Shown here in pieces: positions 1-36,262 of a DNA stretch of 36,262 bases. The notes below the pieces were generated by a model, which saw nothing but the letters and a program-made list of their open reading frames with translations, had not been told where the DNA came from and did not search any database. The translations under genes and the position numbers were made by a program. Source of the DNA: Deltaproteobacteria bacterium RBG_13_52_11 (lineage in GTDB: Bacteria; Desulfobacterota; B13-G15; RBG-16-54-18). Positions within the stretch are counted from its first letter, which is position 1. Every line of letters begins with the position of its first letter. The stretch is taken from contig MGQF01000067.1 in assembly GCA_001797745.1 (NCBI GenBank), positions 6,412 to 42,673 of the forward strand. Reading direction: 5' to 3'.

Positions 1-915
1 GGGACCACGGTAGCAATGATCAGGGATGCCCCCTGGATAGGGAGGGGGCTTGATACCTTTGGTCTCATCTATCCCTCCTTCCAGAGGCCTGGGGTAAATA
101 TAGTCCACCACTCCCACAATACCTATCTCCAGTTAGGGGTAGAGATGGGGATCATAGGCACCATCGTCTTTTTGTGGTTTGGCTGCTGGTGGCTTTGGCG
201 TATTGTACGTATCTTTAAAGAAACTAAAGATAAAAAATTGAGGGTCTTGGTGGGTTCCCTGATGGTGGCAGGCATGGCCTTTTTTCTTCATAATGCCTTG
301 GATTTTGAGTTCTACCTCCCCAACGTCACCCTGCCAGGATTTGCCGTCCTGGCCTTGGCCATCGGTGCCCAGAAGAAGGATAAGGTTTATAAAATAGCTG
401 TAAAGAAAAGCAGAAGATCGCTCTTCACCGCAGCGGGGTTCATAGGGACAATAGCGGCTTCCCTCCTCTTGCTCTGCCCTTTTTACGGGCAGATGCATTT
501 TCAGAGGGCAAAAAGCCTTCTCGATTCAGGACCCTACTTCGCAGAAGGGGCTGCAGCAGAGCTCCAAAAGGCCATTCGCCTTGATCCCCACAACAGCCAA
601 TACCATCATCAGTATGGGGTGTTACTCGTTCAGAGGCTCTCCCGCCGGCAGGAAGGAATTACTGAGGTGCAGGAGGCCATACGACTGAGTCCTTGGCGTC
701 ACTACTACCATTTTGATTTAGGTATGATATACTACTTGATCGCGGGGGAGAGGGAAAAAGGGTTAGAGGAGTTCAAGAAGGCCTCTCAACTCTACCCTCT
801 TAATGAGGACTACCACCAATGGTTGAGGGCCGTCTATCTCCAGATGGGGGAGAAGGATTTAGCTTCCCAGGAGGAGCAATGGATAGAAAAGATACAGAGA
901 GGGGGAGGGGATTGA
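1..915 (+). CDS. O-antigen ligase (Wzy_C)-like polytopic membrane protein, C-terminal part, fused to TPR repeats. 5-prime partial; the frame is open to base 1.
   Basis: GRGLDTFG...HHSHNTYLQLGVEMGIIG matches the end of the Wzy_C/O-antigen ligase domain. It is followed by further TM helices. The soluble tail has TPR-like AxxxLxxAIRLDP / EAIRLSP / KASQLYP repeats. Confidence 0.7.
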   Translation, partial: GTTVAMIRDAPWIGRGLDTFGLIYPSFQRPGVNIVHHSHNTYLQLGVEMGIIGTIVFLWFGCWWLWRIVRIFKETKDKKLRVLVGSLMVAGMAFFLHNALDFEFYLPNVTLPGFAVLALAIGAQKKDKVYKIAVKKSRRSLFTAAGFIGTIAASLLLLCPFYGQMHFQRAKSLLDSGPYFAEGAAAELQKAIRLDPHNSQYHHQYGVLLVQRLSRRQEGITEVQEAIRLSPWRHYYHFDLGMIYYLIAGEREKGLEEFKKASQLYPLNEDYHQWLRAVYLQMGEKDLASQEEQWIEKIQRGGGD

Positions 916-1856
916 AAAGGCTCTCCATAGTGATCCCCATCTTCAACGAGGAGCAGAATATCGCCCCCCTCTATAGGGAGCTCAAGACCGTTCTGGAAGG
1001 AATGGGGGCGGAGTATGAGGTGATCTTCGTCGATGACGGCAGCGATGACGGCAGCAGTGAGGTCCTAGAGCAATTGGCTCAGGGGGACAAATGGATTAAA
1101 GTCATCCAATTTCGCAAAAATTTCGGGCAGACTGCTGCCATCGCTGCCGGTGTGGAACATGCCCAGGGGGAGATCATCGTCACCTTGGATGGCGATGGTC
1201 AGAACGACCCCCGAGACATCCCCCGGCTCTTGGAGAGGTTGGAGCAGGGCTATGATGTGGCCAGCGGCTGGAGGCGAAACAGAAAAGATCCCCTTCTCAA
1301 CAAGAGATTCCCCTCTGCCTTTGCCAATAAGTTGATCTCCTGGCTGACTAAGGTCAAGCTGCACGACTACGGATGTACCCTCAAGGCATACCGAAGGGAT
1401 ATCTTAAAGGATGTGCGGCTCTACGGGGAGATGCACCGCTTTATCCCGGCGTATGCCTCGTGGGTGGGGGCGAGGATTACAGAGTTGGAGGTAGCCCATC
1501 ACCCCCGTAGACATGGAAGATCTAAATACGGCCTTTCCCGAACCACGAGCATCATTCTGGATCTCATAACTTTTTTATTCTTGCAGCGCTATTCCACCAA
1601 GCCCATTCGTCTCTTCGGGGGAGCGGGGATGATTCTTTTCGGTTTAGGGATTTTGGCAGGACTGTTCGTCCTCTATCGGAGGATCATTTGGGGAGGGGTT
1701 TGGATCAGCCCTATGATCTTGATCGCCTTTTTCTTTATCACCATGGGGGTAATGTTTATTCTGCTGGGGCTCATTGCAGAGATCATTATCCGCACCTACC
1801 ACGAGTCGCAGAAGAAGCCTATCTATGCGATAAAGACGACTGCGAACCTTGATTGA
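879..1856 (+). CDS. Family 2 glycosyltransferase, polyprenyl-phosphate sugar synthase type (GtrB/ArnC/DPM1-like), with two C-terminal TM helices
   Basis: LSIVIPIFNEE, VIFVDDGSDDGS and TLDGDGQNDP (DxD region) motifs, then two hydrophobic helices at the C-terminus. Alternative start: TTG at 912, overlapping the upstream stop (TTGA) and preceded by GGGGGAGGGG. Confidence 0.85.
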   Translation: MDRKDTERGRGLKRLSIVIPIFNEEQNIAPLYRELKTVLEGMGAEYEVIFVDDGSDDGSSEVLEQLAQGDKWIKVIQFRKNFGQTAAIAAGVEHAQGEIIVTLDGDGQNDPRDIPRLLERLEQGYDVASGWRRNRKDPLLNKRFPSAFANKLISWLTKVKLHDYGCTLKAYRRDILKDVRLYGEMHRFIPAYASWVGARITELEVAHHPRRHGRSKYGLSRTTSIILDLITFLFLQRYSTKPIRLFGGAGMILFGLGILAGLFVLYRRIIWGGVWISPMILIAFFFITMGVMFILLGLIAEIIIRTYHESQKKPIYAIKTTANLD

Positions 1857-1944
1857 TCACCTCATAGAAATGGAGTGCTCAACAAAGATTTGGGTGTGGA
1901 GGTCTTTTCTTAAGAGCTAAAAATTTTCCAAAGGGCTAAGTTAT

Positions 1945-3837
1945 ATGTGCGGCATCTGTGGCTATAGTTTTCCCGATGAGAGACCGGTGGATCTTAACAT
2001 CTTGAAAAAGATGACTATGACCTTACAACATAGGGGGCCTGATGATGCGGGGTACTATACCAATGATGGAATTGCCCTGGGGCACCGGAGGTTGAGCATT
2101 ATAGACCTCGATACAGGCAAGCAGCCTATCCACAATGAAGATGAAACCATCTATGTGGTATTCAATGGGGAGATCTATAACTTTCCAGAGCTGAAAAAGG
2201 AATTAGAGGAAAAGGGGCATAGGTTTTATACCAAAACAGATACAGAGGTGTTGGTCCATCTCTATGAGGAAAGGGCAGAACGGTGTGTGGAGAGTCTTGC
2301 GGGGATGTTCGCTTTTGCCATCTGGGATGGGAAGAAAAGGAAGTTGTTGCTTGCCAGGGACAGGATAGGCATAAAGCCCCTCTATTATTCCTATAACGGC
2401 AAGGCATTTGCCTTTGCCTCTGAACCCAAGGCCCTCTTGCGACTCCCCTGGATAGAGAGGAGGCTTGATCCCCAAGGTCTGAGCCACTATCTGAGTTATG
2501 ATTTTATCCCTGCCCCTTTTTGTATCTACGAGGATATTAGAAAGGTACCGCCGGGACATCAGGTCATTTATCAAGATGGAGCCCTCCGGTGTGAGAGCTA
2601 TTGGGAGTTGGATCTGAGCGATCGTTTCGATGGCAATTTAGATGAAGGGGAACTCTGCGAACTGATCTGGAGGGAATTTTGTCGGGTGGTCAAGACCCAT
2701 CTGATCAGTGATGTCCCTTTAGGGGTGCTCCTGAGCGGAGGCATTGACTCCACCTCGGTCCTTGCCGCCCTCAGATACGAGGGTGTGGATGATGTCAAGA
2801 CCTTTTCAATCGGTTTTGAGGACCCCTCTTTCGACGAGTCCAGGTATTTTCGGAGGGCGGCCTCCTTCTTCGAGACAGAGCATCATGAGGAAGTCCTCGC
2901 CCCTCACAAGCTCATCGACATCCTCCCCGAGGTCGCCTCTATCCTCGATGAGCCTTTGGCTGATGCCTCTATTATGCCCACCTATCTCCTCAGCCGATTC
3001 ACCAAGAGCTCTGTAAAGGTTACTTTGGGAGGGGATGGCGGTGATGAGCTCTTTGCAGGGTATCCCACCTATCAGGCCTTTTTGCTCGCTCGCTATTATG
3101 AAAGACTCCCATCGGCGATGCAATCTTTTATCGAAACAGTGGTAAAAAGGCTTCCCGTGTCATTTAACAACATGAGCCTTGACTTTCGCGCCAAGAAGTT
3201 CATTCACGGCATCCCCTATCCACCTGTGGAAAGGTATTACATCTGGATGGGGACCTTTCCGCCCGATGAGAAGGGGGAATTGCTTGCACCCGGTATAAAG
3301 AGAAGGCTGGAAGATCTTAATTCCTTTGATGTGTTGCATGACTATCTCAGAGATAAGACCTTCAGCTCTGAGCTGGGAAAGCTCCTGTATCTGGATACCA
3401 AGCTCTATTTGCAGGATGGGGTGCTGGCCAAGGTGGACCGTGCGAGCATGGCCCACGGACTGGAGGTGAGGGTGCCTTTTCTCGATCACCGATTCGTCGA
3501 GCTGATAACAGGGCTCCCTGAGGGGTTGAAGCTCAAGGGGTTTACGACCAAATATATATGGAAAAAAGCGATCAGAGGCCGCATCCCTGATGAGATCGGG
3601 AAAAGGGGGAAGAAGGGGTTTGGTATCCCCCTTGCCAAGTGGCTCTGCAAGGAGTTGAAGGGGTTGATGTTGGAGTTGCTCTCAGAAAGAAGGCTTAAAA
3701 GCCAGGGGGTGTTCAATCCCTCTATCGTAAAAAGGCTCGTTTCTGATCACCTCGCCCGTCGGGCAGACAACAGGAAGCAACTATGGAATCTATTGATCTT
3801 TCAACTATGGTGGGATAGGTTTGGAGCAAGGAGCTGA
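1945..3837 (+). CDS. asnB: Asparagine synthetase (glutamine-hydrolysing), of the kind found in polysaccharide loci
   Basis: N-terminal MCGI (catalytic Cys2), HRGPD and RRLSIIDL Ntn-amidotransferase motifs. SGGIDS PP-loop in the synthetase domain. 630 aa. Confidence 0.9.
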   Translation: MCGICGYSFPDERPVDLNILKKMTMTLQHRGPDDAGYYTNDGIALGHRRLSIIDLDTGKQPIHNEDETIYVVFNGEIYNFPELKKELEEKGHRFYTKTDTEVLVHLYEERAERCVESLAGMFAFAIWDGKKRKLLLARDRIGIKPLYYSYNGKAFAFASEPKALLRLPWIERRLDPQGLSHYLSYDFIPAPFCIYEDIRKVPPGHQVIYQDGALRCESYWELDLSDRFDGNLDEGELCELIWREFCRVVKTHLISDVPLGVLLSGGIDSTSVLAALRYEGVDDVKTFSIGFEDPSFDESRYFRRAASFFETEHHEEVLAPHKLIDILPEVASILDEPLADASIMPTYLLSRFTKSSVKVTLGGDGGDELFAGYPTYQAFLLARYYERLPSAMQSFIETVVKRLPVSFNNMSLDFRAKKFIHGIPYPPVERYYIWMGTFPPDEKGELLAPGIKRRLEDLNSFDVLHDYLRDKTFSSELGKLLYLDTKLYLQDGVLAKVDRASMAHGLEVRVPFLDHRFVELITGLPEGLKLKGFTTKYIWKKAIRGRIPDEIGKRGKKGFGIPLAKWLCKELKGLMLELLSERRLKSQGVFNPSIVKRLVSDHLARRADNRKQLWNLLIFQLWWDRFGARS

Positions 3838-3840
3838 ATA

Positions 3841-6165
3841 ATGGGGGATAAAGAAAAAAAGATCTTTTTATTTTTTCTCATCATTTTTTTCGGGTTCTGC
3901 GCCATCTTTGCCGTCCAGAAGATAGTAGATCCTGACTTCTGGTGGCATCTCAAGACTGGAGAGTGGATATGGCAACACAAGGCCATACCCCATGCTGATC
4001 CCTTCTCTTATACCTTTCGAGGTGCAGAGTGGATAAATTATGAATGGCTCTTCCATGCCGTGATCTACCCCATATACCAATTGAGTGGATTTGGGGGGTT
4101 GATCATCTTTGTGATGATCGTTGTTATATTGACATTTTTGATCCTCTTTTTAGCCTGCCGCGAGGTGGATGGGGGGAAAAGATGGCTGAGCATCACCATA
4201 CTCTTTGTAGCCCTCCTAGTGGCCTGGGGGCGTTTCGCGATCCGCCCTCAAATAATCTCTTTCCTTTTTCTTAGCCTCTACCTGTATCTCCTCATCCTCC
4301 ACCGGAAAGAGCAAATCACTACCCGCCAGTTAATTCTTTTTCTCATCCCCGCCCATATCTTGTGGGTCAACGTTCACGGCAGCTTCCTTCTGGGGATATT
4401 CTTGGTAGGTGCATATGCCTTGGGCAGATTTGTCCCCTTGGCCCTGAGCCACCACCGAGACCTTAAGCCTGTACTGCAAGATAAAAAGCTGCAAGGTTTG
4501 CTTTTCTTATGCCTTCTTTTAGTTCTAGCGTCCTTTTTTAATCCCTATACATATCGCGTCTTCCTCATTCCAATAAAAACAGCGGTGGCAGAAGAGGCCC
4601 TCAGGTCTATTGCCGAATGGACCCCCGTGGACATCAGGTCCCTCGGACTTATCGTCGTCGATTATACGATGTGGTATCGCATCCTCTTTCTCATTGGGGC
4701 TACCTCCTTTTTGATCCGATTGGATAACCTGAAGAAAGTAGAGAATGTAATAATCTTCACTCTTTTCTCCTATATGGCCTTCAAACACGTCCGCTTTTGC
4801 GCTGACTTTGCCATAGTGACAGCACCCATGATCATCAACAATCTTGCACAATTCCGGTGGCGCGTGCATAGATGGAAATGGGCTTTCTTTCTTCCTTTAT
4901 TCATACTTATCGTCTTTTCCGCCAATACTGTGAGAGGGCTCATAAGTCAAAAGAGGTTAGGCCTGGGGGTCTGGACTAATTACCCGGCGACGGCGGTGAA
5001 CTTTTTAAAAGAGCACAATGTGCGTGGGAAGATATTTAACGACTACAACTTCGGTGGATATCTCATCTGGCACCTCTGGCCGGATATCCCCGTCTACATA
5101 GATGGGAGGACCCCTACTATTTACGATCAAGACTTCCTTTGGCTTGATGGTATGGCGCAACAAAAAAAAGAGGTGTGGGAAAAGGTGGCCGAACGATATG
5201 GGATAGACATCGTACTTATGCACGATGAAAGAGATAAGGGTTATGCGTCCCTCTTCTACTGGCTTGATGAAGATGAGGATTGGATGCTTGTGGCTTTTGA
5301 TGATGTTTCTAATCTCTATATAAAAAAGGGGACGAAGTTTGATGAATTGATAAAACAATATAGGTTTCGTTACCTGCGGCCAGGTCTTGTCGGTATGGAA
5401 TATGCCAAGCAATGGAAGGGAAATAAGAGGTATCTCCAGGGGTTTGAAAAGGAACTTAATGTGGCTTGTCAGAGGTTCCCTCAAGAGTTTTATCCTTTTT
5501 ATTACCTTGGGATTTACCATCAGATCTATGGGACAAAGGAACATTTTCAAGAGTCCGAGAAGGCCTTTCTTAAAGCAATAGCGAACCGCCCATATTTCAC
5601 ACAGGGTTATTATGAGCTAGGTTTTACCCTCATGAAATTGGAACGGTATGATGAAGCAATAAAGGCGCTGAAGAAGGCCATGAGGCTTAATCCTAATATT
5701 CGAGCTGAGTCTTATTACAATCTAGGTGTTGCTCTATTTCAGAAAGGTGAAATAAATGAGGCTATAAAGTTTTTGGAGAAATACAAAGAGAAGGCAGGAT
5801 TTGGGACGAAGGTAGAGGTATATAGATTACTTGGAAGGGCCTATCTTCAGCGACATAAATTACAAAAGGCCTTAAGCTGCTTTGAGCGTTTGGGATATCT
5901 TGAGCAACCCACGTGGGATACCTTGCTTAATATGGGTGTTGCGTACTTCGGCTTGGATAGATTGGAAAAAGCGCGGGAGTGTTTTGAACGCGCCAGGGAG
6001 ATGGAACCTGGCGCGTTCAAGGTTGTTTACAATCTGGCTGTCGTCTATGAAAAGTTGGGACTTATGGAAAAGGCAAAAAAGATGTATGAAGATGCCTCTC
6101 ACATCAGGCCTCAAAATCATGATGAAGAAGCCTTGATACAAAAGGTTAGAGAGAAATTAAAGTGA
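3841..6165 (+). CDS. Large polytopic membrane protein (GT-C-like or polymerase-like N-terminal half) with a C-terminal TPR domain
   Basis: About 10 or more hydrophobic helices in the first ~370 aa. There is an acidic first-loop motif, DPDFWWHLKTGEW. The C-terminal ~250 aa carry repeated AxxAxxKAxxLxP TPR signatures. The ATG lies 3 nt after the asnB stop. Confidence 0.7.
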   Translation: MGDKEKKIFLFFLIIFFGFCAIFAVQKIVDPDFWWHLKTGEWIWQHKAIPHADPFSYTFRGAEWINYEWLFHAVIYPIYQLSGFGGLIIFVMIVVILTFLILFLACREVDGGKRWLSITILFVALLVAWGRFAIRPQIISFLFLSLYLYLLILHRKEQITTRQLILFLIPAHILWVNVHGSFLLGIFLVGAYALGRFVPLALSHHRDLKPVLQDKKLQGLLFLCLLLVLASFFNPYTYRVFLIPIKTAVAEEALRSIAEWTPVDIRSLGLIVVDYTMWYRILFLIGATSFLIRLDNLKKVENVIIFTLFSYMAFKHVRFCADFAIVTAPMIINNLAQFRWRVHRWKWAFFLPLFILIVFSANTVRGLISQKRLGLGVWTNYPATAVNFLKEHNVRGKIFNDYNFGGYLIWHLWPDIPVYIDGRTPTIYDQDFLWLDGMAQQKKEVWEKVAERYGIDIVLMHDERDKGYASLFYWLDEDEDWMLVAFDDVSNLYIKKGTKFDELIKQYRFRYLRPGLVGMEYAKQWKGNKRYLQGFEKELNVACQRFPQEFYPFYYLGIYHQIYGTKEHFQESEKAFLKAIANRPYFTQGYYELGFTLMKLERYDEAIKALKKAMRLNPNIRAESYYNLGVALFQKGEINEAIKFLEKYKEKAGFGTKVEVYRLLGRAYLQRHKLQKALSCFERLGYLEQPTWDTLLNMGVAYFGLDRLEKARECFERAREMEPGAFKVVYNLAVVYEKLGLMEKAKKMYEDASHIRPQNHDEEALIQKVREKLK

Positions 6166-6169
6166 AGAA

Positions 6170-6370
6170 GTGCCTTATGCTCCCAGGCCTCTGTGGCTTG
6201 AAGGTGGGGAACAAGATCCGGAGTTTCCTCAAGAGGCTTTCATGAAAGGGATAGAAGATCTAAAAATTTGTTATAAAGGACATGAGGAACGCCTCACATG
6301 GCAGTTACTATCAGGCGGCCATCGGTTTGCAGGGAAAGGGATAGAGGAGTGGTTTGAAAAATGGCTCTGA
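6170..6370 (+). CDS. Small hypothetical protein (66 aa, GTG start); doubtful
   Basis: The ORF fills the gap between two genes. It starts 5 nt after the upstream stop and overlaps the next ATG by 10 nt. No recognisable motif. Confidence 0.3.
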   Translation: MPYAPRPLWLEGGEQDPEFPQEAFMKGIEDLKICYKGHEERLTWQLLSGGHRFAGKGIEEWFEKWL

Positions 6371-7050
6371 AAAAGTCTTTTAAAGAGTGGAACGAGGTGA
6401 TGGTAAGAAGGTATAATCCAGAAGACTATATTTTCCATTCGAACTTTTTGGTGAAATTTGTGGAGTTAATGAGGTTTAAAAAGATTAAAGATTTGCTTCA
6501 ATTGACTATCGAGGATCACTTTCTTGATATAGGCTGTGGAAGTGGATACCTATTAAATCAAGCAGTCTGCAAACGAGGGGTTGGGATGGATATTTCTGAT
6601 TTGATGGTGAAGACCGCTTGGGACAATTGCAAAAATAATGGGAAAAAGTTTATAGTTCAATCAGATGCTGAAAACCTTCCTTTTAAAAATAGAAGCTTCA
6701 ATAAAATAGTTTCTACGGAGGTAATTGAACATATCCTGCATCCCGAGGTCTTGTTAAAAGAAATAGAGCGTGTCTCAAAAAATGATACAGTAATTGTTAT
6801 CACTATCCCAAATGAAAAGTATATTAATTGGATAAAGAACCTACTCTTTTCATTAAGAGTTCATAAACTCCTATTTAGGAAAAACTATCGTCCTTCTAGG
6901 AGAATGGATGATGAGTGGCACCTTCATACATTTGATATTAAAAAATTTAAAGAATTGATAAATGGGAAGTTTATCATCGAAAAAACAATTTCCATTCCGA
7001 CAGCCTTTCTTCCTCTGCGCTATATTTTCAGCTTAAAGAGGATTTTCTAG
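6361..7050 (+). CDS. Class I SAM-dependent methyltransferase
   Basis: LDIGCGSGYL (motif I), acidic loop, and FNKIVSTEVIEH (Methyltransf_11-like). The gene is strongly AT-rich relative to its neighbours. Confidence 0.8.
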   Translation: MALKKSFKEWNEVMVRRYNPEDYIFHSNFLVKFVELMRFKKIKDLLQLTIEDHFLDIGCGSGYLLNQAVCKRGVGMDISDLMVKTAWDNCKNNGKKFIVQSDAENLPFKNRSFNKIVSTEVIEHILHPEVLLKEIERVSKNDTVIVITIPNEKYINWIKNLLFSLRVHKLLFRKNYRPSRRMDDEWHLHTFDIKKFKELINGKFIIEKTISIPTAFLPLRYIFSLKRIF

Positions 7051-7122
7051 CAGCTTAATTCAAAGACATCTTCAAATTTAAATAAGGAATATGTTAGCCA
7101 ACCATGCTTCAGGAGGTAACAA

Positions 7123-7893
7123 GTGAAGATTACTCAGGATAACAAAGACGCTTTGATCAAAAAGGCAGCCAAGGATATAGTAGATTCTCGCAAGACCATC
7201 GCCTTGACCGGTGCGGGGATATCGGTGGAAAGCGGCATCCCCGACTTCCGCAGCGCAGGGGGCTTATGGAGTAAATATGATCCTGAGGAGTATGCCCACA
7301 TCAGCGCCTTTCAATCGAATCCGGAAAAGATCTGGCACATGTTAAAGGAGATGATGGAATTGGTCCTGGGTGCTGAACCCAATCCCGCCCATAGTGCGTT
7401 GGCGGAACTGGAACAGATGGGTCTTTTGAGTTCCGTCATTACTCAGAATGTAGATGGCCTTCATCAACGGGCAGGAAGCAGGGAGGTCATCGAATTTCAC
7501 GGCTCCAACCAGTGGCTGGTATGCCTGGAATGTGGCTATCGTCAAGAAGCAGCCTCCCTCTCGTTTGAGGTCATTCCTCCGCGATGTCCTCGGTGCAGCT
7601 CCATACTGAAGCCGGACGTCGTCTTCTTTGGGGAACCCATACCCTGGGAGGTCCAAACCAGGTCCTTTGAAGAGGCGGGGACGTGTGCGTTGGTTTTAGT
7701 AGTAGGGACCTCGGCAGTGGTCTATCCTGCTGCGGGGATACCTCCGTTAGCGAAGCAAAACGGGGCCAAGGTAGTTGAGATAAATACGGAGCCCACCGCC
7801 TTAACTGGTTTTATATCTGATTATCTCATCCAAGGGTCTGCCGGCACGATACTCCCGAAGATCGTGGAGGAGGTCAGGAGGCACGTTTCTTGA
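7123..7893 (+). CDS. cobB: NAD-dependent protein deacylase, Sir2 family (CobB type)
   Basis: GAGISVESGIPDFRS, QNVDGLH, a CLECG...CPRC zinc ribbon, and GTSAVVYPAA. GTG start preceded by AGGAGG 6 nt upstream. Confidence 0.88.
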   Translation: MKITQDNKDALIKKAAKDIVDSRKTIALTGAGISVESGIPDFRSAGGLWSKYDPEEYAHISAFQSNPEKIWHMLKEMMELVLGAEPNPAHSALAELEQMGLLSSVITQNVDGLHQRAGSREVIEFHGSNQWLVCLECGYRQEAASLSFEVIPPRCPRCSSILKPDVVFFGEPIPWEVQTRSFEEAGTCALVLVVGTSAVVYPAAGIPPLAKQNGAKVVEINTEPTALTGFISDYLIQGSAGTILPKIVEEVRRHVS

Positions 7894-7927
7894 ATATATC
7901 ATCTATGTGTTTGGAGATGAAAAGGCC

Positions 7928-7950
7928 GGGTTTTGCTTCGAAACCCATTT
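7928..7950 (+). terminator. Weak hairpin after cobB (GGGTTT-N7-AAACCC followed by ATTT)
   Basis: 6-bp stem seen directly, about 35 nt after the stop. The U-tract is short, so this is only a tentative intrinsic terminator. Confidence 0.3.
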
Positions 7951-7954
7951 GGTA

Positions 7955-7983
7955 TTGCAATCAGCGAGTTATGATGCTATAAT
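7955..7983 (+). promoter_or_regulatory. Sigma-70-like promoter for the phoH operon: TTGCAA-N17-TATAAT
   Basis: Near-consensus -35 (7955-7960) and perfect -10 (7978-7983) with a 17-nt spacer. It lies ~170 nt upstream of the phoH ATG, implying a purine-rich leader. Confidence 0.45.
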
Positions 7984-8152
7984 AAGCCTCAATTCCATGA
8001 AAACAGTATCGTTCCAAGACCTCTATCTCCCCTAACCTATTCCCTGACCAGGAAAAGTCGCTATGTGAACAGAGACAGGATGACGTCTTACGCATAGTAA
8101 AGCATCAGGGAGAAGGATATAGAGGGAGAAAGAAAAGGGGCATTAATTACAG

Positions 8153-9115
8153 ATGAACCTACATTTTGATGACGTCGAAGAGGCCAAGGCCCTGTTTGGC
8201 CCCCATAATGACCACCTGAAGGCTATAGAAAGAAATCTTGAGGTAAAGGTCCACACCAAGGGGGGAAATGTCGTCATCGAAGGGGATGAATTAGATGTTG
8301 AGCTGGCCGGCACGTTATTAAGGGAACTTCAAAGGCTCTTGAAGCGGGGCTATCCCATCTATGTCAGCGACATCGATCTGGCTATCCGGATCCTCTCTGG
8401 AGACCGTTCGATCAATCTGGAGGATATATTTCTCGATGCGGTCTATATCTCCTCTAAGAAAAAGGTCGTCACCCCCAAGAGCGTGATGCAAAAAGAATAT
8501 ATCGATACCATGAGGACGCATGATATGGTAATCGGCATCGGCCCTGCTGGTACGGGGAAGACCTATCTGGCCATGGCTATGGCCCTTTCCTCCTTGATGA
8601 AAAAGGAAGTGAAGCGCATCGTATTGACCCGTCCCGCTGTGGAGGCAGGGGAAAAGTTGGGCTTTCTGCCCGGTGATCTCTATGAGAAGATTAATCCTTA
8701 TCTGAGACCCCTCTATGATGCCCTCCATGACATGTTGGACTTCGATCAGGCGTCAAAATTGATGGAGAGGGGAATTATCGAAGTAGCTCCCTTGGCCTTC
8801 ATGCGCGGCAGGACGCTGAACGATTCTTTTGTCATCTTAGATGAGGCTCAAAATACCAAGCCGGAACAGATGAAGATGTTCCTCACCAGGATGGGTTTTG
8901 GCTCCAAGGTGGTGATCACCGGTGATATCACTCAGGTTGATCTGCCTGATGGAAGGACATCAGGCTTGATCCAGATTCAGGATGTACTCAAGAAGATTCA
9001 AGGGATAAAATTCGTCTACTTCAGTGAGAAAGACGTCATCAGGCATCCCTTGGTCCAGGATATCATTAAGGCCTATGAGGAGGCCGAGCAGCAAGACAAA
9101 TCCACGGAGAAGTGA
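8153..9115 (+). CDS. phoH: PhoH-like ATPase (YbeZ/PhoH family)
   Basis: Walker [12 protein letters not shown], Walker [10 protein letters not shown], and the typical ~320 aa length. Conserved context with the 7TMR-HD gene and ybeY. Confidence 0.9.
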
Positions 9116-11490
9116 CGAACGAAATGGATAAAACGGACCAGACGAGAAAGAAAAGGGGAGGCTTCTCCCTTTTGCTATTATGGGGAAAAATAAGGGTGCG
9201 ACCTTTCTTGCGCATCTTCAAGAGTCCCCATGTGCAGCGATGGCTTTTGTTGATCATCGCATCTTTGTCTATTGCTGCCTTCCTATCTCAAACCTTGGAA
9301 GAAGTTCCCCCGGTCTACCGGGTAGGAGATGTGGCCACGAAAGATCTTAGGGCAGATCGCGATCTCTTGGTAAAGGACAAGAGGGCTACCGAGAAAAAGA
9401 TGGAGGATGCGGCACGTAAGGTCATCCCGGTCTATGATCATGCGTCTTCTGTCCTCCCGGAGATTGAAGGAATTATAGATTCCGCTTTCTCGGTGATGAG
9501 GAGACGTAATGCCGAGGAAACGCAGAAGAGGGAAGTGGAGCACATTCTAGGTTTTGAACTTACCCGTCAGGAATTTCAGGCTTTAAAGGCCCATCGCTTC
9601 GATGAAAAGCTAATAAATCGTGTAGAAGATCTCACTGCCCCCATAATAAAGCAAGGTATTGTGAGTGACAAGGAGCTCCTCTTGCAAGAAGAGGGGATTG
9701 TGGTGAGAGATATCCAAACTGGGGAGGAAGTGACCAGGAGGGATCTCGATTCCCTCCTTGATTACCAGGAGGCCAAAGGGGCTGTTAAAAAGACCCTTGA
9801 AGATCTTCAAGTAAAGGGTATCCCTACCGATCTCAGGGGGGTGATGGTAAAGATCATCAATAATCTCATCTCTCCCAATCTCATCTTCAATAGGCAGGAG
9901 ACCAATAGAAGGAGGGAGGTGGAGCGCACGCTGGTAAAACCTGTCTTCTTCCCGATTGAGAAGGGAGAAATCCTGCTAAGAAGAGGGGAAAGGGTGACAG
10001 AGGAGAATTTCCTCAAACTTGAAGCCCTCCGTGAAGAGCGGAGCAAGGGTGGAACCTTGGTAATGGTCGTAGGGTTTGTCTTGTTAACAGGTTTTTTTGT
10101 TGCTTCTTTTTACCTCTTTTCCACGAAGAACATCAGGAAGGTGTCACCCACCAACAAAGACATACTCTTCTTTATACTCGTATTGATCTCCTCTTTGGGC
10201 ATGGTGAGAATTTCGGTCGTCGTCGCCGAGGGTCTCGCCGGTGCCTTTCCAGGGGTTCCCCTCAGTTCTTATTACTACTTTTTTCCCGTGGCTGCCGGAG
10301 CTATGCTGATCAGGATAGTCCTTAATTCCGAAGTAGCCTTGGTCTATTCCATCTTTACTAGCTTCTTCACAGGCCTTCTCTTTGGGGAGGGGATCTTTCT
10401 CCCTATCATTTATCTCATCGGAAGTATTGTAGGAGCCCACAGCGTAGCCCGTTGCGATCAGAGATCCCAGCTGATTAAGGGTGGTCTTCTTGTAGGATTG
10501 ACCAACCTCCTGCTCATCTCCTTTCAGGGGATGAGCACTGCGAGCCTCTTTGCGGTGGATATCATGTTTGGCCTCTTGATGGGATTGGCAGGGGGGATTG
10601 TTGCCGGGTTCATCGTAATGGGGATAACGCCGGTAGTGGAATCGATATTCGGTTATACGACGGACATCAAGCTCTTAGAGTTGGCCAATTTGGATCAACC
10701 GATCTTGAAGGATGTGCTCATGAAGGCCCCGGGGACCTATCATCACAGTATGATCGTCGGAAACCTGGCTGAGACAGGGGCCAGAGCCATCACCGTCAAT
10801 CCGCTGCTCGCGAGGGTGAGCGCCTACTACCATGATATTGGTAAAACCAAAAAACCTCAATACTTCATCGAGAACCAGATGACGGGAAACAACCGACACG
10901 ACAAGCTCACCCCGAGTATGAGTAGTTTAATCCTCGTTTCCCACGTGAAGGATGGAATAGAGCTGGCAAAAGGGAACAAGTTGGGTAACAAGATCATCAA
11001 CATTATCAAACAGCACCACGGGACGAGGCTCATCAACTTTTTCTATCAAAAGGCAAAAGAGCAAGAAGATCCAGAGGTTCAGGAAGTAGACGAGAGGGAC
11101 TTCAGGTATTTCGGCCCTAAGCCACAAACCAAAGAGGCGGGGCTCGTGATGTTGGCCGATGCCGTTGAGGCCGCCTCGCGCACCCTGGATGATCCCACCC
11201 CTGCCCGCATCCAAGGGTTGGTCCAAAAGATCATTAACGATATCTTCATCGATGGGCAACTCGATGAGTGTGAGTTGACCTTAAAAGATCTCAACGCGAT
11301 TGCCAAGAGTTTTAACATCGTCCTTAATGCCATCCATCACCAACGCATAGAATATCCAGAGTCTCAACCAGAAGGGGAGCGACAGACGAATGGAGGTAGT
11401 GGTCCAAAGTCGGCAAAAGAGGCAAAGGGTAAGGCCGGGAAAAGCAAAGAAAATGGCCGAAGGGATATTAAACGACTTGGGGTATCATGA
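9112..11490 (+). CDS. pgpH: 7TM-receptor / HD-domain phosphohydrolase (PgpH/YqfF-like, a candidate c-di-AMP phosphodiesterase)
   Basis: N-terminal extracytoplasmic domain, a block of seven hydrophobic helices (aa ~320-520), then an HD domain ([11 protein letters not shown] ... YHDIGK ... KQHHG). GTG at 9112 overlaps the phoH stop. Alternative start: ATG at 9124. Confidence 0.85.
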
Positions 11491-11851
11491 GTGTGAACTG
11501 AGCATCCTCCTGGTCGACGATGATGAGATGACTCAACTCAATCGCGAATACCTCTCCCGAGATCACCCAACTAATGTCCTCGCCTTCGCCATGAGGGAAG
11601 GAGAAGATAAGGATCTACACCCTGCTCTCTTAGGCGATGTGGTCGTATCGACGGAGACGGCCCAGCGGGAGGCCCTTCAGAGGGGCGTGACCTTAGAGGA
11701 GGAAATGGCCCTGCTCATCACCCATGGGATCCTCCACCTCCTGGGCTATGATCATGAAGGTGCTCCTGAAGAGGCTGTCAAGATGGAGGCCAAGGAACAG
11801 GAGATCCTGGCTCGTTTAGGCTTGACAGAGAATAAGCTTGCAGGGGAATAA
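11390..11851 (+). CDS. ybeY: Endoribonuclease YbeY (rRNA maturation factor)
   Basis: HGILHLLGYDH zinc motif and PTNVLAF. The N-terminus [12 protein letters not shown]...ILNDLGY...ELSILLVDDDEM matches the usual YbeY N-terminus, so the early ATG looks real. GGGGAG lies 10 nt upstream. Confidence 0.9.
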   Translation: MEVVVQSRQKRQRVRPGKAKKMAEGILNDLGYHECELSILLVDDDEMTQLNREYLSRDHPTNVLAFAMREGEDKDLHPALLGDVVVSTETAQREALQRGVTLEEEMALLITHGILHLLGYDHEGAPEEAVKMEAKEQEILARLGLTENKLAGE

Positions 11852-11986
11852 TCCTTCACTGTGTTATTGAATACTGATTACCGACACGTACGATACGTGC
11901 GAGAGGGGGGCAATGACAAGCTACCAAGAGCTACCATTATAATATAAAACTAAATCTCCCCTGCATTTTCATCATGTCTCAACTCG

Positions 11987-13528
11987 TTATGACCCTTCGA
12001 GCCCGCGAAAACCCTGGCAGTAGAATATGGAATAGCCATTCACAAGTTCGTTTCCCGCGTAGATCTTTACTGTTTTTATCTCTTCTACCCGATCAAAAGC
12101 GCTGGCAAAGCTATCAGGCGGGCGGCGATCCAGCTTGGTGATATAGAGGGCGTTAAAACCGATCTTGTCCTCAAACCCTTCCCATAGGTCATACTGGCTT
12201 TCAATGCGGCCGGACAGATTCAAGGTGTATACCGTGGGGTGCCCATCTACATAGAAGGCAAGTTCGCTGACATAATCTCTCCTATAGCTGATAATAAAGA
12301 TATGTTCTCTCCCCACGTCATTGAGGAGCTTGGTAACCTCCACCCCAAGTTCTCGCCATCCCGTCAATCTATTTGTGGGGAATTTTGCGGCCGGGATATT
12401 AATCCCAAGACCTACTGCCAGGCCCCTCATCGCATCCATGGTAAAAAGCAAAGAACAGGTAGCTATACCCACGAGCAACGCCATGGCCAAAACCCGTTTC
12501 TTCACCTTTGTTCGCCATTGCCCTTCCCACACTACCGCAACAGCCAAGATAAAGGCTGTAAAATAGGCCGGGGCAGCCCAATTCACATAACAGACTGAAA
12601 AGAGACTCAAGATAAGGAAGAAACCCAAGAGAGGCATGGAGTGCCAAAAGAGAAAGAGCAAACGATCATCATGATGGTAGAACCCCTGTTTACCTCCCCG
12701 CCACAGGCCATAGAATACGAGGAGAAAGGTGATGGGTGAGAGGATACCGGCTTGAGGTCCGAAAAACCAGATGAAGGTTGTGAGGCTACTCAGGTTTCTA
12801 TCATCCACCAGTCCGGCGGGTTGTTTAATGGAGGGCCAGTGGTTGACATAATTCCAATAGAGGTTGGGGGATAAGATGAGGAGGCCGATAAGTATGAAGA
12901 GGTATGGCTCCTTTTTTCTCAACCAAAATCTCTTTGTGGGAGAGAAAGCGAGATAGAAGAAGAGAGAGGGTATCAAGGCAACTATGGTATACTTGCTGAG
13001 GAGTCCCAGCCCTAAGCTGACTCCGGCCATATACCAGTATCTTTTCTCCTCCCCTGACAAGGCGCGATGCAGCAGAAAGATCGTGAGCCCCCAGAAGAAT
13101 ATGAGGGGAGGGTCGATGGTCATGATGACGGAGCCCACGGCGAGGCCCGGAGCGGCATTTGCGATGGCAAAGGCCCACCATCCCACCTTTGAGTTGAAAA
13201 GTGCTTTGCCAAGGTAAAAAAGGCAGACGCTGCTTCCCAGAGAAAACAGGACTGCCCCCACGCGGACGAAAAAAGGATGGTCTCCCCCGAGACGAGTGAA
13301 GAGAGCGATTACCCACGCCACCAGGGGGGGTTTGCTGTAATAACCTAACGCGAGGTTTCGGGACCAATCCCAGTAATAGGCCTCGTCAGGGGCGAGATCA
13401 AAAGGGGTGAGCCAGATATAGAGGAGGTGGAAGAGGAAAAGTCCCAAAGCCAGGACCCAAAAGAGCCGCTCATATCCTTTTTGAGTCATGATTGTCTTTC
13501 GGCCTTCAGTCTTCACATGTTCTTTCAT
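11987..13528 (-). CDS. ArnT/PMT-like GT-C glycosyltransferase (GT39/GT83 type) that uses a polyprenyl-phosphate sugar donor
   Basis: First-loop APDEAYYWDWSRNLALGYYSKPPLVAW motif, about 11 TM helices, and a C-terminal soluble domain. Alternative start at 13489. Confidence 0.8.
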   Translation of the reverse strand: MKEHVKTEGRKTIMTQKGYERLFWVLALGLFLFHLLYIWLTPFDLAPDEAYYWDWSRNLALGYYSKPPLVAWVIALFTRLGGDHPFFVRVGAVLFSLGSSVCLFYLGKALFNSKVGWWAFAIANAAPGLAVGSVIMTIDPPLIFFWGLTIFLLHRALSGEEKRYWYMAGVSLGLGLLSKYTIVALIPSLFFYLAFSPTKRFWLRKKEPYLFILIGLLILSPNLYWNYVNHWPSIKQPAGLVDDRNLSSLTTFIWFFGPQAGILSPITFLLVFYGLWRGGKQGFYHHDDRLLFLFWHSMPLLGFFLILSLFSVCYVNWAAPAYFTAFILAVAVVWEGQWRTKVKKRVLAMALLVGIATCSLLFTMDAMRGLAVGLGINIPAAKFPTNRLTGWRELGVEVTKLLNDVGREHIFIISYRRDYVSELAFYVDGHPTVYTLNLSGRIESQYDLWEGFEDKIGFNALYITKLDRRPPDSFASAFDRVEEIKTVKIYAGNELVNGYSIFYCQGFRGLEGS

Positions 13529-13642
13529 ATCTGCAGATCAACGGCAGGTTCCGTATGCCCTTCTTTTTTGAGACGGCCCATGGGGGCAGAAGCCTCTTGA
13601 CGGAACAGTTTTTCCCACCAAAGTCGACGATCAACCATGCGT

Positions 13643-14371
13643 TTACCTGATGGTCTCTTCTATCTCATACTTGAGATTGCGTTTCTTCATCCAACGGACG
13701 GCCAAGAGATCCGCAAAGGCCCTTACCATTCTATTGGTGACATTGTACTTTGTCGTCCCGAACTTGCGGGGTCGGTGATTCACCTTGACTTGCGTTACCG
13801 TGAAGCCCTCCATCTTTGCGAGGGTGGGGAGGAACCGGTGCATGCCGTTGAAGAGCTTCATGTCTTGCAGGCACTCACTCCTAAACGCCTTCAAGGAGCA
13901 GCCGGTATCGACGATTTCCTCGTCGCTCAGTTTATTCCTGACGAAGTTGGCTATTTTAGAAGAAACGATCTTGATCCACGGATCCCTTCTTTTATGTCTC
14001 CATCCGCAGACCACATCGAACTCCCCTATCTTTTCCAAAAGGTGCGGTATATCATGAGGGTCATTCTGGAGGTCGGCATCCATGGTCACCACAATATCAC
14101 CTTGGGAGGCCCTAAAACCGGCGTCGAAGGCCGCTGTCTGGCCTGTGTTCTTTCTAAAGCGGATTACCCGTATTTGCGGATCCTGCGAAGCGGCCTCCTT
14201 CAAAATCGCAAAGCTCCGATCCCAACTACCATCATCCACGAAGATGATCTCATAGGACTTGTTTACTCCATGTAATGCTTCCCGCAATTCCGTGACAAGG
14301 GGCTTGAGATTGTCTTCTTCATTGTAGACCGGAATCACAATGGAGATATCTCGTTTCGACATATTTCTCAT
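13643..14371 (-). CDS. Family 2 glycosyltransferase, ArnC/DPM1-like polyprenyl-phosphate sugar synthase (no C-terminal TM)
   Basis: ISIVIPVYNEEDNL, IIFVDDGSWD, TMDADLQNDP, and a CSLKAFR...GMHRFLP core. Confidence 0.85.
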   Translation of the reverse strand: MRNMSKRDISIVIPVYNEEDNLKPLVTELREALHGVNKSYEIIFVDDGSWDRSFAILKEAASQDPQIRVIRFRKNTGQTAAFDAGFRASQGDIVVTMDADLQNDPHDIPHLLEKIGEFDVVCGWRHKRRDPWIKIVSSKIANFVRNKLSDEEIVDTGCSLKAFRSECLQDMKLFNGMHRFLPTLAKMEGFTVTQVKVNHRPRKFGTTKYNVTNRMVRAFADLLAVRWMKKRNLKYEIEETIR

Positions 14372-14450
14372 ATAAGCTGACTCCCGTTAGTATTTCAAGA
14401 GAAATAGCATTATAGACCTATCCCTATTTTTTTCAATTGAGAAAAAGCGA

Positions 14451-15419
14451 TCAGAGGACGAGAAAATAGAGAAAGGATTGTCCCAGCACCACGGTGAGGA
14501 GGGGAATGAGGAAGGGCCGCCTTACCCGCAAGTCATATTTTATATCCCCTTTTAACTCAAGCCACCAATCATTATCCACCTTGACTACTGAGTCTTTTAG
14601 CCCTTGCCCGTTCACAGCAATTTGTATGTAACCGTAAGAGGGGTTAGAACACCGCGTCCTTCCTCCTGCCGAAGGGCAGCCTATGTAGGTAACTCCATTG
14701 ATGACCTTCCTGAAATAGCAATGAATATGACCACAGAAGACATAGTCGACCCCATATTTCTCCATCAATGCCATGAATTTCTCGCCGTCGCTTTTTGGAA
14801 GGCAATAGTTCTGACCCTCTCGGGGGTCGAAAGGGGGGACGTGCATGGAGACGAAGACATGGGTAAATTTTTTGCCAACCATCTGCAGGGTGTCTTGTAA
14901 CCAAAGAAAATCCCCGTTTGTTAGCCTCGAATTGGAGTCGTTGACAACCACGAAGGCGGCATCTCCCCACGAAAACCAGTAGTGATCACGGCCGCAATAC
15001 CTCCAGAAGTTCTCCAGGCTATATTCGGCGTTATAGCCGTAGTCATATACATCATGGTTTCCGGGGACGAAATAGAGGGGGGTCTTTCCCCTCACCTCTG
15101 CCAGTTCCCTGAAGAAAAAAAGATATCTATCCTCTTTGTTCTGAGCGACGATGTCGCCTCCGATGATGGCAAAGGAATACCCGTCCCTCGCTATCTCCTT
15201 CATAATGGGCTTGAATACTCCCCATCCCTTATGGAGATCGGCAAGGACTGCGAATTGAAAGGGGGCAGAGGTGCCTTCGTCTTCCCTTTGCAGGGTTGGC
15301 CCATAGAGGGGAGAAGGCCCTTCTCCCCTCAAAAGGCCTATAAATAAGAGGGAGAGCGCCGCTAAGAGGGCAAATCCCCTTATGTAATCGCGTCCTCTTA
15401 ATTTCTTTATCATAATCAC
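14451..15419 (-). CDS. Membrane-anchored metallophosphoesterase (calcineurin-like) with TM helices at both ends
   Basis: Motifs LADLH, GGDIV, GNHD, MHVPP and CGHIH. The basic N-terminus followed by a TM helix, plus a C-terminal TM, predicts an extracytoplasmic catalytic domain. Confidence 0.8.
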   Translation of the reverse strand: MIMIKKLRGRDYIRGFALLAALSLLFIGLLRGEGPSPLYGPTLQREDEGTSAPFQFAVLADLHKGWGVFKPIMKEIARDGYSFAIIGGDIVAQNKEDRYLFFFRELAEVRGKTPLYFVPGNHDVYDYGYNAEYSLENFWRYCGRDHYWFSWGDAAFVVVNDSNSRLTNGDFLWLQDTLQMVGKKFTHVFVSMHVPPFDPREGQNYCLPKSDGEKFMALMEKYGVDYVFCGHIHCYFRKVINGVTYIGCPSAGGRTRCSNPSYGYIQIAVNGQGLKDSVVKVDNDWWLELKGDIKYDLRVRRPFLIPLLTVVLGQSFLYFLVL

Positions 15420-15425
15420 CTACTC
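15348..15425 (-). repeat. Copy A of a 78-nt duplicated 5-prime segment (ribosome-binding region plus the first ~24 codons)
   Basis: Ungapped hand alignment with 16291-16368 gives 59/78 identical. This includes a 16/16 block, TCATAATCACCTACTC. Confidence 0.65.
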
Positions 15426-15708
15426 CATGCGGGCCTAGCCAATGCACTGAGCGTTATAGGATTTTTGGGGAAACCGCATAATAAATCCTTATGATTTTTT
15501 ATGGACTGCCCATCACGTAAGATCTGAGGGGCTCAGAAGCTGTATTACGCATATGCAACCCCGTGAGTAGAAACGATCGCTCTTTCTTCTTCTTGTCTTA
15601 ACGGCGGTTCATAAGCCCAAAAAAAATAGCACGGGGTATATGAACAACAAATACGTATTGTTCGACAGCAGGTAGAGGCTGGAATCCATCAAGTAGTTGG
15701 CCCTATTA

Positions 15709-16362
15709 TTAATAATGTAGTGCCGGATTCCAATTCTGGAAAAAGCGGTCCATTGCAGATGTTTTGCCTATAGGAAAATGACCATACAAAAGGGATAGTT
15801 GTTTTCGGGCCTCTGATTTTGGTTCTTTATCAACGATAACCTTCCACATCGCCGCAACGAGCCCCGATCTATCAGAGCCTCCTTTGCAATGTATCAAGAC
15901 GGGACGGGGGGCGTTTTTAAAAATTGCCGCGAGTTCCCGGACATCTTCTTCAGTAGGCTCATGGGTTGCAGACAAGGAAACATCGTAGTGTTTTATATTG
16001 TGCTCCGCGCTGACCTGCATTTCTTCCCTGTACCAGGGTGTACGCGGGTGCTCACCAAGGAGATTCACTATACTTTTGATTTTATGCTTTTTGACGTAGT
16101 ATTCCAGTTTGTCCCTGTCGAGCATGGCAGACCTATAGGCCTCTCCGCGTGTAATCGGATGAAAATTACCCTGCACCTGCATGTACAAACCAAAGTAGCT
16201 TGCCGGTAAGAGAAGTAATAAAGCTAGTGCTGCAATAGAAATTTGAAGTCTACGGGAAAAAACTAATTTCATGTTTCGTAAGCTCCTCCTGAGGGAAGCC
16301 GCCGCTGAGAGGGATAATCCTCTTATAAAAGCAAACCCTGCGAATTTCCTTGTCATAATCAC
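15709..16362 (-). CDS. Membrane-anchored CX5R phosphatase (tyrosine/dual-specificity phosphatase-like fold)
   Basis: HCKGGSDRSG active-site signature and a preceding hydrophobic anchor. Alternative start: ATG at 16272 (MKLVFSRR...), with AGGAGGAG 10 nt upstream. Confidence 0.7.
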   Translation of the reverse strand: MIMTRKFAGFAFIRGLSLSAAASLRRSLRNMKLVFSRRLQISIAALALLLLLPASYFGLYMQVQGNFHPITRGEAYRSAMLDRDKLEYYVKKHKIKSIVNLLGEHPRTPWYREEMQVSAEHNIKHYDVSLSATHEPTEEDVRELAAIFKNAPRPVLIHCKGGSDRSGLVAAMWKVIVDKEPKSEARKQLSLLYGHFPIGKTSAMDRFFQNWNPALHY

Positions 16363-16368
16363 CTACTC
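16291..16368 (-). repeat. Copy B of the 78-nt duplicated 5-prime segment
   Basis: See copy A. The encoded peptides are MIMTRKFAGFAFIRGLSLSAAASL here and MIMIKKLRGRDYIRGFALLAALSL in copy A. Confidence 0.65.
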
Positions 16369-16422
16369 TTTTTGTTGCCGTTGGAAGCTTGGATGAAATT
16401 CCCCCTCTGACATGTACCCTTC

Positions 16423-18033
16423 TTACGGTGCTTGACGATTGCTGATCACAACCAAGCGTTTGTGCCCCGCCTGCCCAGTGGCGACCACGGAGAGAGAAAT
16501 GGTGGGGTCTTCTGCCAGCCGTTTATAATCCCTCTCTCGCATGATACAGAGGACCCGTTGGGGCGAGTGGAAGAATTCCTTGAGCTTCCCTTCTTCTTCA
16601 AGCCACCTCATCTGGTTGTAGCCCGTATAGTATATAAGATTCGTTCCCTCCATCTGATATAATCCGAGTTGGTCGCCTGGCCTCATCGCGCTGACGATGG
16701 CCTGAGAAAGGGGACGGGCGGATTTATACCTGTCGATCTCCGGAACGATGCGTGTCGCTCCATAGAGGCTCAGGGCAAAGACCGTGGCGACGATGATGTA
16801 AAAAGGGAGATCGCGGCGGCGATAGTGATGGGCGAGAAAGGCGAGGAAAGCGCCTCCACCCAAGATGAGGGCGGAGATCAAGCCGATCTCCCAGGGGTGC
16901 TCCAGATAGAAGCTCCCCTTTAAGGCCGTCACGATGGGGAGGCTGATGGCCGTCAGGGCCAAGGCGATGATCAGGATATAGAGGGGAAGGGAGCAGATGC
17001 GCTTTTTGGCCCCTTCTGCGCCGAGGGGGAGTTCCGCCAGCAGATTGCCCACCATCAGGGAGACTGCCGGGTAGAGGGGTAAAAGGTAGAGCTCCCGTTT
17101 GGCCTTGAAAAGGCTGAAGGAGACGAAGATGACCACAAACCAGAAGAAGGCGAAGATAAACTCCTTCTTTCTTCCCTTGGCAGAGAGGCCGTAGATCATG
17201 GCCGAAGGGAGGAAGATGATCCAGGGGATGAAGTTGGCGGGAAAGTTCGCCAGGTAGTAGTACAGGGGTTCTCGATGGGAGGTCGTTTCAAAAAGTCTCG
17301 AAGCGGTCTTTTGATAGAGGAGCCCCCTCAGATAGTCTTCCCCACCGGCGAGATACGCGAGGGCAAGCCATCCCCCGATCAAGGCTACAAAGAGGGCAAT
17401 CCCCGGGATGTGGGCGGGGTCTTTAAAGAATCTTCCCTCCCGTTGCAGGAGGAAGTATCCACCCACCACCAAGAGGGGCACGATTACAGCGACCTGTAAT
17501 TTAGCGAGCACCCCCAGGGTCATGGCACCATAGGCCAGCAAGTAAAGGATCCACTTCCCTCTCTGCCGATAGAAACCCACGTACAAGAGGGTGATGGCCG
17601 CTGTGGTGAAGAAGGTGAGGGTGGCATCTATGTTGGCCCTGCGGGCGAGCCAAAGGAATTCCACATTGGTAGCTAAGATCAGGGCTGCCAGGAAGCCCAC
17701 CTTTTCACTGAAGAGTCTCTTGCCCAGGAGGAAAAGGAGCGGGAGGGTGAGCAATCCGAAGAGGGCAGAGGGGAAGCGTGCCGCAAACTCATTCATGCCC
17801 CCTATGGCCGTGGCGGTGAAGGCGATGAGCCAGAAGAAAAGGGGTGGTTTGTCGGGATAGACCTCACTGTTCAAATGGGGGATGATCCACCCCTCACCCT
17901 GCAGCATCTCCCTGGCGACCTGGGCATACCGCGGTTCATCTGGGTTCCAGAGATCCCACCCCCCCAAATTGTAGAAAAAGAGTATGCCCCCAAAGGCAAC
18001 CAATACGATGACATAAAGAATCTGTTTCTTCAT
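16423..18033 (-). CDS. ArnT/PMT-like GT-C glycosyltransferase (GT39/GT83 type), second paralogue
   Basis: NPDEPRYAQVAREML...PDKPPLFFWL first-loop motif and a polytopic body. I prefer the ATG at 18033 (GGAGG 9 nt upstream) over the GTG at 18051 given in the ORF track. Confidence 0.8.
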   Translation of the reverse strand: MKKQILYVIVLVAFGGILFFYNLGGWDLWNPDEPRYAQVAREMLQGEGWIIPHLNSEVYPDKPPLFFWLIAFTATAIGGMNEFAARFPSALFGLLTLPLLFLLGKRLFSEKVGFLAALILATNVEFLWLARRANIDATLTFFTTAAITLLYVGFYRQRGKWILYLLAYGAMTLGVLAKLQVAVIVPLLVVGGYFLLQREGRFFKDPAHIPGIALFVALIGGWLALAYLAGGEDYLRGLLYQKTASRLFETTSHREPLYYYLANFPANFIPWIIFLPSAMIYGLSAKGRKKEFIFAFFWFVVIFVSFSLFKAKRELYLLPLYPAVSLMVGNLLAELPLGAEGAKKRICSLPLYILIIALALTAISLPIVTALKGSFYLEHPWEIGLISALILGGGAFLAFLAHHYRRRDLPFYIIVATVFALSLYGATRIVPEIDRYKSARPLSQAIVSAMRPGDQLGLYQMEGTNLIYYTGYNQMRWLEEEGKLKEFFHSPQRVLCIMRERDYKRLAEDPTISLSVVATGQAGHKRLVVISNRQAP

Positions 18034-18209
18034 TGGCAAATACCTCCACACATGAAGAGAAAGATATCTCTCACTACATTTTTACCGGCCATCAGCTCGC
18101 ATCTTGAGGTATAGGGGGACTATCAAGAAACTCAAAATCTCCATAACAATCACTCTGTGATACAAACAAGCCGATACGATCGCATTGGTTATCCCATACA
18201 TAGCATACA

Positions 18210-18290
18210 ATTGTAGAAACTCCAAGATTAATTAAGGATGAAGATAAGATGAAGATTTCTTCATGTTGGAGTTGGGAAATGGGGGAAATT
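18210..18290 (-). promoter_or_regulatory. Promoter element P1: TACAAT -10, conserved AATTAATCT block, and a 7-2-7 inverted repeat ATGAAGA-TT-TCTTCAT
   Basis: Paralogous to 19552-19630, with a 22/22 identical core at 18249-18270. An extra direct ATGAAGAT copy sits 11 nt away at 18238-18245. The element lies ~175 nt upstream of the GT39 start. Confidence 0.45.
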
Positions 18291-18369
18291 GTGCATAAGG
18301 GCGTTCAAGATGACGCCATGCGTTTCTTCTTGTTTGGGAACGATGAAGGTGCTTAGCAATCAGGTACCT

Positions 18370-19416
18370 CTATCGCGATTGACGGCGCCTCAGGAGTCTA
18401 CGAAGTACCAAAGTACAGCAACAAACAATTATCAGATTCAGTGTTATTGTCGCCCACACATTCTTACTCATCCATGAATATACATCTGCTATGGCCCAAC
18501 GTTCCAGTATGTCTTCAAATTCCTCGGCCCTCTTGGTAAAAAGTATTCGTTCTGAGACAGCCTGCGGGCCTACCGTGATCAGCACCACATGATGAAAGGC
18601 GCCTGGCTTTTCCTTTTCGAGATGGCCTCCCCCGCCACCGGTCACAAGATATACGGTGTCTCTGTGTTGTACCCTGGCATACCCGTGGTAGTCACCCGCA
18701 ATGATATAATCTACCTTGAATTTGTCACATAGGGCGATAAACTTATCGGGGTTCTCAAATTTTCTCGCTACAAAATCCGCCGAGACAGGAGGAGGGATGT
18801 GCATAAAGACAAAGACCTTTTTGTAGTCGCGCCTGCGGGCGGAGAGAATGGATTCCAAAAAGGCAAGGCTTTCCTCCGTGGAGTAGCGAGGCTTATCTAA
18901 TATGCGGAGCACGATAAACAGACACCCCTGATAATCAAAAGAAAAATTCGTTGGCCCGTACATCTCCTCGAAACGGCTAATGGGGAATTCATCTTTGCTT
19001 ACGTCGTGATTCCCAACGACATAAAATGTAGGACAGGGCATTCGCAGCTCTTCGGCTAGCTCTGCCCGAAGGTATTGATGAAAGCCTGGGCGCCCATTGC
19101 GGACACAATCACCAAGAAGCACCAGGAAAGAAATAGGTTCCTCCTTTAATAACCCAGCAAGTTTTTCAAAGGTGCCAGTTCCCTGTGTGTCTCCGGCAAC
19201 GGCAAAGGAAAATGCTTTGCGTTGTCCATTGTCTGCTAAAAGTGCCCTGACTCGCTCGAAGTTTCCAAACGTTGCTGGCAGGGCTGCATTACCCTCAGTA
19301 TAAACTGTGATTAATGTATAACCCTCAACAACAAGCACGAGGATGAGCATCAAAAGAAGTAGTAAATGAACCCCCTTCAGGGAAACCTTCCAAATTTTCG
19401 TTGAATTATAGTGCAT
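18370..19416 (-). CDS. Membrane-anchored metallophosphoesterase (purple-acid-phosphatase-like motif set) with TM helices at both ends
   Basis: GDTQG, LLGDCV, GNHD, FMHIPP and GDYHGY motifs. N-terminal anchor LLLLLMLILVLVV. C-terminal TM followed by RRLLRRRQSR. I prefer the ATG at 19416 (GAGAGG upstream) over the TTG at 19464. Confidence 0.8.
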   Translation of the reverse strand: MHYNSTKIWKVSLKGVHLLLLLMLILVLVVEGYTLITVYTEGNAALPATFGNFERVRALLADNGQRKAFSFAVAGDTQGTGTFEKLAGLLKEEPISFLVLLGDCVRNGRPGFHQYLRAELAEELRMPCPTFYVVGNHDVSKDEFPISRFEEMYGPTNFSFDYQGCLFIVLRILDKPRYSTEESLAFLESILSARRRDYKKVFVFMHIPPPVSADFVARKFENPDKFIALCDKFKVDYIIAGDYHGYARVQHRDTVYLVTGGGGGHLEKEKPGAFHHVVLITVGPQAVSERILFTKRAEEFEDILERWAIADVYSWMSKNVWATITLNLIIVCCCTLVLRRLLRRRQSR

Positions 19417-19551
19417 TGACCTATTCCTCTCTTTTACCTGGCAAATCTTAAACGGAATTTCCAAATACTCGCAAACAGCAAATTCTTCCCTAGGGCTTTA
19501 TTTGATAGAATACCCCTCGGTGGAATGCGGAACCTGATACTATGAGCTTCA

Positions 19552-19630
19552 ATTATAACGATTCTGAGATTAATTGAACATTAAAAGAAAATGAAGATTT
19601 CTTCATGTTGGATGGGAAATGAGGTAATTT
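19552..19630 (-). promoter_or_regulatory. Promoter element P2: TATAAT -10, AATTAATCT block, and the same 7-2-7 inverted repeat
   Basis: Same architecture and spacing as P1: -10, N9, AATTAATCT, N15, palindrome at 19591-19606. It lies ~135 nt upstream of the metallophosphoesterase ATG. Confidence 0.45.
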
Positions 19631-19821
19631 AGGTGTAATTGGCGCGGTCAAAAGCATGGTATGTGAAGAAGGGATATCCAGCTTTTTATGCTATTCAGGG
19701 AAGTGGTTCTTAACTGTAGGAGTTCGAGGTATGGGGGGGATAAGATGGGTACTTTACCGTGAAGGACTCTTGTTCAGTACCTCTACGGCAGCGTTCGAGA
19801 AACGGATAATTACATGTATGC

Positions 19822-21255
19822 TCATTTCTCGGCTACAAGGGGTAATGAGACGACAAAATGGCTTCCTTTCCCCACTTCACTCTCCAGCTCGATTTTTCCA
19901 TGGTGGGCCTTGGCAATCCACTGGCAGATACTCAGCCCCAGACCCATTCCGCCGCCCTCCCTGCCCCTTGATTTATCGACTTGGTAAAATCGCTCGAAGA
20001 TATGCTTGAACTCTGCATCTGGAATTCCTATACCTGTATCCTTAATCGATACCTTGGCAAACCCTTCATCCTTTTGCAAAGACATATCAATACGGCCACC
20101 GGATGGGGTAAACTTAATGGCATTATCGATGAGATTCGTGAACAATTGCTGTAATCTGGTCCGATCCCCCACAACATCTACCTGTTCAATCTCCCCCAAC
20201 GTGAATCCTATCCTTTTTTGTTCGGCCAACACCTTAAAAAACTCCCACAGATTGCTCAAAAGCCTATCCAGCTTGATTTGCATCATCGTAAGCCCTGCTT
20301 CGTTGGAATCGAATTTGGAGAGGAGTATAAGGTCGTCGATCATTCTTGTCAGGAAATCAAGCTTTTCGATATAGGTGACCAACGCCCTCCGGTATTCTCC
20401 TGAGGGCCTCGGCTTGGAGAGGAGCAGTTCGGCTTCACCCCTCATCGCGCTTATGGGGGTTCGAAGTTCATGGGATACATCGGCAGTCAGTTGGTTCATT
20501 CTCTTGAAAGAATCCTCCAGTCGCGATATCATCTCGTTTATCGTTGCGATGAGGTGATCTATTTCATCGTCGCTCTGCCTTGGGTGTAATCGGTTTCCAA
20601 GATTAGTTGCCGTGATTTTCTGCGCCTCCTCTGTGATGTAGGCGATCGGAGCAAGGCCCCTTCTCGCCAGAAGCCAACCCCCAATGGCCCCCAGGACAAG
20701 GGTAATGGGGAGTGCCGTGAGGATATTCTCCCTGAGATTGCCCAAGGTCTTTCTCATGGACTTCATCCCAGTCCCGATTTGGACCACGTAATCGAATCTT
20801 TTATCAACGGTAAGACGAGAGCTGAGAAATCGAAACGGGGTCCTCTTTCCAGGCACCTTAACTGTCTCAACGTACCTACTTCCTAACCCTATGCCCCTTA
20901 GCTTTTCTTGGTTTATGGGATAAATAAGTTCGGCAAAATTCTGCGAGGTGGCAACAACCCTGCCATCTGCGTTCAATACTCTAAAATAAATAGGGTAGTA
21001 TTCCCTTGTAACAATATCTCCCTCATATTTCCTTATCACCACCTTGAAATTCATGGGGGTCTCCGATATCTTAAAGGCAAATTCTCTCGACTCATCCTGT
21101 AAAAATCGGTCGATTTCTTTAATGAGGTGGTGTCTGAGCCTCAGGTACATAAAAGTACAAATGATTAAGGTCGTCACTGTAAAAGTAAAAATATACCACA
21201 GGGTGATCTTGAAATCCGTCCGTTTATAAAATTTAATCCCTTTTTTCGAGGACAT
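19822..21255 (-). CDS. Sensor histidine kinase (two TM helices, periplasmic loop, HAMP, HisKA, HATPase_c), CusS/heavy-metal-sensor-like subfamily
   Basis: SHELRTPISAMRGEAELL H-box, N box NLIDNAIKFT, and G boxes DTGIGI / GGMGLGLSI. Confidence 0.9.
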   Translation of the reverse strand: MSSKKGIKFYKRTDFKITLWYIFTFTVTTLIICTFMYLRLRHHLIKEIDRFLQDESREFAFKISETPMNFKVVIRKYEGDIVTREYYPIYFRVLNADGRVVATSQNFAELIYPINQEKLRGIGLGSRYVETVKVPGKRTPFRFLSSRLTVDKRFDYVVQIGTGMKSMRKTLGNLRENILTALPITLVLGAIGGWLLARRGLAPIAYITEEAQKITATNLGNRLHPRQSDDEIDHLIATINEMISRLEDSFKRMNQLTADVSHELRTPISAMRGEAELLLSKPRPSGEYRRALVTYIEKLDFLTRMIDDLILLSKFDSNEAGLTMMQIKLDRLLSNLWEFFKVLAEQKRIGFTLGEIEQVDVVGDRTRLQQLFTNLIDNAIKFTPSGGRIDMSLQKDEGFAKVSIKDTGIGIPDAEFKHIFERFYQVDKSRGREGGGMGLGLSICQWIAKAHHGKIELESEVGKGSHFVVSLPLVAEK

Positions 21256-21907
21256 AGCCTACCCCTTTTATGGTGTGAAGGAGGTTGGGTTTAAAACCTT
21301 TATCGATTTTATTCCGGAGATGATATACGTGGACGTCGACGACATTGGTCAAGGAATCGAAGTGGTAATCCCATATGCACTCGGAGATCATCGTCCGGGT
21401 CAAAACCTGTCCCTCATTTCGCATTAGATATTCCAGTAAGGCGTATTCTTTGGGAGTGAGATCAATCCGCCGCCCTCCTCGGAAGACCTTATGGGTCTTG
21501 AGGTCCATGGTCAAATCCGCCACCGTAAGCGCTGAAATCCCTTCGGTCTTGCCCCGTCTGAGGATAGCCCTTACCCTGGCCAACAATTCATTGATGGAGA
21601 AGGGCTTAACCATGTAGTCATCGGCACCCCAATTCAACCCCTGCACAACATCCCTTTCCGCGCCTTTTGCCGTCAGGAAAATGACCGGTGTGCCAATACC
21701 CTTCTCCCGAATAGATTTCAGGACTTCAATACCATCCATCTTTGGTAGCATGATGTCCAGGATAAGGAGATCATATTGCTCATGGAGGGCTAGGTACAGG
21801 CCCTCCTCACCATCATAGGCCGTGTCTACGGCGAAGTAGTTTTCCCTGAGCCCTTTTTTGACAAAATGGGTTATGGTTTTGTCGTCTTCTACGAATAAAA
21901 CTCTCAT
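21233..21907 (-). CDS. OmpR/PhoB-family response regulator (CusR/CopR-like)
   Basis: Receiver domain (VEDD ... LLILDIMLP ... FLTAK ... GADDYMVKPF) plus a winged-helix output domain (LTPKEYALLEYL ... IKGVGYVL). It overlaps the kinase gene by 23 nt. Confidence 0.9.
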   Translation of the reverse strand: MRVLFVEDDKTITHFVKKGLRENYFAVDTAYDGEEGLYLALHEQYDLLILDIMLPKMDGIEVLKSIREKGIGTPVIFLTAKGAERDVVQGLNWGADDYMVKPFSINELLARVRAILRRGKTEGISALTVADLTMDLKTHKVFRGGRRIDLTPKEYALLEYLMRNEGQVLTRTMISECIWDYHFDSLTNVVDVHVYHLRNKIDKGFKPNLLHTIKGVGYVLEKRD

Positions 21908-21965
21908 GGGGTCAAATACATAAAAAGTCAGGATTATATTTATGCCTTTAGGTGAATCATCTTCT

Positions 21966-22175
21966 TTAACTGAAGTCCCTCATTTTGATTAAAGTAATAA
22001 GAATTCCAAAACGAGGCCTCCTTCTTTGTTGGGAGGAAGACGTAATATATCTTTTTGTGTATATCAGAAACCCCAAGAAGCCAATGGACAGTATTCCCCG
22101 AAAAAGCAGGTATGTTGAACCTTGAAACATAGCAAACTCTTTTATAATCTCAAGGTTTTCTTCAGGCGCATTCAT
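21966..22175 (-). CDS. Small hypothetical membrane protein (69 aa); doubtful
   Basis: The ATG is 2 nt after the mpl stop. There is one hydrophobic helix (YLLFRGILSIGFLGFLIY). No Shine-Dalgarno sequence. The region is AT-rich. Confidence 0.3.
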   Translation of the reverse strand: MNAPEENLEIIKEFAMFQGSTYLLFRGILSIGFLGFLIYTKRYITSSSQQRRRPRFGILITLIKMRDFS

Positions 22176-22177
22176 TT

Positions 22178-23587
22178 TTACGAGCGATCCCTGAGGGCCT
22201 TGAATATCCTCACTGGTAGGTCATCGAAATGCCCGCTGCTCATCACCACGATGACATCCCCTGGCACCGCCCCTGCAACACAGTGGGCGACGATCTGGTT
22301 CGATTCTTCCAGGTAGCTGGCTGCGGCGTCCCCTTTCGCCTCCCTGATCTCCTGTACAACCCTGTGGGGGTCCAATGCCTCCCCCTGAAATGGGGGTGAA
22401 AAGATCCGCCCGATCACCACGCGATCGGCCTCCCGCAGGGCCGCGGAGAGTTCTTCTTGCAAGACCCTCCTGCGCATGGTCTGGCTCCGGGGCTCGAAGA
22501 TAGCCCACAGGCGCCTGTTTGGATAGCGGGATCTCACTGCTCGCAGGGTCTCTCTGATGGCGGTGGGGTGGTGGGCAAAGTCATCGATCACCGTTATCCC
22601 TCCTGTCTCCCCGATCACCTCCATCCGGCGCCTGACCCCCTGAAAGGTCCGTAGGCCTTCTCTTATCTGAGCGATGGAAAGACCGATGAGGCTGGCAGCG
22701 ATTGCCGCCCCCACGGCATTTTTCACGTTGTGCTCGCCCCAGAGGGGGACCTCCAACTCCTCTAGATCTTCCCCGTCCCGCTGCAGGCGAAAAGCAGTTC
22801 CCTGGGGAGTGACCAGCGTCCCCCGGGGGGACCATTTCCCCTTTTCCCCGAAGGTCTCCACCCGGTACTTTACCTCGGAGATTATCTCTCGAATAACTGC
22901 ATCATCAATACAGGCGATGAGGATGCCTTCTTTGGGGATGATGGCGAGGAGTTGGCGAAAGGCGCTCTTTACCTCCTCCAGGTCATGGTAGATGTCGGCA
23001 TGGTCGTATTCAATGCTCGTGAGGATCACGATCTGGGGCAGGTAATGGAGGAACTTGGGCCTCTTGTCAAAAAAGGCACAGTCATACTCATCACCCTCCA
23101 GGACGGCCCATTCCCCCTTCCCAGAGCGGTACCCCCGACCGAAGTTCAGCGGGACCCCCCCGACGAGAAACGAAGGGTCGAATCCCCCTTGGGAAAGGAG
23201 CCATGCCAGCAGAGATGTTGTAGTGGTCTTTCCATGGGTGCCGGCCACCACCACTGAGTGCCTTCCATCCAGAAGGCATTCCCGTATCAAACCAGGGAGG
23301 GAAAGGTAGGGTATATTTTTATCCAGGACGGCCTCCACCTCTGGGTTCCCCCTCGAAACAGCATTACCGATCACCACCAGATCGGGAGGGGGGAGGAGAT
23401 GGGCGGCGTCATACCCCCCCTTATCGACCACGATGTTACCCTCTTGCAGAAGTCGATCCGTGGGGGTATGGAGGGAGGTATCTGATCCCCTCACCACATA
23501 CCCCATCTCCTGCAGCAGGAGGGCGGCCTGGGCCATGGCGATCCCGCCTATGCCGATGAAGTAGACGTATGCACCCTTTTTTAGCAT
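22178..23587 (-). CDS. mpl: UDP-N-acetylmuramate:L-alanyl-gamma-D-glutamyl-meso-diaminopimelate ligase (murein peptide ligase)
   Basis: N-terminal IGIGGIAMAQAALLL, the Mpl-typical VIGNAVSRGNPEVEAVLDKNIPYLS, the Mur-ligase P-loop GTHGKTTTTS, and a length of ~460 aa. Confidence 0.85.
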   Translation of the reverse strand: MLKKGAYVYFIGIGGIAMAQAALLLQEMGYVVRGSDTSLHTPTDRLLQEGNIVVDKGGYDAAHLLPPPDLVVIGNAVSRGNPEVEAVLDKNIPYLSLPGLIRECLLDGRHSVVVAGTHGKTTTTSLLAWLLSQGGFDPSFLVGGVPLNFGRGYRSGKGEWAVLEGDEYDCAFFDKRPKFLHYLPQIVILTSIEYDHADIYHDLEEVKSAFRQLLAIIPKEGILIACIDDAVIREIISEVKYRVETFGEKGKWSPRGTLVTPQGTAFRLQRDGEDLEELEVPLWGEHNVKNAVGAAIAASLIGLSIAQIREGLRTFQGVRRRMEVIGETGGITVIDDFAHHPTAIRETLRAVRSRYPNRRLWAIFEPRSQTMRRRVLQEELSAALREADRVVIGRIFSPPFQGEALDPHRVVQEIREAKGDAAASYLEESNQIVAHCVAGAVPGDVIVVMSSGHFDDLPVRIFKALRDRS

Positions 23588-23649
23588 GGTCTCTGATTTA
23601 TTAGAGAAATGATTCGTGGCGGGGATGCCCTGACCCCATCACTGATCCA

Positions 23650-24567
23650 TTACCCCTCCCCGTGAAAGGTCACCACCCCTTCGTGCACCTGTACCGGCAC
23701 ACCGAGGGGAATGGTTAGATTGCGGGGGCCGTGGCCGGAGGGGAAGCCGAAGAGGATCGGACCTTGGATGTCCTCTAGGGCATCCACAATCACCTCGTGC
23801 AGGAGGCCCTTTTCCGCATCGCACCCGGGCATCTGGCCGAAGATAACCCCTGTCACCCTTGCCAATTTTCCCGCGCTCTTTAAATGGGTGAGCATCCGGT
23901 CAATCTTATAGGGGGGTTCATTTACATCCTCCACAAAAAGGACCTTCCCCTGCAGGTTCGGATCATAGGGGGTGCCCAGTGCCGTCACCAGAGAGGAGAG
24001 ACACCCCCCCATGATCTCTCCTTGGGCCTCGCCCCTGCGCAGGACAGTGCAGGTAATCTCACCGATAAAGGGAGAAGAGGTAAGAGCTGCCTTAAGGGCA
24101 CGTGCCATCTCTTTGTCCCCTTCCACAAACTGGCGGGTGGCGACGTTGGGGCCGTGAAAGGGGATTACAAAACACTGTTCCAGCAGATAGATGAGCAGGA
24201 CCGTGATATCGCTGCACCCCACCAGGAGTTTGGGATGGCTTCGAATCACATCGGGATCCAGATAGGGGATGATCCGCTGGGCACCGTAGCCGCCCCGGGT
24301 GCACAGGATGGCCTTGACCTCAGGATCGAGGAACATCGCCATAAGCTCCTGGGCTCGCTCCTGGTCCTTCCCAGCCAGATAGAGGTGCTTTCTCTTCAGG
24401 AGGGAGGGGAAACACCTGATCTCAAAACCCATCTCCCTCAACCGCTCCAGCCCCTGCTGAAGGTATTCCTCGTTCTCCCTCGGGATGTGGCTGGCCGGCG
24501 CCACGATGCCGACGCAATCACCCGGCGAGAGGAGGGGAGGCATTATCTGAGCACGACATCGCTTCAT
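23650..24567 (-). CDS. ldcA: LD-carboxypeptidase (peptidase S66, muramoyl-tetrapeptide carboxypeptidase)
   Basis: GDCVGIVAPAS, ILCTRGGYGAQR, and a C-terminal FGFPSGHG region. The ATG overlaps the upstream stop (ATGA). Confidence 0.85.
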   Translation of the reverse strand: MKRCRAQIMPPLLSPGDCVGIVAPASHIPRENEEYLQQGLERLREMGFEIRCFPSLLKRKHLYLAGKDQERAQELMAMFLDPEVKAILCTRGGYGAQRIIPYLDPDVIRSHPKLLVGCSDITVLLIYLLEQCFVIPFHGPNVATRQFVEGDKEMARALKAALTSSPFIGEITCTVLRRGEAQGEIMGGCLSSLVTALGTPYDPNLQGKVLFVEDVNEPPYKIDRMLTHLKSAGKLARVTGVIFGQMPGCDAEKGLLHEVIVDALEDIQGPILFGFPSGHGPRNLTIPLGVPVQVHEGVVTFHGEG

Positions 24568-25610
24568 ATCCCCTTGATCTCCTCAAAGACAACTTTCCTT
24601 AATTTTTTATAAGGGTTGAAGCACTTATCTTGCAGGATGGTCCGTAGGCTCTTCAGGGCAAGGGGAATGTATGGCCGAAAAAATTCTAATCCTCTGGCCT
24701 TGATCAGAAATGCAAAAGCCCCCAAGATCTGCATATTGCGATGGAGGGCCACGAGGGGGTACTGTTCTTGAAAGCCCTTTGGGTCCAGCTTGACCCGATC
24801 CTGTATCCGCCCCAGGTAATAGGCAAGGAGCTCTTCCTGCACACCCGCATCCAGTTCCACATAGGGATCAAGCAGCAGGGAGGCCAAGTCATACTGGAGG
24901 GGGCCTAACCTCCCCCCCTGGAAGTCGAGAAGGCCCAATCCTCCCTCCCACACCATGATATTACGGGATTGGAAGTCCCTATACAGGAAATACCCACCCA
25001 GCGCCTGCGCCGCCTGCCGGGCCAGGTCCTCCATCTCATCCCTGAGCTCCTCGTCGGGGATGTCGAGGCCGAGGTAGTCCGCTAGGAATGCAAAGTGGAA
25101 ATACCCCGACTCCCACGCCAGCATAAACCCCTGATCATACGGCGCATTGTGGGTCCGGGCAAGATCAAATCCCTTGCGGCCTTCGACCTGAATGAGGACC
25201 AGGCAGTCGACAACCCTTTGGTAGGTCTCGATTAATTGCCTTTGATTACCCTTAATGCTCATGATCTCGGTCTGGAGGTGGCAATCACCCAGGTCCTCCA
25301 TAAGAAACCAGCCCCTCTCTATGTTATGATGGTAGATCTCCGGTACAGGGACACCCTTTCCCCTTAGATGCTGGCCGATGTAGAGAAAGGAATCGTTCTC
25401 CGTTACCCCGCGTTTATCCTTGGGAGGATGGCTGCTGACCATGGCCACCCAGCTCTTCCCTTTCCCCTTGATCCGATAAAAGAGCCTGCCCGAGCCTTCT
25501 CCGGCGATCTCCTCCCACGCAAGCTCCCGTGCCGAGAGGTATGCCTCGACAAACCGGATCAGGTCCGGTGAGGGGGTGGCTCCCCTATCATCACTCTTCC
25601 CTGGAGGCAT
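24564..25610 (-). CDS. amgK: Aminoglycoside-phosphotransferase-fold kinase, probably anomeric MurNAc/GlcNAc kinase (AmgK-like)
   Basis: APH/choline-kinase fold motifs (GEGSGRLFYRI; YRDFQSRNIMV catalytic loop; LLDFQGG). It sits between a sugar-1-P nucleotidyltransferase gene and ldcA/mpl. Confidence 0.6.
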   Translation of the reverse strand: MPPGKSDDRGATPSPDLIRFVEAYLSARELAWEEIAGEGSGRLFYRIKGKGKSWVAMVSSHPPKDKRGVTENDSFLYIGQHLRGKGVPVPEIYHHNIERGWFLMEDLGDCHLQTEIMSIKGNQRQLIETYQRVVDCLVLIQVEGRKGFDLARTHNAPYDQGFMLAWESGYFHFAFLADYLGLDIPDEELRDEMEDLARQAAQALGGYFLYRDFQSRNIMVWEGGLGLLDFQGGRLGPLQYDLASLLLDPYVELDAGVQEELLAYYLGRIQDRVKLDPKGFQEQYPLVALHRNMQILGAFAFLIKARGLEFFRPYIPLALKSLRTILQDKCFNPYKKLRKVVFEEIKGI

Positions 25611-25613
25611 CGC

Positions 25614-26546
25614 TCACCCCGGGATCAAGGCCTCCCCTTGATGCCGGCCCGTTACCTGCGTCCTGTCACCTACGACACAGCTCTCCAGAATACTCCCTGG
25701 GTCAATCACTGCCTCGTCCCAGATGATGGAGTCTTTGATGAAGGAACCGACCTTGATGTAGGTTCCCTTCCCCACGCAGATGATCCCCTCCATTTGAACG
25801 CCCTCCTCGATATGGGCCTCCGGATGAATGATCGGCTCTCTCTTCACGCGCAGGAGGTCCTCATGCAGGGCCCTGTAGTCTTCCACCCTCCCGATATCCC
25901 GCCAATATCCCTGCTGCATCTGATATCCTTTTATTGCCCCCCCTTGGGAGGCGAACTCGATGTAGAATTCCATAATATCAAAATATCCGGCAGAGGGCAT
26001 GTAGTCCAGGAGTCGGGGTGAGATGATGTGGATCCCCGTAAAAGTCAAGATCTGGGCAGGCGAGAGGGGTTTTTGTACCTCCCGCCCCCTGACGCTGACG
26101 ATCCGCCCCTTTTCATCGATCCCTACCTGGTTGAAACGGGGATCATCGCAGAGGATCAAGGTGACGAGGTTCTGCGCCTCTGTATGGTAGTGAAGCGCGG
26201 GGCTCAGGTCAAAGGTATGGTAGATGTCGGCGTTGATTACCACGAAGAGGGAGGCATCATAAAAGAAGTCAGCGCAGTTCTTGATCCCCCCGCCGGTGCC
26301 CAGAATTTCAGGCTCAACCCGTACCTCCACCCCTAAACCCCATTGCCCCCTGCCCACGAATCGCTCCACCTGCTCTGCCAGGTGATGGGCGTTGATCACG
26401 ACCCCCGTTGCCCCCATCCCCCGTAGCTGTTCAATGGCGATACCGAGCAAGGGCCGGTTCAGAACAGGGAACAAAGGTTTTGGCCTGATGCTCGTCAGCG
26501 GCTCCAGCCTGGTCCCCAAACCGGCTGCCAGTATCATCCCCTTCAT
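25614..26546 (-). CDS. murU: Sugar-1-phosphate nucleotidyltransferase, MurU-like, with a C-terminal hexapeptide-repeat (LbH) extension
   Basis: MILAAGLGTRLEPLTSIRPKPLFPV signature. The C-terminal ~80 aa have an imperfect hexapeptide periodicity. It is adjacent to the AmgK-like kinase. Confidence 0.6.
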   Translation of the reverse strand: MKGMILAAGLGTRLEPLTSIRPKPLFPVLNRPLLGIAIEQLRGMGATGVVINAHHLAEQVERFVGRGQWGLGVEVRVEPEILGTGGGIKNCADFFYDASLFVVINADIYHTFDLSPALHYHTEAQNLVTLILCDDPRFNQVGIDEKGRIVSVRGREVQKPLSPAQILTFTGIHIISPRLLDYMPSAGYFDIMEFYIEFASQGGAIKGYQMQQGYWRDIGRVEDYRALHEDLLRVKREPIIHPEAHIEEGVQMEGIICVGKGTYIKVGSFIKDSIIWDEAVIDPGSILESCVVGDRTQVTGRHQGEALIPG

Positions 26547-27148
26547 TGAGTGCCCGACAAGGGAAGGGAAGGTTCAATACCGGGTCCCGGCTGCCCCTGA
26601 GCTTGCTCCGGGGCAGCAAAAATGAGGGCCCTGGAGAAACCAGAAAGGGTTGCCACGATCACCGTGGGGAATCGCTGGCGATAGGTATTATATTCCCCGG
26701 CCACCTCGTTGTACCGCATACGCTCCTTGGCGATGCGGTCTTCGTTGTCGGCCAGCTTTCCCTGGAGATCGATGAACGTTTGATCGGTCTTGAGGTCAGG
26801 ATACCGTTCCGTCACCAATAGCAACCGATCCAGGGCAGCGGTCAGCTCGTTGTTCGCCGCTATCTTTTCGGTTAGGAGCATCCTCGTCGAGACCTTGAGA
26901 TGCAACTGGGTAACCGCTCCATAGACCCCCTGTTCGTGCGGGGCATACGATTTAACCGTCTCGACGTAGTTGGGGATGAGATCCATCCGGCGCTGGAGCT
27001 GGTTTTCCACCTGGGCCCAGGACGCCTTAACCTTCTCGTTCATGGCCATCAACTGACTACGGGTCCCCTTGATAGAAGGATACAACAGGAGGCCCACCAC
27101 GCCGACTATGACCAAGACGAGCAAACAGCCCTTTTTCCCCCCTGCCAT
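26543..27148 (-). CDS. lemA: LemA family protein (copy 1)
   Basis: N-terminal TM, then WAQVENQLQRRMDLIPNYVETVK and ERYPDLK, the hallmark LemA motifs. Its stop overlaps the murU-like ATG by 4 nt. Confidence 0.9.
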   Translation of the reverse strand: MAGGKKGCLLVLVIVGVVGLLLYPSIKGTRSQLMAMNEKVKASWAQVENQLQRRMDLIPNYVETVKSYAPHEQGVYGAVTQLHLKVSTRMLLTEKIAANNELTAALDRLLLVTERYPDLKTDQTFIDLQGKLADNEDRIAKERMRYNEVAGEYNTYRQRFPTVIVATLSGFSRALIFAAPEQAQGQPGPGIEPSLPLSGTQ

Positions 27149-27164
27149 CTCACGCTCCTTTTCT

Positions 27165-27334
27165 TTTCCCCTACCTCTTATCCACCCAAAAGGTAAGGCA
27201 CCTCACCTCTGCGATGTAATGCTCTCTGAGGCCCTCCATCTCCTTTGCAGGGAATTTTGGTTTTCCCTTTTTTTTACCTCCAATAATCGTATGAAGGGGT
27301 CTGAGTTCAGCCCCGTCTCAACCGCTATCGCCTT
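27165..27334 (-). pseudogene. Remnant of the 3-prime end of the nucleotidyltransferase gene, left by a tandem duplication
   Basis: Nucleotide homology at a constant offset of ~811 nt to 27976-28144. Example: CCGCTATCGCCTTG at 27321 and at 28131. The translated remnant KAIAVETGLNSDPFIRLLEVKK aligns with KAIAAETGLDAVPFVRLLEVKE. There is no N-terminal part. Confidence 0.65.
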
Positions 27335-27359
27335 GCAGAGGATAAAAGGAACAGGCTTA

Positions 27360-27947
27360 TTAGAACTGGACCTTCGGTGGCTTCTTGGCTTCCTCTGGGG
27401 CCTCAAAGAGGGGGGCCCTGGTGAAGCCGAAGATCCCCGCCACGATGCTGTTGGGGAACCGCCGGATATAGACATTATATCCCCTGACCGCCTCGTTGTA
27501 CCTCATGCGCTCCACGGCGATGCGGTTCTCGGTGCCGGCCAGCTCGTCTTGGAGGCGGATGAAGTTTTGATTGGCCTTGAGGTCGGGATAACGCTCAACC
27601 ACTAACAGGAGTCGGCTCAGGGCTGCTGTCAGCTCATTGCTGGCCGCTATCTTCTGGGATGGGGTCACCGACCCTCCGACCTTGGCCCGCGCATTGGTGA
27701 CCTCTATAAAGACCTCCCGTTCATGCTTGGCATACCCCTTGACCGTCTCCACGTAGTTGGGTATGAGGTTCATCCGGCGCTGGAGCTGATTTTCCACCTG
27801 GGCCCAGGCCGTCTTGACCCCCTCGTCCATTCTCACCAGAGCGTTATAGGTCCCCGTAACATAAGAAAAAAGCCCGATGCCCAAAACCAAGAGGACGGCT
27901 ACGACAATCGCTGCAATGATCAGAGCAATTTTTGTCCCTCTTCTCAT
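27360..27947 (-). CDS. lemA: LemA family protein (copy 2)
   Basis: Same motifs as copy 1 (WAQVENQLQRRMNLIPNYVETVK; ERYPDLK). By eye it is roughly 60 percent identical to copy 1. Confidence 0.9.
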   Translation of the reverse strand: MRRGTKIALIIAAIVVAVLLVLGIGLFSYVTGTYNALVRMDEGVKTAWAQVENQLQRRMNLIPNYVETVKGYAKHEREVFIEVTNARAKVGGSVTPSQKIAASNELTAALSRLLLVVERYPDLKANQNFIRLQDELAGTENRIAVERMRYNEAVRGYNVYIRRFPNSIVAGIFGFTRAPLFEAPEEAKKPPKVQF

Positions 27948-27975
27948 TTCCTCCTCCTTTCTTCTCTTCTTTTCT

Positions 27976-28773
27976 TTAACTTCCCATCTTATCTAGCCAA
28001 GAGGCGAGTCGATTCACCTCTTCGATATAGCTCATCATAAGGCCCTTCATCTTCTTCGCAGGGAGCTTATTTTTTCCCTCCTTGACCTCCAATAATCGCA
28101 CGAAGGGCACTGCGTCCAATCCCGTCTCCGCCGCTATCGCCTTGATGACGTCACCTCTCTGATGGGGGATTTTTTTACCCCGCAGGGAGAGGATCCCCTG
28201 GAAGATGGAGAGAAGGGCAGTGAGGGATTGCGAGGCAAGGGCCACGAGATTCCTCCCCCATCCCTTGCTGGCGAGATACGCCCCCCTTAATTGGAGGAGC
28301 TTCCCTTTTACCTCCCTCTCCAATTGGAGGCGGAGCTGCTTCTGGTGGATTTCGATCCCCGCCAGGGGATCTACCCCCCACACCACCTGGTAGTGCTGCG
28401 TGATATTCAGAAACTCCAGGGGGAAGGTGTCCAGCGAGGTGGCGATGTACTCATTGGTCATAAAGAGGGGGGTGGCCACACGGCGCCTATGCCATTTGGT
28501 AACTACCTTGAAGGCCCTGCCGAGCCCTTTGATCCCTTCCTCGGTGAGGACGATGAGGAAATTGAGATCCGACCGCTTCGGGATGTAGTCCCCCCGGGCC
28601 CCACTTCCATAGAGGACGATGGAGATCAGGGCTTCTCCGTAGATCTGTTGATAATCGTTGGTGAACTCAGGAATTATCTCCTCCGGGCTCTGAGGTGCCC
28701 TTATCTTCTTTGCCCTTTTTTCAAACTCATTCTTCAGGGTTGTCCATATCCGTCTCAAGAGTGACTTTATCAT
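27976..28773 (-). CDS. Pol-beta-superfamily nucleotidyltransferase-domain protein with a helical C-terminal domain
   Basis: LYGSGARGDYIPKRSDLNFLIVL matches the minimal-NTase hG[GS]-x(9-13)-D-h-[DE] pattern, except that the second acidic residue is Asn. The C-terminal domain contains RGKKIPH (R-x5-H). Confidence 0.65.
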   Translation of the reverse strand: MIKSLLRRIWTTLKNEFEKRAKKIRAPQSPEEIIPEFTNDYQQIYGEALISIVLYGSGARGDYIPKRSDLNFLIVLTEEGIKGLGRAFKVVTKWHRRRVATPLFMTNEYIATSLDTFPLEFLNITQHYQVVWGVDPLAGIEIHQKQLRLQLEREVKGKLLQLRGAYLASKGWGRNLVALASQSLTALLSIFQGILSLRGKKIPHQRGDVIKAIAAETGLDAVPFVRLLEVKEGKNKLPAKKMKGLMMSYIEEVNRLASWLDKMGS

Positions 28774-28786
28774 CGTTACCTTCCTC

Positions 28787-29581
28787 TCAAAAACCCCTGC
28801 TGGCCCCGCCGCCGCCGCTCATCCCCCCGCCAAAACCGCCGAACCCGCCGCCAAAACCGCCGAACCCGCCGCTGCCCATCCCTCGGCCACCTCCCATAAA
28901 GATCCAGGGGAGGAAGAAAAAGGGAAACAACCCCCTGCCTCTGCCCAAAAGGCCGAAGATGATAAACAGAAAAAAGAGGAGGGGTAAGAGACCAACTGCC
29001 CGCCTTGCCTTGGGTTGCACCACTGACCGAGGTGCATAGCGGTCCAGATTGAGATTCACCCCTGCATCCTTGGCCACAACCTGGGCTATGGCTGCCATCC
29101 CGTTGAGCAAGCCCTCACCGTACTCATCACGGCGCAGGAAGGGGACAACGTATTGATCCAAGATATCCCCAATCTTTGCGTCCGGGAGTATCCCTTCCAC
29201 CCCATATCCGGTCTCAAATGTCACCTGTCTCTCCTTCACAGCCACGAGGATCAGAACCCCTTTATCCTCCCCCTTTGTGCCGATCCCCCACGCCTCATAG
29301 AGCTTGTTGGCGAATATTCGAGGGGTTTCTCCTCCCAGATCACGAAAAGTGGCTACTACCACGGCGGTCCTTGTCTGATCCCAGAGGGCCTTGGCAAGTT
29401 GATCCATCTGAGCCTCATACTCAGGTGGGATTACTTCTGCGTAGTCGTTGACCGGGACATTCGTTTGGGGGAATTTCAGGACCTGGGCCTGAAGGGGGGT
29501 GAGGATGAGGACGACGAACAAACCCACAAGGGGCCATATCTTCATATATCTGTTCCCGTATCTCTCTCCTGTGCGAGGCAT
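28787..29581 (-). CDS. TPM-domain protein (YgcG-like) with a C-terminal TM and a Gly/Phe-rich tail
   Basis: Signal peptide, then a TPM core (VNDYAEVIPPE ... VVVATF ... GVLILVAVKERQVTFETGYG), a TM helix, and a GGFGGFGGGFGGFGGG tail. Alternative start at 29545 (MKIWPL...). Confidence 0.85.
   Translation of the reverse strand: MPRTGERYGNRYMKIWPLVGLFVVLILTPLQAQVLKFPQTNVPVNDYAEVIPPEYEAQMDQLAKALWDQTRTAVVVATFRDLGGETPRIFANKLYEAWGIGTKGEDKGVLILVAVKERQVTFETGYGVEGILPDAKIGDILDQYVVPFLRRDEYGEGLLNGMAAIAQVVAKDAGVNLNLDRYAPRSVVQPKARRAVGLLPLLFFLFIIFGLLGRGRGLFPFFFLPWIFMGGGRGMGSGGFGGFGGGFGGFGGGMSGGGGASRGF
28829..28870. repeat. Perfect 21-nt x 2 tandem repeat inside the Gly/Phe-rich tail codons
   Basis: GCCAAAACCGCCGAACCCGCC occurs twice back to back, read directly. 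Confidence 0.9.
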
Positions 29582-29741
29582 TCTTCAATCAGGCCGCAAA
29601 AGTTTTACCCTTATAGCATCTTTGCCCTTCGGTTGCAAGGGGACTTCTCAGAAAATAGGGCCTTAAGATCTCCTCTCCCCACTGGCGAGAGAGGGGAAAT
29701 ATATTTTCATAAGTTGAGGTTGACGATACCATCATGGGGAT

Positions 29742-31097
29742 TCATTCTGTTATCCGAGCCATTGCCTTGAGGGCCTGCAAATCTGCCCGGGTCAGCCCCT
29801 CCCATTGACACGGCAGGATCGTGTTGTTGTGCAGCAGCGGCTCGTGCGCCAAGTCGAAGGGAGAGCACTGCACAGCCGCCTCCCACAAGGAAGTGCCGGG
29901 AATCGGTGAGTACTCCGCCAGATAGGGTCGGGCCCCGCACGCCTGAACAAAGCGGATGGTCTCCTCTACCTCTTCCCGCTCCTGGCCCGGGAGCCCGGCC
30001 AAAATATAGGTCCCGATCTCCCCTGGGACATATCCCGCTCGCTGGAGGTTCTGCATTGCCAATTGGAACTCTTCATTGTTCACCTTCCCCCCGGTTGCCA
30101 ACTGGCGCTCGTGGCTGGAGGTCTCCAGACCGAGGCGGACTGTGGCAAAACCCACCTGGTGCATCAGGTGCGCTACCTCATCGGTGACCTCTCGGGAGTG
30201 GAGCCCATTTGGGGCGTGAAATCGGGCTTTTATACCACTTACCCCTATTCCCTGCAACAAGGCGATGGCGAACTGATGGTCGATCAAGAGGGCATCGTCA
30301 TAAAAGGCGATGTCCTCTACCCCATACTCCACCACCCACCGGGCAATCTCCTCAACCACCTGGGCGGGACTGCGCTTGATAAACCGGGGGTTGAGGAGAG
30401 GGGAGGCGCAGTAGGTGCATTGAAAGGGGCACCCCCGAGAGGTGAGGCAACAGCAGTAGTCGATATGGGGATAAAGACCATAGGCCGGTGAGGGGAGGGT
30501 GTCGAGGTTATTCAAGTCGGGGAGGGCGGAGGGGGCAATACCAGTCAGCCCCTCCAGGAGCTCTAGGACCTGAATCTCCCCCCACCCCCTGCAAATGAAA
30601 TCCGCCCCTGAATTCCCCTCTGCATGCTCCGTGCAGAGGGTGGCGTAGTTCCCCCCTAAGATCGCTGGTACCTTCGGGAAGGCCTCTTTGACGGCTGTTA
30701 TGACATCCTGAACCCCTCGATACCAGTATGTCATCCCTGAGGTGATGAGAATGGCCTGGGGTGCCGAAAAGGATCGGAGGGCTTCCCTAAAGGCCTCAGG
30801 GGGGAGGCCAAAGCGGTAGAACCGGCGGGGGATCCCCTGCAGAGGAGAGGGCTTATCTACCTCTTCTCGATAAAAGTGTCCCCGGTGATCTGGTCTCCGC
30901 TTGGGTTCTTTGATGCTGAGGGTCTTCAGGGCAGGGTGGTGGACATCAAGACAGTCGATATAGTGTATGGTCCAGCCATTGTTCTCCAGAAGGGCGGCCA
31001 GGTAGAGGAGCCCCAGGGGCTTGGCCCAGAGGTCATAGGCGGCGAAGTCGTAGACCCACGGGTTGATCAGAAGGAGATCTTTCCTTTTTCTTCCCAA
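29742..31097 (-). CDS. B12-binding-domain radical SAM enzyme (COG1032 type), substrate unknown
   Basis: CPFQCTYC (CxxxCxxC) cluster motif and an N-terminal Rossmann-like B12-binding-type domain (LLINPWVYDFAAYDLWAKPLGLLYLA ... ILITSGMTYW). TTG start with GAGGAGG 4 nt upstream. Confidence 0.85.
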   Translation of the reverse strand: MGRKRKDLLLINPWVYDFAAYDLWAKPLGLLYLAALLENNGWTIHYIDCLDVHHPALKTLSIKEPKRRPDHRGHFYREEVDKPSPLQGIPRRFYRFGLPPEAFREALRSFSAPQAILITSGMTYWYRGVQDVITAVKEAFPKVPAILGGNYATLCTEHAEGNSGADFICRGWGEIQVLELLEGLTGIAPSALPDLNNLDTLPSPAYGLYPHIDYCCCLTSRGCPFQCTYCASPLLNPRFIKRSPAQVVEEIARWVVEYGVEDIAFYDDALLIDHQFAIALLQGIGVSGIKARFHAPNGLHSREVTDEVAHLMHQVGFATVRLGLETSSHERQLATGGKVNNEEFQLAMQNLQRAGYVPGEIGTYILAGLPGQEREEVEETIRFVQACGARPYLAEYSPIPGTSLWEAAVQCSPFDLAHEPLLHNNTILPCQWEGLTRADLQALKAMARITE

Positions 31098-31590
31098 TGG
31101 GCCTCCTCACTGGTCAAGGTGATCTCCGCAAACCCCATCCGGCGGAACAGCTTTACTGCTGGCGGGGGTTCTGGTTCATGGGCATCGAGGAGTTTCACAT
31201 CAATCAAGATCTCTCTCACTCCCATCTGCCACCACCCCCCCCTCCTGTCTAGAGGATTACCCTCTCGCAGACCTCAGTCAGCATTTCCATGTCATGGGTT
31301 GCAATGACCTTGGCGAACTTCAGGTGGTGTAAAAGGCCGATCAGCCCCCTCCTGGCCGCAGGGTCAACATTGCTCGTGGGCTCGTCCAAGAGCGGGATCT
31401 CCGGCTTCATGGACAGGACGGTTGCGATGGTGATCCTCTGCTTCTCCCTGTAGCTGAGGTGATGCGGGCACCGCTCCCCGTACCCTCCATGCCGACTAGC
31501 CCAGGGCCTTTGTCACCCGCTCCCTAATCTTTTCTTTAGGATGGCCCATGTTCAGGGGCCCGCAGGCGACATCCTCGAAGACTGCTCCTC
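31067..31590 (-). pseudogene. Decayed ECF/ABC ATPase gene (cbiO/ecfA-like). N-terminally truncated, with frameshifts and an in-frame stop.
   Basis: Hand translation of the minus strand gave the following.
- VFEDVACGPLNMGHPKEKIRERVTKAL, then frame breaks near 31500.
- PHHLSYREKQRITIATVLSMKPEIPLLDEPTSNVDPAARRGLIGLL...VIATHDMEMLTEVCERVIL, ending at a TAG at 31249-31251.
- A G8 run, then VVADGSEREILIDVKLLDAHE in another frame.
- No Walker A region, and the LSGGQ signature is degenerate (LSYRE). Confidence 0.7.
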
Positions 31591-31805
31591 AACTGAGGAA
31601 TACTCCAAAGGCTATTTGCCAAATAAACTAACCACTTCAAGATTACTGCGATACCAACGACAAGTCAATGAGATAACAGGCGCCGCAGCTTTCGCTGCTC
31701 CCACACCTCATGAGGCTCCATTCGCCCCGCTGCCAGCCACATGTCCTCTCCTCAACTTTCATTGACACTCAAAAAATAAACTGTTTTCAAGAAGGGCTCG
31801 CCCAC

Positions 31806-31851
31806 TATACCGCCTGAGACAAAATAAAAGCTTCGATGTCTCGGCGGTATA
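31806..31851. repeat. Long imperfect hairpin: a 14-bp stem with one bulge and a 17-nt loop
   Basis: TATACCGCCTGAGAC (31806-31820) pairs with GTCTCGGCGGTATA (31838-31851). T31815 is bulged. No U-tract on either strand. Confidence 0.6.
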
Positions 31852-31917
31852 CCGGGTCTCCTGTTCACAATGCTTGCAAGCCCGCACATAAGATTCTTTC
31901 AGCGGTTGGATGATTGG
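31842..31917. repeat. Left 76-nt inverted repeat (IR-L) flanking the nickel cassette
   Basis: The ungapped alignment to the reverse complement of 36090-36165 gives 61/76 identical by hand count. Confidence 0.8.
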
Positions 31918-31942
31918 ATAAAGAATGAATAAAAACTTTCGC

Positions 31943-31995
31943 TTGACGTATAATCCATATTATGCTACTTATTAAAAATTAGTAGCACTTGGAGA
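31943..31995 (+). promoter_or_regulatory. nikR promoter region with a 7-N11-7 inverted repeat, TGCTACT-N11-AGTAGCA (candidate NikR operator)
   Basis: TATAAT at 31949-31954. The inverted repeat at 31963-31987 lies between the -10 and the GGAGA ribosome-binding site (31991-31995). The AGTAGCAC word recurs twice upstream of the next gene. Confidence 0.4.
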
Positions 31996-31999
31996 ATTT

Positions 32000-32413
32000 A
32001 TGTCAAAAGTTGTAAGATTTGGTGTATCACTAGATCAAGAGTTATTAGAGAAATTTGACCGCCTTGCAAAAGAAAGAAACTATACTTGTCGTTCCGAGGC
32101 ATTTAGGGATTTAATGCGCCAGGAACTGGTTCAAAAACAATGGCAAGAGGGTAAGGAGATCGCCGGTGCCATCACGCTCATTTACGACCATCACAAAAGA
32201 GAGTTGGTAAATAAGCTTATGGATATCCAGCATGATTTCGGCGCGCTGATTATCTCTTCTCAGCACGTTCATTTAGATCACCGCAATTGCCTGGAGATCA
32301 TTGCATTCAAGGGTTCTCCACGAGAGGCACAAAAATTGGGCGACAGCTTGAAATCAGTAAAAGGGGTGAAACATGGAACATTGAGCATGACAACTACTGG
32401 CAAGGATATTTAG
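32000..32413 (+). CDS. nikR: Nickel-responsive transcriptional regulator NikR (ribbon-helix-helix plus ACT-like nickel-binding domain)
   Basis: The N-terminal RFGVSLDQELLEKFD...RSEAFRDLMR RHH domain and HVHLDHRNCLEIIAFKG match the E. coli NikR high-affinity site region (HVHINHDDCLEIAVLKG). Confidence 0.9.
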   Translation: MSKVVRFGVSLDQELLEKFDRLAKERNYTCRSEAFRDLMRQELVQKQWQEGKEIAGAITLIYDHHKRELVNKLMDIQHDFGALIISSQHVHLDHRNCLEIIAFKGSPREAQKLGDSLKSVKGVKHGTLSMTTTGKDI

Positions 32414-32426
32414 GGGTATTATTTTT

Positions 32427-32467
32427 TTGCCCATAAGTAGCACTAATTTAATATTAGTAGCACTAAT
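32427..32467 (+). promoter_or_regulatory. Candidate promoter (TTGCCC-N16-TAATAT) overlapped by two direct AGTAGCACTAAT repeats spaced 20 nt apart
   Basis: The repeats are at 32436-32447 and 32456-32467, both read directly. The first lies in the spacer and the second just after the -10. The second forms the palindrome ATTAGT-AGC-ACTAAT. Confidence 0.35.
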
Positions 32468-32554
32468 GGGATTTACAAAAAAAGGTGTTAGAAGCATGGC
32501 GCGAGAACTCATAACTCTAGGTGGAAAGTATTAAGAAGAAGGAGGAAAATCGTT

Positions 32555-33256
32555 ATGTTTCCAGTACTAGTTTATAAAAAAGAAAAGAGAACCACAATGA
32601 TACACATAATATTTACGAAGCGATTTGCTTTGGTATTAACTCTGTGTTTCATACTGACTCAATGTTTAATTTTTTACGTGGGTGCACACGAGGCTCCTCG
32701 GCTAGAGCCGCGCACACCTGTCGTGATGAAAGAATTCCCCGTAGATCCCGCACTATTCAAAGAGGATGTCAGACCGTATCTACAGAAGATCATTGAGAGA
32801 CATGGTCTTGAGGAGTGGAAGGCGTGTGTCTTGACCAACGAGTTACATCGACACCTGGGGATCTACTCTCTTGTTGGAGCCAAAATGGGGGTCAGGGCAA
32901 GGGAAATCTTAGAAGCCCCTTTTGATACGGTAGATGTCATCTCGTTGGCCGGAAACCAACAACCCCTGAGTTGTATGAACGACGGACTTCAGGTTTCCAC
33001 AGGAGCAAGCCTGGGTCGTGCAGCTATTACCATCGCTCACGTGAACCAGCCTGCGGCGATTTTTCTCTATAGGGATAAAATGGCCACCCTAAGGACAAAA
33101 AAGGAAATAGTGAATCAGATACAGGGAGATATTCAGGCGGCCTTGAAGAAGTATGGAGGATTAAACCCTGAATACTTTGCACATATTAGGAAGCTATCAC
33201 TCGAATACTGGTTAAAATGGGACCGAAAAGAAATTTTCGAGGAGATCATTGATTAA
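32555..33256 (+). CDS. Signal-anchored FmdE/FwdE-like domain protein
   Basis: An N-terminal hydrophobic anchor (FALVLTLCFILTQCLIFYV), then LHRHLGIYSLVGAKMGVRAREIL ... SCMNDGLQVSTGASLGR. This aligns with the FmdE consensus as I recall it: HGHxCPGxxxGxRxxxxAxxxL ... CxxDxxQxxTGCTxGK. GGAGG lies 9 nt upstream of the ATG. Confidence 0.6.
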   Translation: MFPVLVYKKEKRTTMIHIIFTKRFALVLTLCFILTQCLIFYVGAHEAPRLEPRTPVVMKEFPVDPALFKEDVRPYLQKIIERHGLEEWKACVLTNELHRHLGIYSLVGAKMGVRAREILEAPFDTVDVISLAGNQQPLSCMNDGLQVSTGASLGRAAITIAHVNQPAAIFLYRDKMATLRTKKEIVNQIQGDIQAALKKYGGLNPEYFAHIRKLSLEYWLKWDRKEIFEEIID

Positions 33257-33391
33257 CATTATATGCTGGCCTTGCGATCAGTTTTAAATGCTGTTAGGGT
33301 ATAAGAGGTTGCTATCGGTACTAATTCGGATGCGAATGATTCAGCAGCTTTAACCTTTGTCTACACATTTTAGATTGAACAAGGAGAAGAA

Positions 33392-34078
33392 ATGCATATA
33401 CCAGACGGATATTTGGGGCCGGCGTCATGCGGTTTTTTCTATGCGCTGATGCTGCCGATATGGACAGTGGCTACCAGGATAGTTAAAAAAACCCTTAAGG
33501 CAAAGCAGGTCCCCCTGTTGGCAATAGGCGCTGCCTTTAGCTTTGTCATCATGATGTTCAATGTCCCCATACCAGGAGGTTCAACCGGGCATGCAGTCGG
33601 GGGTGTTTTAGTGGCCATCCTTCTTGGGCCGTGGGCGGCATGCATCGCAATAACCGTTGCCTTGGTCGTTCAAGCACTATTATTCGGAGACGGTGGTATT
33701 ACGGCGATAGGGGCGAATTGTTTTAACATGGCCTTTGTGTTACCTTTTATAGGATACTATCTCTACAAGGCCCTGAGTTATAACGCCCCCCTTGATTCAA
33801 ACAGAAGGGTGCTGGCGGCAGGGGTGGCTGGTTATATTGGCATTAATGTGGCTGCCTTTTTAGCAGGGGTTGAATTCGGGTTGCAGCCGCTGTTGCACCA
33901 TACTGCTGATGGCCAGGCCCTTTACTGTCCTTACGGATTGAATATCGCGGTGCCGGCAATGGCAGGCGAGCATCTCTTGATATTCGGCTGGGTCGAGGCT
34001 ATTGTAACCGCCCTCGTGATAAAATTTTTACAGAAGCAAGCGCCCGAGCTTCTTAAAGAAAAAAAAGGGAGGGGATAA
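33392..34078 (+). CDS. cbiM: ECF-transporter metal-specific S component, CbiM/NikM
   Basis: The hallmark N-terminus MHIPDGYL and about 6-7 TM helices. The NikR context favours nickel specificity. Confidence 0.9.
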   Translation: MHIPDGYLGPASCGFFYALMLPIWTVATRIVKKTLKAKQVPLLAIGAAFSFVIMMFNVPIPGGSTGHAVGGVLVAILLGPWAACIAITVALVVQALLFGDGGITAIGANCFNMAFVLPFIGYYLYKALSYNAPLDSNRRVLAAGVAGYIGINVAAFLAGVEFGLQPLLHHTADGQALYCPYGLNIAVPAMAGEHLLIFGWVEAIVTALVIKFLQKQAPELLKEKKGRG

Positions 34079-34080
34079 CT

Positions 34081-34416
34081 ATGAAAATTGCGACTAAATT
34101 GTGGATAGGATTAGGTGCGTTGATCGTCCTTTCTCCCCTCGGGTTATTGCTCCCCGAACATTTTAAGGCAGGTGCTGCATGGGGTGAGTGGGGAATGGAT
34201 GAGATAAAGGAGCTCGCAGGATATGTCCCCAAGGGGTTAGAAAAACTCGCGCCATTATGGAATGCGCCTCTACCTGATTATGCCTTGAAGGGATGGGAGG
34301 AAAAAGGTTTATCGCATTTAAGTTTTGCGTATATTATATCGGCCATAGTAGGTATGGCCATTACATGCATTGCGGTATTGCTTATAGGCAGGCTGTTGGC
34401 CAGGAAGGGCGATTAG
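34081..34416 (+). CDS. PDGLE-domain small membrane protein (CbiN/NikN-equivalent accessory subunit)
   Basis: Two terminal TM helices flank a loop with AWGEWG and a YVPKGLEKL (PDGLE-like) motif. It starts 2 nt after the cbiM stop. Confidence 0.7.
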   Translation: MKIATKLWIGLGALIVLSPLGLLLPEHFKAGAAWGEWGMDEIKELAGYVPKGLEKLAPLWNAPLPDYALKGWEEKGLSHLSFAYIISAIVGMAITCIAVLLIGRLLARKGD

Positions 34417-34418
34417 TA

Positions 34419-35264
34419 GTGTTTAAAAACAATAATTTCATAGAGCGCTCAATCATGGGCGCTCTATCTTTTTTAAAGGAATCGATCTTTGCTGAAGAAT
34501 ATGCATCACGGAAAAGTTTTTTGCAATCGTTAGATCCAAGGATCAAGACCTTAACCTTCCTCCTCTTCATCATGCAAGTACTTCTTGCCAAGAATCTCTT
34601 CATTTTGTTATGCCTTTATGCGTTATGTTTACTGCTGACGCTTTGTTCTAAGATCAACCTGGGATTTTTCTTGAAACGGACGTGGATATTTATACCCCTG
34701 TTTTCGCTCCTGATCGCCATTCCTGCCTTGTTTAATATCGTTACCCCCGGGGAACCGTTCATTACTTTCAAGATAGCCGGACAAAAACTTAGTATTACCC
34801 GCCAAGGATTATTTGGAGCACTATTTTTTATTATGCGCGTGATAACTTCCGTATCGTTTGTTGTTCTTTTAAGTGTTACGACGAAGCATTTTGAGCTGCT
34901 CAAGGTTTTACGTTTTTTTAGGATACCACAAGTCTTTGTGATGACCATCGGAATGTGCTACCGATATATTTATCTTTTTGTTGAGATAATCGAAAACACC
35001 TATCTCGCCATCAAGAGTCGGGTAGGAATAACGGTTCACTACAAAAAAGGACAGCATATTGTTGCGTGGAACATCGCCTATCTGTGGAATCGCTCGTACC
35101 AACTCAATGAAGAGGTGTATAAGGCAATGCTTTCAAGGGGATATAGGGGAGAGCCGGTTGCCATGAATGATTTTAAAATCAAACCAAAAGATGGGTTGTG
35201 GTTATGTTTAGTCGTAATAATTTCTGCTTCGATGATATATTTAAATTATCGGCTAAAAGTATGA
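34419..35264 (+). CDS. cbiQ: ECF-transporter T component, CbiQ
   Basis: LDPRIKTLTFLLF start of the CbiQ fold, about 5 TM helices, and C-terminal AMLSRGY. The ORF-track start at 34293 would overlap the preceding gene by 124 nt. I prefer the GTG at 34419 (AGGAAGG upstream). The ATG at 34455 is also possible. Confidence 0.8.
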   Translation: MFKNNNFIERSIMGALSFLKESIFAEEYASRKSFLQSLDPRIKTLTFLLFIMQVLLAKNLFILLCLYALCLLLTLCSKINLGFFLKRTWIFIPLFSLLIAIPALFNIVTPGEPFITFKIAGQKLSITRQGLFGALFFIMRVITSVSFVVLLSVTTKHFELLKVLRFFRIPQVFVMTIGMCYRYIYLFVEIIENTYLAIKSRVGITVHYKKGQHIVAWNIAYLWNRSYQLNEEVYKAMLSRGYRGEPVAMNDFKIKPKDGLWLCLVVIISASMIYLNYRLKV

Positions 35265-35273
35265 AAGGGTATT

Positions 35274-36089
35274 ATGGATAATCTAATCTTTGAATTAAAG
35301 GATGTCTATTTCGCGTATCTTGGGAAATATCCCGCCTTATGCGGCGTAGATATCAATATCCGGCAGGGAGAACGGATAACGATTATCGGCGCAAACGGCT
35401 CTGGGAAATCAACGCTTTTACATATGTTGGATGGGCTTATTTTCCCTGACAAAGGCACCATTAAAGCCTTTGGCAGGGAATTAAAAGAAGGTCGCTTTAG
35501 CGATGAAAACTTCTCAATGGATTTTAGAAAGAAAGTAGGATTGGTTTTTCAGAATTCCGATGTCCAGTTGTTCTGCCCAACCGTAAAAGAAGATATTGTC
35601 TTCGGCCCGCTCCAGTTAAGAGTTGGTAAAAGGGAGATTGAGAGGCGTCTCGACGAGCTTATTAATATTCTAAACATTAAAGATTTATTGGATAGATCCC
35701 CGCATCAGTTAAGTATCGGTGAAAAACGCAAAGTTGCGATAGCATCGACTTTGATGATTGATCCCGATGTTCTTATCGTGGATGAACCGACATCTGGATT
35801 AGATCCTTTGACAACCAGGCACATCATTGACATGCTCCTGCAGGCCAATGTCGCTGGTAAGACAATCATCACCTCTACACACGATCTGCATATCGTTGAG
35901 GAGATATCCGACGTGGTTTACGTATTCGGCCACGAAAAGAGAATAGTAAGGTCCGGCAGTCCGCAGGAAATCTTGGAAGACAACCAATTGCTTGAGGTCA
36001 ACAACCTCATACATATACATAGCCACAGGCATAAAGGGAGAACACACTCTCACCCCCATCTGCATTTATATCATCATGATGAAGGTTAA
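35274..36089 (+). CDS. cbiO: ECF-transporter ATPase CbiO/NikO with a His-rich C-terminal tail
   Basis: Walker A GANGSGKST, signature LSIGEKRK, Walker B LIVDEPTSGLD, and switch THDLH. The tail reads HIHSHRHKGRTHSHPHLHLYHHDEG. Confidence 0.9.
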   Translation: MDNLIFELKDVYFAYLGKYPALCGVDINIRQGERITIIGANGSGKSTLLHMLDGLIFPDKGTIKAFGRELKEGRFSDENFSMDFRKKVGLVFQNSDVQLFCPTVKEDIVFGPLQLRVGKREIERRLDELINILNIKDLLDRSPHQLSIGEKRKVAIASTLMIDPDVLIVDEPTSGLDPLTTRHIIDMLLQANVAGKTIITSTHDLHIVEEISDVVYVFGHEKRIVRSGSPQEILEDNQLLEVNNLIHIHSHRHKGRTHSHPHLHLYHHDEG

Positions 36090-36165
36090 CCAATTATCTC
36101 ACCGCTGAAAAAATCTTACGTGCTGGTTCGCAAGCATTGTGAGCAAGAGGCTCGGCATGCCGCTG
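36090..36165. repeat. Right 76-nt inverted repeat (IR-R) flanking the nickel cassette
   Basis: It begins at the base immediately after the cbiO TAA. Its reverse complement aligns ungapped with 31842-31917 (61/76). Confidence 0.8.
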
Positions 36166-36262
36166 TCAATCCCGGAAATCTAAAAGGCGTTTATGCTTGT
36201 TGACTCATAAATAAATGTTACCCTGGGGGATCGTTGGTAGAGGGGTGTGAGGGGTAGCAGGA

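Follow-up and report, generated by a model that had tools for sequence, protein, structure and literature searches.

A complete nickel-uptake operon lies between two 76-nt imperfect inverted repeats in the stretch of DNA considered here (36,262 nt in full, hereafter the window), and the question arises of what has placed these repeats at its two ends. As argued below, it is probable that the operon has been inverted together with a duplication of the spacer downstream of cbiO and that the two spacer copies have since drifted apart, the repeats then being the scar of a rearrangement and neither a mobile element nor a regulatory device.

The nickel operon and its neighbouring genes

On the plus strand, the operon comprises nikR (32000-32413; Pfam RHH_1 and NikR_C; 90-93% identical to the relatives), a gene with an FmdE domain (32555-33256; Pfam FmdE, 5e-12; 78% identical to that of locus L014) that occupies a variable slot between nikR and cbiM, cbiM/nikM (33392-34078; Pfam CbiM, 8e-64), a gene for a small membrane component with a PDGLE domain (34081-34416; Pfam PDGLE, 1e-10), cbiQ (34419-35264; Pfam CbiQ, 3e-28 on the longer open reading frame) and cbiO/nikO with a His-rich tail (35274-36089; Pfam ABC_tran; 94% identical to P0002 of L013). 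The start of cbiQ is likely the GTG at 34419, giving 281 aa, as the cbiQ of the relatives also has 281 aa and directly follows the PDGLE gene. All six genes are intact. The promoter/operator region of nikR (31930-31999, plus strand), which would have moved along with the operon, shares about 70% identity with the stretch of 60-65 nt that precedes nikR in L002-L010 and contains the motif TTGACG (31943-31948) and the inverted motif TGCTACT-N11-AGTAGCA (31963-31987).

On the minus strand lies a B12-binding radical SAM gene (29742-31097; assigned by Pfam), which is the first gene of a conserved downstream block. Its start is overlapped by the C-terminus of a pseudogene, cbiO' (31067-31650, minus strand), the remnant of an ECF ATPase paralogue from about residue 85 to the end with at least two frameshifts and one stop. 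By blastx, residues 140-215 of this alignment show 36% identity between the remnant and the intact CbiO, and profile matches in two reading frames cover HMM positions 99-129 and 140-216. The decayed second ATPase that the initial annotation placed outside the left arm is real and on the minus strand, but it is an old, distinct and ancestral paralogue, with shorter vestiges at the same place in L020, L013, L096 and L010. The operon is AT-richer, as had been remarked, with 43% GC against 57% in the block at 22-31 kb, but the same contrast is present in relatives where no repeats bracket the operon (46-52% in the operon against 52-58%). The absence of a recombinase or transposase gene also holds by Pfam among the large open reading frames of the window.

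Origin of the inverted repeats

Positions 31842-31917 align with the reverse complement of 36090-36165 at 61 of 76 positions, 13 of the 15 mismatches being transitions, in agreement with the earlier hand count; the repeat search paired 31844-31921 with 36086-36163 (78 nt, 81%). The right arm does begin at 36090, directly after the cbiO stop codon (TAA, 36087-36089), with the similarity of the arms extending weakly 3-4 nt into that codon. When either arm is compared with the whole window by blastn, the sole match is the partner arm (E 2e-15), giving two copies in 36 kb, while two scans of the collection returned only a chance 23-nt match or none, and no Rfam match was found for the arms.

The two arms look like copies, by now diverged, of an ordinary sequence of about 76 nt that was ancestrally present once, the spacer that runs from cbiO towards the radical SAM gene, which is named S here. 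The full-length 76-nt S occurs once each in L015 and L020, in the interval that separates the cbiO stop from the radical SAM gene, and therefore S is the native spacer. The first 33 nt of S are present in L013, L014, L019 and L096, positions 1-33 being moderately conserved across the clade, and a profile search of 94 loci found S at no site other than downstream of cbiO. In the window, the left copy, S_L (31842-31917, sense strand minus), occupies its native place, ahead of the cbiO' remnant and of the radical SAM gene, and matches the S profile with an E value of 6e-23 (nhmmer), while the right copy, S_R (36090-36165, plus strand), directly follows the stop codon of cbiO, just as S does in the relatives, and matches with an E value of 4e-24. 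The arms are 80% identical to each other and 62-75% identical to other versions of S, and hence they are mutually closest, with only two shared-derived columns; S_R retains the ancestral base at 10 of the 15 differences. Note also that the window has the long spacer allele while its closest relatives have a short deletion allele, which requires recombination or recurrent deletion.

Orientation of the operon and the two new junctions

Among related loci, about 27 with a CbiO 78-95% identical have nikR to cbiO followed by the radical SAM, TPM and LemA genes, all on one strand, and in L013 and L096 cbiO and the radical SAM gene are adjacent. In the window, the same radical SAM block is on the minus strand and the nik operon is opposite to it. 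No inverted operon was found among relatives with DNA downstream of cbiO and a CbiO at least 78% identical, and the inverted layout is known from this one contig only. The old inversion that the initial annotation considered is therefore upheld as regards orientation, which is flipped relative to every relative with downstream DNA, but not as an exchange between repeats of a pre-existing family, S being single-copy in L015 and L020; rather, its duplication seems to be linked to the inversion. Much further back in time, the nik operon as a whole looks like an accessory insertion between the Lip_A acyltransferase gene and the radical SAM gene, the site that is empty in L097.

With S single-copy at its syntenic site in the relatives and the operon in the opposite orientation, each copy of S in the window has one native and one new junction, which is the pattern left when an inversion duplicates the sequence at its breakpoint. 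S_L terminates exactly at the cbiO-stop boundary, and its other side runs into native downstream sequence. Just past the S_L block, 12 of 20 positions are identical to the native downstream sequence common with L015, and in segment P (31642-31675, minus strand; a label without functional meaning), the native post-S sequence of L015, window positions 31675-31642 correspond to L015 positions 1522-1555 with 28 of 34 identical, none of 500 shuffles doing better. The inner end of S_L meets the nikR upstream region at the new junction J1 (31918-31929), where the homology to S stops at 31917-31921 and that to the nikR promoter region of the relatives begins at about 31929-31932. The other new junction, J2 (36163-36166), lies where S_R ends on its outer side, 3 nt from the palindrome described below; there, S_R meets unrelated sequence and drops its similarity to S_L, L015 and L020, those three remaining alike; beyond this end only 2 of 20 positions are identical to other versions of S. 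The tail from there to the window end (36166-36262, 97 nt) matches neither the Lip_A / nikR intergenic region of the relatives nor the post-S sequence, and so differs from the neighbour predicted by a simple local flip, which is that intergenic region. Either the immediate ancestor had another neighbour, L010 and L014 being indeed different upstream, or a further deletion or rearrangement has occurred at J2.

Proposed pathway of the inversion

In the pathway that we propose, the 4.2-kb operon, in a segment that begins about 70 nt before nikR and takes in cbiO and S, would have been flipped relative to the radical SAM block, with S being placed at both ends of the flipped segment in opposite orientations, S_R kept with cbiO and S_L kept on the side of the radical SAM gene with its cbiO' remnant, and with J1 and J2 arising as new joints. 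The copies would then have diverged to their present identity, chiefly by transitions. In its favour is also the recent collinear ancestry of cbiO and the first codons of the radical SAM gene, both closest to L013 and L096 (dS values below). Speaking against it are the tail beyond S_R that does not fit a simple flip, the divergence of the arms, which is larger than the cbiO dS to the nearest collinear relative, the long spacer allele, the two shared-derived columns and the restriction of the layout to one contig. The route was most likely either a one-step inversion that duplicated the sequence between staggered breaks or a replication template switch. In the latter case, the event would be of the tandem-inversion-duplication type, beginning at the palindromic tip of S, and the redundant copies would have been lost later. 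The repeats most likely have no present-day function.

As had been observed before, both arms have a palindrome at the same aligned position. Read directly, these are the derived CGGTATACCG in S_L (31845-31854) and the ancestral CGGCATGCCG in S_R (36153-36162). The T and A of CGGTATACCG are states unique to S_L as compared with S_R, L015 and L020, while CGGCATGCCG is identical in L015 and its counterpart in L020, CAACATGCCG, is non-palindromic. Beside S_L, and absent beside S_R, the outer end of S_L with 6 nt of its flank is repeated locally as its reverse complement at 31800-31821, which pairs with 31837-31858 as a hairpin of about 20 bp (19 of 21 aligned positions; also found by the repeat search), and the fold of this region on the minus strand has an energy of -41.5 kcal/mol (z = -3.3). 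A 21-nt reverse-complement copy of this kind around CGGTATACCG is typical of replication template switching, which yields compensatory double changes without selection (PMC8794818).

Alternative explanations

It is conceivable, but unlikely, that two steps were involved, as the initial annotation's reading would imply, with an inverted copy of S appearing first upstream of nikR and homologous recombination between the inverted copies then flipping the operon. The end structure would be indistinguishable from that of the one-step model, and short reverse-complement copying did occur beside S_L (31800-31821), which is a sign that events of this sort take place here. However, no copy of S is found upstream of nikR in any relative with that region visible (all of these have the short spacer allele, the relevant long-allele lineage being unsampled), and 76 nt is a short substrate for RecA-type recombination.

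Still less probable is that nikR to cbiO and S of a sister lineage integrated in inverted orientation beside a resident S, with loss of the resident operon, so that the arms would come from different lineages. This would be in line with the mosaic divergence from L096, where dS is 0.10 in cbiO and, over the larger part of the radical SAM gene, 0.45-0.74, with the larger number of unique changes in S_L than in S_R (8 against 3) and with the divergence of the arms (JC 0.23), which exceeds the cbiO dS to L013 (0.12, the closest collinear relative); measured on the spacer itself, however, the two are comparable, as S_R and L013 differ by at least that amount within its first 33 nt. By contrast, not only is cbiO closest to L013 and L096 (dS 0.10-0.12), but these two are also the nearest for codons 1-55 of the radical SAM gene (0.13-0.16, against 0.26 for L019 and 0.6-1.0 for the other seven relatives compared), and therefore the flank of S_L and the operon have the same recent relatives. 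Moreover, the arms are mutually closest, the imbalance of unique changes is not significant (binomial two-sided p about 0.23, an estimate), and a deletion of the resident cbiO would need to end precisely at its stop codon. The footprint of cassette acquisition or replacement suggested earlier is not borne out for the repeats, with the same closest relatives for cbiO and the radical SAM 5' end (dS 0.10-0.16), the compositional break present in collinear relatives and the ATPase remnant ancestral.

It is very improbable that the arms are kept by selection, whether as a dimer-binding palindrome, as recombinase crossover sites for a programmed inversion or through RNA-RNA pairing of the transcript ends. 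The palindrome is kept through a symmetric double change, the arms share an identical core of 13 nt, and the conservation of S positions 1-33 would fit such a role. However, selection on the palindrome is not required, as CGGCATGCCG is ancestral, the palindrome is not kept in L020 and the double change lies inside the template-switch-like 21-nt copy, a mechanism that needs no selection (PMC8794818). A pairing between the two ends (5' and 3') of a single transcript, also proposed earlier, is disfavoured by the position of S_L upstream of the conserved nikR promoter region, by mismatches with no bias towards G-U-compatible (wobble) pairs (8 against 5) and by the lack of a stable fold in S_R (z = +1.7). 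In addition, the arms have no Rfam match, no recombinase is found in the 36 kb, and a single copy of S suffices in the relatives.

Equally improbable is a chimeric or mis-oriented join in a metagenome contig. The layout is present in one contig only and the source looks metagenomic, its relatives being MAGs and metagenome contigs, but the arms differ at 20% of positions with a longest common run of 13 nt, therefore leaving an assembler without a shared k-mer for the flip, while J1 and J2 join unrelated sequences and all six operon genes are intact.

Least probable of all is that the nickel operon is carried by a MITE- or MIC-like, non-autonomous mobile cassette with the arms as its terminal inverted repeats, since, although genes are bracketed by long imperfect inverted repeats and the operon is missing at the same site in L097 on the deep timescale, S is single-copy at a fixed syntenic place in the relatives with no left-hand copy, only two copies occur in the window with a chance 23-nt match or none in the two collection scans, the outer side of S_L continues as native sequence and therefore is not an element end, and neither a target-site duplication nor, by Pfam in the window, a transposase was found.

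Comparison with known systems

Like invertible switches of the fim / hin type and IS- or MITE-bounded cassettes, the segment is bracketed by inverted repeats. Unlike them, it has no recombinase or transposase and no target duplication, and its repeats are diverged and single-copy in the relatives; unlike the fim / hin switches, evidence for both orientations was not found here. The operon itself is presumably a NikR-regulated NikMNQO-type ECF nickel transporter in the Rodionov-type classification. It has the nikR (RHH and NikR_C), CbiM, small PDGLE membrane protein, CbiQ and CbiO ATPase of such operons together with upstream palindromic operator-like motifs, and while these genes are ordinary, the way in which the operon is oriented towards the conserved downstream block is unusual, as is the presence of another, decayed ATPase paralogue.

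As to the route of the proposed inversion, a tandem-inversion-duplication model is known from Salmonella. The palindrome 3 nt from J2, the 21-nt reverse-complement copy beside S_L and the symmetric double substitution keeping the palindrome perfect resemble this model and template switching, but no three-copy direct-inverted-direct intermediate is seen and the loss of redundant operon copies has to be assumed. Short-range template-switch mutations that begin at quasi-palindromes have been described (PMC7202029, PMC8794818). Inversions with non-repetitive breakpoint sequence duplicated in inverted orientation on their two sides have also been documented, and staggered breaks explain them (Ranz et al. 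2007, PLoS Biol, PMC1885836). Those in Drosophila are of megabase scale with whole genes duplicated, whereas here a 4.2-kb bacterial operon is involved and 76 nt are duplicated, and, as compared with the staggered-break model, the duplication is at one breakpoint only, the other junction being unmatched to an ancestral neighbour. As in the staggered-break inversions (PMC1885836), two inverted copies of a single-copy sequence bound the segment, each with one ancestral junction and with no transposable element.

The inverted repeat and the operon between its arms

The 76-nt inverted repeat proposed in the initial annotation is reproduced by alignment, with the left arm at 31842-31917 (S_L, minus strand) matching the reverse complement of the right arm at 36090-36165 (S_R, plus strand) without gaps at 61 of 76 positions and with transitions making up 13 of the 15 mismatches; a repeat finder sets slightly longer limits (31844-31921 and 36086-36163, 78 nt, 81%). 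As also described there, the right arm begins on the first base 3' of the cbiO stop codon, and both arms hold a perfect 10-bp palindrome, CGGTATACCG on the left (31845-31854) and CGGCATGCCG on the right (36153-36162), at corresponding positions of the alignment. A sensitive blastn search of the 36-kb window with either arm returns its partner alone (E ~2e-15). Scanning the species-representative genomes (genome_contigs) for dispersed copies with a degenerate DNA pattern of the S core gave one match, in an Isosphaeraceae MAG (locus L001), which is ascribed to chance because no similarity extends past the 23-nt pattern, and the metagenome_contigs gave 0 matches, where it should be noted that these scans are exact-match and that copies below ~95% identity would escape them. 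Neither a promoter nor a terminator was found by scans around S_L. A role of S as terminator or promoter was rejected, the only terminator-like site being a weak one of 6 bp on the antisense strand in S_R.

Between the arms lie nikR, an FmdE-domain gene, cbiM, a PDGLE-domain gene, cbiQ and cbiO (Pfam), and from its domains (NikR, CbiM, a small membrane subunit, CbiQ and CbiO) the cassette is predicted to be a NikR-regulated ECF-type Ni/Co uptake operon. The operon is indeed AT-richer than the 22-31 kb block (43% versus 57% GC), as had been judged from spot counts, and because collinear relatives show a like contrast (46-52% versus 52-58% GC) this is not peculiar to the window. Elsewhere in the window, at 5001-7000, a methyltransferase gene and the final part of a TPR-repeat protein gene, in a polysaccharide / glycosyltransferase neighbourhood, coincide with a local drop in GC to 37-43%.

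Inversion of the operon and probable duplication of its downstream spacer

Gene order was compared in 94 loci, gathered by exact-protein look-ups around CbiO relatives and by a protein-anchored metagenome scan, CbiO having many close relatives at 85-94% identity. The ~27 loci in which CbiO is at least 78% identical and the downstream DNA is kept all have one order on one strand, namely nikR, variable gene(s), cbiM, the PDGLE gene, cbiQ and cbiO, followed by genes for a B12-binding radical SAM protein, a TPM phosphatase, a 265-aa protein and LemA, and then for NTP-transferase, APH, peptidase S66 and Mur ligase. The window has the same radical SAM-to-Mur ligase block at 22178-31097 on the minus strand and the nik operon on the plus strand, so that the operon is inverted relative to all sampled relatives. 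The collinear state is deep as well, being present in loci L002, L006 and L020 at dS 0.5-0.8, and across the lineages sampled the inverted orientation occurs in the window alone.

In locus L015, whose CbiO is 89% identical, the full 76 nt including CGGCATGCCG stand as a single copy in the interval that separates the cbiO stop from the radical SAM gene. A profile made from three S copies detects one more full-length copy, directly after cbiO in L020, and just the first ~33 nt in L013, L014, L019 and L096, with no S beyond the sites in these six among the 94 loci. Since S is single at the cbiO / radical SAM site in relatives, the arms are the operon's native downstream spacer. The initial reading of an old inversion between the repeats is thus right in substance, the operon being flipped relative to ~27 collinear relatives, with the amendment that S was ancestrally single-copy and appears to have been duplicated with the inversion.

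The junctions were then compared copy by copy. S_R is joined to cbiO as in relatives, and beyond its outer end it is 2/20 identical to other S versions. S_L, read on the minus strand from 31917 to 31842, ends at the cbiO-stop boundary, where the nikR upstream region adjoins instead. On its outer side, S_L is 12/20 identical to L015 directly past the block, and beyond an insertion of ~165 nt the window at 31675-31642 is identical to L015 1522-1555 at 28 of 34 positions, a score reached by 0 of 500 shuffles; judging by these alignments, what flanks S_L on the outside is native. With native joins at one end and loss of homology at the other, each copy has one ancestral and one new junction, the new ones being at the inner end of S_L (J1, 31918-31929) and at the outer end of S_R (J2, ~36163-36166). 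As the best explanation of the repeats we take a rearrangement scar, consisting of the operon's downstream spacer and its inverted duplicate left by a flip of the nik operon, in which the breakpoint sequence S would have been duplicated in inverted orientation at one breakpoint.

The 97-nt tail at 36166-36262 has no significant match to the nikR upstream regions of 12 relatives (Lip_A / nikR intergenic) or to post-S sequence. This non-matching tail would be explained naturally by a tandem-inversion-duplication route with deletions, and equally by a different upstream neighbour in the direct ancestor. It is noted that the neighbour upstream of the operon varies among relatives, with L010 and L014 differing.

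Direction and age of the event

With L015 and L020 as outgroups, the ancestral base at the 15 differences between the arms is found in S_R at 10 positions and in S_L at 3, 2 being ambiguous; with more sequences the unique changes number 8 in S_L and 3 in S_R, an imbalance that is not significant (binomial p ~0.23 by our own estimate). The arms are closest to each other (80%, versus 62-75% to other S versions), with strictly shared-derived columns at two positions only.

cbiO is closest to L013 and L096 (dS 0.10-0.12), as is the start of the radical SAM gene over its first 55 codons (dS 0.13-0.16), for which the other eight relatives compared give 0.26 (L019) and 0.6-1.0 (the remaining seven). 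As the two pieces are adjacent and collinear in L013 and L096, a fairly recent ancestor of the window was almost certainly collinear. At JC 0.23, the divergence of the arms exceeds the dS between cbiO and its L013 counterpart, and over the first 33 nt of the spacer the window differs from L013 as much as the arms do or more; timed by the spacer itself, the duplication and the window/L013 split are of about the same age.

These divergences bear also on the possibility that a related operon was imported together with its own S, to which we assign a small probability. Such an import would fit the mosaic divergence from L096, in which dS is 0.10 for cbiO and reaches as much as 0.74 within the radical SAM gene, but the radical SAM 5' end beside S_L has the same closest relatives as cbiO, and for the same reason the footprint of cassette acquisition that had been suggested at first is not supported. 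Looked at along the sequence, the synonymous divergence from L096 climbs from 0.10 at the cbiO 3' end to 0.16 in radical SAM codons 1-55 and then takes values of 0.28, 0.74 and 0.45 further into the gene (29742-31097), which points to recombination between these lineages with a boundary within the radical SAM gene.

Other explanations of the repeats

An assembly artefact is unlikely, because the arms have no long identical k-mer in common and the junctions join unrelated sequence.

It can also be supposed that S_L and S_R, which share an identical core of 13 nt and have palindromic tips, are crossover sites at which a recombinase encoded outside the window flips the operon on purpose. If this were true, the flip would couple and uncouple the nickel-uptake operon and the radical SAM / TPM / LemA block, and the window would show a programmed inversion switch of the whole operon in its 'off-coupled' state. 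We consider this very improbable, since the arms are 20% diverged with 13 nt as the longest identical run, and since no large ORF of the 36-kb window has an integrase, invertase or resolvase domain (Pfam), which bears out the earlier remark that no recombinase gene is present there.

To a mobile cassette or MITE bounded by the arms we give next to no credence. Only two S copies occur in the window and the collection scans gave one chance match or none; in relatives S is single-copy at a fixed syntenic place. Moreover, there is no target duplication, the flanks TTCGATGTCT and TCAATCCCGG having no direct repeat, the outer flank of S_L is evidently native, and there is no transposase in the 36-kb window.

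A structured RNA element or the 5'-3' transcript pairing raised initially is not supported, given that S_L precedes the conserved nikR promoter region, that Rfam gave 0 matches both in the whole window at the gathering threshold and on the two arms at E <= 1, that S_R folds no better than shuffles (z = +1.7) and only S_L with a local copy folds strongly, and that the mismatches lack wobble-compatible enrichment (8 on one strand, 5 on the other).

Decayed ATPase gene, palindrome and local hairpin

The decayed second ECF ATPase gene noticed outside the left arm (cbiO') is a real remnant, on the minus strand from ~31650 to 31067, and it is not a decayed form of the operon's own cbiO. It covers about residue 85 to the end of an ECF ATPase with at least 2 frameshifts and one stop, is only 36% identical to the intact CbiO, and has a different, ordinary C-terminus (...LTSEEAHWEEKGKISF) overlapping the radical SAM start. 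A shorter piece lies between S and the radical SAM gene in L020, and most relatives retain just its last ~15 codons; these vestiges imply that cbiO' is ancestral here and was eroded by deletions that differ between lineages.

An open frame shared by the arms (17/25 aa identity, hand translation), with a GANGAS Walker-A-like motif in frame with it, had raised the idea that S itself is the decayed N-terminus of cbiO'. The idea was rejected as lacking support: the CbiO profile detects residues 99-216 of the remnant only and nothing in S of the window, L015 or L020, and by hand translation the frame has a frameshift in L015 and a stop in L020. A 17-nt direct match (16/17) between 31213-31229 and 36047-36063, which sets the sense strand encoding the cbiO His-tail against the antisense of cbiO', is probably chance, given its blastn E of 0.4-1.6. 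The ~165 nt at 31676-31841 between S_L and the segment matching L015 have no counterpart in L015 or L020; they contain a local reverse-complement copy, a short RBS-preceded ORF and the GANGAS motif, and give no match to the CbiO profile.

That local copy concerns the palindrome. The form CGGCATGCCG is ancestral, being present in S_R and L015, and L020 has the non-palindromic CAACATGCCG; the derived CGGTATACCG of S_L falls within the copy event, in which 31837-31858 (15 nt at the outer end of S_L with 6 flanking nt) has a 21-nt reverse-complement copy at 31800-31821 (19/21 identical). Together they would fold into a hairpin of ~20 bp (-41.5 kcal/mol, z = -3.3) that is absent from S_R, L015 and L020. 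Short-range template switching during replication yields such reverse-complement copies, and it also changes two positions of a stem at once, giving 'compensatory' double substitutions with no selection at work (PMC8794818; PMC7202029). From the observed mismatch density and transition bias, we put the probability of a double change that is both symmetric and complementary at ~0.08, so the symmetric substitution is weak evidence for selection on a binding site; the selection on the palindrome suggested at first is not required, the change lying in a template-switch-like copy. Note also that J2 sits 3 nt past the palindrome, which is compatible with a hairpin-initiated template switch and does not prove one.

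Variation at the spacer and within the operon

The spacer has a long allele in the window, L015 and L020 and a short deletion allele in L013, L096, L010, L016, L019, L002 and L006, the short alleles having one common deletion junction after ...ATCTTACGT. The distribution of the two disagrees with the cbiO tree, since it is the short allele that the window's closest relatives carry, as do much more distant relatives, and the long allele of the window therefore suggests recombination between lineages or recurrent deletion. L014 (5175-5330) and L015 (1431-1650) encode one and the same CbiO (protein P0004), agree over the first 33-34 nt of S and then diverge totally, L015 continuing into the radical SAM gene and L014 into unrelated sequence. 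As this break is at most 1-2 nt from the short-allele deletion junction, the position is a repeated breakpoint. Several independent deletions, one inversion and one local template-switch copy make the cbiO / radical SAM spacer look like a place where rearrangement recurs.

In a more distant genome, L097 (NCBI CP070817.1, a 1.09-Mb contig), the site at 7702-8000 is empty of the nik operon, with the Lip_A acyltransferase gene and the radical SAM gene (protein 70% identical) as divergent neighbours ~300 nt apart. Two motifs persist there, one on the Lip_A side (...TTGTCAAGG) and one immediately before the radical SAM start. This implies that on a deeper timescale the operon is an accessory insertion or deletion at the locus; its accessory nature fits its composition and is unconnected with the repeats.

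The content of the nikR-cbiM slot differs among close relatives: an FmdE-domain protein gene in the window (32555-33256) and in L014; a gene for a Phenol_MetA_deg-type outer-membrane protein in L006-L009 (L006 7172-8134); OprB in L010 (6494-7825); and FmdE, a complete SBP_bac_5 / Opp-like ABC importer and TrmO_N in L002 and L004 (L002 715-7467). A motif of the AAGTAGCA(C/T) type stands before nikR as the inverted pair TGCTACT-N11-AGTAGCA (31962-31989), where relatives have ATGCTAT-N13-TAGTAAC, and before the FmdE-like gene as two direct copies 20 nt apart (32435-32467); the two regions have a 51-nt stretch in common at 73% identity (31967-32017 and 32442-32492). These sites are probably NikR operators at two promoters. 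A CbiO homologue of 414 aa (P0001, from an ENA contig of 1,624 nt) has an internal tandem duplication, restarting at the Walker A motif (GSGKSTLLHMLDG) ~195 residues in, for which a genuine duplication of part of the gene and an error of assembly are both conceivable.

Discussion

The present case is a cautionary one, in that a cassette of genes can be bracketed by long inverted repeats that mark neither a mobile element nor a regulatory structure. Going by gene order, read-through from the nickel-regulated operon into the radical SAM block may have been lost in this organism by the flip.

Inversions flanked by inverted duplications of non-repetitive sequence have been documented, the explanation given being staggered breaks with subsequent filling-in and rejoining (PMC1885836). 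As in those inversions, the segment in the window is inverted relative to outgroups (the ~27 collinear relatives), the repeat is ancestrally single-copy, non-repetitive and located at a breakpoint, and each copy of S has one ancestral and one new junction. The scar is a further instance of this known type of event and provides a clean, small-scale bacterial case of an inversion with a duplicated breakpoint, a pattern that has mostly been documented in eukaryotes.

Follow-up and report, generated by a model that had tools for sequence, protein, structure and literature searches.

An FmdE-like protein with a predicted export signal, encoded between nikR and cbiM, is a candidate periplasmic nickel-handling component

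The gene that lies between nikR and cbiM in Deltaproteobacteria bacterium RBG_13_52_11 encodes an FmdE-like protein that may well represent a new component of periplasmic nickel handling and belongs to a widespread, uncharacterised family. The window analysed here is a stretch of 36,262 nucleotides (assembly GCA_001797745.1, contig MGQF01000067.1, positions 6,412 to 42,673 of the forward strand), and its relevant features are collected in Table 1. The reading that we prefer, to which we give an even chance, is that of a periplasmic protein that binds nickel or hands it on and so supplies the adjacent ECF importer. No published work connecting FmdE, or a nucleoside hydrolase, to NikR, to nickel, to TonB or to the periplasm was found.

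Table 1. Features of the nik cassette and of the FmdE-like gene (positions in the window; residue numbers of the 219-aa form)
Feature	Position	Strand	Evidence and remarks
Left arm of 78-nt inverted repeat bracketing the whole nik cassette	31844..31921	.	81% complementary to 36086-36163
Candidate NikR operator at the nikR promoter	31962..31988	+	ATGCTACT-N11-AGTAGCAC, imperfect palindrome
nikR, nickel-responsive repressor, 137 aa	32000..32413	+	NF003381 E 6.7e-56; Pfam NikR_C and RHH_1
Candidate NikR operator, nikR/FmdE-like intergenic region	32436..32463	+	two exact AGTAGCAC, 20 nt apart
FmdE-like gene, longest ORF, 233 aa	32555..33256	+	start ATG 32555, specific to this genome
Conserved start and predicted Sec signal peptide, M1-A30	32597..32686	+	K8/R9, hydrophobic core, V-G-A
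FmdE alpha+beta core domain	32843..33238	+	Pfam PF02663; Foldseek 2gvi/2glz/3d00
H84-R-H86-L-G88 motif	32846..32860	+	His pair equivalent to ligands His15/17 (2glz) and His16/18 (2gvi)
S-C126-M-N-D129-G-L-Q-V-S-T-G-A137-S-L-G-R motif	32969..33019	+	profile alignment to 2gvi
cbiM/nikM, ECF S component	33392..34078	+	N-terminus MHIPDG; PF01891 E 7.7e-64; NF008873 E 1.8e-108
Small membrane component, PDGLE domain (NikN/NikL-type)	34081..34416	+	PF13190 E 1.4e-10
cbiQ/nikQ, T component	34422..35264	+	start approximate; TIGR02454 E 3.3e-45, PF02361
cbiO/nikO ATPase	35274..36089	+	PF00005 and TIGR04521
Right arm of 78-nt inverted repeat	36086..36163	.	repeat search; pairs with 31844..31921

The protein has the FmdE fold and belongs to the FmdE family. 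The open reading frame delimited in the first-pass annotation is present, as are both segments quoted from it (LHRHLG..VGAKMGVRAREIL and SCMNDGLQVSTGASLGR), and the FmdE/FwdE-like reading made there is confirmed by a match to Pfam PF02663 (E 5.2e-12, 46.4 bits against a gathering score of 22.9) that joins residues 97-228 of the 233-aa ORF to profile positions 1-132 of 133. As the family profile matches 2gvi only weakly among PDB sequences (E 0.064), a fold search was needed. The AlphaFold2 model has a pLDDT of 83.4 overall and of 87-97 in the core, and all its Foldseek matches in the PDB with E<0.01 are FmdE family members (2gvi, E 1.5e-7, TM 0.54/0.58; 2glz, E 5e-6; 3d00, E 5.5e-3), the best match beyond these three having an E of 0.26. 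The alpha+beta core is common to FmdE/FwdE proteins (PF02663; 2glz, 2gvi, 3d00) and to the window protein, together with the motifs H-x-H, C-x-x-D-x-x-Q and T-G; in the window protein it comes after a flexible N-terminal tail and a helical segment peculiar to its family. The window protein nevertheless differs from them by an additional conserved N-terminal segment (R39...P48..P51..F54, E73-W74), by the absence of the C-terminal treble-clef zinc finger and by its predicted export, whereas canonical FmdE is cytoplasmic. Genes of canonical FmdE frequently accompany fmd/fwd or other genes for Mo/W enzymes; here fmd/fwd genes are absent beside the gene, whose neighbours are nikR and cbiMNQO. Structures of the FmdE fold have been available since 2006, and we know of no activity established for canonical FmdE.

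The domain was initially described as devoid of the CPG and GCT cysteines, and this is indeed the case: HGHxC has become HRHLG and TGC has become TGA, whereas the canonical FmdE of the same genome reads FHGHSCPG...SGCTFGKG. In the exported subfamily, the cysteine of TGC is replaced by Ala or Gly. The FmdE core binds metal via His15, His17, Cys19 and Cys55 in 2glz and via His16/18, Cys20 and Cys61 in 2gvi; 2glz shows mixed Zn/Ni occupancy, with more Zn than Ni bound, and the model of 2gvi, whose site sits in a large groove, contains an unidentified ligand at 1.8 A from Cys61, as would fit a thioester (Axelrod et al., 2010; PMC2954224). The excess of Zn over Ni in 2glz and the loss of one of four metal ligands speak against nickel hand-off, as does the 2gvi ligand, whose closeness to the equivalent Cys hints at catalysis and not at metal transfer. 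Because a MAFFT alignment with canonical FmdE split the H-x-H motif, the ligands were mapped by Pfam profile coordinates and the gap-free G94/M97 register, and with the 2gvi profile alignment they fall on H84, H86, G88 and C126. C126 corresponds to metal ligand Cys55/61, G88 stands where Cys19/20 sits, and A137 takes the place of the TGC cysteine. The four-ligand site, His-x-His-x-Cys plus a distal Cys, is incomplete, three of its four positions being kept and the fourth being an invariant glycine; H84, H86, G88, C126, D129, Q132, E73 and E82 are identical in all 156 of 156 distinct domain sequences. Since three of the four known ligands remain, metal binding and not degeneracy of the domain is the natural reading, the candidate ligands being grouped into one putative site by homology.

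The domain was also first placed outside the cell, behind an N-terminal membrane anchor. The outward orientation agrees with the predicted N-terminal export signal; a permanent anchor is the less likely reading, as the n-region with K8/R9, the h-region and the V-G-A|H-E junction look cleavable instead. Judged by eye, the predicted cleavage precedes H31 (32687-32689), and the leader is probably cut at VGA|H, which would expose a conserved N-terminal His31 on a domain of about 189 residues (His31-Asp219), so that the mature protein would be a soluble periplasmic one, free of any anchor. A30 and H31 are each at least 90% conserved among homologues, and 116 of the 138 ORFs of the family show [AGSC]-H behind the h-region. 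A His after the junction is found as well in neighbouring periplasmic proteins of the DUF4198 (26/26) and CarbPepReg-TM (9/9) types and is rare in TonB receptors (3/57). As for the start codon, a strong ribosome-binding site had been proposed: GGAGG does lie 8 nt 5' of ATG 32555, but this ATG is genome-specific, an 84%-identical relative having AAC in its place. The start common to relatives is ATG 32597, which yields 219 aa instead of 233, and homologues are 215-219 aa long.

Profile searches of the window give the gene order nikR - FmdE-like - cbiM - PDGLE - cbiQ - cbiO, and the matches of both flanks bear out the position first assigned to the gene. The Ni/Co ECF operon is complete (NikMNQO/CbiMNQO type), with an S component bearing Met-His, an N-type component, a T component and an ATPase. 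Its CbiM is the sole one of the genome, its PDGLE protein corresponds to the last third of the fused CbiM model NF005598, and the translated CbiO has a His-rich C-terminal tail. ECF transporters function without soluble binding proteins, and an importer of the CbiMQO type takes up ionic Ni/Co. That the operon already holds its M, N-type, Q and O components is an observation that goes against nickel hand-off.

The earlier view of the protein as a component distinct from NikK and NikL holds. NikK (DUF4198/COG5266), the periplasmic extra component of NikKMLQO nickel transporters, is ruled out by the lack of any DUF4198 (PF10670) match at E<=1, and NikL/NikN is ruled out because the PDGLE domain is carried by a separate gene, the next but one; a search for DUF4198 genes in the window's genome found none. 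Like NikK, the FmdE-like protein is predicted to be a signal-peptide-bearing periplasmic protein encoded beside nikM/cbiM, and the DUF4198 neighbours in related loci also show a His straight after the predicted cleavage; the fold, however, is unrelated. As NikK-type DUF4198 and FmdE-like proteins are encoded side by side in many loci, neither can simply stand in for the other. CbiN, NikN and NikL are also encoded in Ni/Co ECF operons with the S component, but these are integral membrane proteins, and their role is filled here by the PDGLE protein. The role of NikK has been proposed via comparative genomics only (PMC2868824), and the naming of NikK and NikL as extra components of Ni/Co ECF transporters likewise comes from genomics alone.

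The word AGTAGCAC is found in three exact copies in the 36 kb (31981, 32436 and 32456), all around nikR, against an expected count of 0.23, and three copies were reached in 0/100 shuffles. It stands, as first reported, both at the nikR promoter and ahead of the FmdE-like gene, where the pair forms a direct repeat and not a palindrome. The latter region can be aligned with the operator between nikR and omp in the relative L084 (GTAGCAC-N13-ATGACAC), which also carries GCTAT-N-AGTAACAC at the position matching the nikR-promoter operator; in the window as in L084, the FmdE-like gene lies inside a unit headed by a NikR-box-like operator. No terminator-like site was found within 31750-33450. nikR, the FmdE-like gene and the ECF transporter lie in a single cassette behind NikR-box-like words, and the gene is a candidate for co-regulation with the transporter, as first proposed. 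When the exact pattern GCTACT-N9-13-AGTAGC was searched in other loci, matches were confined to the window's own genome; the operator words vary from one lineage to the next, so that a NikR motif common to them could not be derived.

The exported FmdE-like family is present in representative genomes of 545 prokaryotic species and forms 213 clusters at 50% identity (E<=1e-30). Its signature, E-x-H-[RG]-H-L-G ... S-C-x-N-D-G-x-Q-x-x-T-G-[AG]-[ST], is present in the window protein. Stand-alone proteins are a minority, the majority of relatives being exported fusions of about 495 aa with a nucleoside-hydrolase-like domain, annotated as 'FmdE family protein' or 'pyrimidine-specific ribonucleoside hydrolase'. 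The fusions share with the window protein a C-terminal domain (50-68% identical, with every invariant residue in common), the signal peptide with its A|H junction and the linkage to NikR, TonB receptors and CbiMQO; the window protein differs in lacking the PF01156-like domain of about 290 residues, its signal peptide joining the pre-FmdE segment directly. The window form is a derivative without the nucleoside-hydrolase-like domain of the majority, and stand-alone forms are nested inside the fused family in the tree. A single origin of the stand-alone forms was rejected, the best tree needing four architecture changes and its well-supported (starred) branches forcing at least three; a fission with the nucleoside-hydrolase-like domain encoded elsewhere was set aside as well, though not with certainty, no PF01156 being found in the genome, which is 86% complete.

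The wider family is strongly enriched beside NikR, TonB-dependent receptors, DUF4198, CbiMQO and HupE/UreJ. For 82 loci of relatives, each flank spans 3 kb or more, and 70 of them have a nickel-uptake-type gene within 6 kb. TonB-dependent receptors lie near 66 of the 82 (80%), DUF4198 near 22 (27%), NikR near 13 (16%), CbiM/Q ECF genes near 9 (11%) and HupE near one, L089, where three HupE/UreJ-family genes stand directly upstream. Co-occurrence with the transporter, which the first-pass annotation had put forward as a check, is borne out in part: adjacency to CbiM/CbiQ/CbiO recurs in independent lineages, for stand-alone (L032, L061, L064, L077, L079) as well as fused forms (L034, L059, L074, L104, L111, L116), but ECF genes accompany only 9 of the 82 loci with full flanks, and the family therefore cannot be an obligate ECF subunit. 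Tight operons are formed in L077 (nikR-TBDT-FmdEL-cbi(MN)QO) and L064 (TBDT-FmdEL-cbi(MN)QO), the order is (nikR)-receptor-FmdE-like-cbiMQO in Verrucomicrobia, and FmdEL-CbiM-PDGLE-CbiQ-CbiO is found in both L032 and L084. Cobalt or B12 in place of nickel was considered and dropped, as NikR genes are frequent and no cobalamin riboswitch was found (Rfam) in nine TBDT-type loci covering 143 kb.

In the reading that we prefer, the protein would be exported by Sec and cut by signal peptidase behind VGA, which would make His31 the new N-terminus. The His-His-Cys site would bind Ni(II) while leaving a coordination position open or exchangeable, perhaps to be completed by the N-terminal His/amine or by the invariant E73, E82 or D129. 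Nickel that has passed the outer membrane would be captured in the periplasm and handed to the N-terminal Met1-His2 site of the CbiM/NikM S component, the FmdE-like protein being a soluble accessory with a role comparable to that of NikK, and Ni-NikR would repress transcription of the cassette via the AGTAGCAC sites.

Alternatively, the protein could be a periplasmic enzyme, or a subunit of one, that acts on a nickel chelate after its import (a nickelophore or some other Ni-organic complex) so as to free the metal, with Cys126 as nucleophile beside a His-His-bound catalytic metal. The window copy would then be the minimal catalytic module, accompanied elsewhere by the nucleoside-hydrolase-like domain, an exported tetrapyrrole-methylase-fold protein and DUF4198. 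This fits the thioester-like ligand at 1.8 A from Cys61 in the large groove of 2gvi (PMC2954224) and the fusion of most relatives to an IU-nucleoside-hydrolase-like domain (IU_nuc_hydro) that keeps its DTDxxxDD motif. It also fits the co-encoded TonB-dependent receptors, which usually import chelates and not free ions, and the presence of exported TP_methylase-fold proteins beside 25/80 genome-derived loci and of an APC-family permease beside 17/80. We nonetheless consider it unlikely, since the window's genome has neither a PF01156 nor a DUF4198 gene, the cassette holds no receptor, the adjacent importer takes ionic Ni/Co, no substrate can be named, and the loss of one of four metal ligands would be uncommon in a Zn site that serves structure or catalysis.

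The protein could also be a general exported maturation factor for metals, cofactors or redox centres, that plays no particular part in nickel import, its location here being a product of gene shuffling on a mobile nickel cassette and not of function. Contexts of the Mo-hydroxylase, Hdr-like, CdhC/CooC, HupE and ECF kinds are mixed in the stand-alone clade to which the window protein belongs (SH-aLRT 86, unstarred): relatives are found in Mo-hydroxylase operons (L170, P0024), by Fer4/CCG Hdr-like pairs (L088, L171) and near CdhC/CooC (L173). No transporter is found near the stand-alone relatives L172, L028, L043 and L054, the first having no informative neighbours at all, and canonical FmdE is itself tied to Mo/W enzymes. 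The cassette, bracketed by inverted repeats, has a lower GC than its upstream neighbours and is inverted relative to L084, and the gene is patchy among relatives, being carried by 3/41 related genomes and hence dispensable for the lineage. The mixed contexts and this sparse occurrence also count against the reading that we prefer. This explanation appears distinctly improbable to us, however, as an FmdE-like gene directly 5' of cbiM recurs in distant phyla with gaps of 6-10 nt or overlaps, as NikR is found within 6 kb in 16% of loci when about one nikR per genome is usual, and as the gene sits in a NikR-box-like-headed unit in both the window and L084.

That the gene is a decaying, no longer functional remnant of a fused nucleoside-hydrolase::FmdE-like gene is very hard to sustain, for although stand-alone forms are nested within the fused family, as described above, and a cbiM pseudogene fragment adjoins the FmdE-like gene of L084, which has therefore been rearranged recently, the reading frame is intact, all family-invariant residues, the signal peptide, the A|H junction and a strong ribosome-binding site are retained, and full-length 219-aa orthologues at 75-94% identity are found in several metagenomes.

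Beyond the window, one tentative possibility, which we find somewhat less than probable, is that the exported FmdE-like domain, whether it stands alone or is fused, marks a step of nickel acquisition in the periplasm that has not been described so far; it would receive nickel, or strip an imported chelate, downstream of NikR-controlled TonB-dependent receptors. The metal could then pass to the inner-membrane importer at hand, be it CbiMQO, HupE/UreJ or an APC-type permease, and the N-terminal His made by cleavage, shared with DUF4198 and transthyretin-like neighbours, might be part of a metal relay.

How nickel gets from the outer membrane to the importers of the inner membrane is little understood except in Helicobacter and in NikA systems. 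The family described here is conserved, predicted to be exported and endowed with a predicted metal site, and it is tied to four kinds of nickel genes: NikR, TonB-dependent receptors with DUF4198, CbiMQO, and HupE/UreJ. The window holds its simplest form, a single mature domain of 189 residues encoded before the transporter genes of the cassette, a construct well suited to assays of uptake and metal binding. If the wider reading above is true, it would provide the first functional handle on the FmdE fold, as a domain handling nickel or other metals, and would mend the misleading automatic annotation of its relatives as ribonucleoside hydrolases.

The protein encoded between nikR and cbiM had been placed in the FmdE family by eye in the first-pass annotation, and profile and fold searches bear this out. 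In a Pfam scan, it matches FmdE (PF02663) with an E-value of 5.2e-12 and 46.4 bits (gathering score, 22.9), the match spanning positions 1-132 out of the 133 in the profile. When its AlphaFold2 model (20 homologues as input; mean pLDDT 83.4, core 87-97) is compared to the PDB by Foldseek, only the structural-genomics FmdE proteins 2gvi (1.5e-7), 2glz (5e-6) and 3d00 (5.5e-3) are retrieved at E<0.01, the next match having an E-value of 0.26. The protein is thus a Pfam FmdE member by both score and fold, and its gene is flanked by nikR and by a four-gene ECF transporter set. The CbiO protein of this set ends with a histidine-rich tail, HIHSHRHKGRTHSHPHLHLYHHDEG, which is unusual for ECF ATPases and recalls cytoplasmic nickel-handling proteins.

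Features of the nikR-to-cbiO region of the window
Feature	Position	Strand	Size or match
ABC ATPase fragment	31249-31410	-	
Inverted repeat, left	31844-31921		78 nt
nikR	32000..32413		NF003381, E 6.7e-56
FmdE-like ORF	32555..33256	+	233 aa; PF02663
cbiM	33392..34078		PF01891, E 7.7e-64
PDGLE-domain gene	34081..34416		PF13190, E 1.4e-10
cbiQ	~34422..35264		TIGR02454, E 3.3e-45
cbiO	35274..36089		PF00005, E 8e-31
Histidine-rich tail of CbiO	36012-36089		
Inverted repeat, right	36086-36163		78 nt

The FmdE core holds a tetrahedral metal site open to solvent, whose ligands are His15, His17, Cys19 and Cys55 in 2glz, with a mixed Zn/Ni occupancy, and His16, His18, Cys20 and Cys61 in 2gvi, with an unknown ligand 1.8 Å off Cys61 (Axelrod et al., 2010, PMC2954224). 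Using the Pfam register, a profile alignment to 2gvi and a canonical FmdE from the window's genome (FHGHSCPG...ACGVDALQCLSGCTFGKG), these positions correspond, in the same order, to H84, H86, G88 and C126 (219-aa numbering). Both histidines and the last cysteine are kept and a glycine stands at the Cys19/Cys20 position; the absence of usual FmdE cysteines noted at first reading is real. A set of 156 distinct domain sequences taken from related loci shows no variation at H84, H86, G88, C126, D129 and Q132, nor at E73, E82, K96, M97, D110 and W205. Retention of three of the four ligands together with a fixed glycine is the mark of a defined subfamily, not of decay. With three ligands and one position open, the site is of the kind expected for reversible metal binding and hand-over, or for a metal still partly bound by a chelator. 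Characterised FmdE members combine a four-ligand site with a cytoplasmic context, whereas the window's protein has neither. The same genome also encodes two canonical cytoplasmic-type FmdE proteins (contig C98, 21646-21948, and contig C32, 21684-22058; loci L081 and L082), of which the former has HGHSCPG, SGCT and Cys-x2-Cys pairs at the C-terminus; the exported form thus adds to them and does not replace them.

Nearly all homologues are 215-219 aa long, and an alignment of upstream DNA with L084, the 84%-identical relative, indicates ATG 32597 as the conserved start, L084 having AAC at 32555. The strong ribosome-binding site noticed initially is present, as a GGAGG serving ATG 32555, a start that is not conserved in L084. 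Both starts lead to one architecture: a positive n-region (K8/R9), a hydrophobic core, V-G-A, then H31-E32. A30 and H31 are conserved at ≥90% within an otherwise variable region, and 116 of the 138 family ORFs with a hydrophobic core have [AGSC]-His after it. This conserved junction points to a predicted cleavable Sec signal that would leave an N-terminal histidine; the segment initially read as a membrane anchor is then an export signal, but probably not a permanent anchor. Since the genome encodes two TonB-dependent receptors, an outer membrane is present and the predicted destination is the periplasm. Among loci L001-L080, the same junction is found in adjoining periplasmic DUF4198 proteins (26/26 with a recognisable leader), in small transthyretin-like, CarbPepD_reg-like neighbours with a C-terminal TM (9/9 with a recognisable leader) and in just 3 of 57 TonB-dependent receptors. 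The N-terminal histidine that these periplasmic components would share suggests that they bind metal in a common mode.

HMMs made from recurrent neighbour clusters (Pfam identities TonB_dep_Rec and Plug, TP_methylase, DUF4198, AA_permease) were scanned over 163 non-redundant related loci, and neighbours up to 6 kb away were counted in those 82 loci whose flanks reach 3 kb or more on either side. A nickel-uptake-type gene is found in 70 of these 82 loci (85%). TonB-dependent receptors are neighbours in 66, exported TP_methylase-fold proteins in 23, DUF4198 in 22, NikR in 13, CbiM/CbiQ (ECF) in nine and HupE/UreJ in one. With roughly a single nikR and one to two cbiM genes normally present per genome, a gene picked at random should have one of them within 6 kb far less often than 1% of the time. 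An Rfam scan of 143 kb, covering nine receptor-type loci, detected no cobalamin riboswitch, which places the link with nickel and led us to reject one to B12. The most telling operons come from Verrucomicrobia: L077 reads nikR, TonB receptor, FmdE-like, cbi(MN), cbiQ, cbiO, and L064 has the same order without nikR, with intergenic gaps of 6-10 nt or overlapping genes. They cover the full path from outer membrane to cytoplasm, with the FmdE-like protein as its sole soluble periplasmic component. The window order from FmdE-like to CbiO recurs in L084 and in a groundwater deltaproteobacterium (L032), and in another locus (L089) three genes of the HupE/UreJ family, known nickel permeases (PMC2868824), lie immediately upstream of the FmdE-like gene.

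Two other components recur in receptor-type surroundings. Genes for TP_methylase-fold proteins with signal peptides (PF00590, E 1e-32; 2842-3750 in locus L003, and 24 other loci) lie between the TonB receptor gene and the DUF4198/NH-FmdE-like genes. Tetrapyrrole methylases being SAM-dependent cytoplasmic enzymes, an exported member is odd, and could mean that the nickel ligand is tetrapyrrole-like or otherwise complex. The recurrent last gene of receptor-type operons encodes an APC-family amino-acid permease (PF13520; 17/80 genome-derived loci; seen in many of L002-L048 and L091-L113), which may be their inner-membrane importer, perhaps for a nickel-amino-acid complex.

Relatives were found in 545 genomes by a pattern scan (one genome per species), mostly in Desulfobacterota but also in Nitrospirae, Aminicenantes, Verrucomicrobia, Bacteroidota, Zixibacteria, Acidobacteria and Elusimicrobia; 213 clusters were returned at E<=1e-30 when 1.84 billion representatives were searched exhaustively by phmmer. 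The majority of these are 470-515 aa long and match C-terminally, carrying after a signal peptide an inosine-uridine nucleoside-hydrolase-like domain (PF01156, E 7.8e-27; DTDMALDD motif retained) ahead of the FmdE-like domain, a fusion that explains the JGI label 'pyrimidine-specific ribonucleoside hydrolase'. The closest relatives of the window's protein are these uncharacterised exported fusions, stand-alone forms being a minority. In an IQ-TREE tree of 68 domains, stand-alone forms require four architecture changes, and well-supported branches make at least three unavoidable. The window's domain groups with L084 (SH-aLRT 98), and its link to the main stand-alone clade is weaker (86). Stand-alone L008 starts with AHAHT, like its fused sisters, and runs straight into the pre-FmdE segment, a simple internal deletion. 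Neither a PF01156 nor a DUF4198 gene is found in the window's genome. NikK/DUF4198 and NikN/NikL identities were rejected for the window's protein; NikK and NikL themselves are merely 'additional components' named from genomics (PMC2868824; PMC11247825).

In the stand-alone clade nearest the window, the nickel linkage is not uniform. Members lie (i) between Fer4 and CCG (Hdr-like) genes (L088, L171), (ii) near CdhC and a CooC-like ATPase (L173), (iii) in uninformative surroundings (L172, L028, L043, L054), or (iv) inside Mo-hydroxylase operons (L170, P0024). The latter, of xanthine/aldehyde-dehydrogenase type (FAD_binding_5, Fer2_2, MoCoBD, UbiD; 6001-6648 for the L170 gene), show no evident nickel link and recall that of canonical FmdE to Mo/W enzymes. 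Across the family, nickel-uptake genes are recovered as neighbours, ECF genes being limited to nine of the 82 loci; adjacency to ECF genes is recurrent (L032, L084, L077, L064), but 'dedicated ECF subunit' is too narrow.

Three copies of AGTAGCAC are present in the window, all around nikR, for 0.23 expected (0/100 shuffles reached three). Together with ATGCTACT, the copy upstream of nikR makes up an imperfect palindrome; the other two copies, spaced by 20 nt, precede the FmdE-like gene. L084 has AGTAACAC at the equivalent position of its nikR promoter and GTAGCAC-N13-ATGACAC after nikR. GTAACAC-like half-sites were reportedly proposed as NikR boxes by Rodionov et al. in 2006. In L084, the second of these candidate operators leads a longer unit, made up of a gene for an outer-membrane beta-barrel (329 aa; weak match to PF13557 Phenol_MetA_deg), a 66-aa cbiM fragment, FmdE-like and cbiM-PDGLE-cbiQ-cbiO. 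The window lacks the barrel gene and the cbiM fragment (5810-7019 in L084; also in L085-L087), and its intergenic region joins the L084 operator region to that just before the FmdE-like gene, thus bringing a candidate operator directly in front of the latter. No terminator-like site is found between nikR and cbiM in the window. The co-regulation with the transporter proposed from these repeated words appears well supported at the sequence level.

The cassette has a GC content of 42-48%, against 54-58% in the preceding 10 kb, is bracketed by inverted repeats that are 81% complementary, and lies, in comparison with L084, in inverted orientation to the flanking radical-SAM/TPM/LemA genes; its FmdE-like gene is found in just 3 of 41 related genomes. 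These results suggest a mobile or recently acquired unit, with inversion or mobility through the repeats. Just outside the left repeat, a short ORF reading LLDEPTSNVDPAARRGL... is the Walker B/D-loop portion of an ABC ATPase, the rest of the gene being missing; this is seemingly a second cbiO/ecfA copy that has decayed.

In the reading that we favour, and to which we give an even chance when its four steps are taken jointly, the leader would be removed and the mature protein would bind Ni(II) at H84/H86/C126, with His31 or the amine at the N-terminus, or else an invariant carboxylate, possibly filling the site. The metal would then be delivered to the Met1-His2 N-terminus of the S component CbiM/NikM, known to be its metal site (MHIPDG in the window's CbiM), and expression would be under NikR control, probably by repression. 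Fold, residues, context and enrichment are observed here, whereas cleavage, metal identity, hand-over and repression are proposed. The protein could alternatively be a chelate-processing enzyme, as the thioester-like ligand of 2gvi, the hydrolase-like domain fused in relatives and the chelate-type receptors suggest, but we consider this unlikely. A general exported maturation factor, merely travelling with the cassette, seems quite improbable. A decaying remnant is hardly credible, as the invariant residues are perfectly retained and full-length orthologues exist at 75-94% identity.

The initial observation on this gene, made without database searches, is confirmed, and its interpretation as an accessory is partly supported and broadened. 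Our literature search found no paper linking FmdE-like proteins to nickel uptake, and we propose a new element of this process, a periplasmic accessory component with an unexpected fold. Given the mixed contexts of its stand-alone members, the family is most aptly seen as an exported module with a metal site, which serves mainly, though not exclusively, in nickel acquisition.
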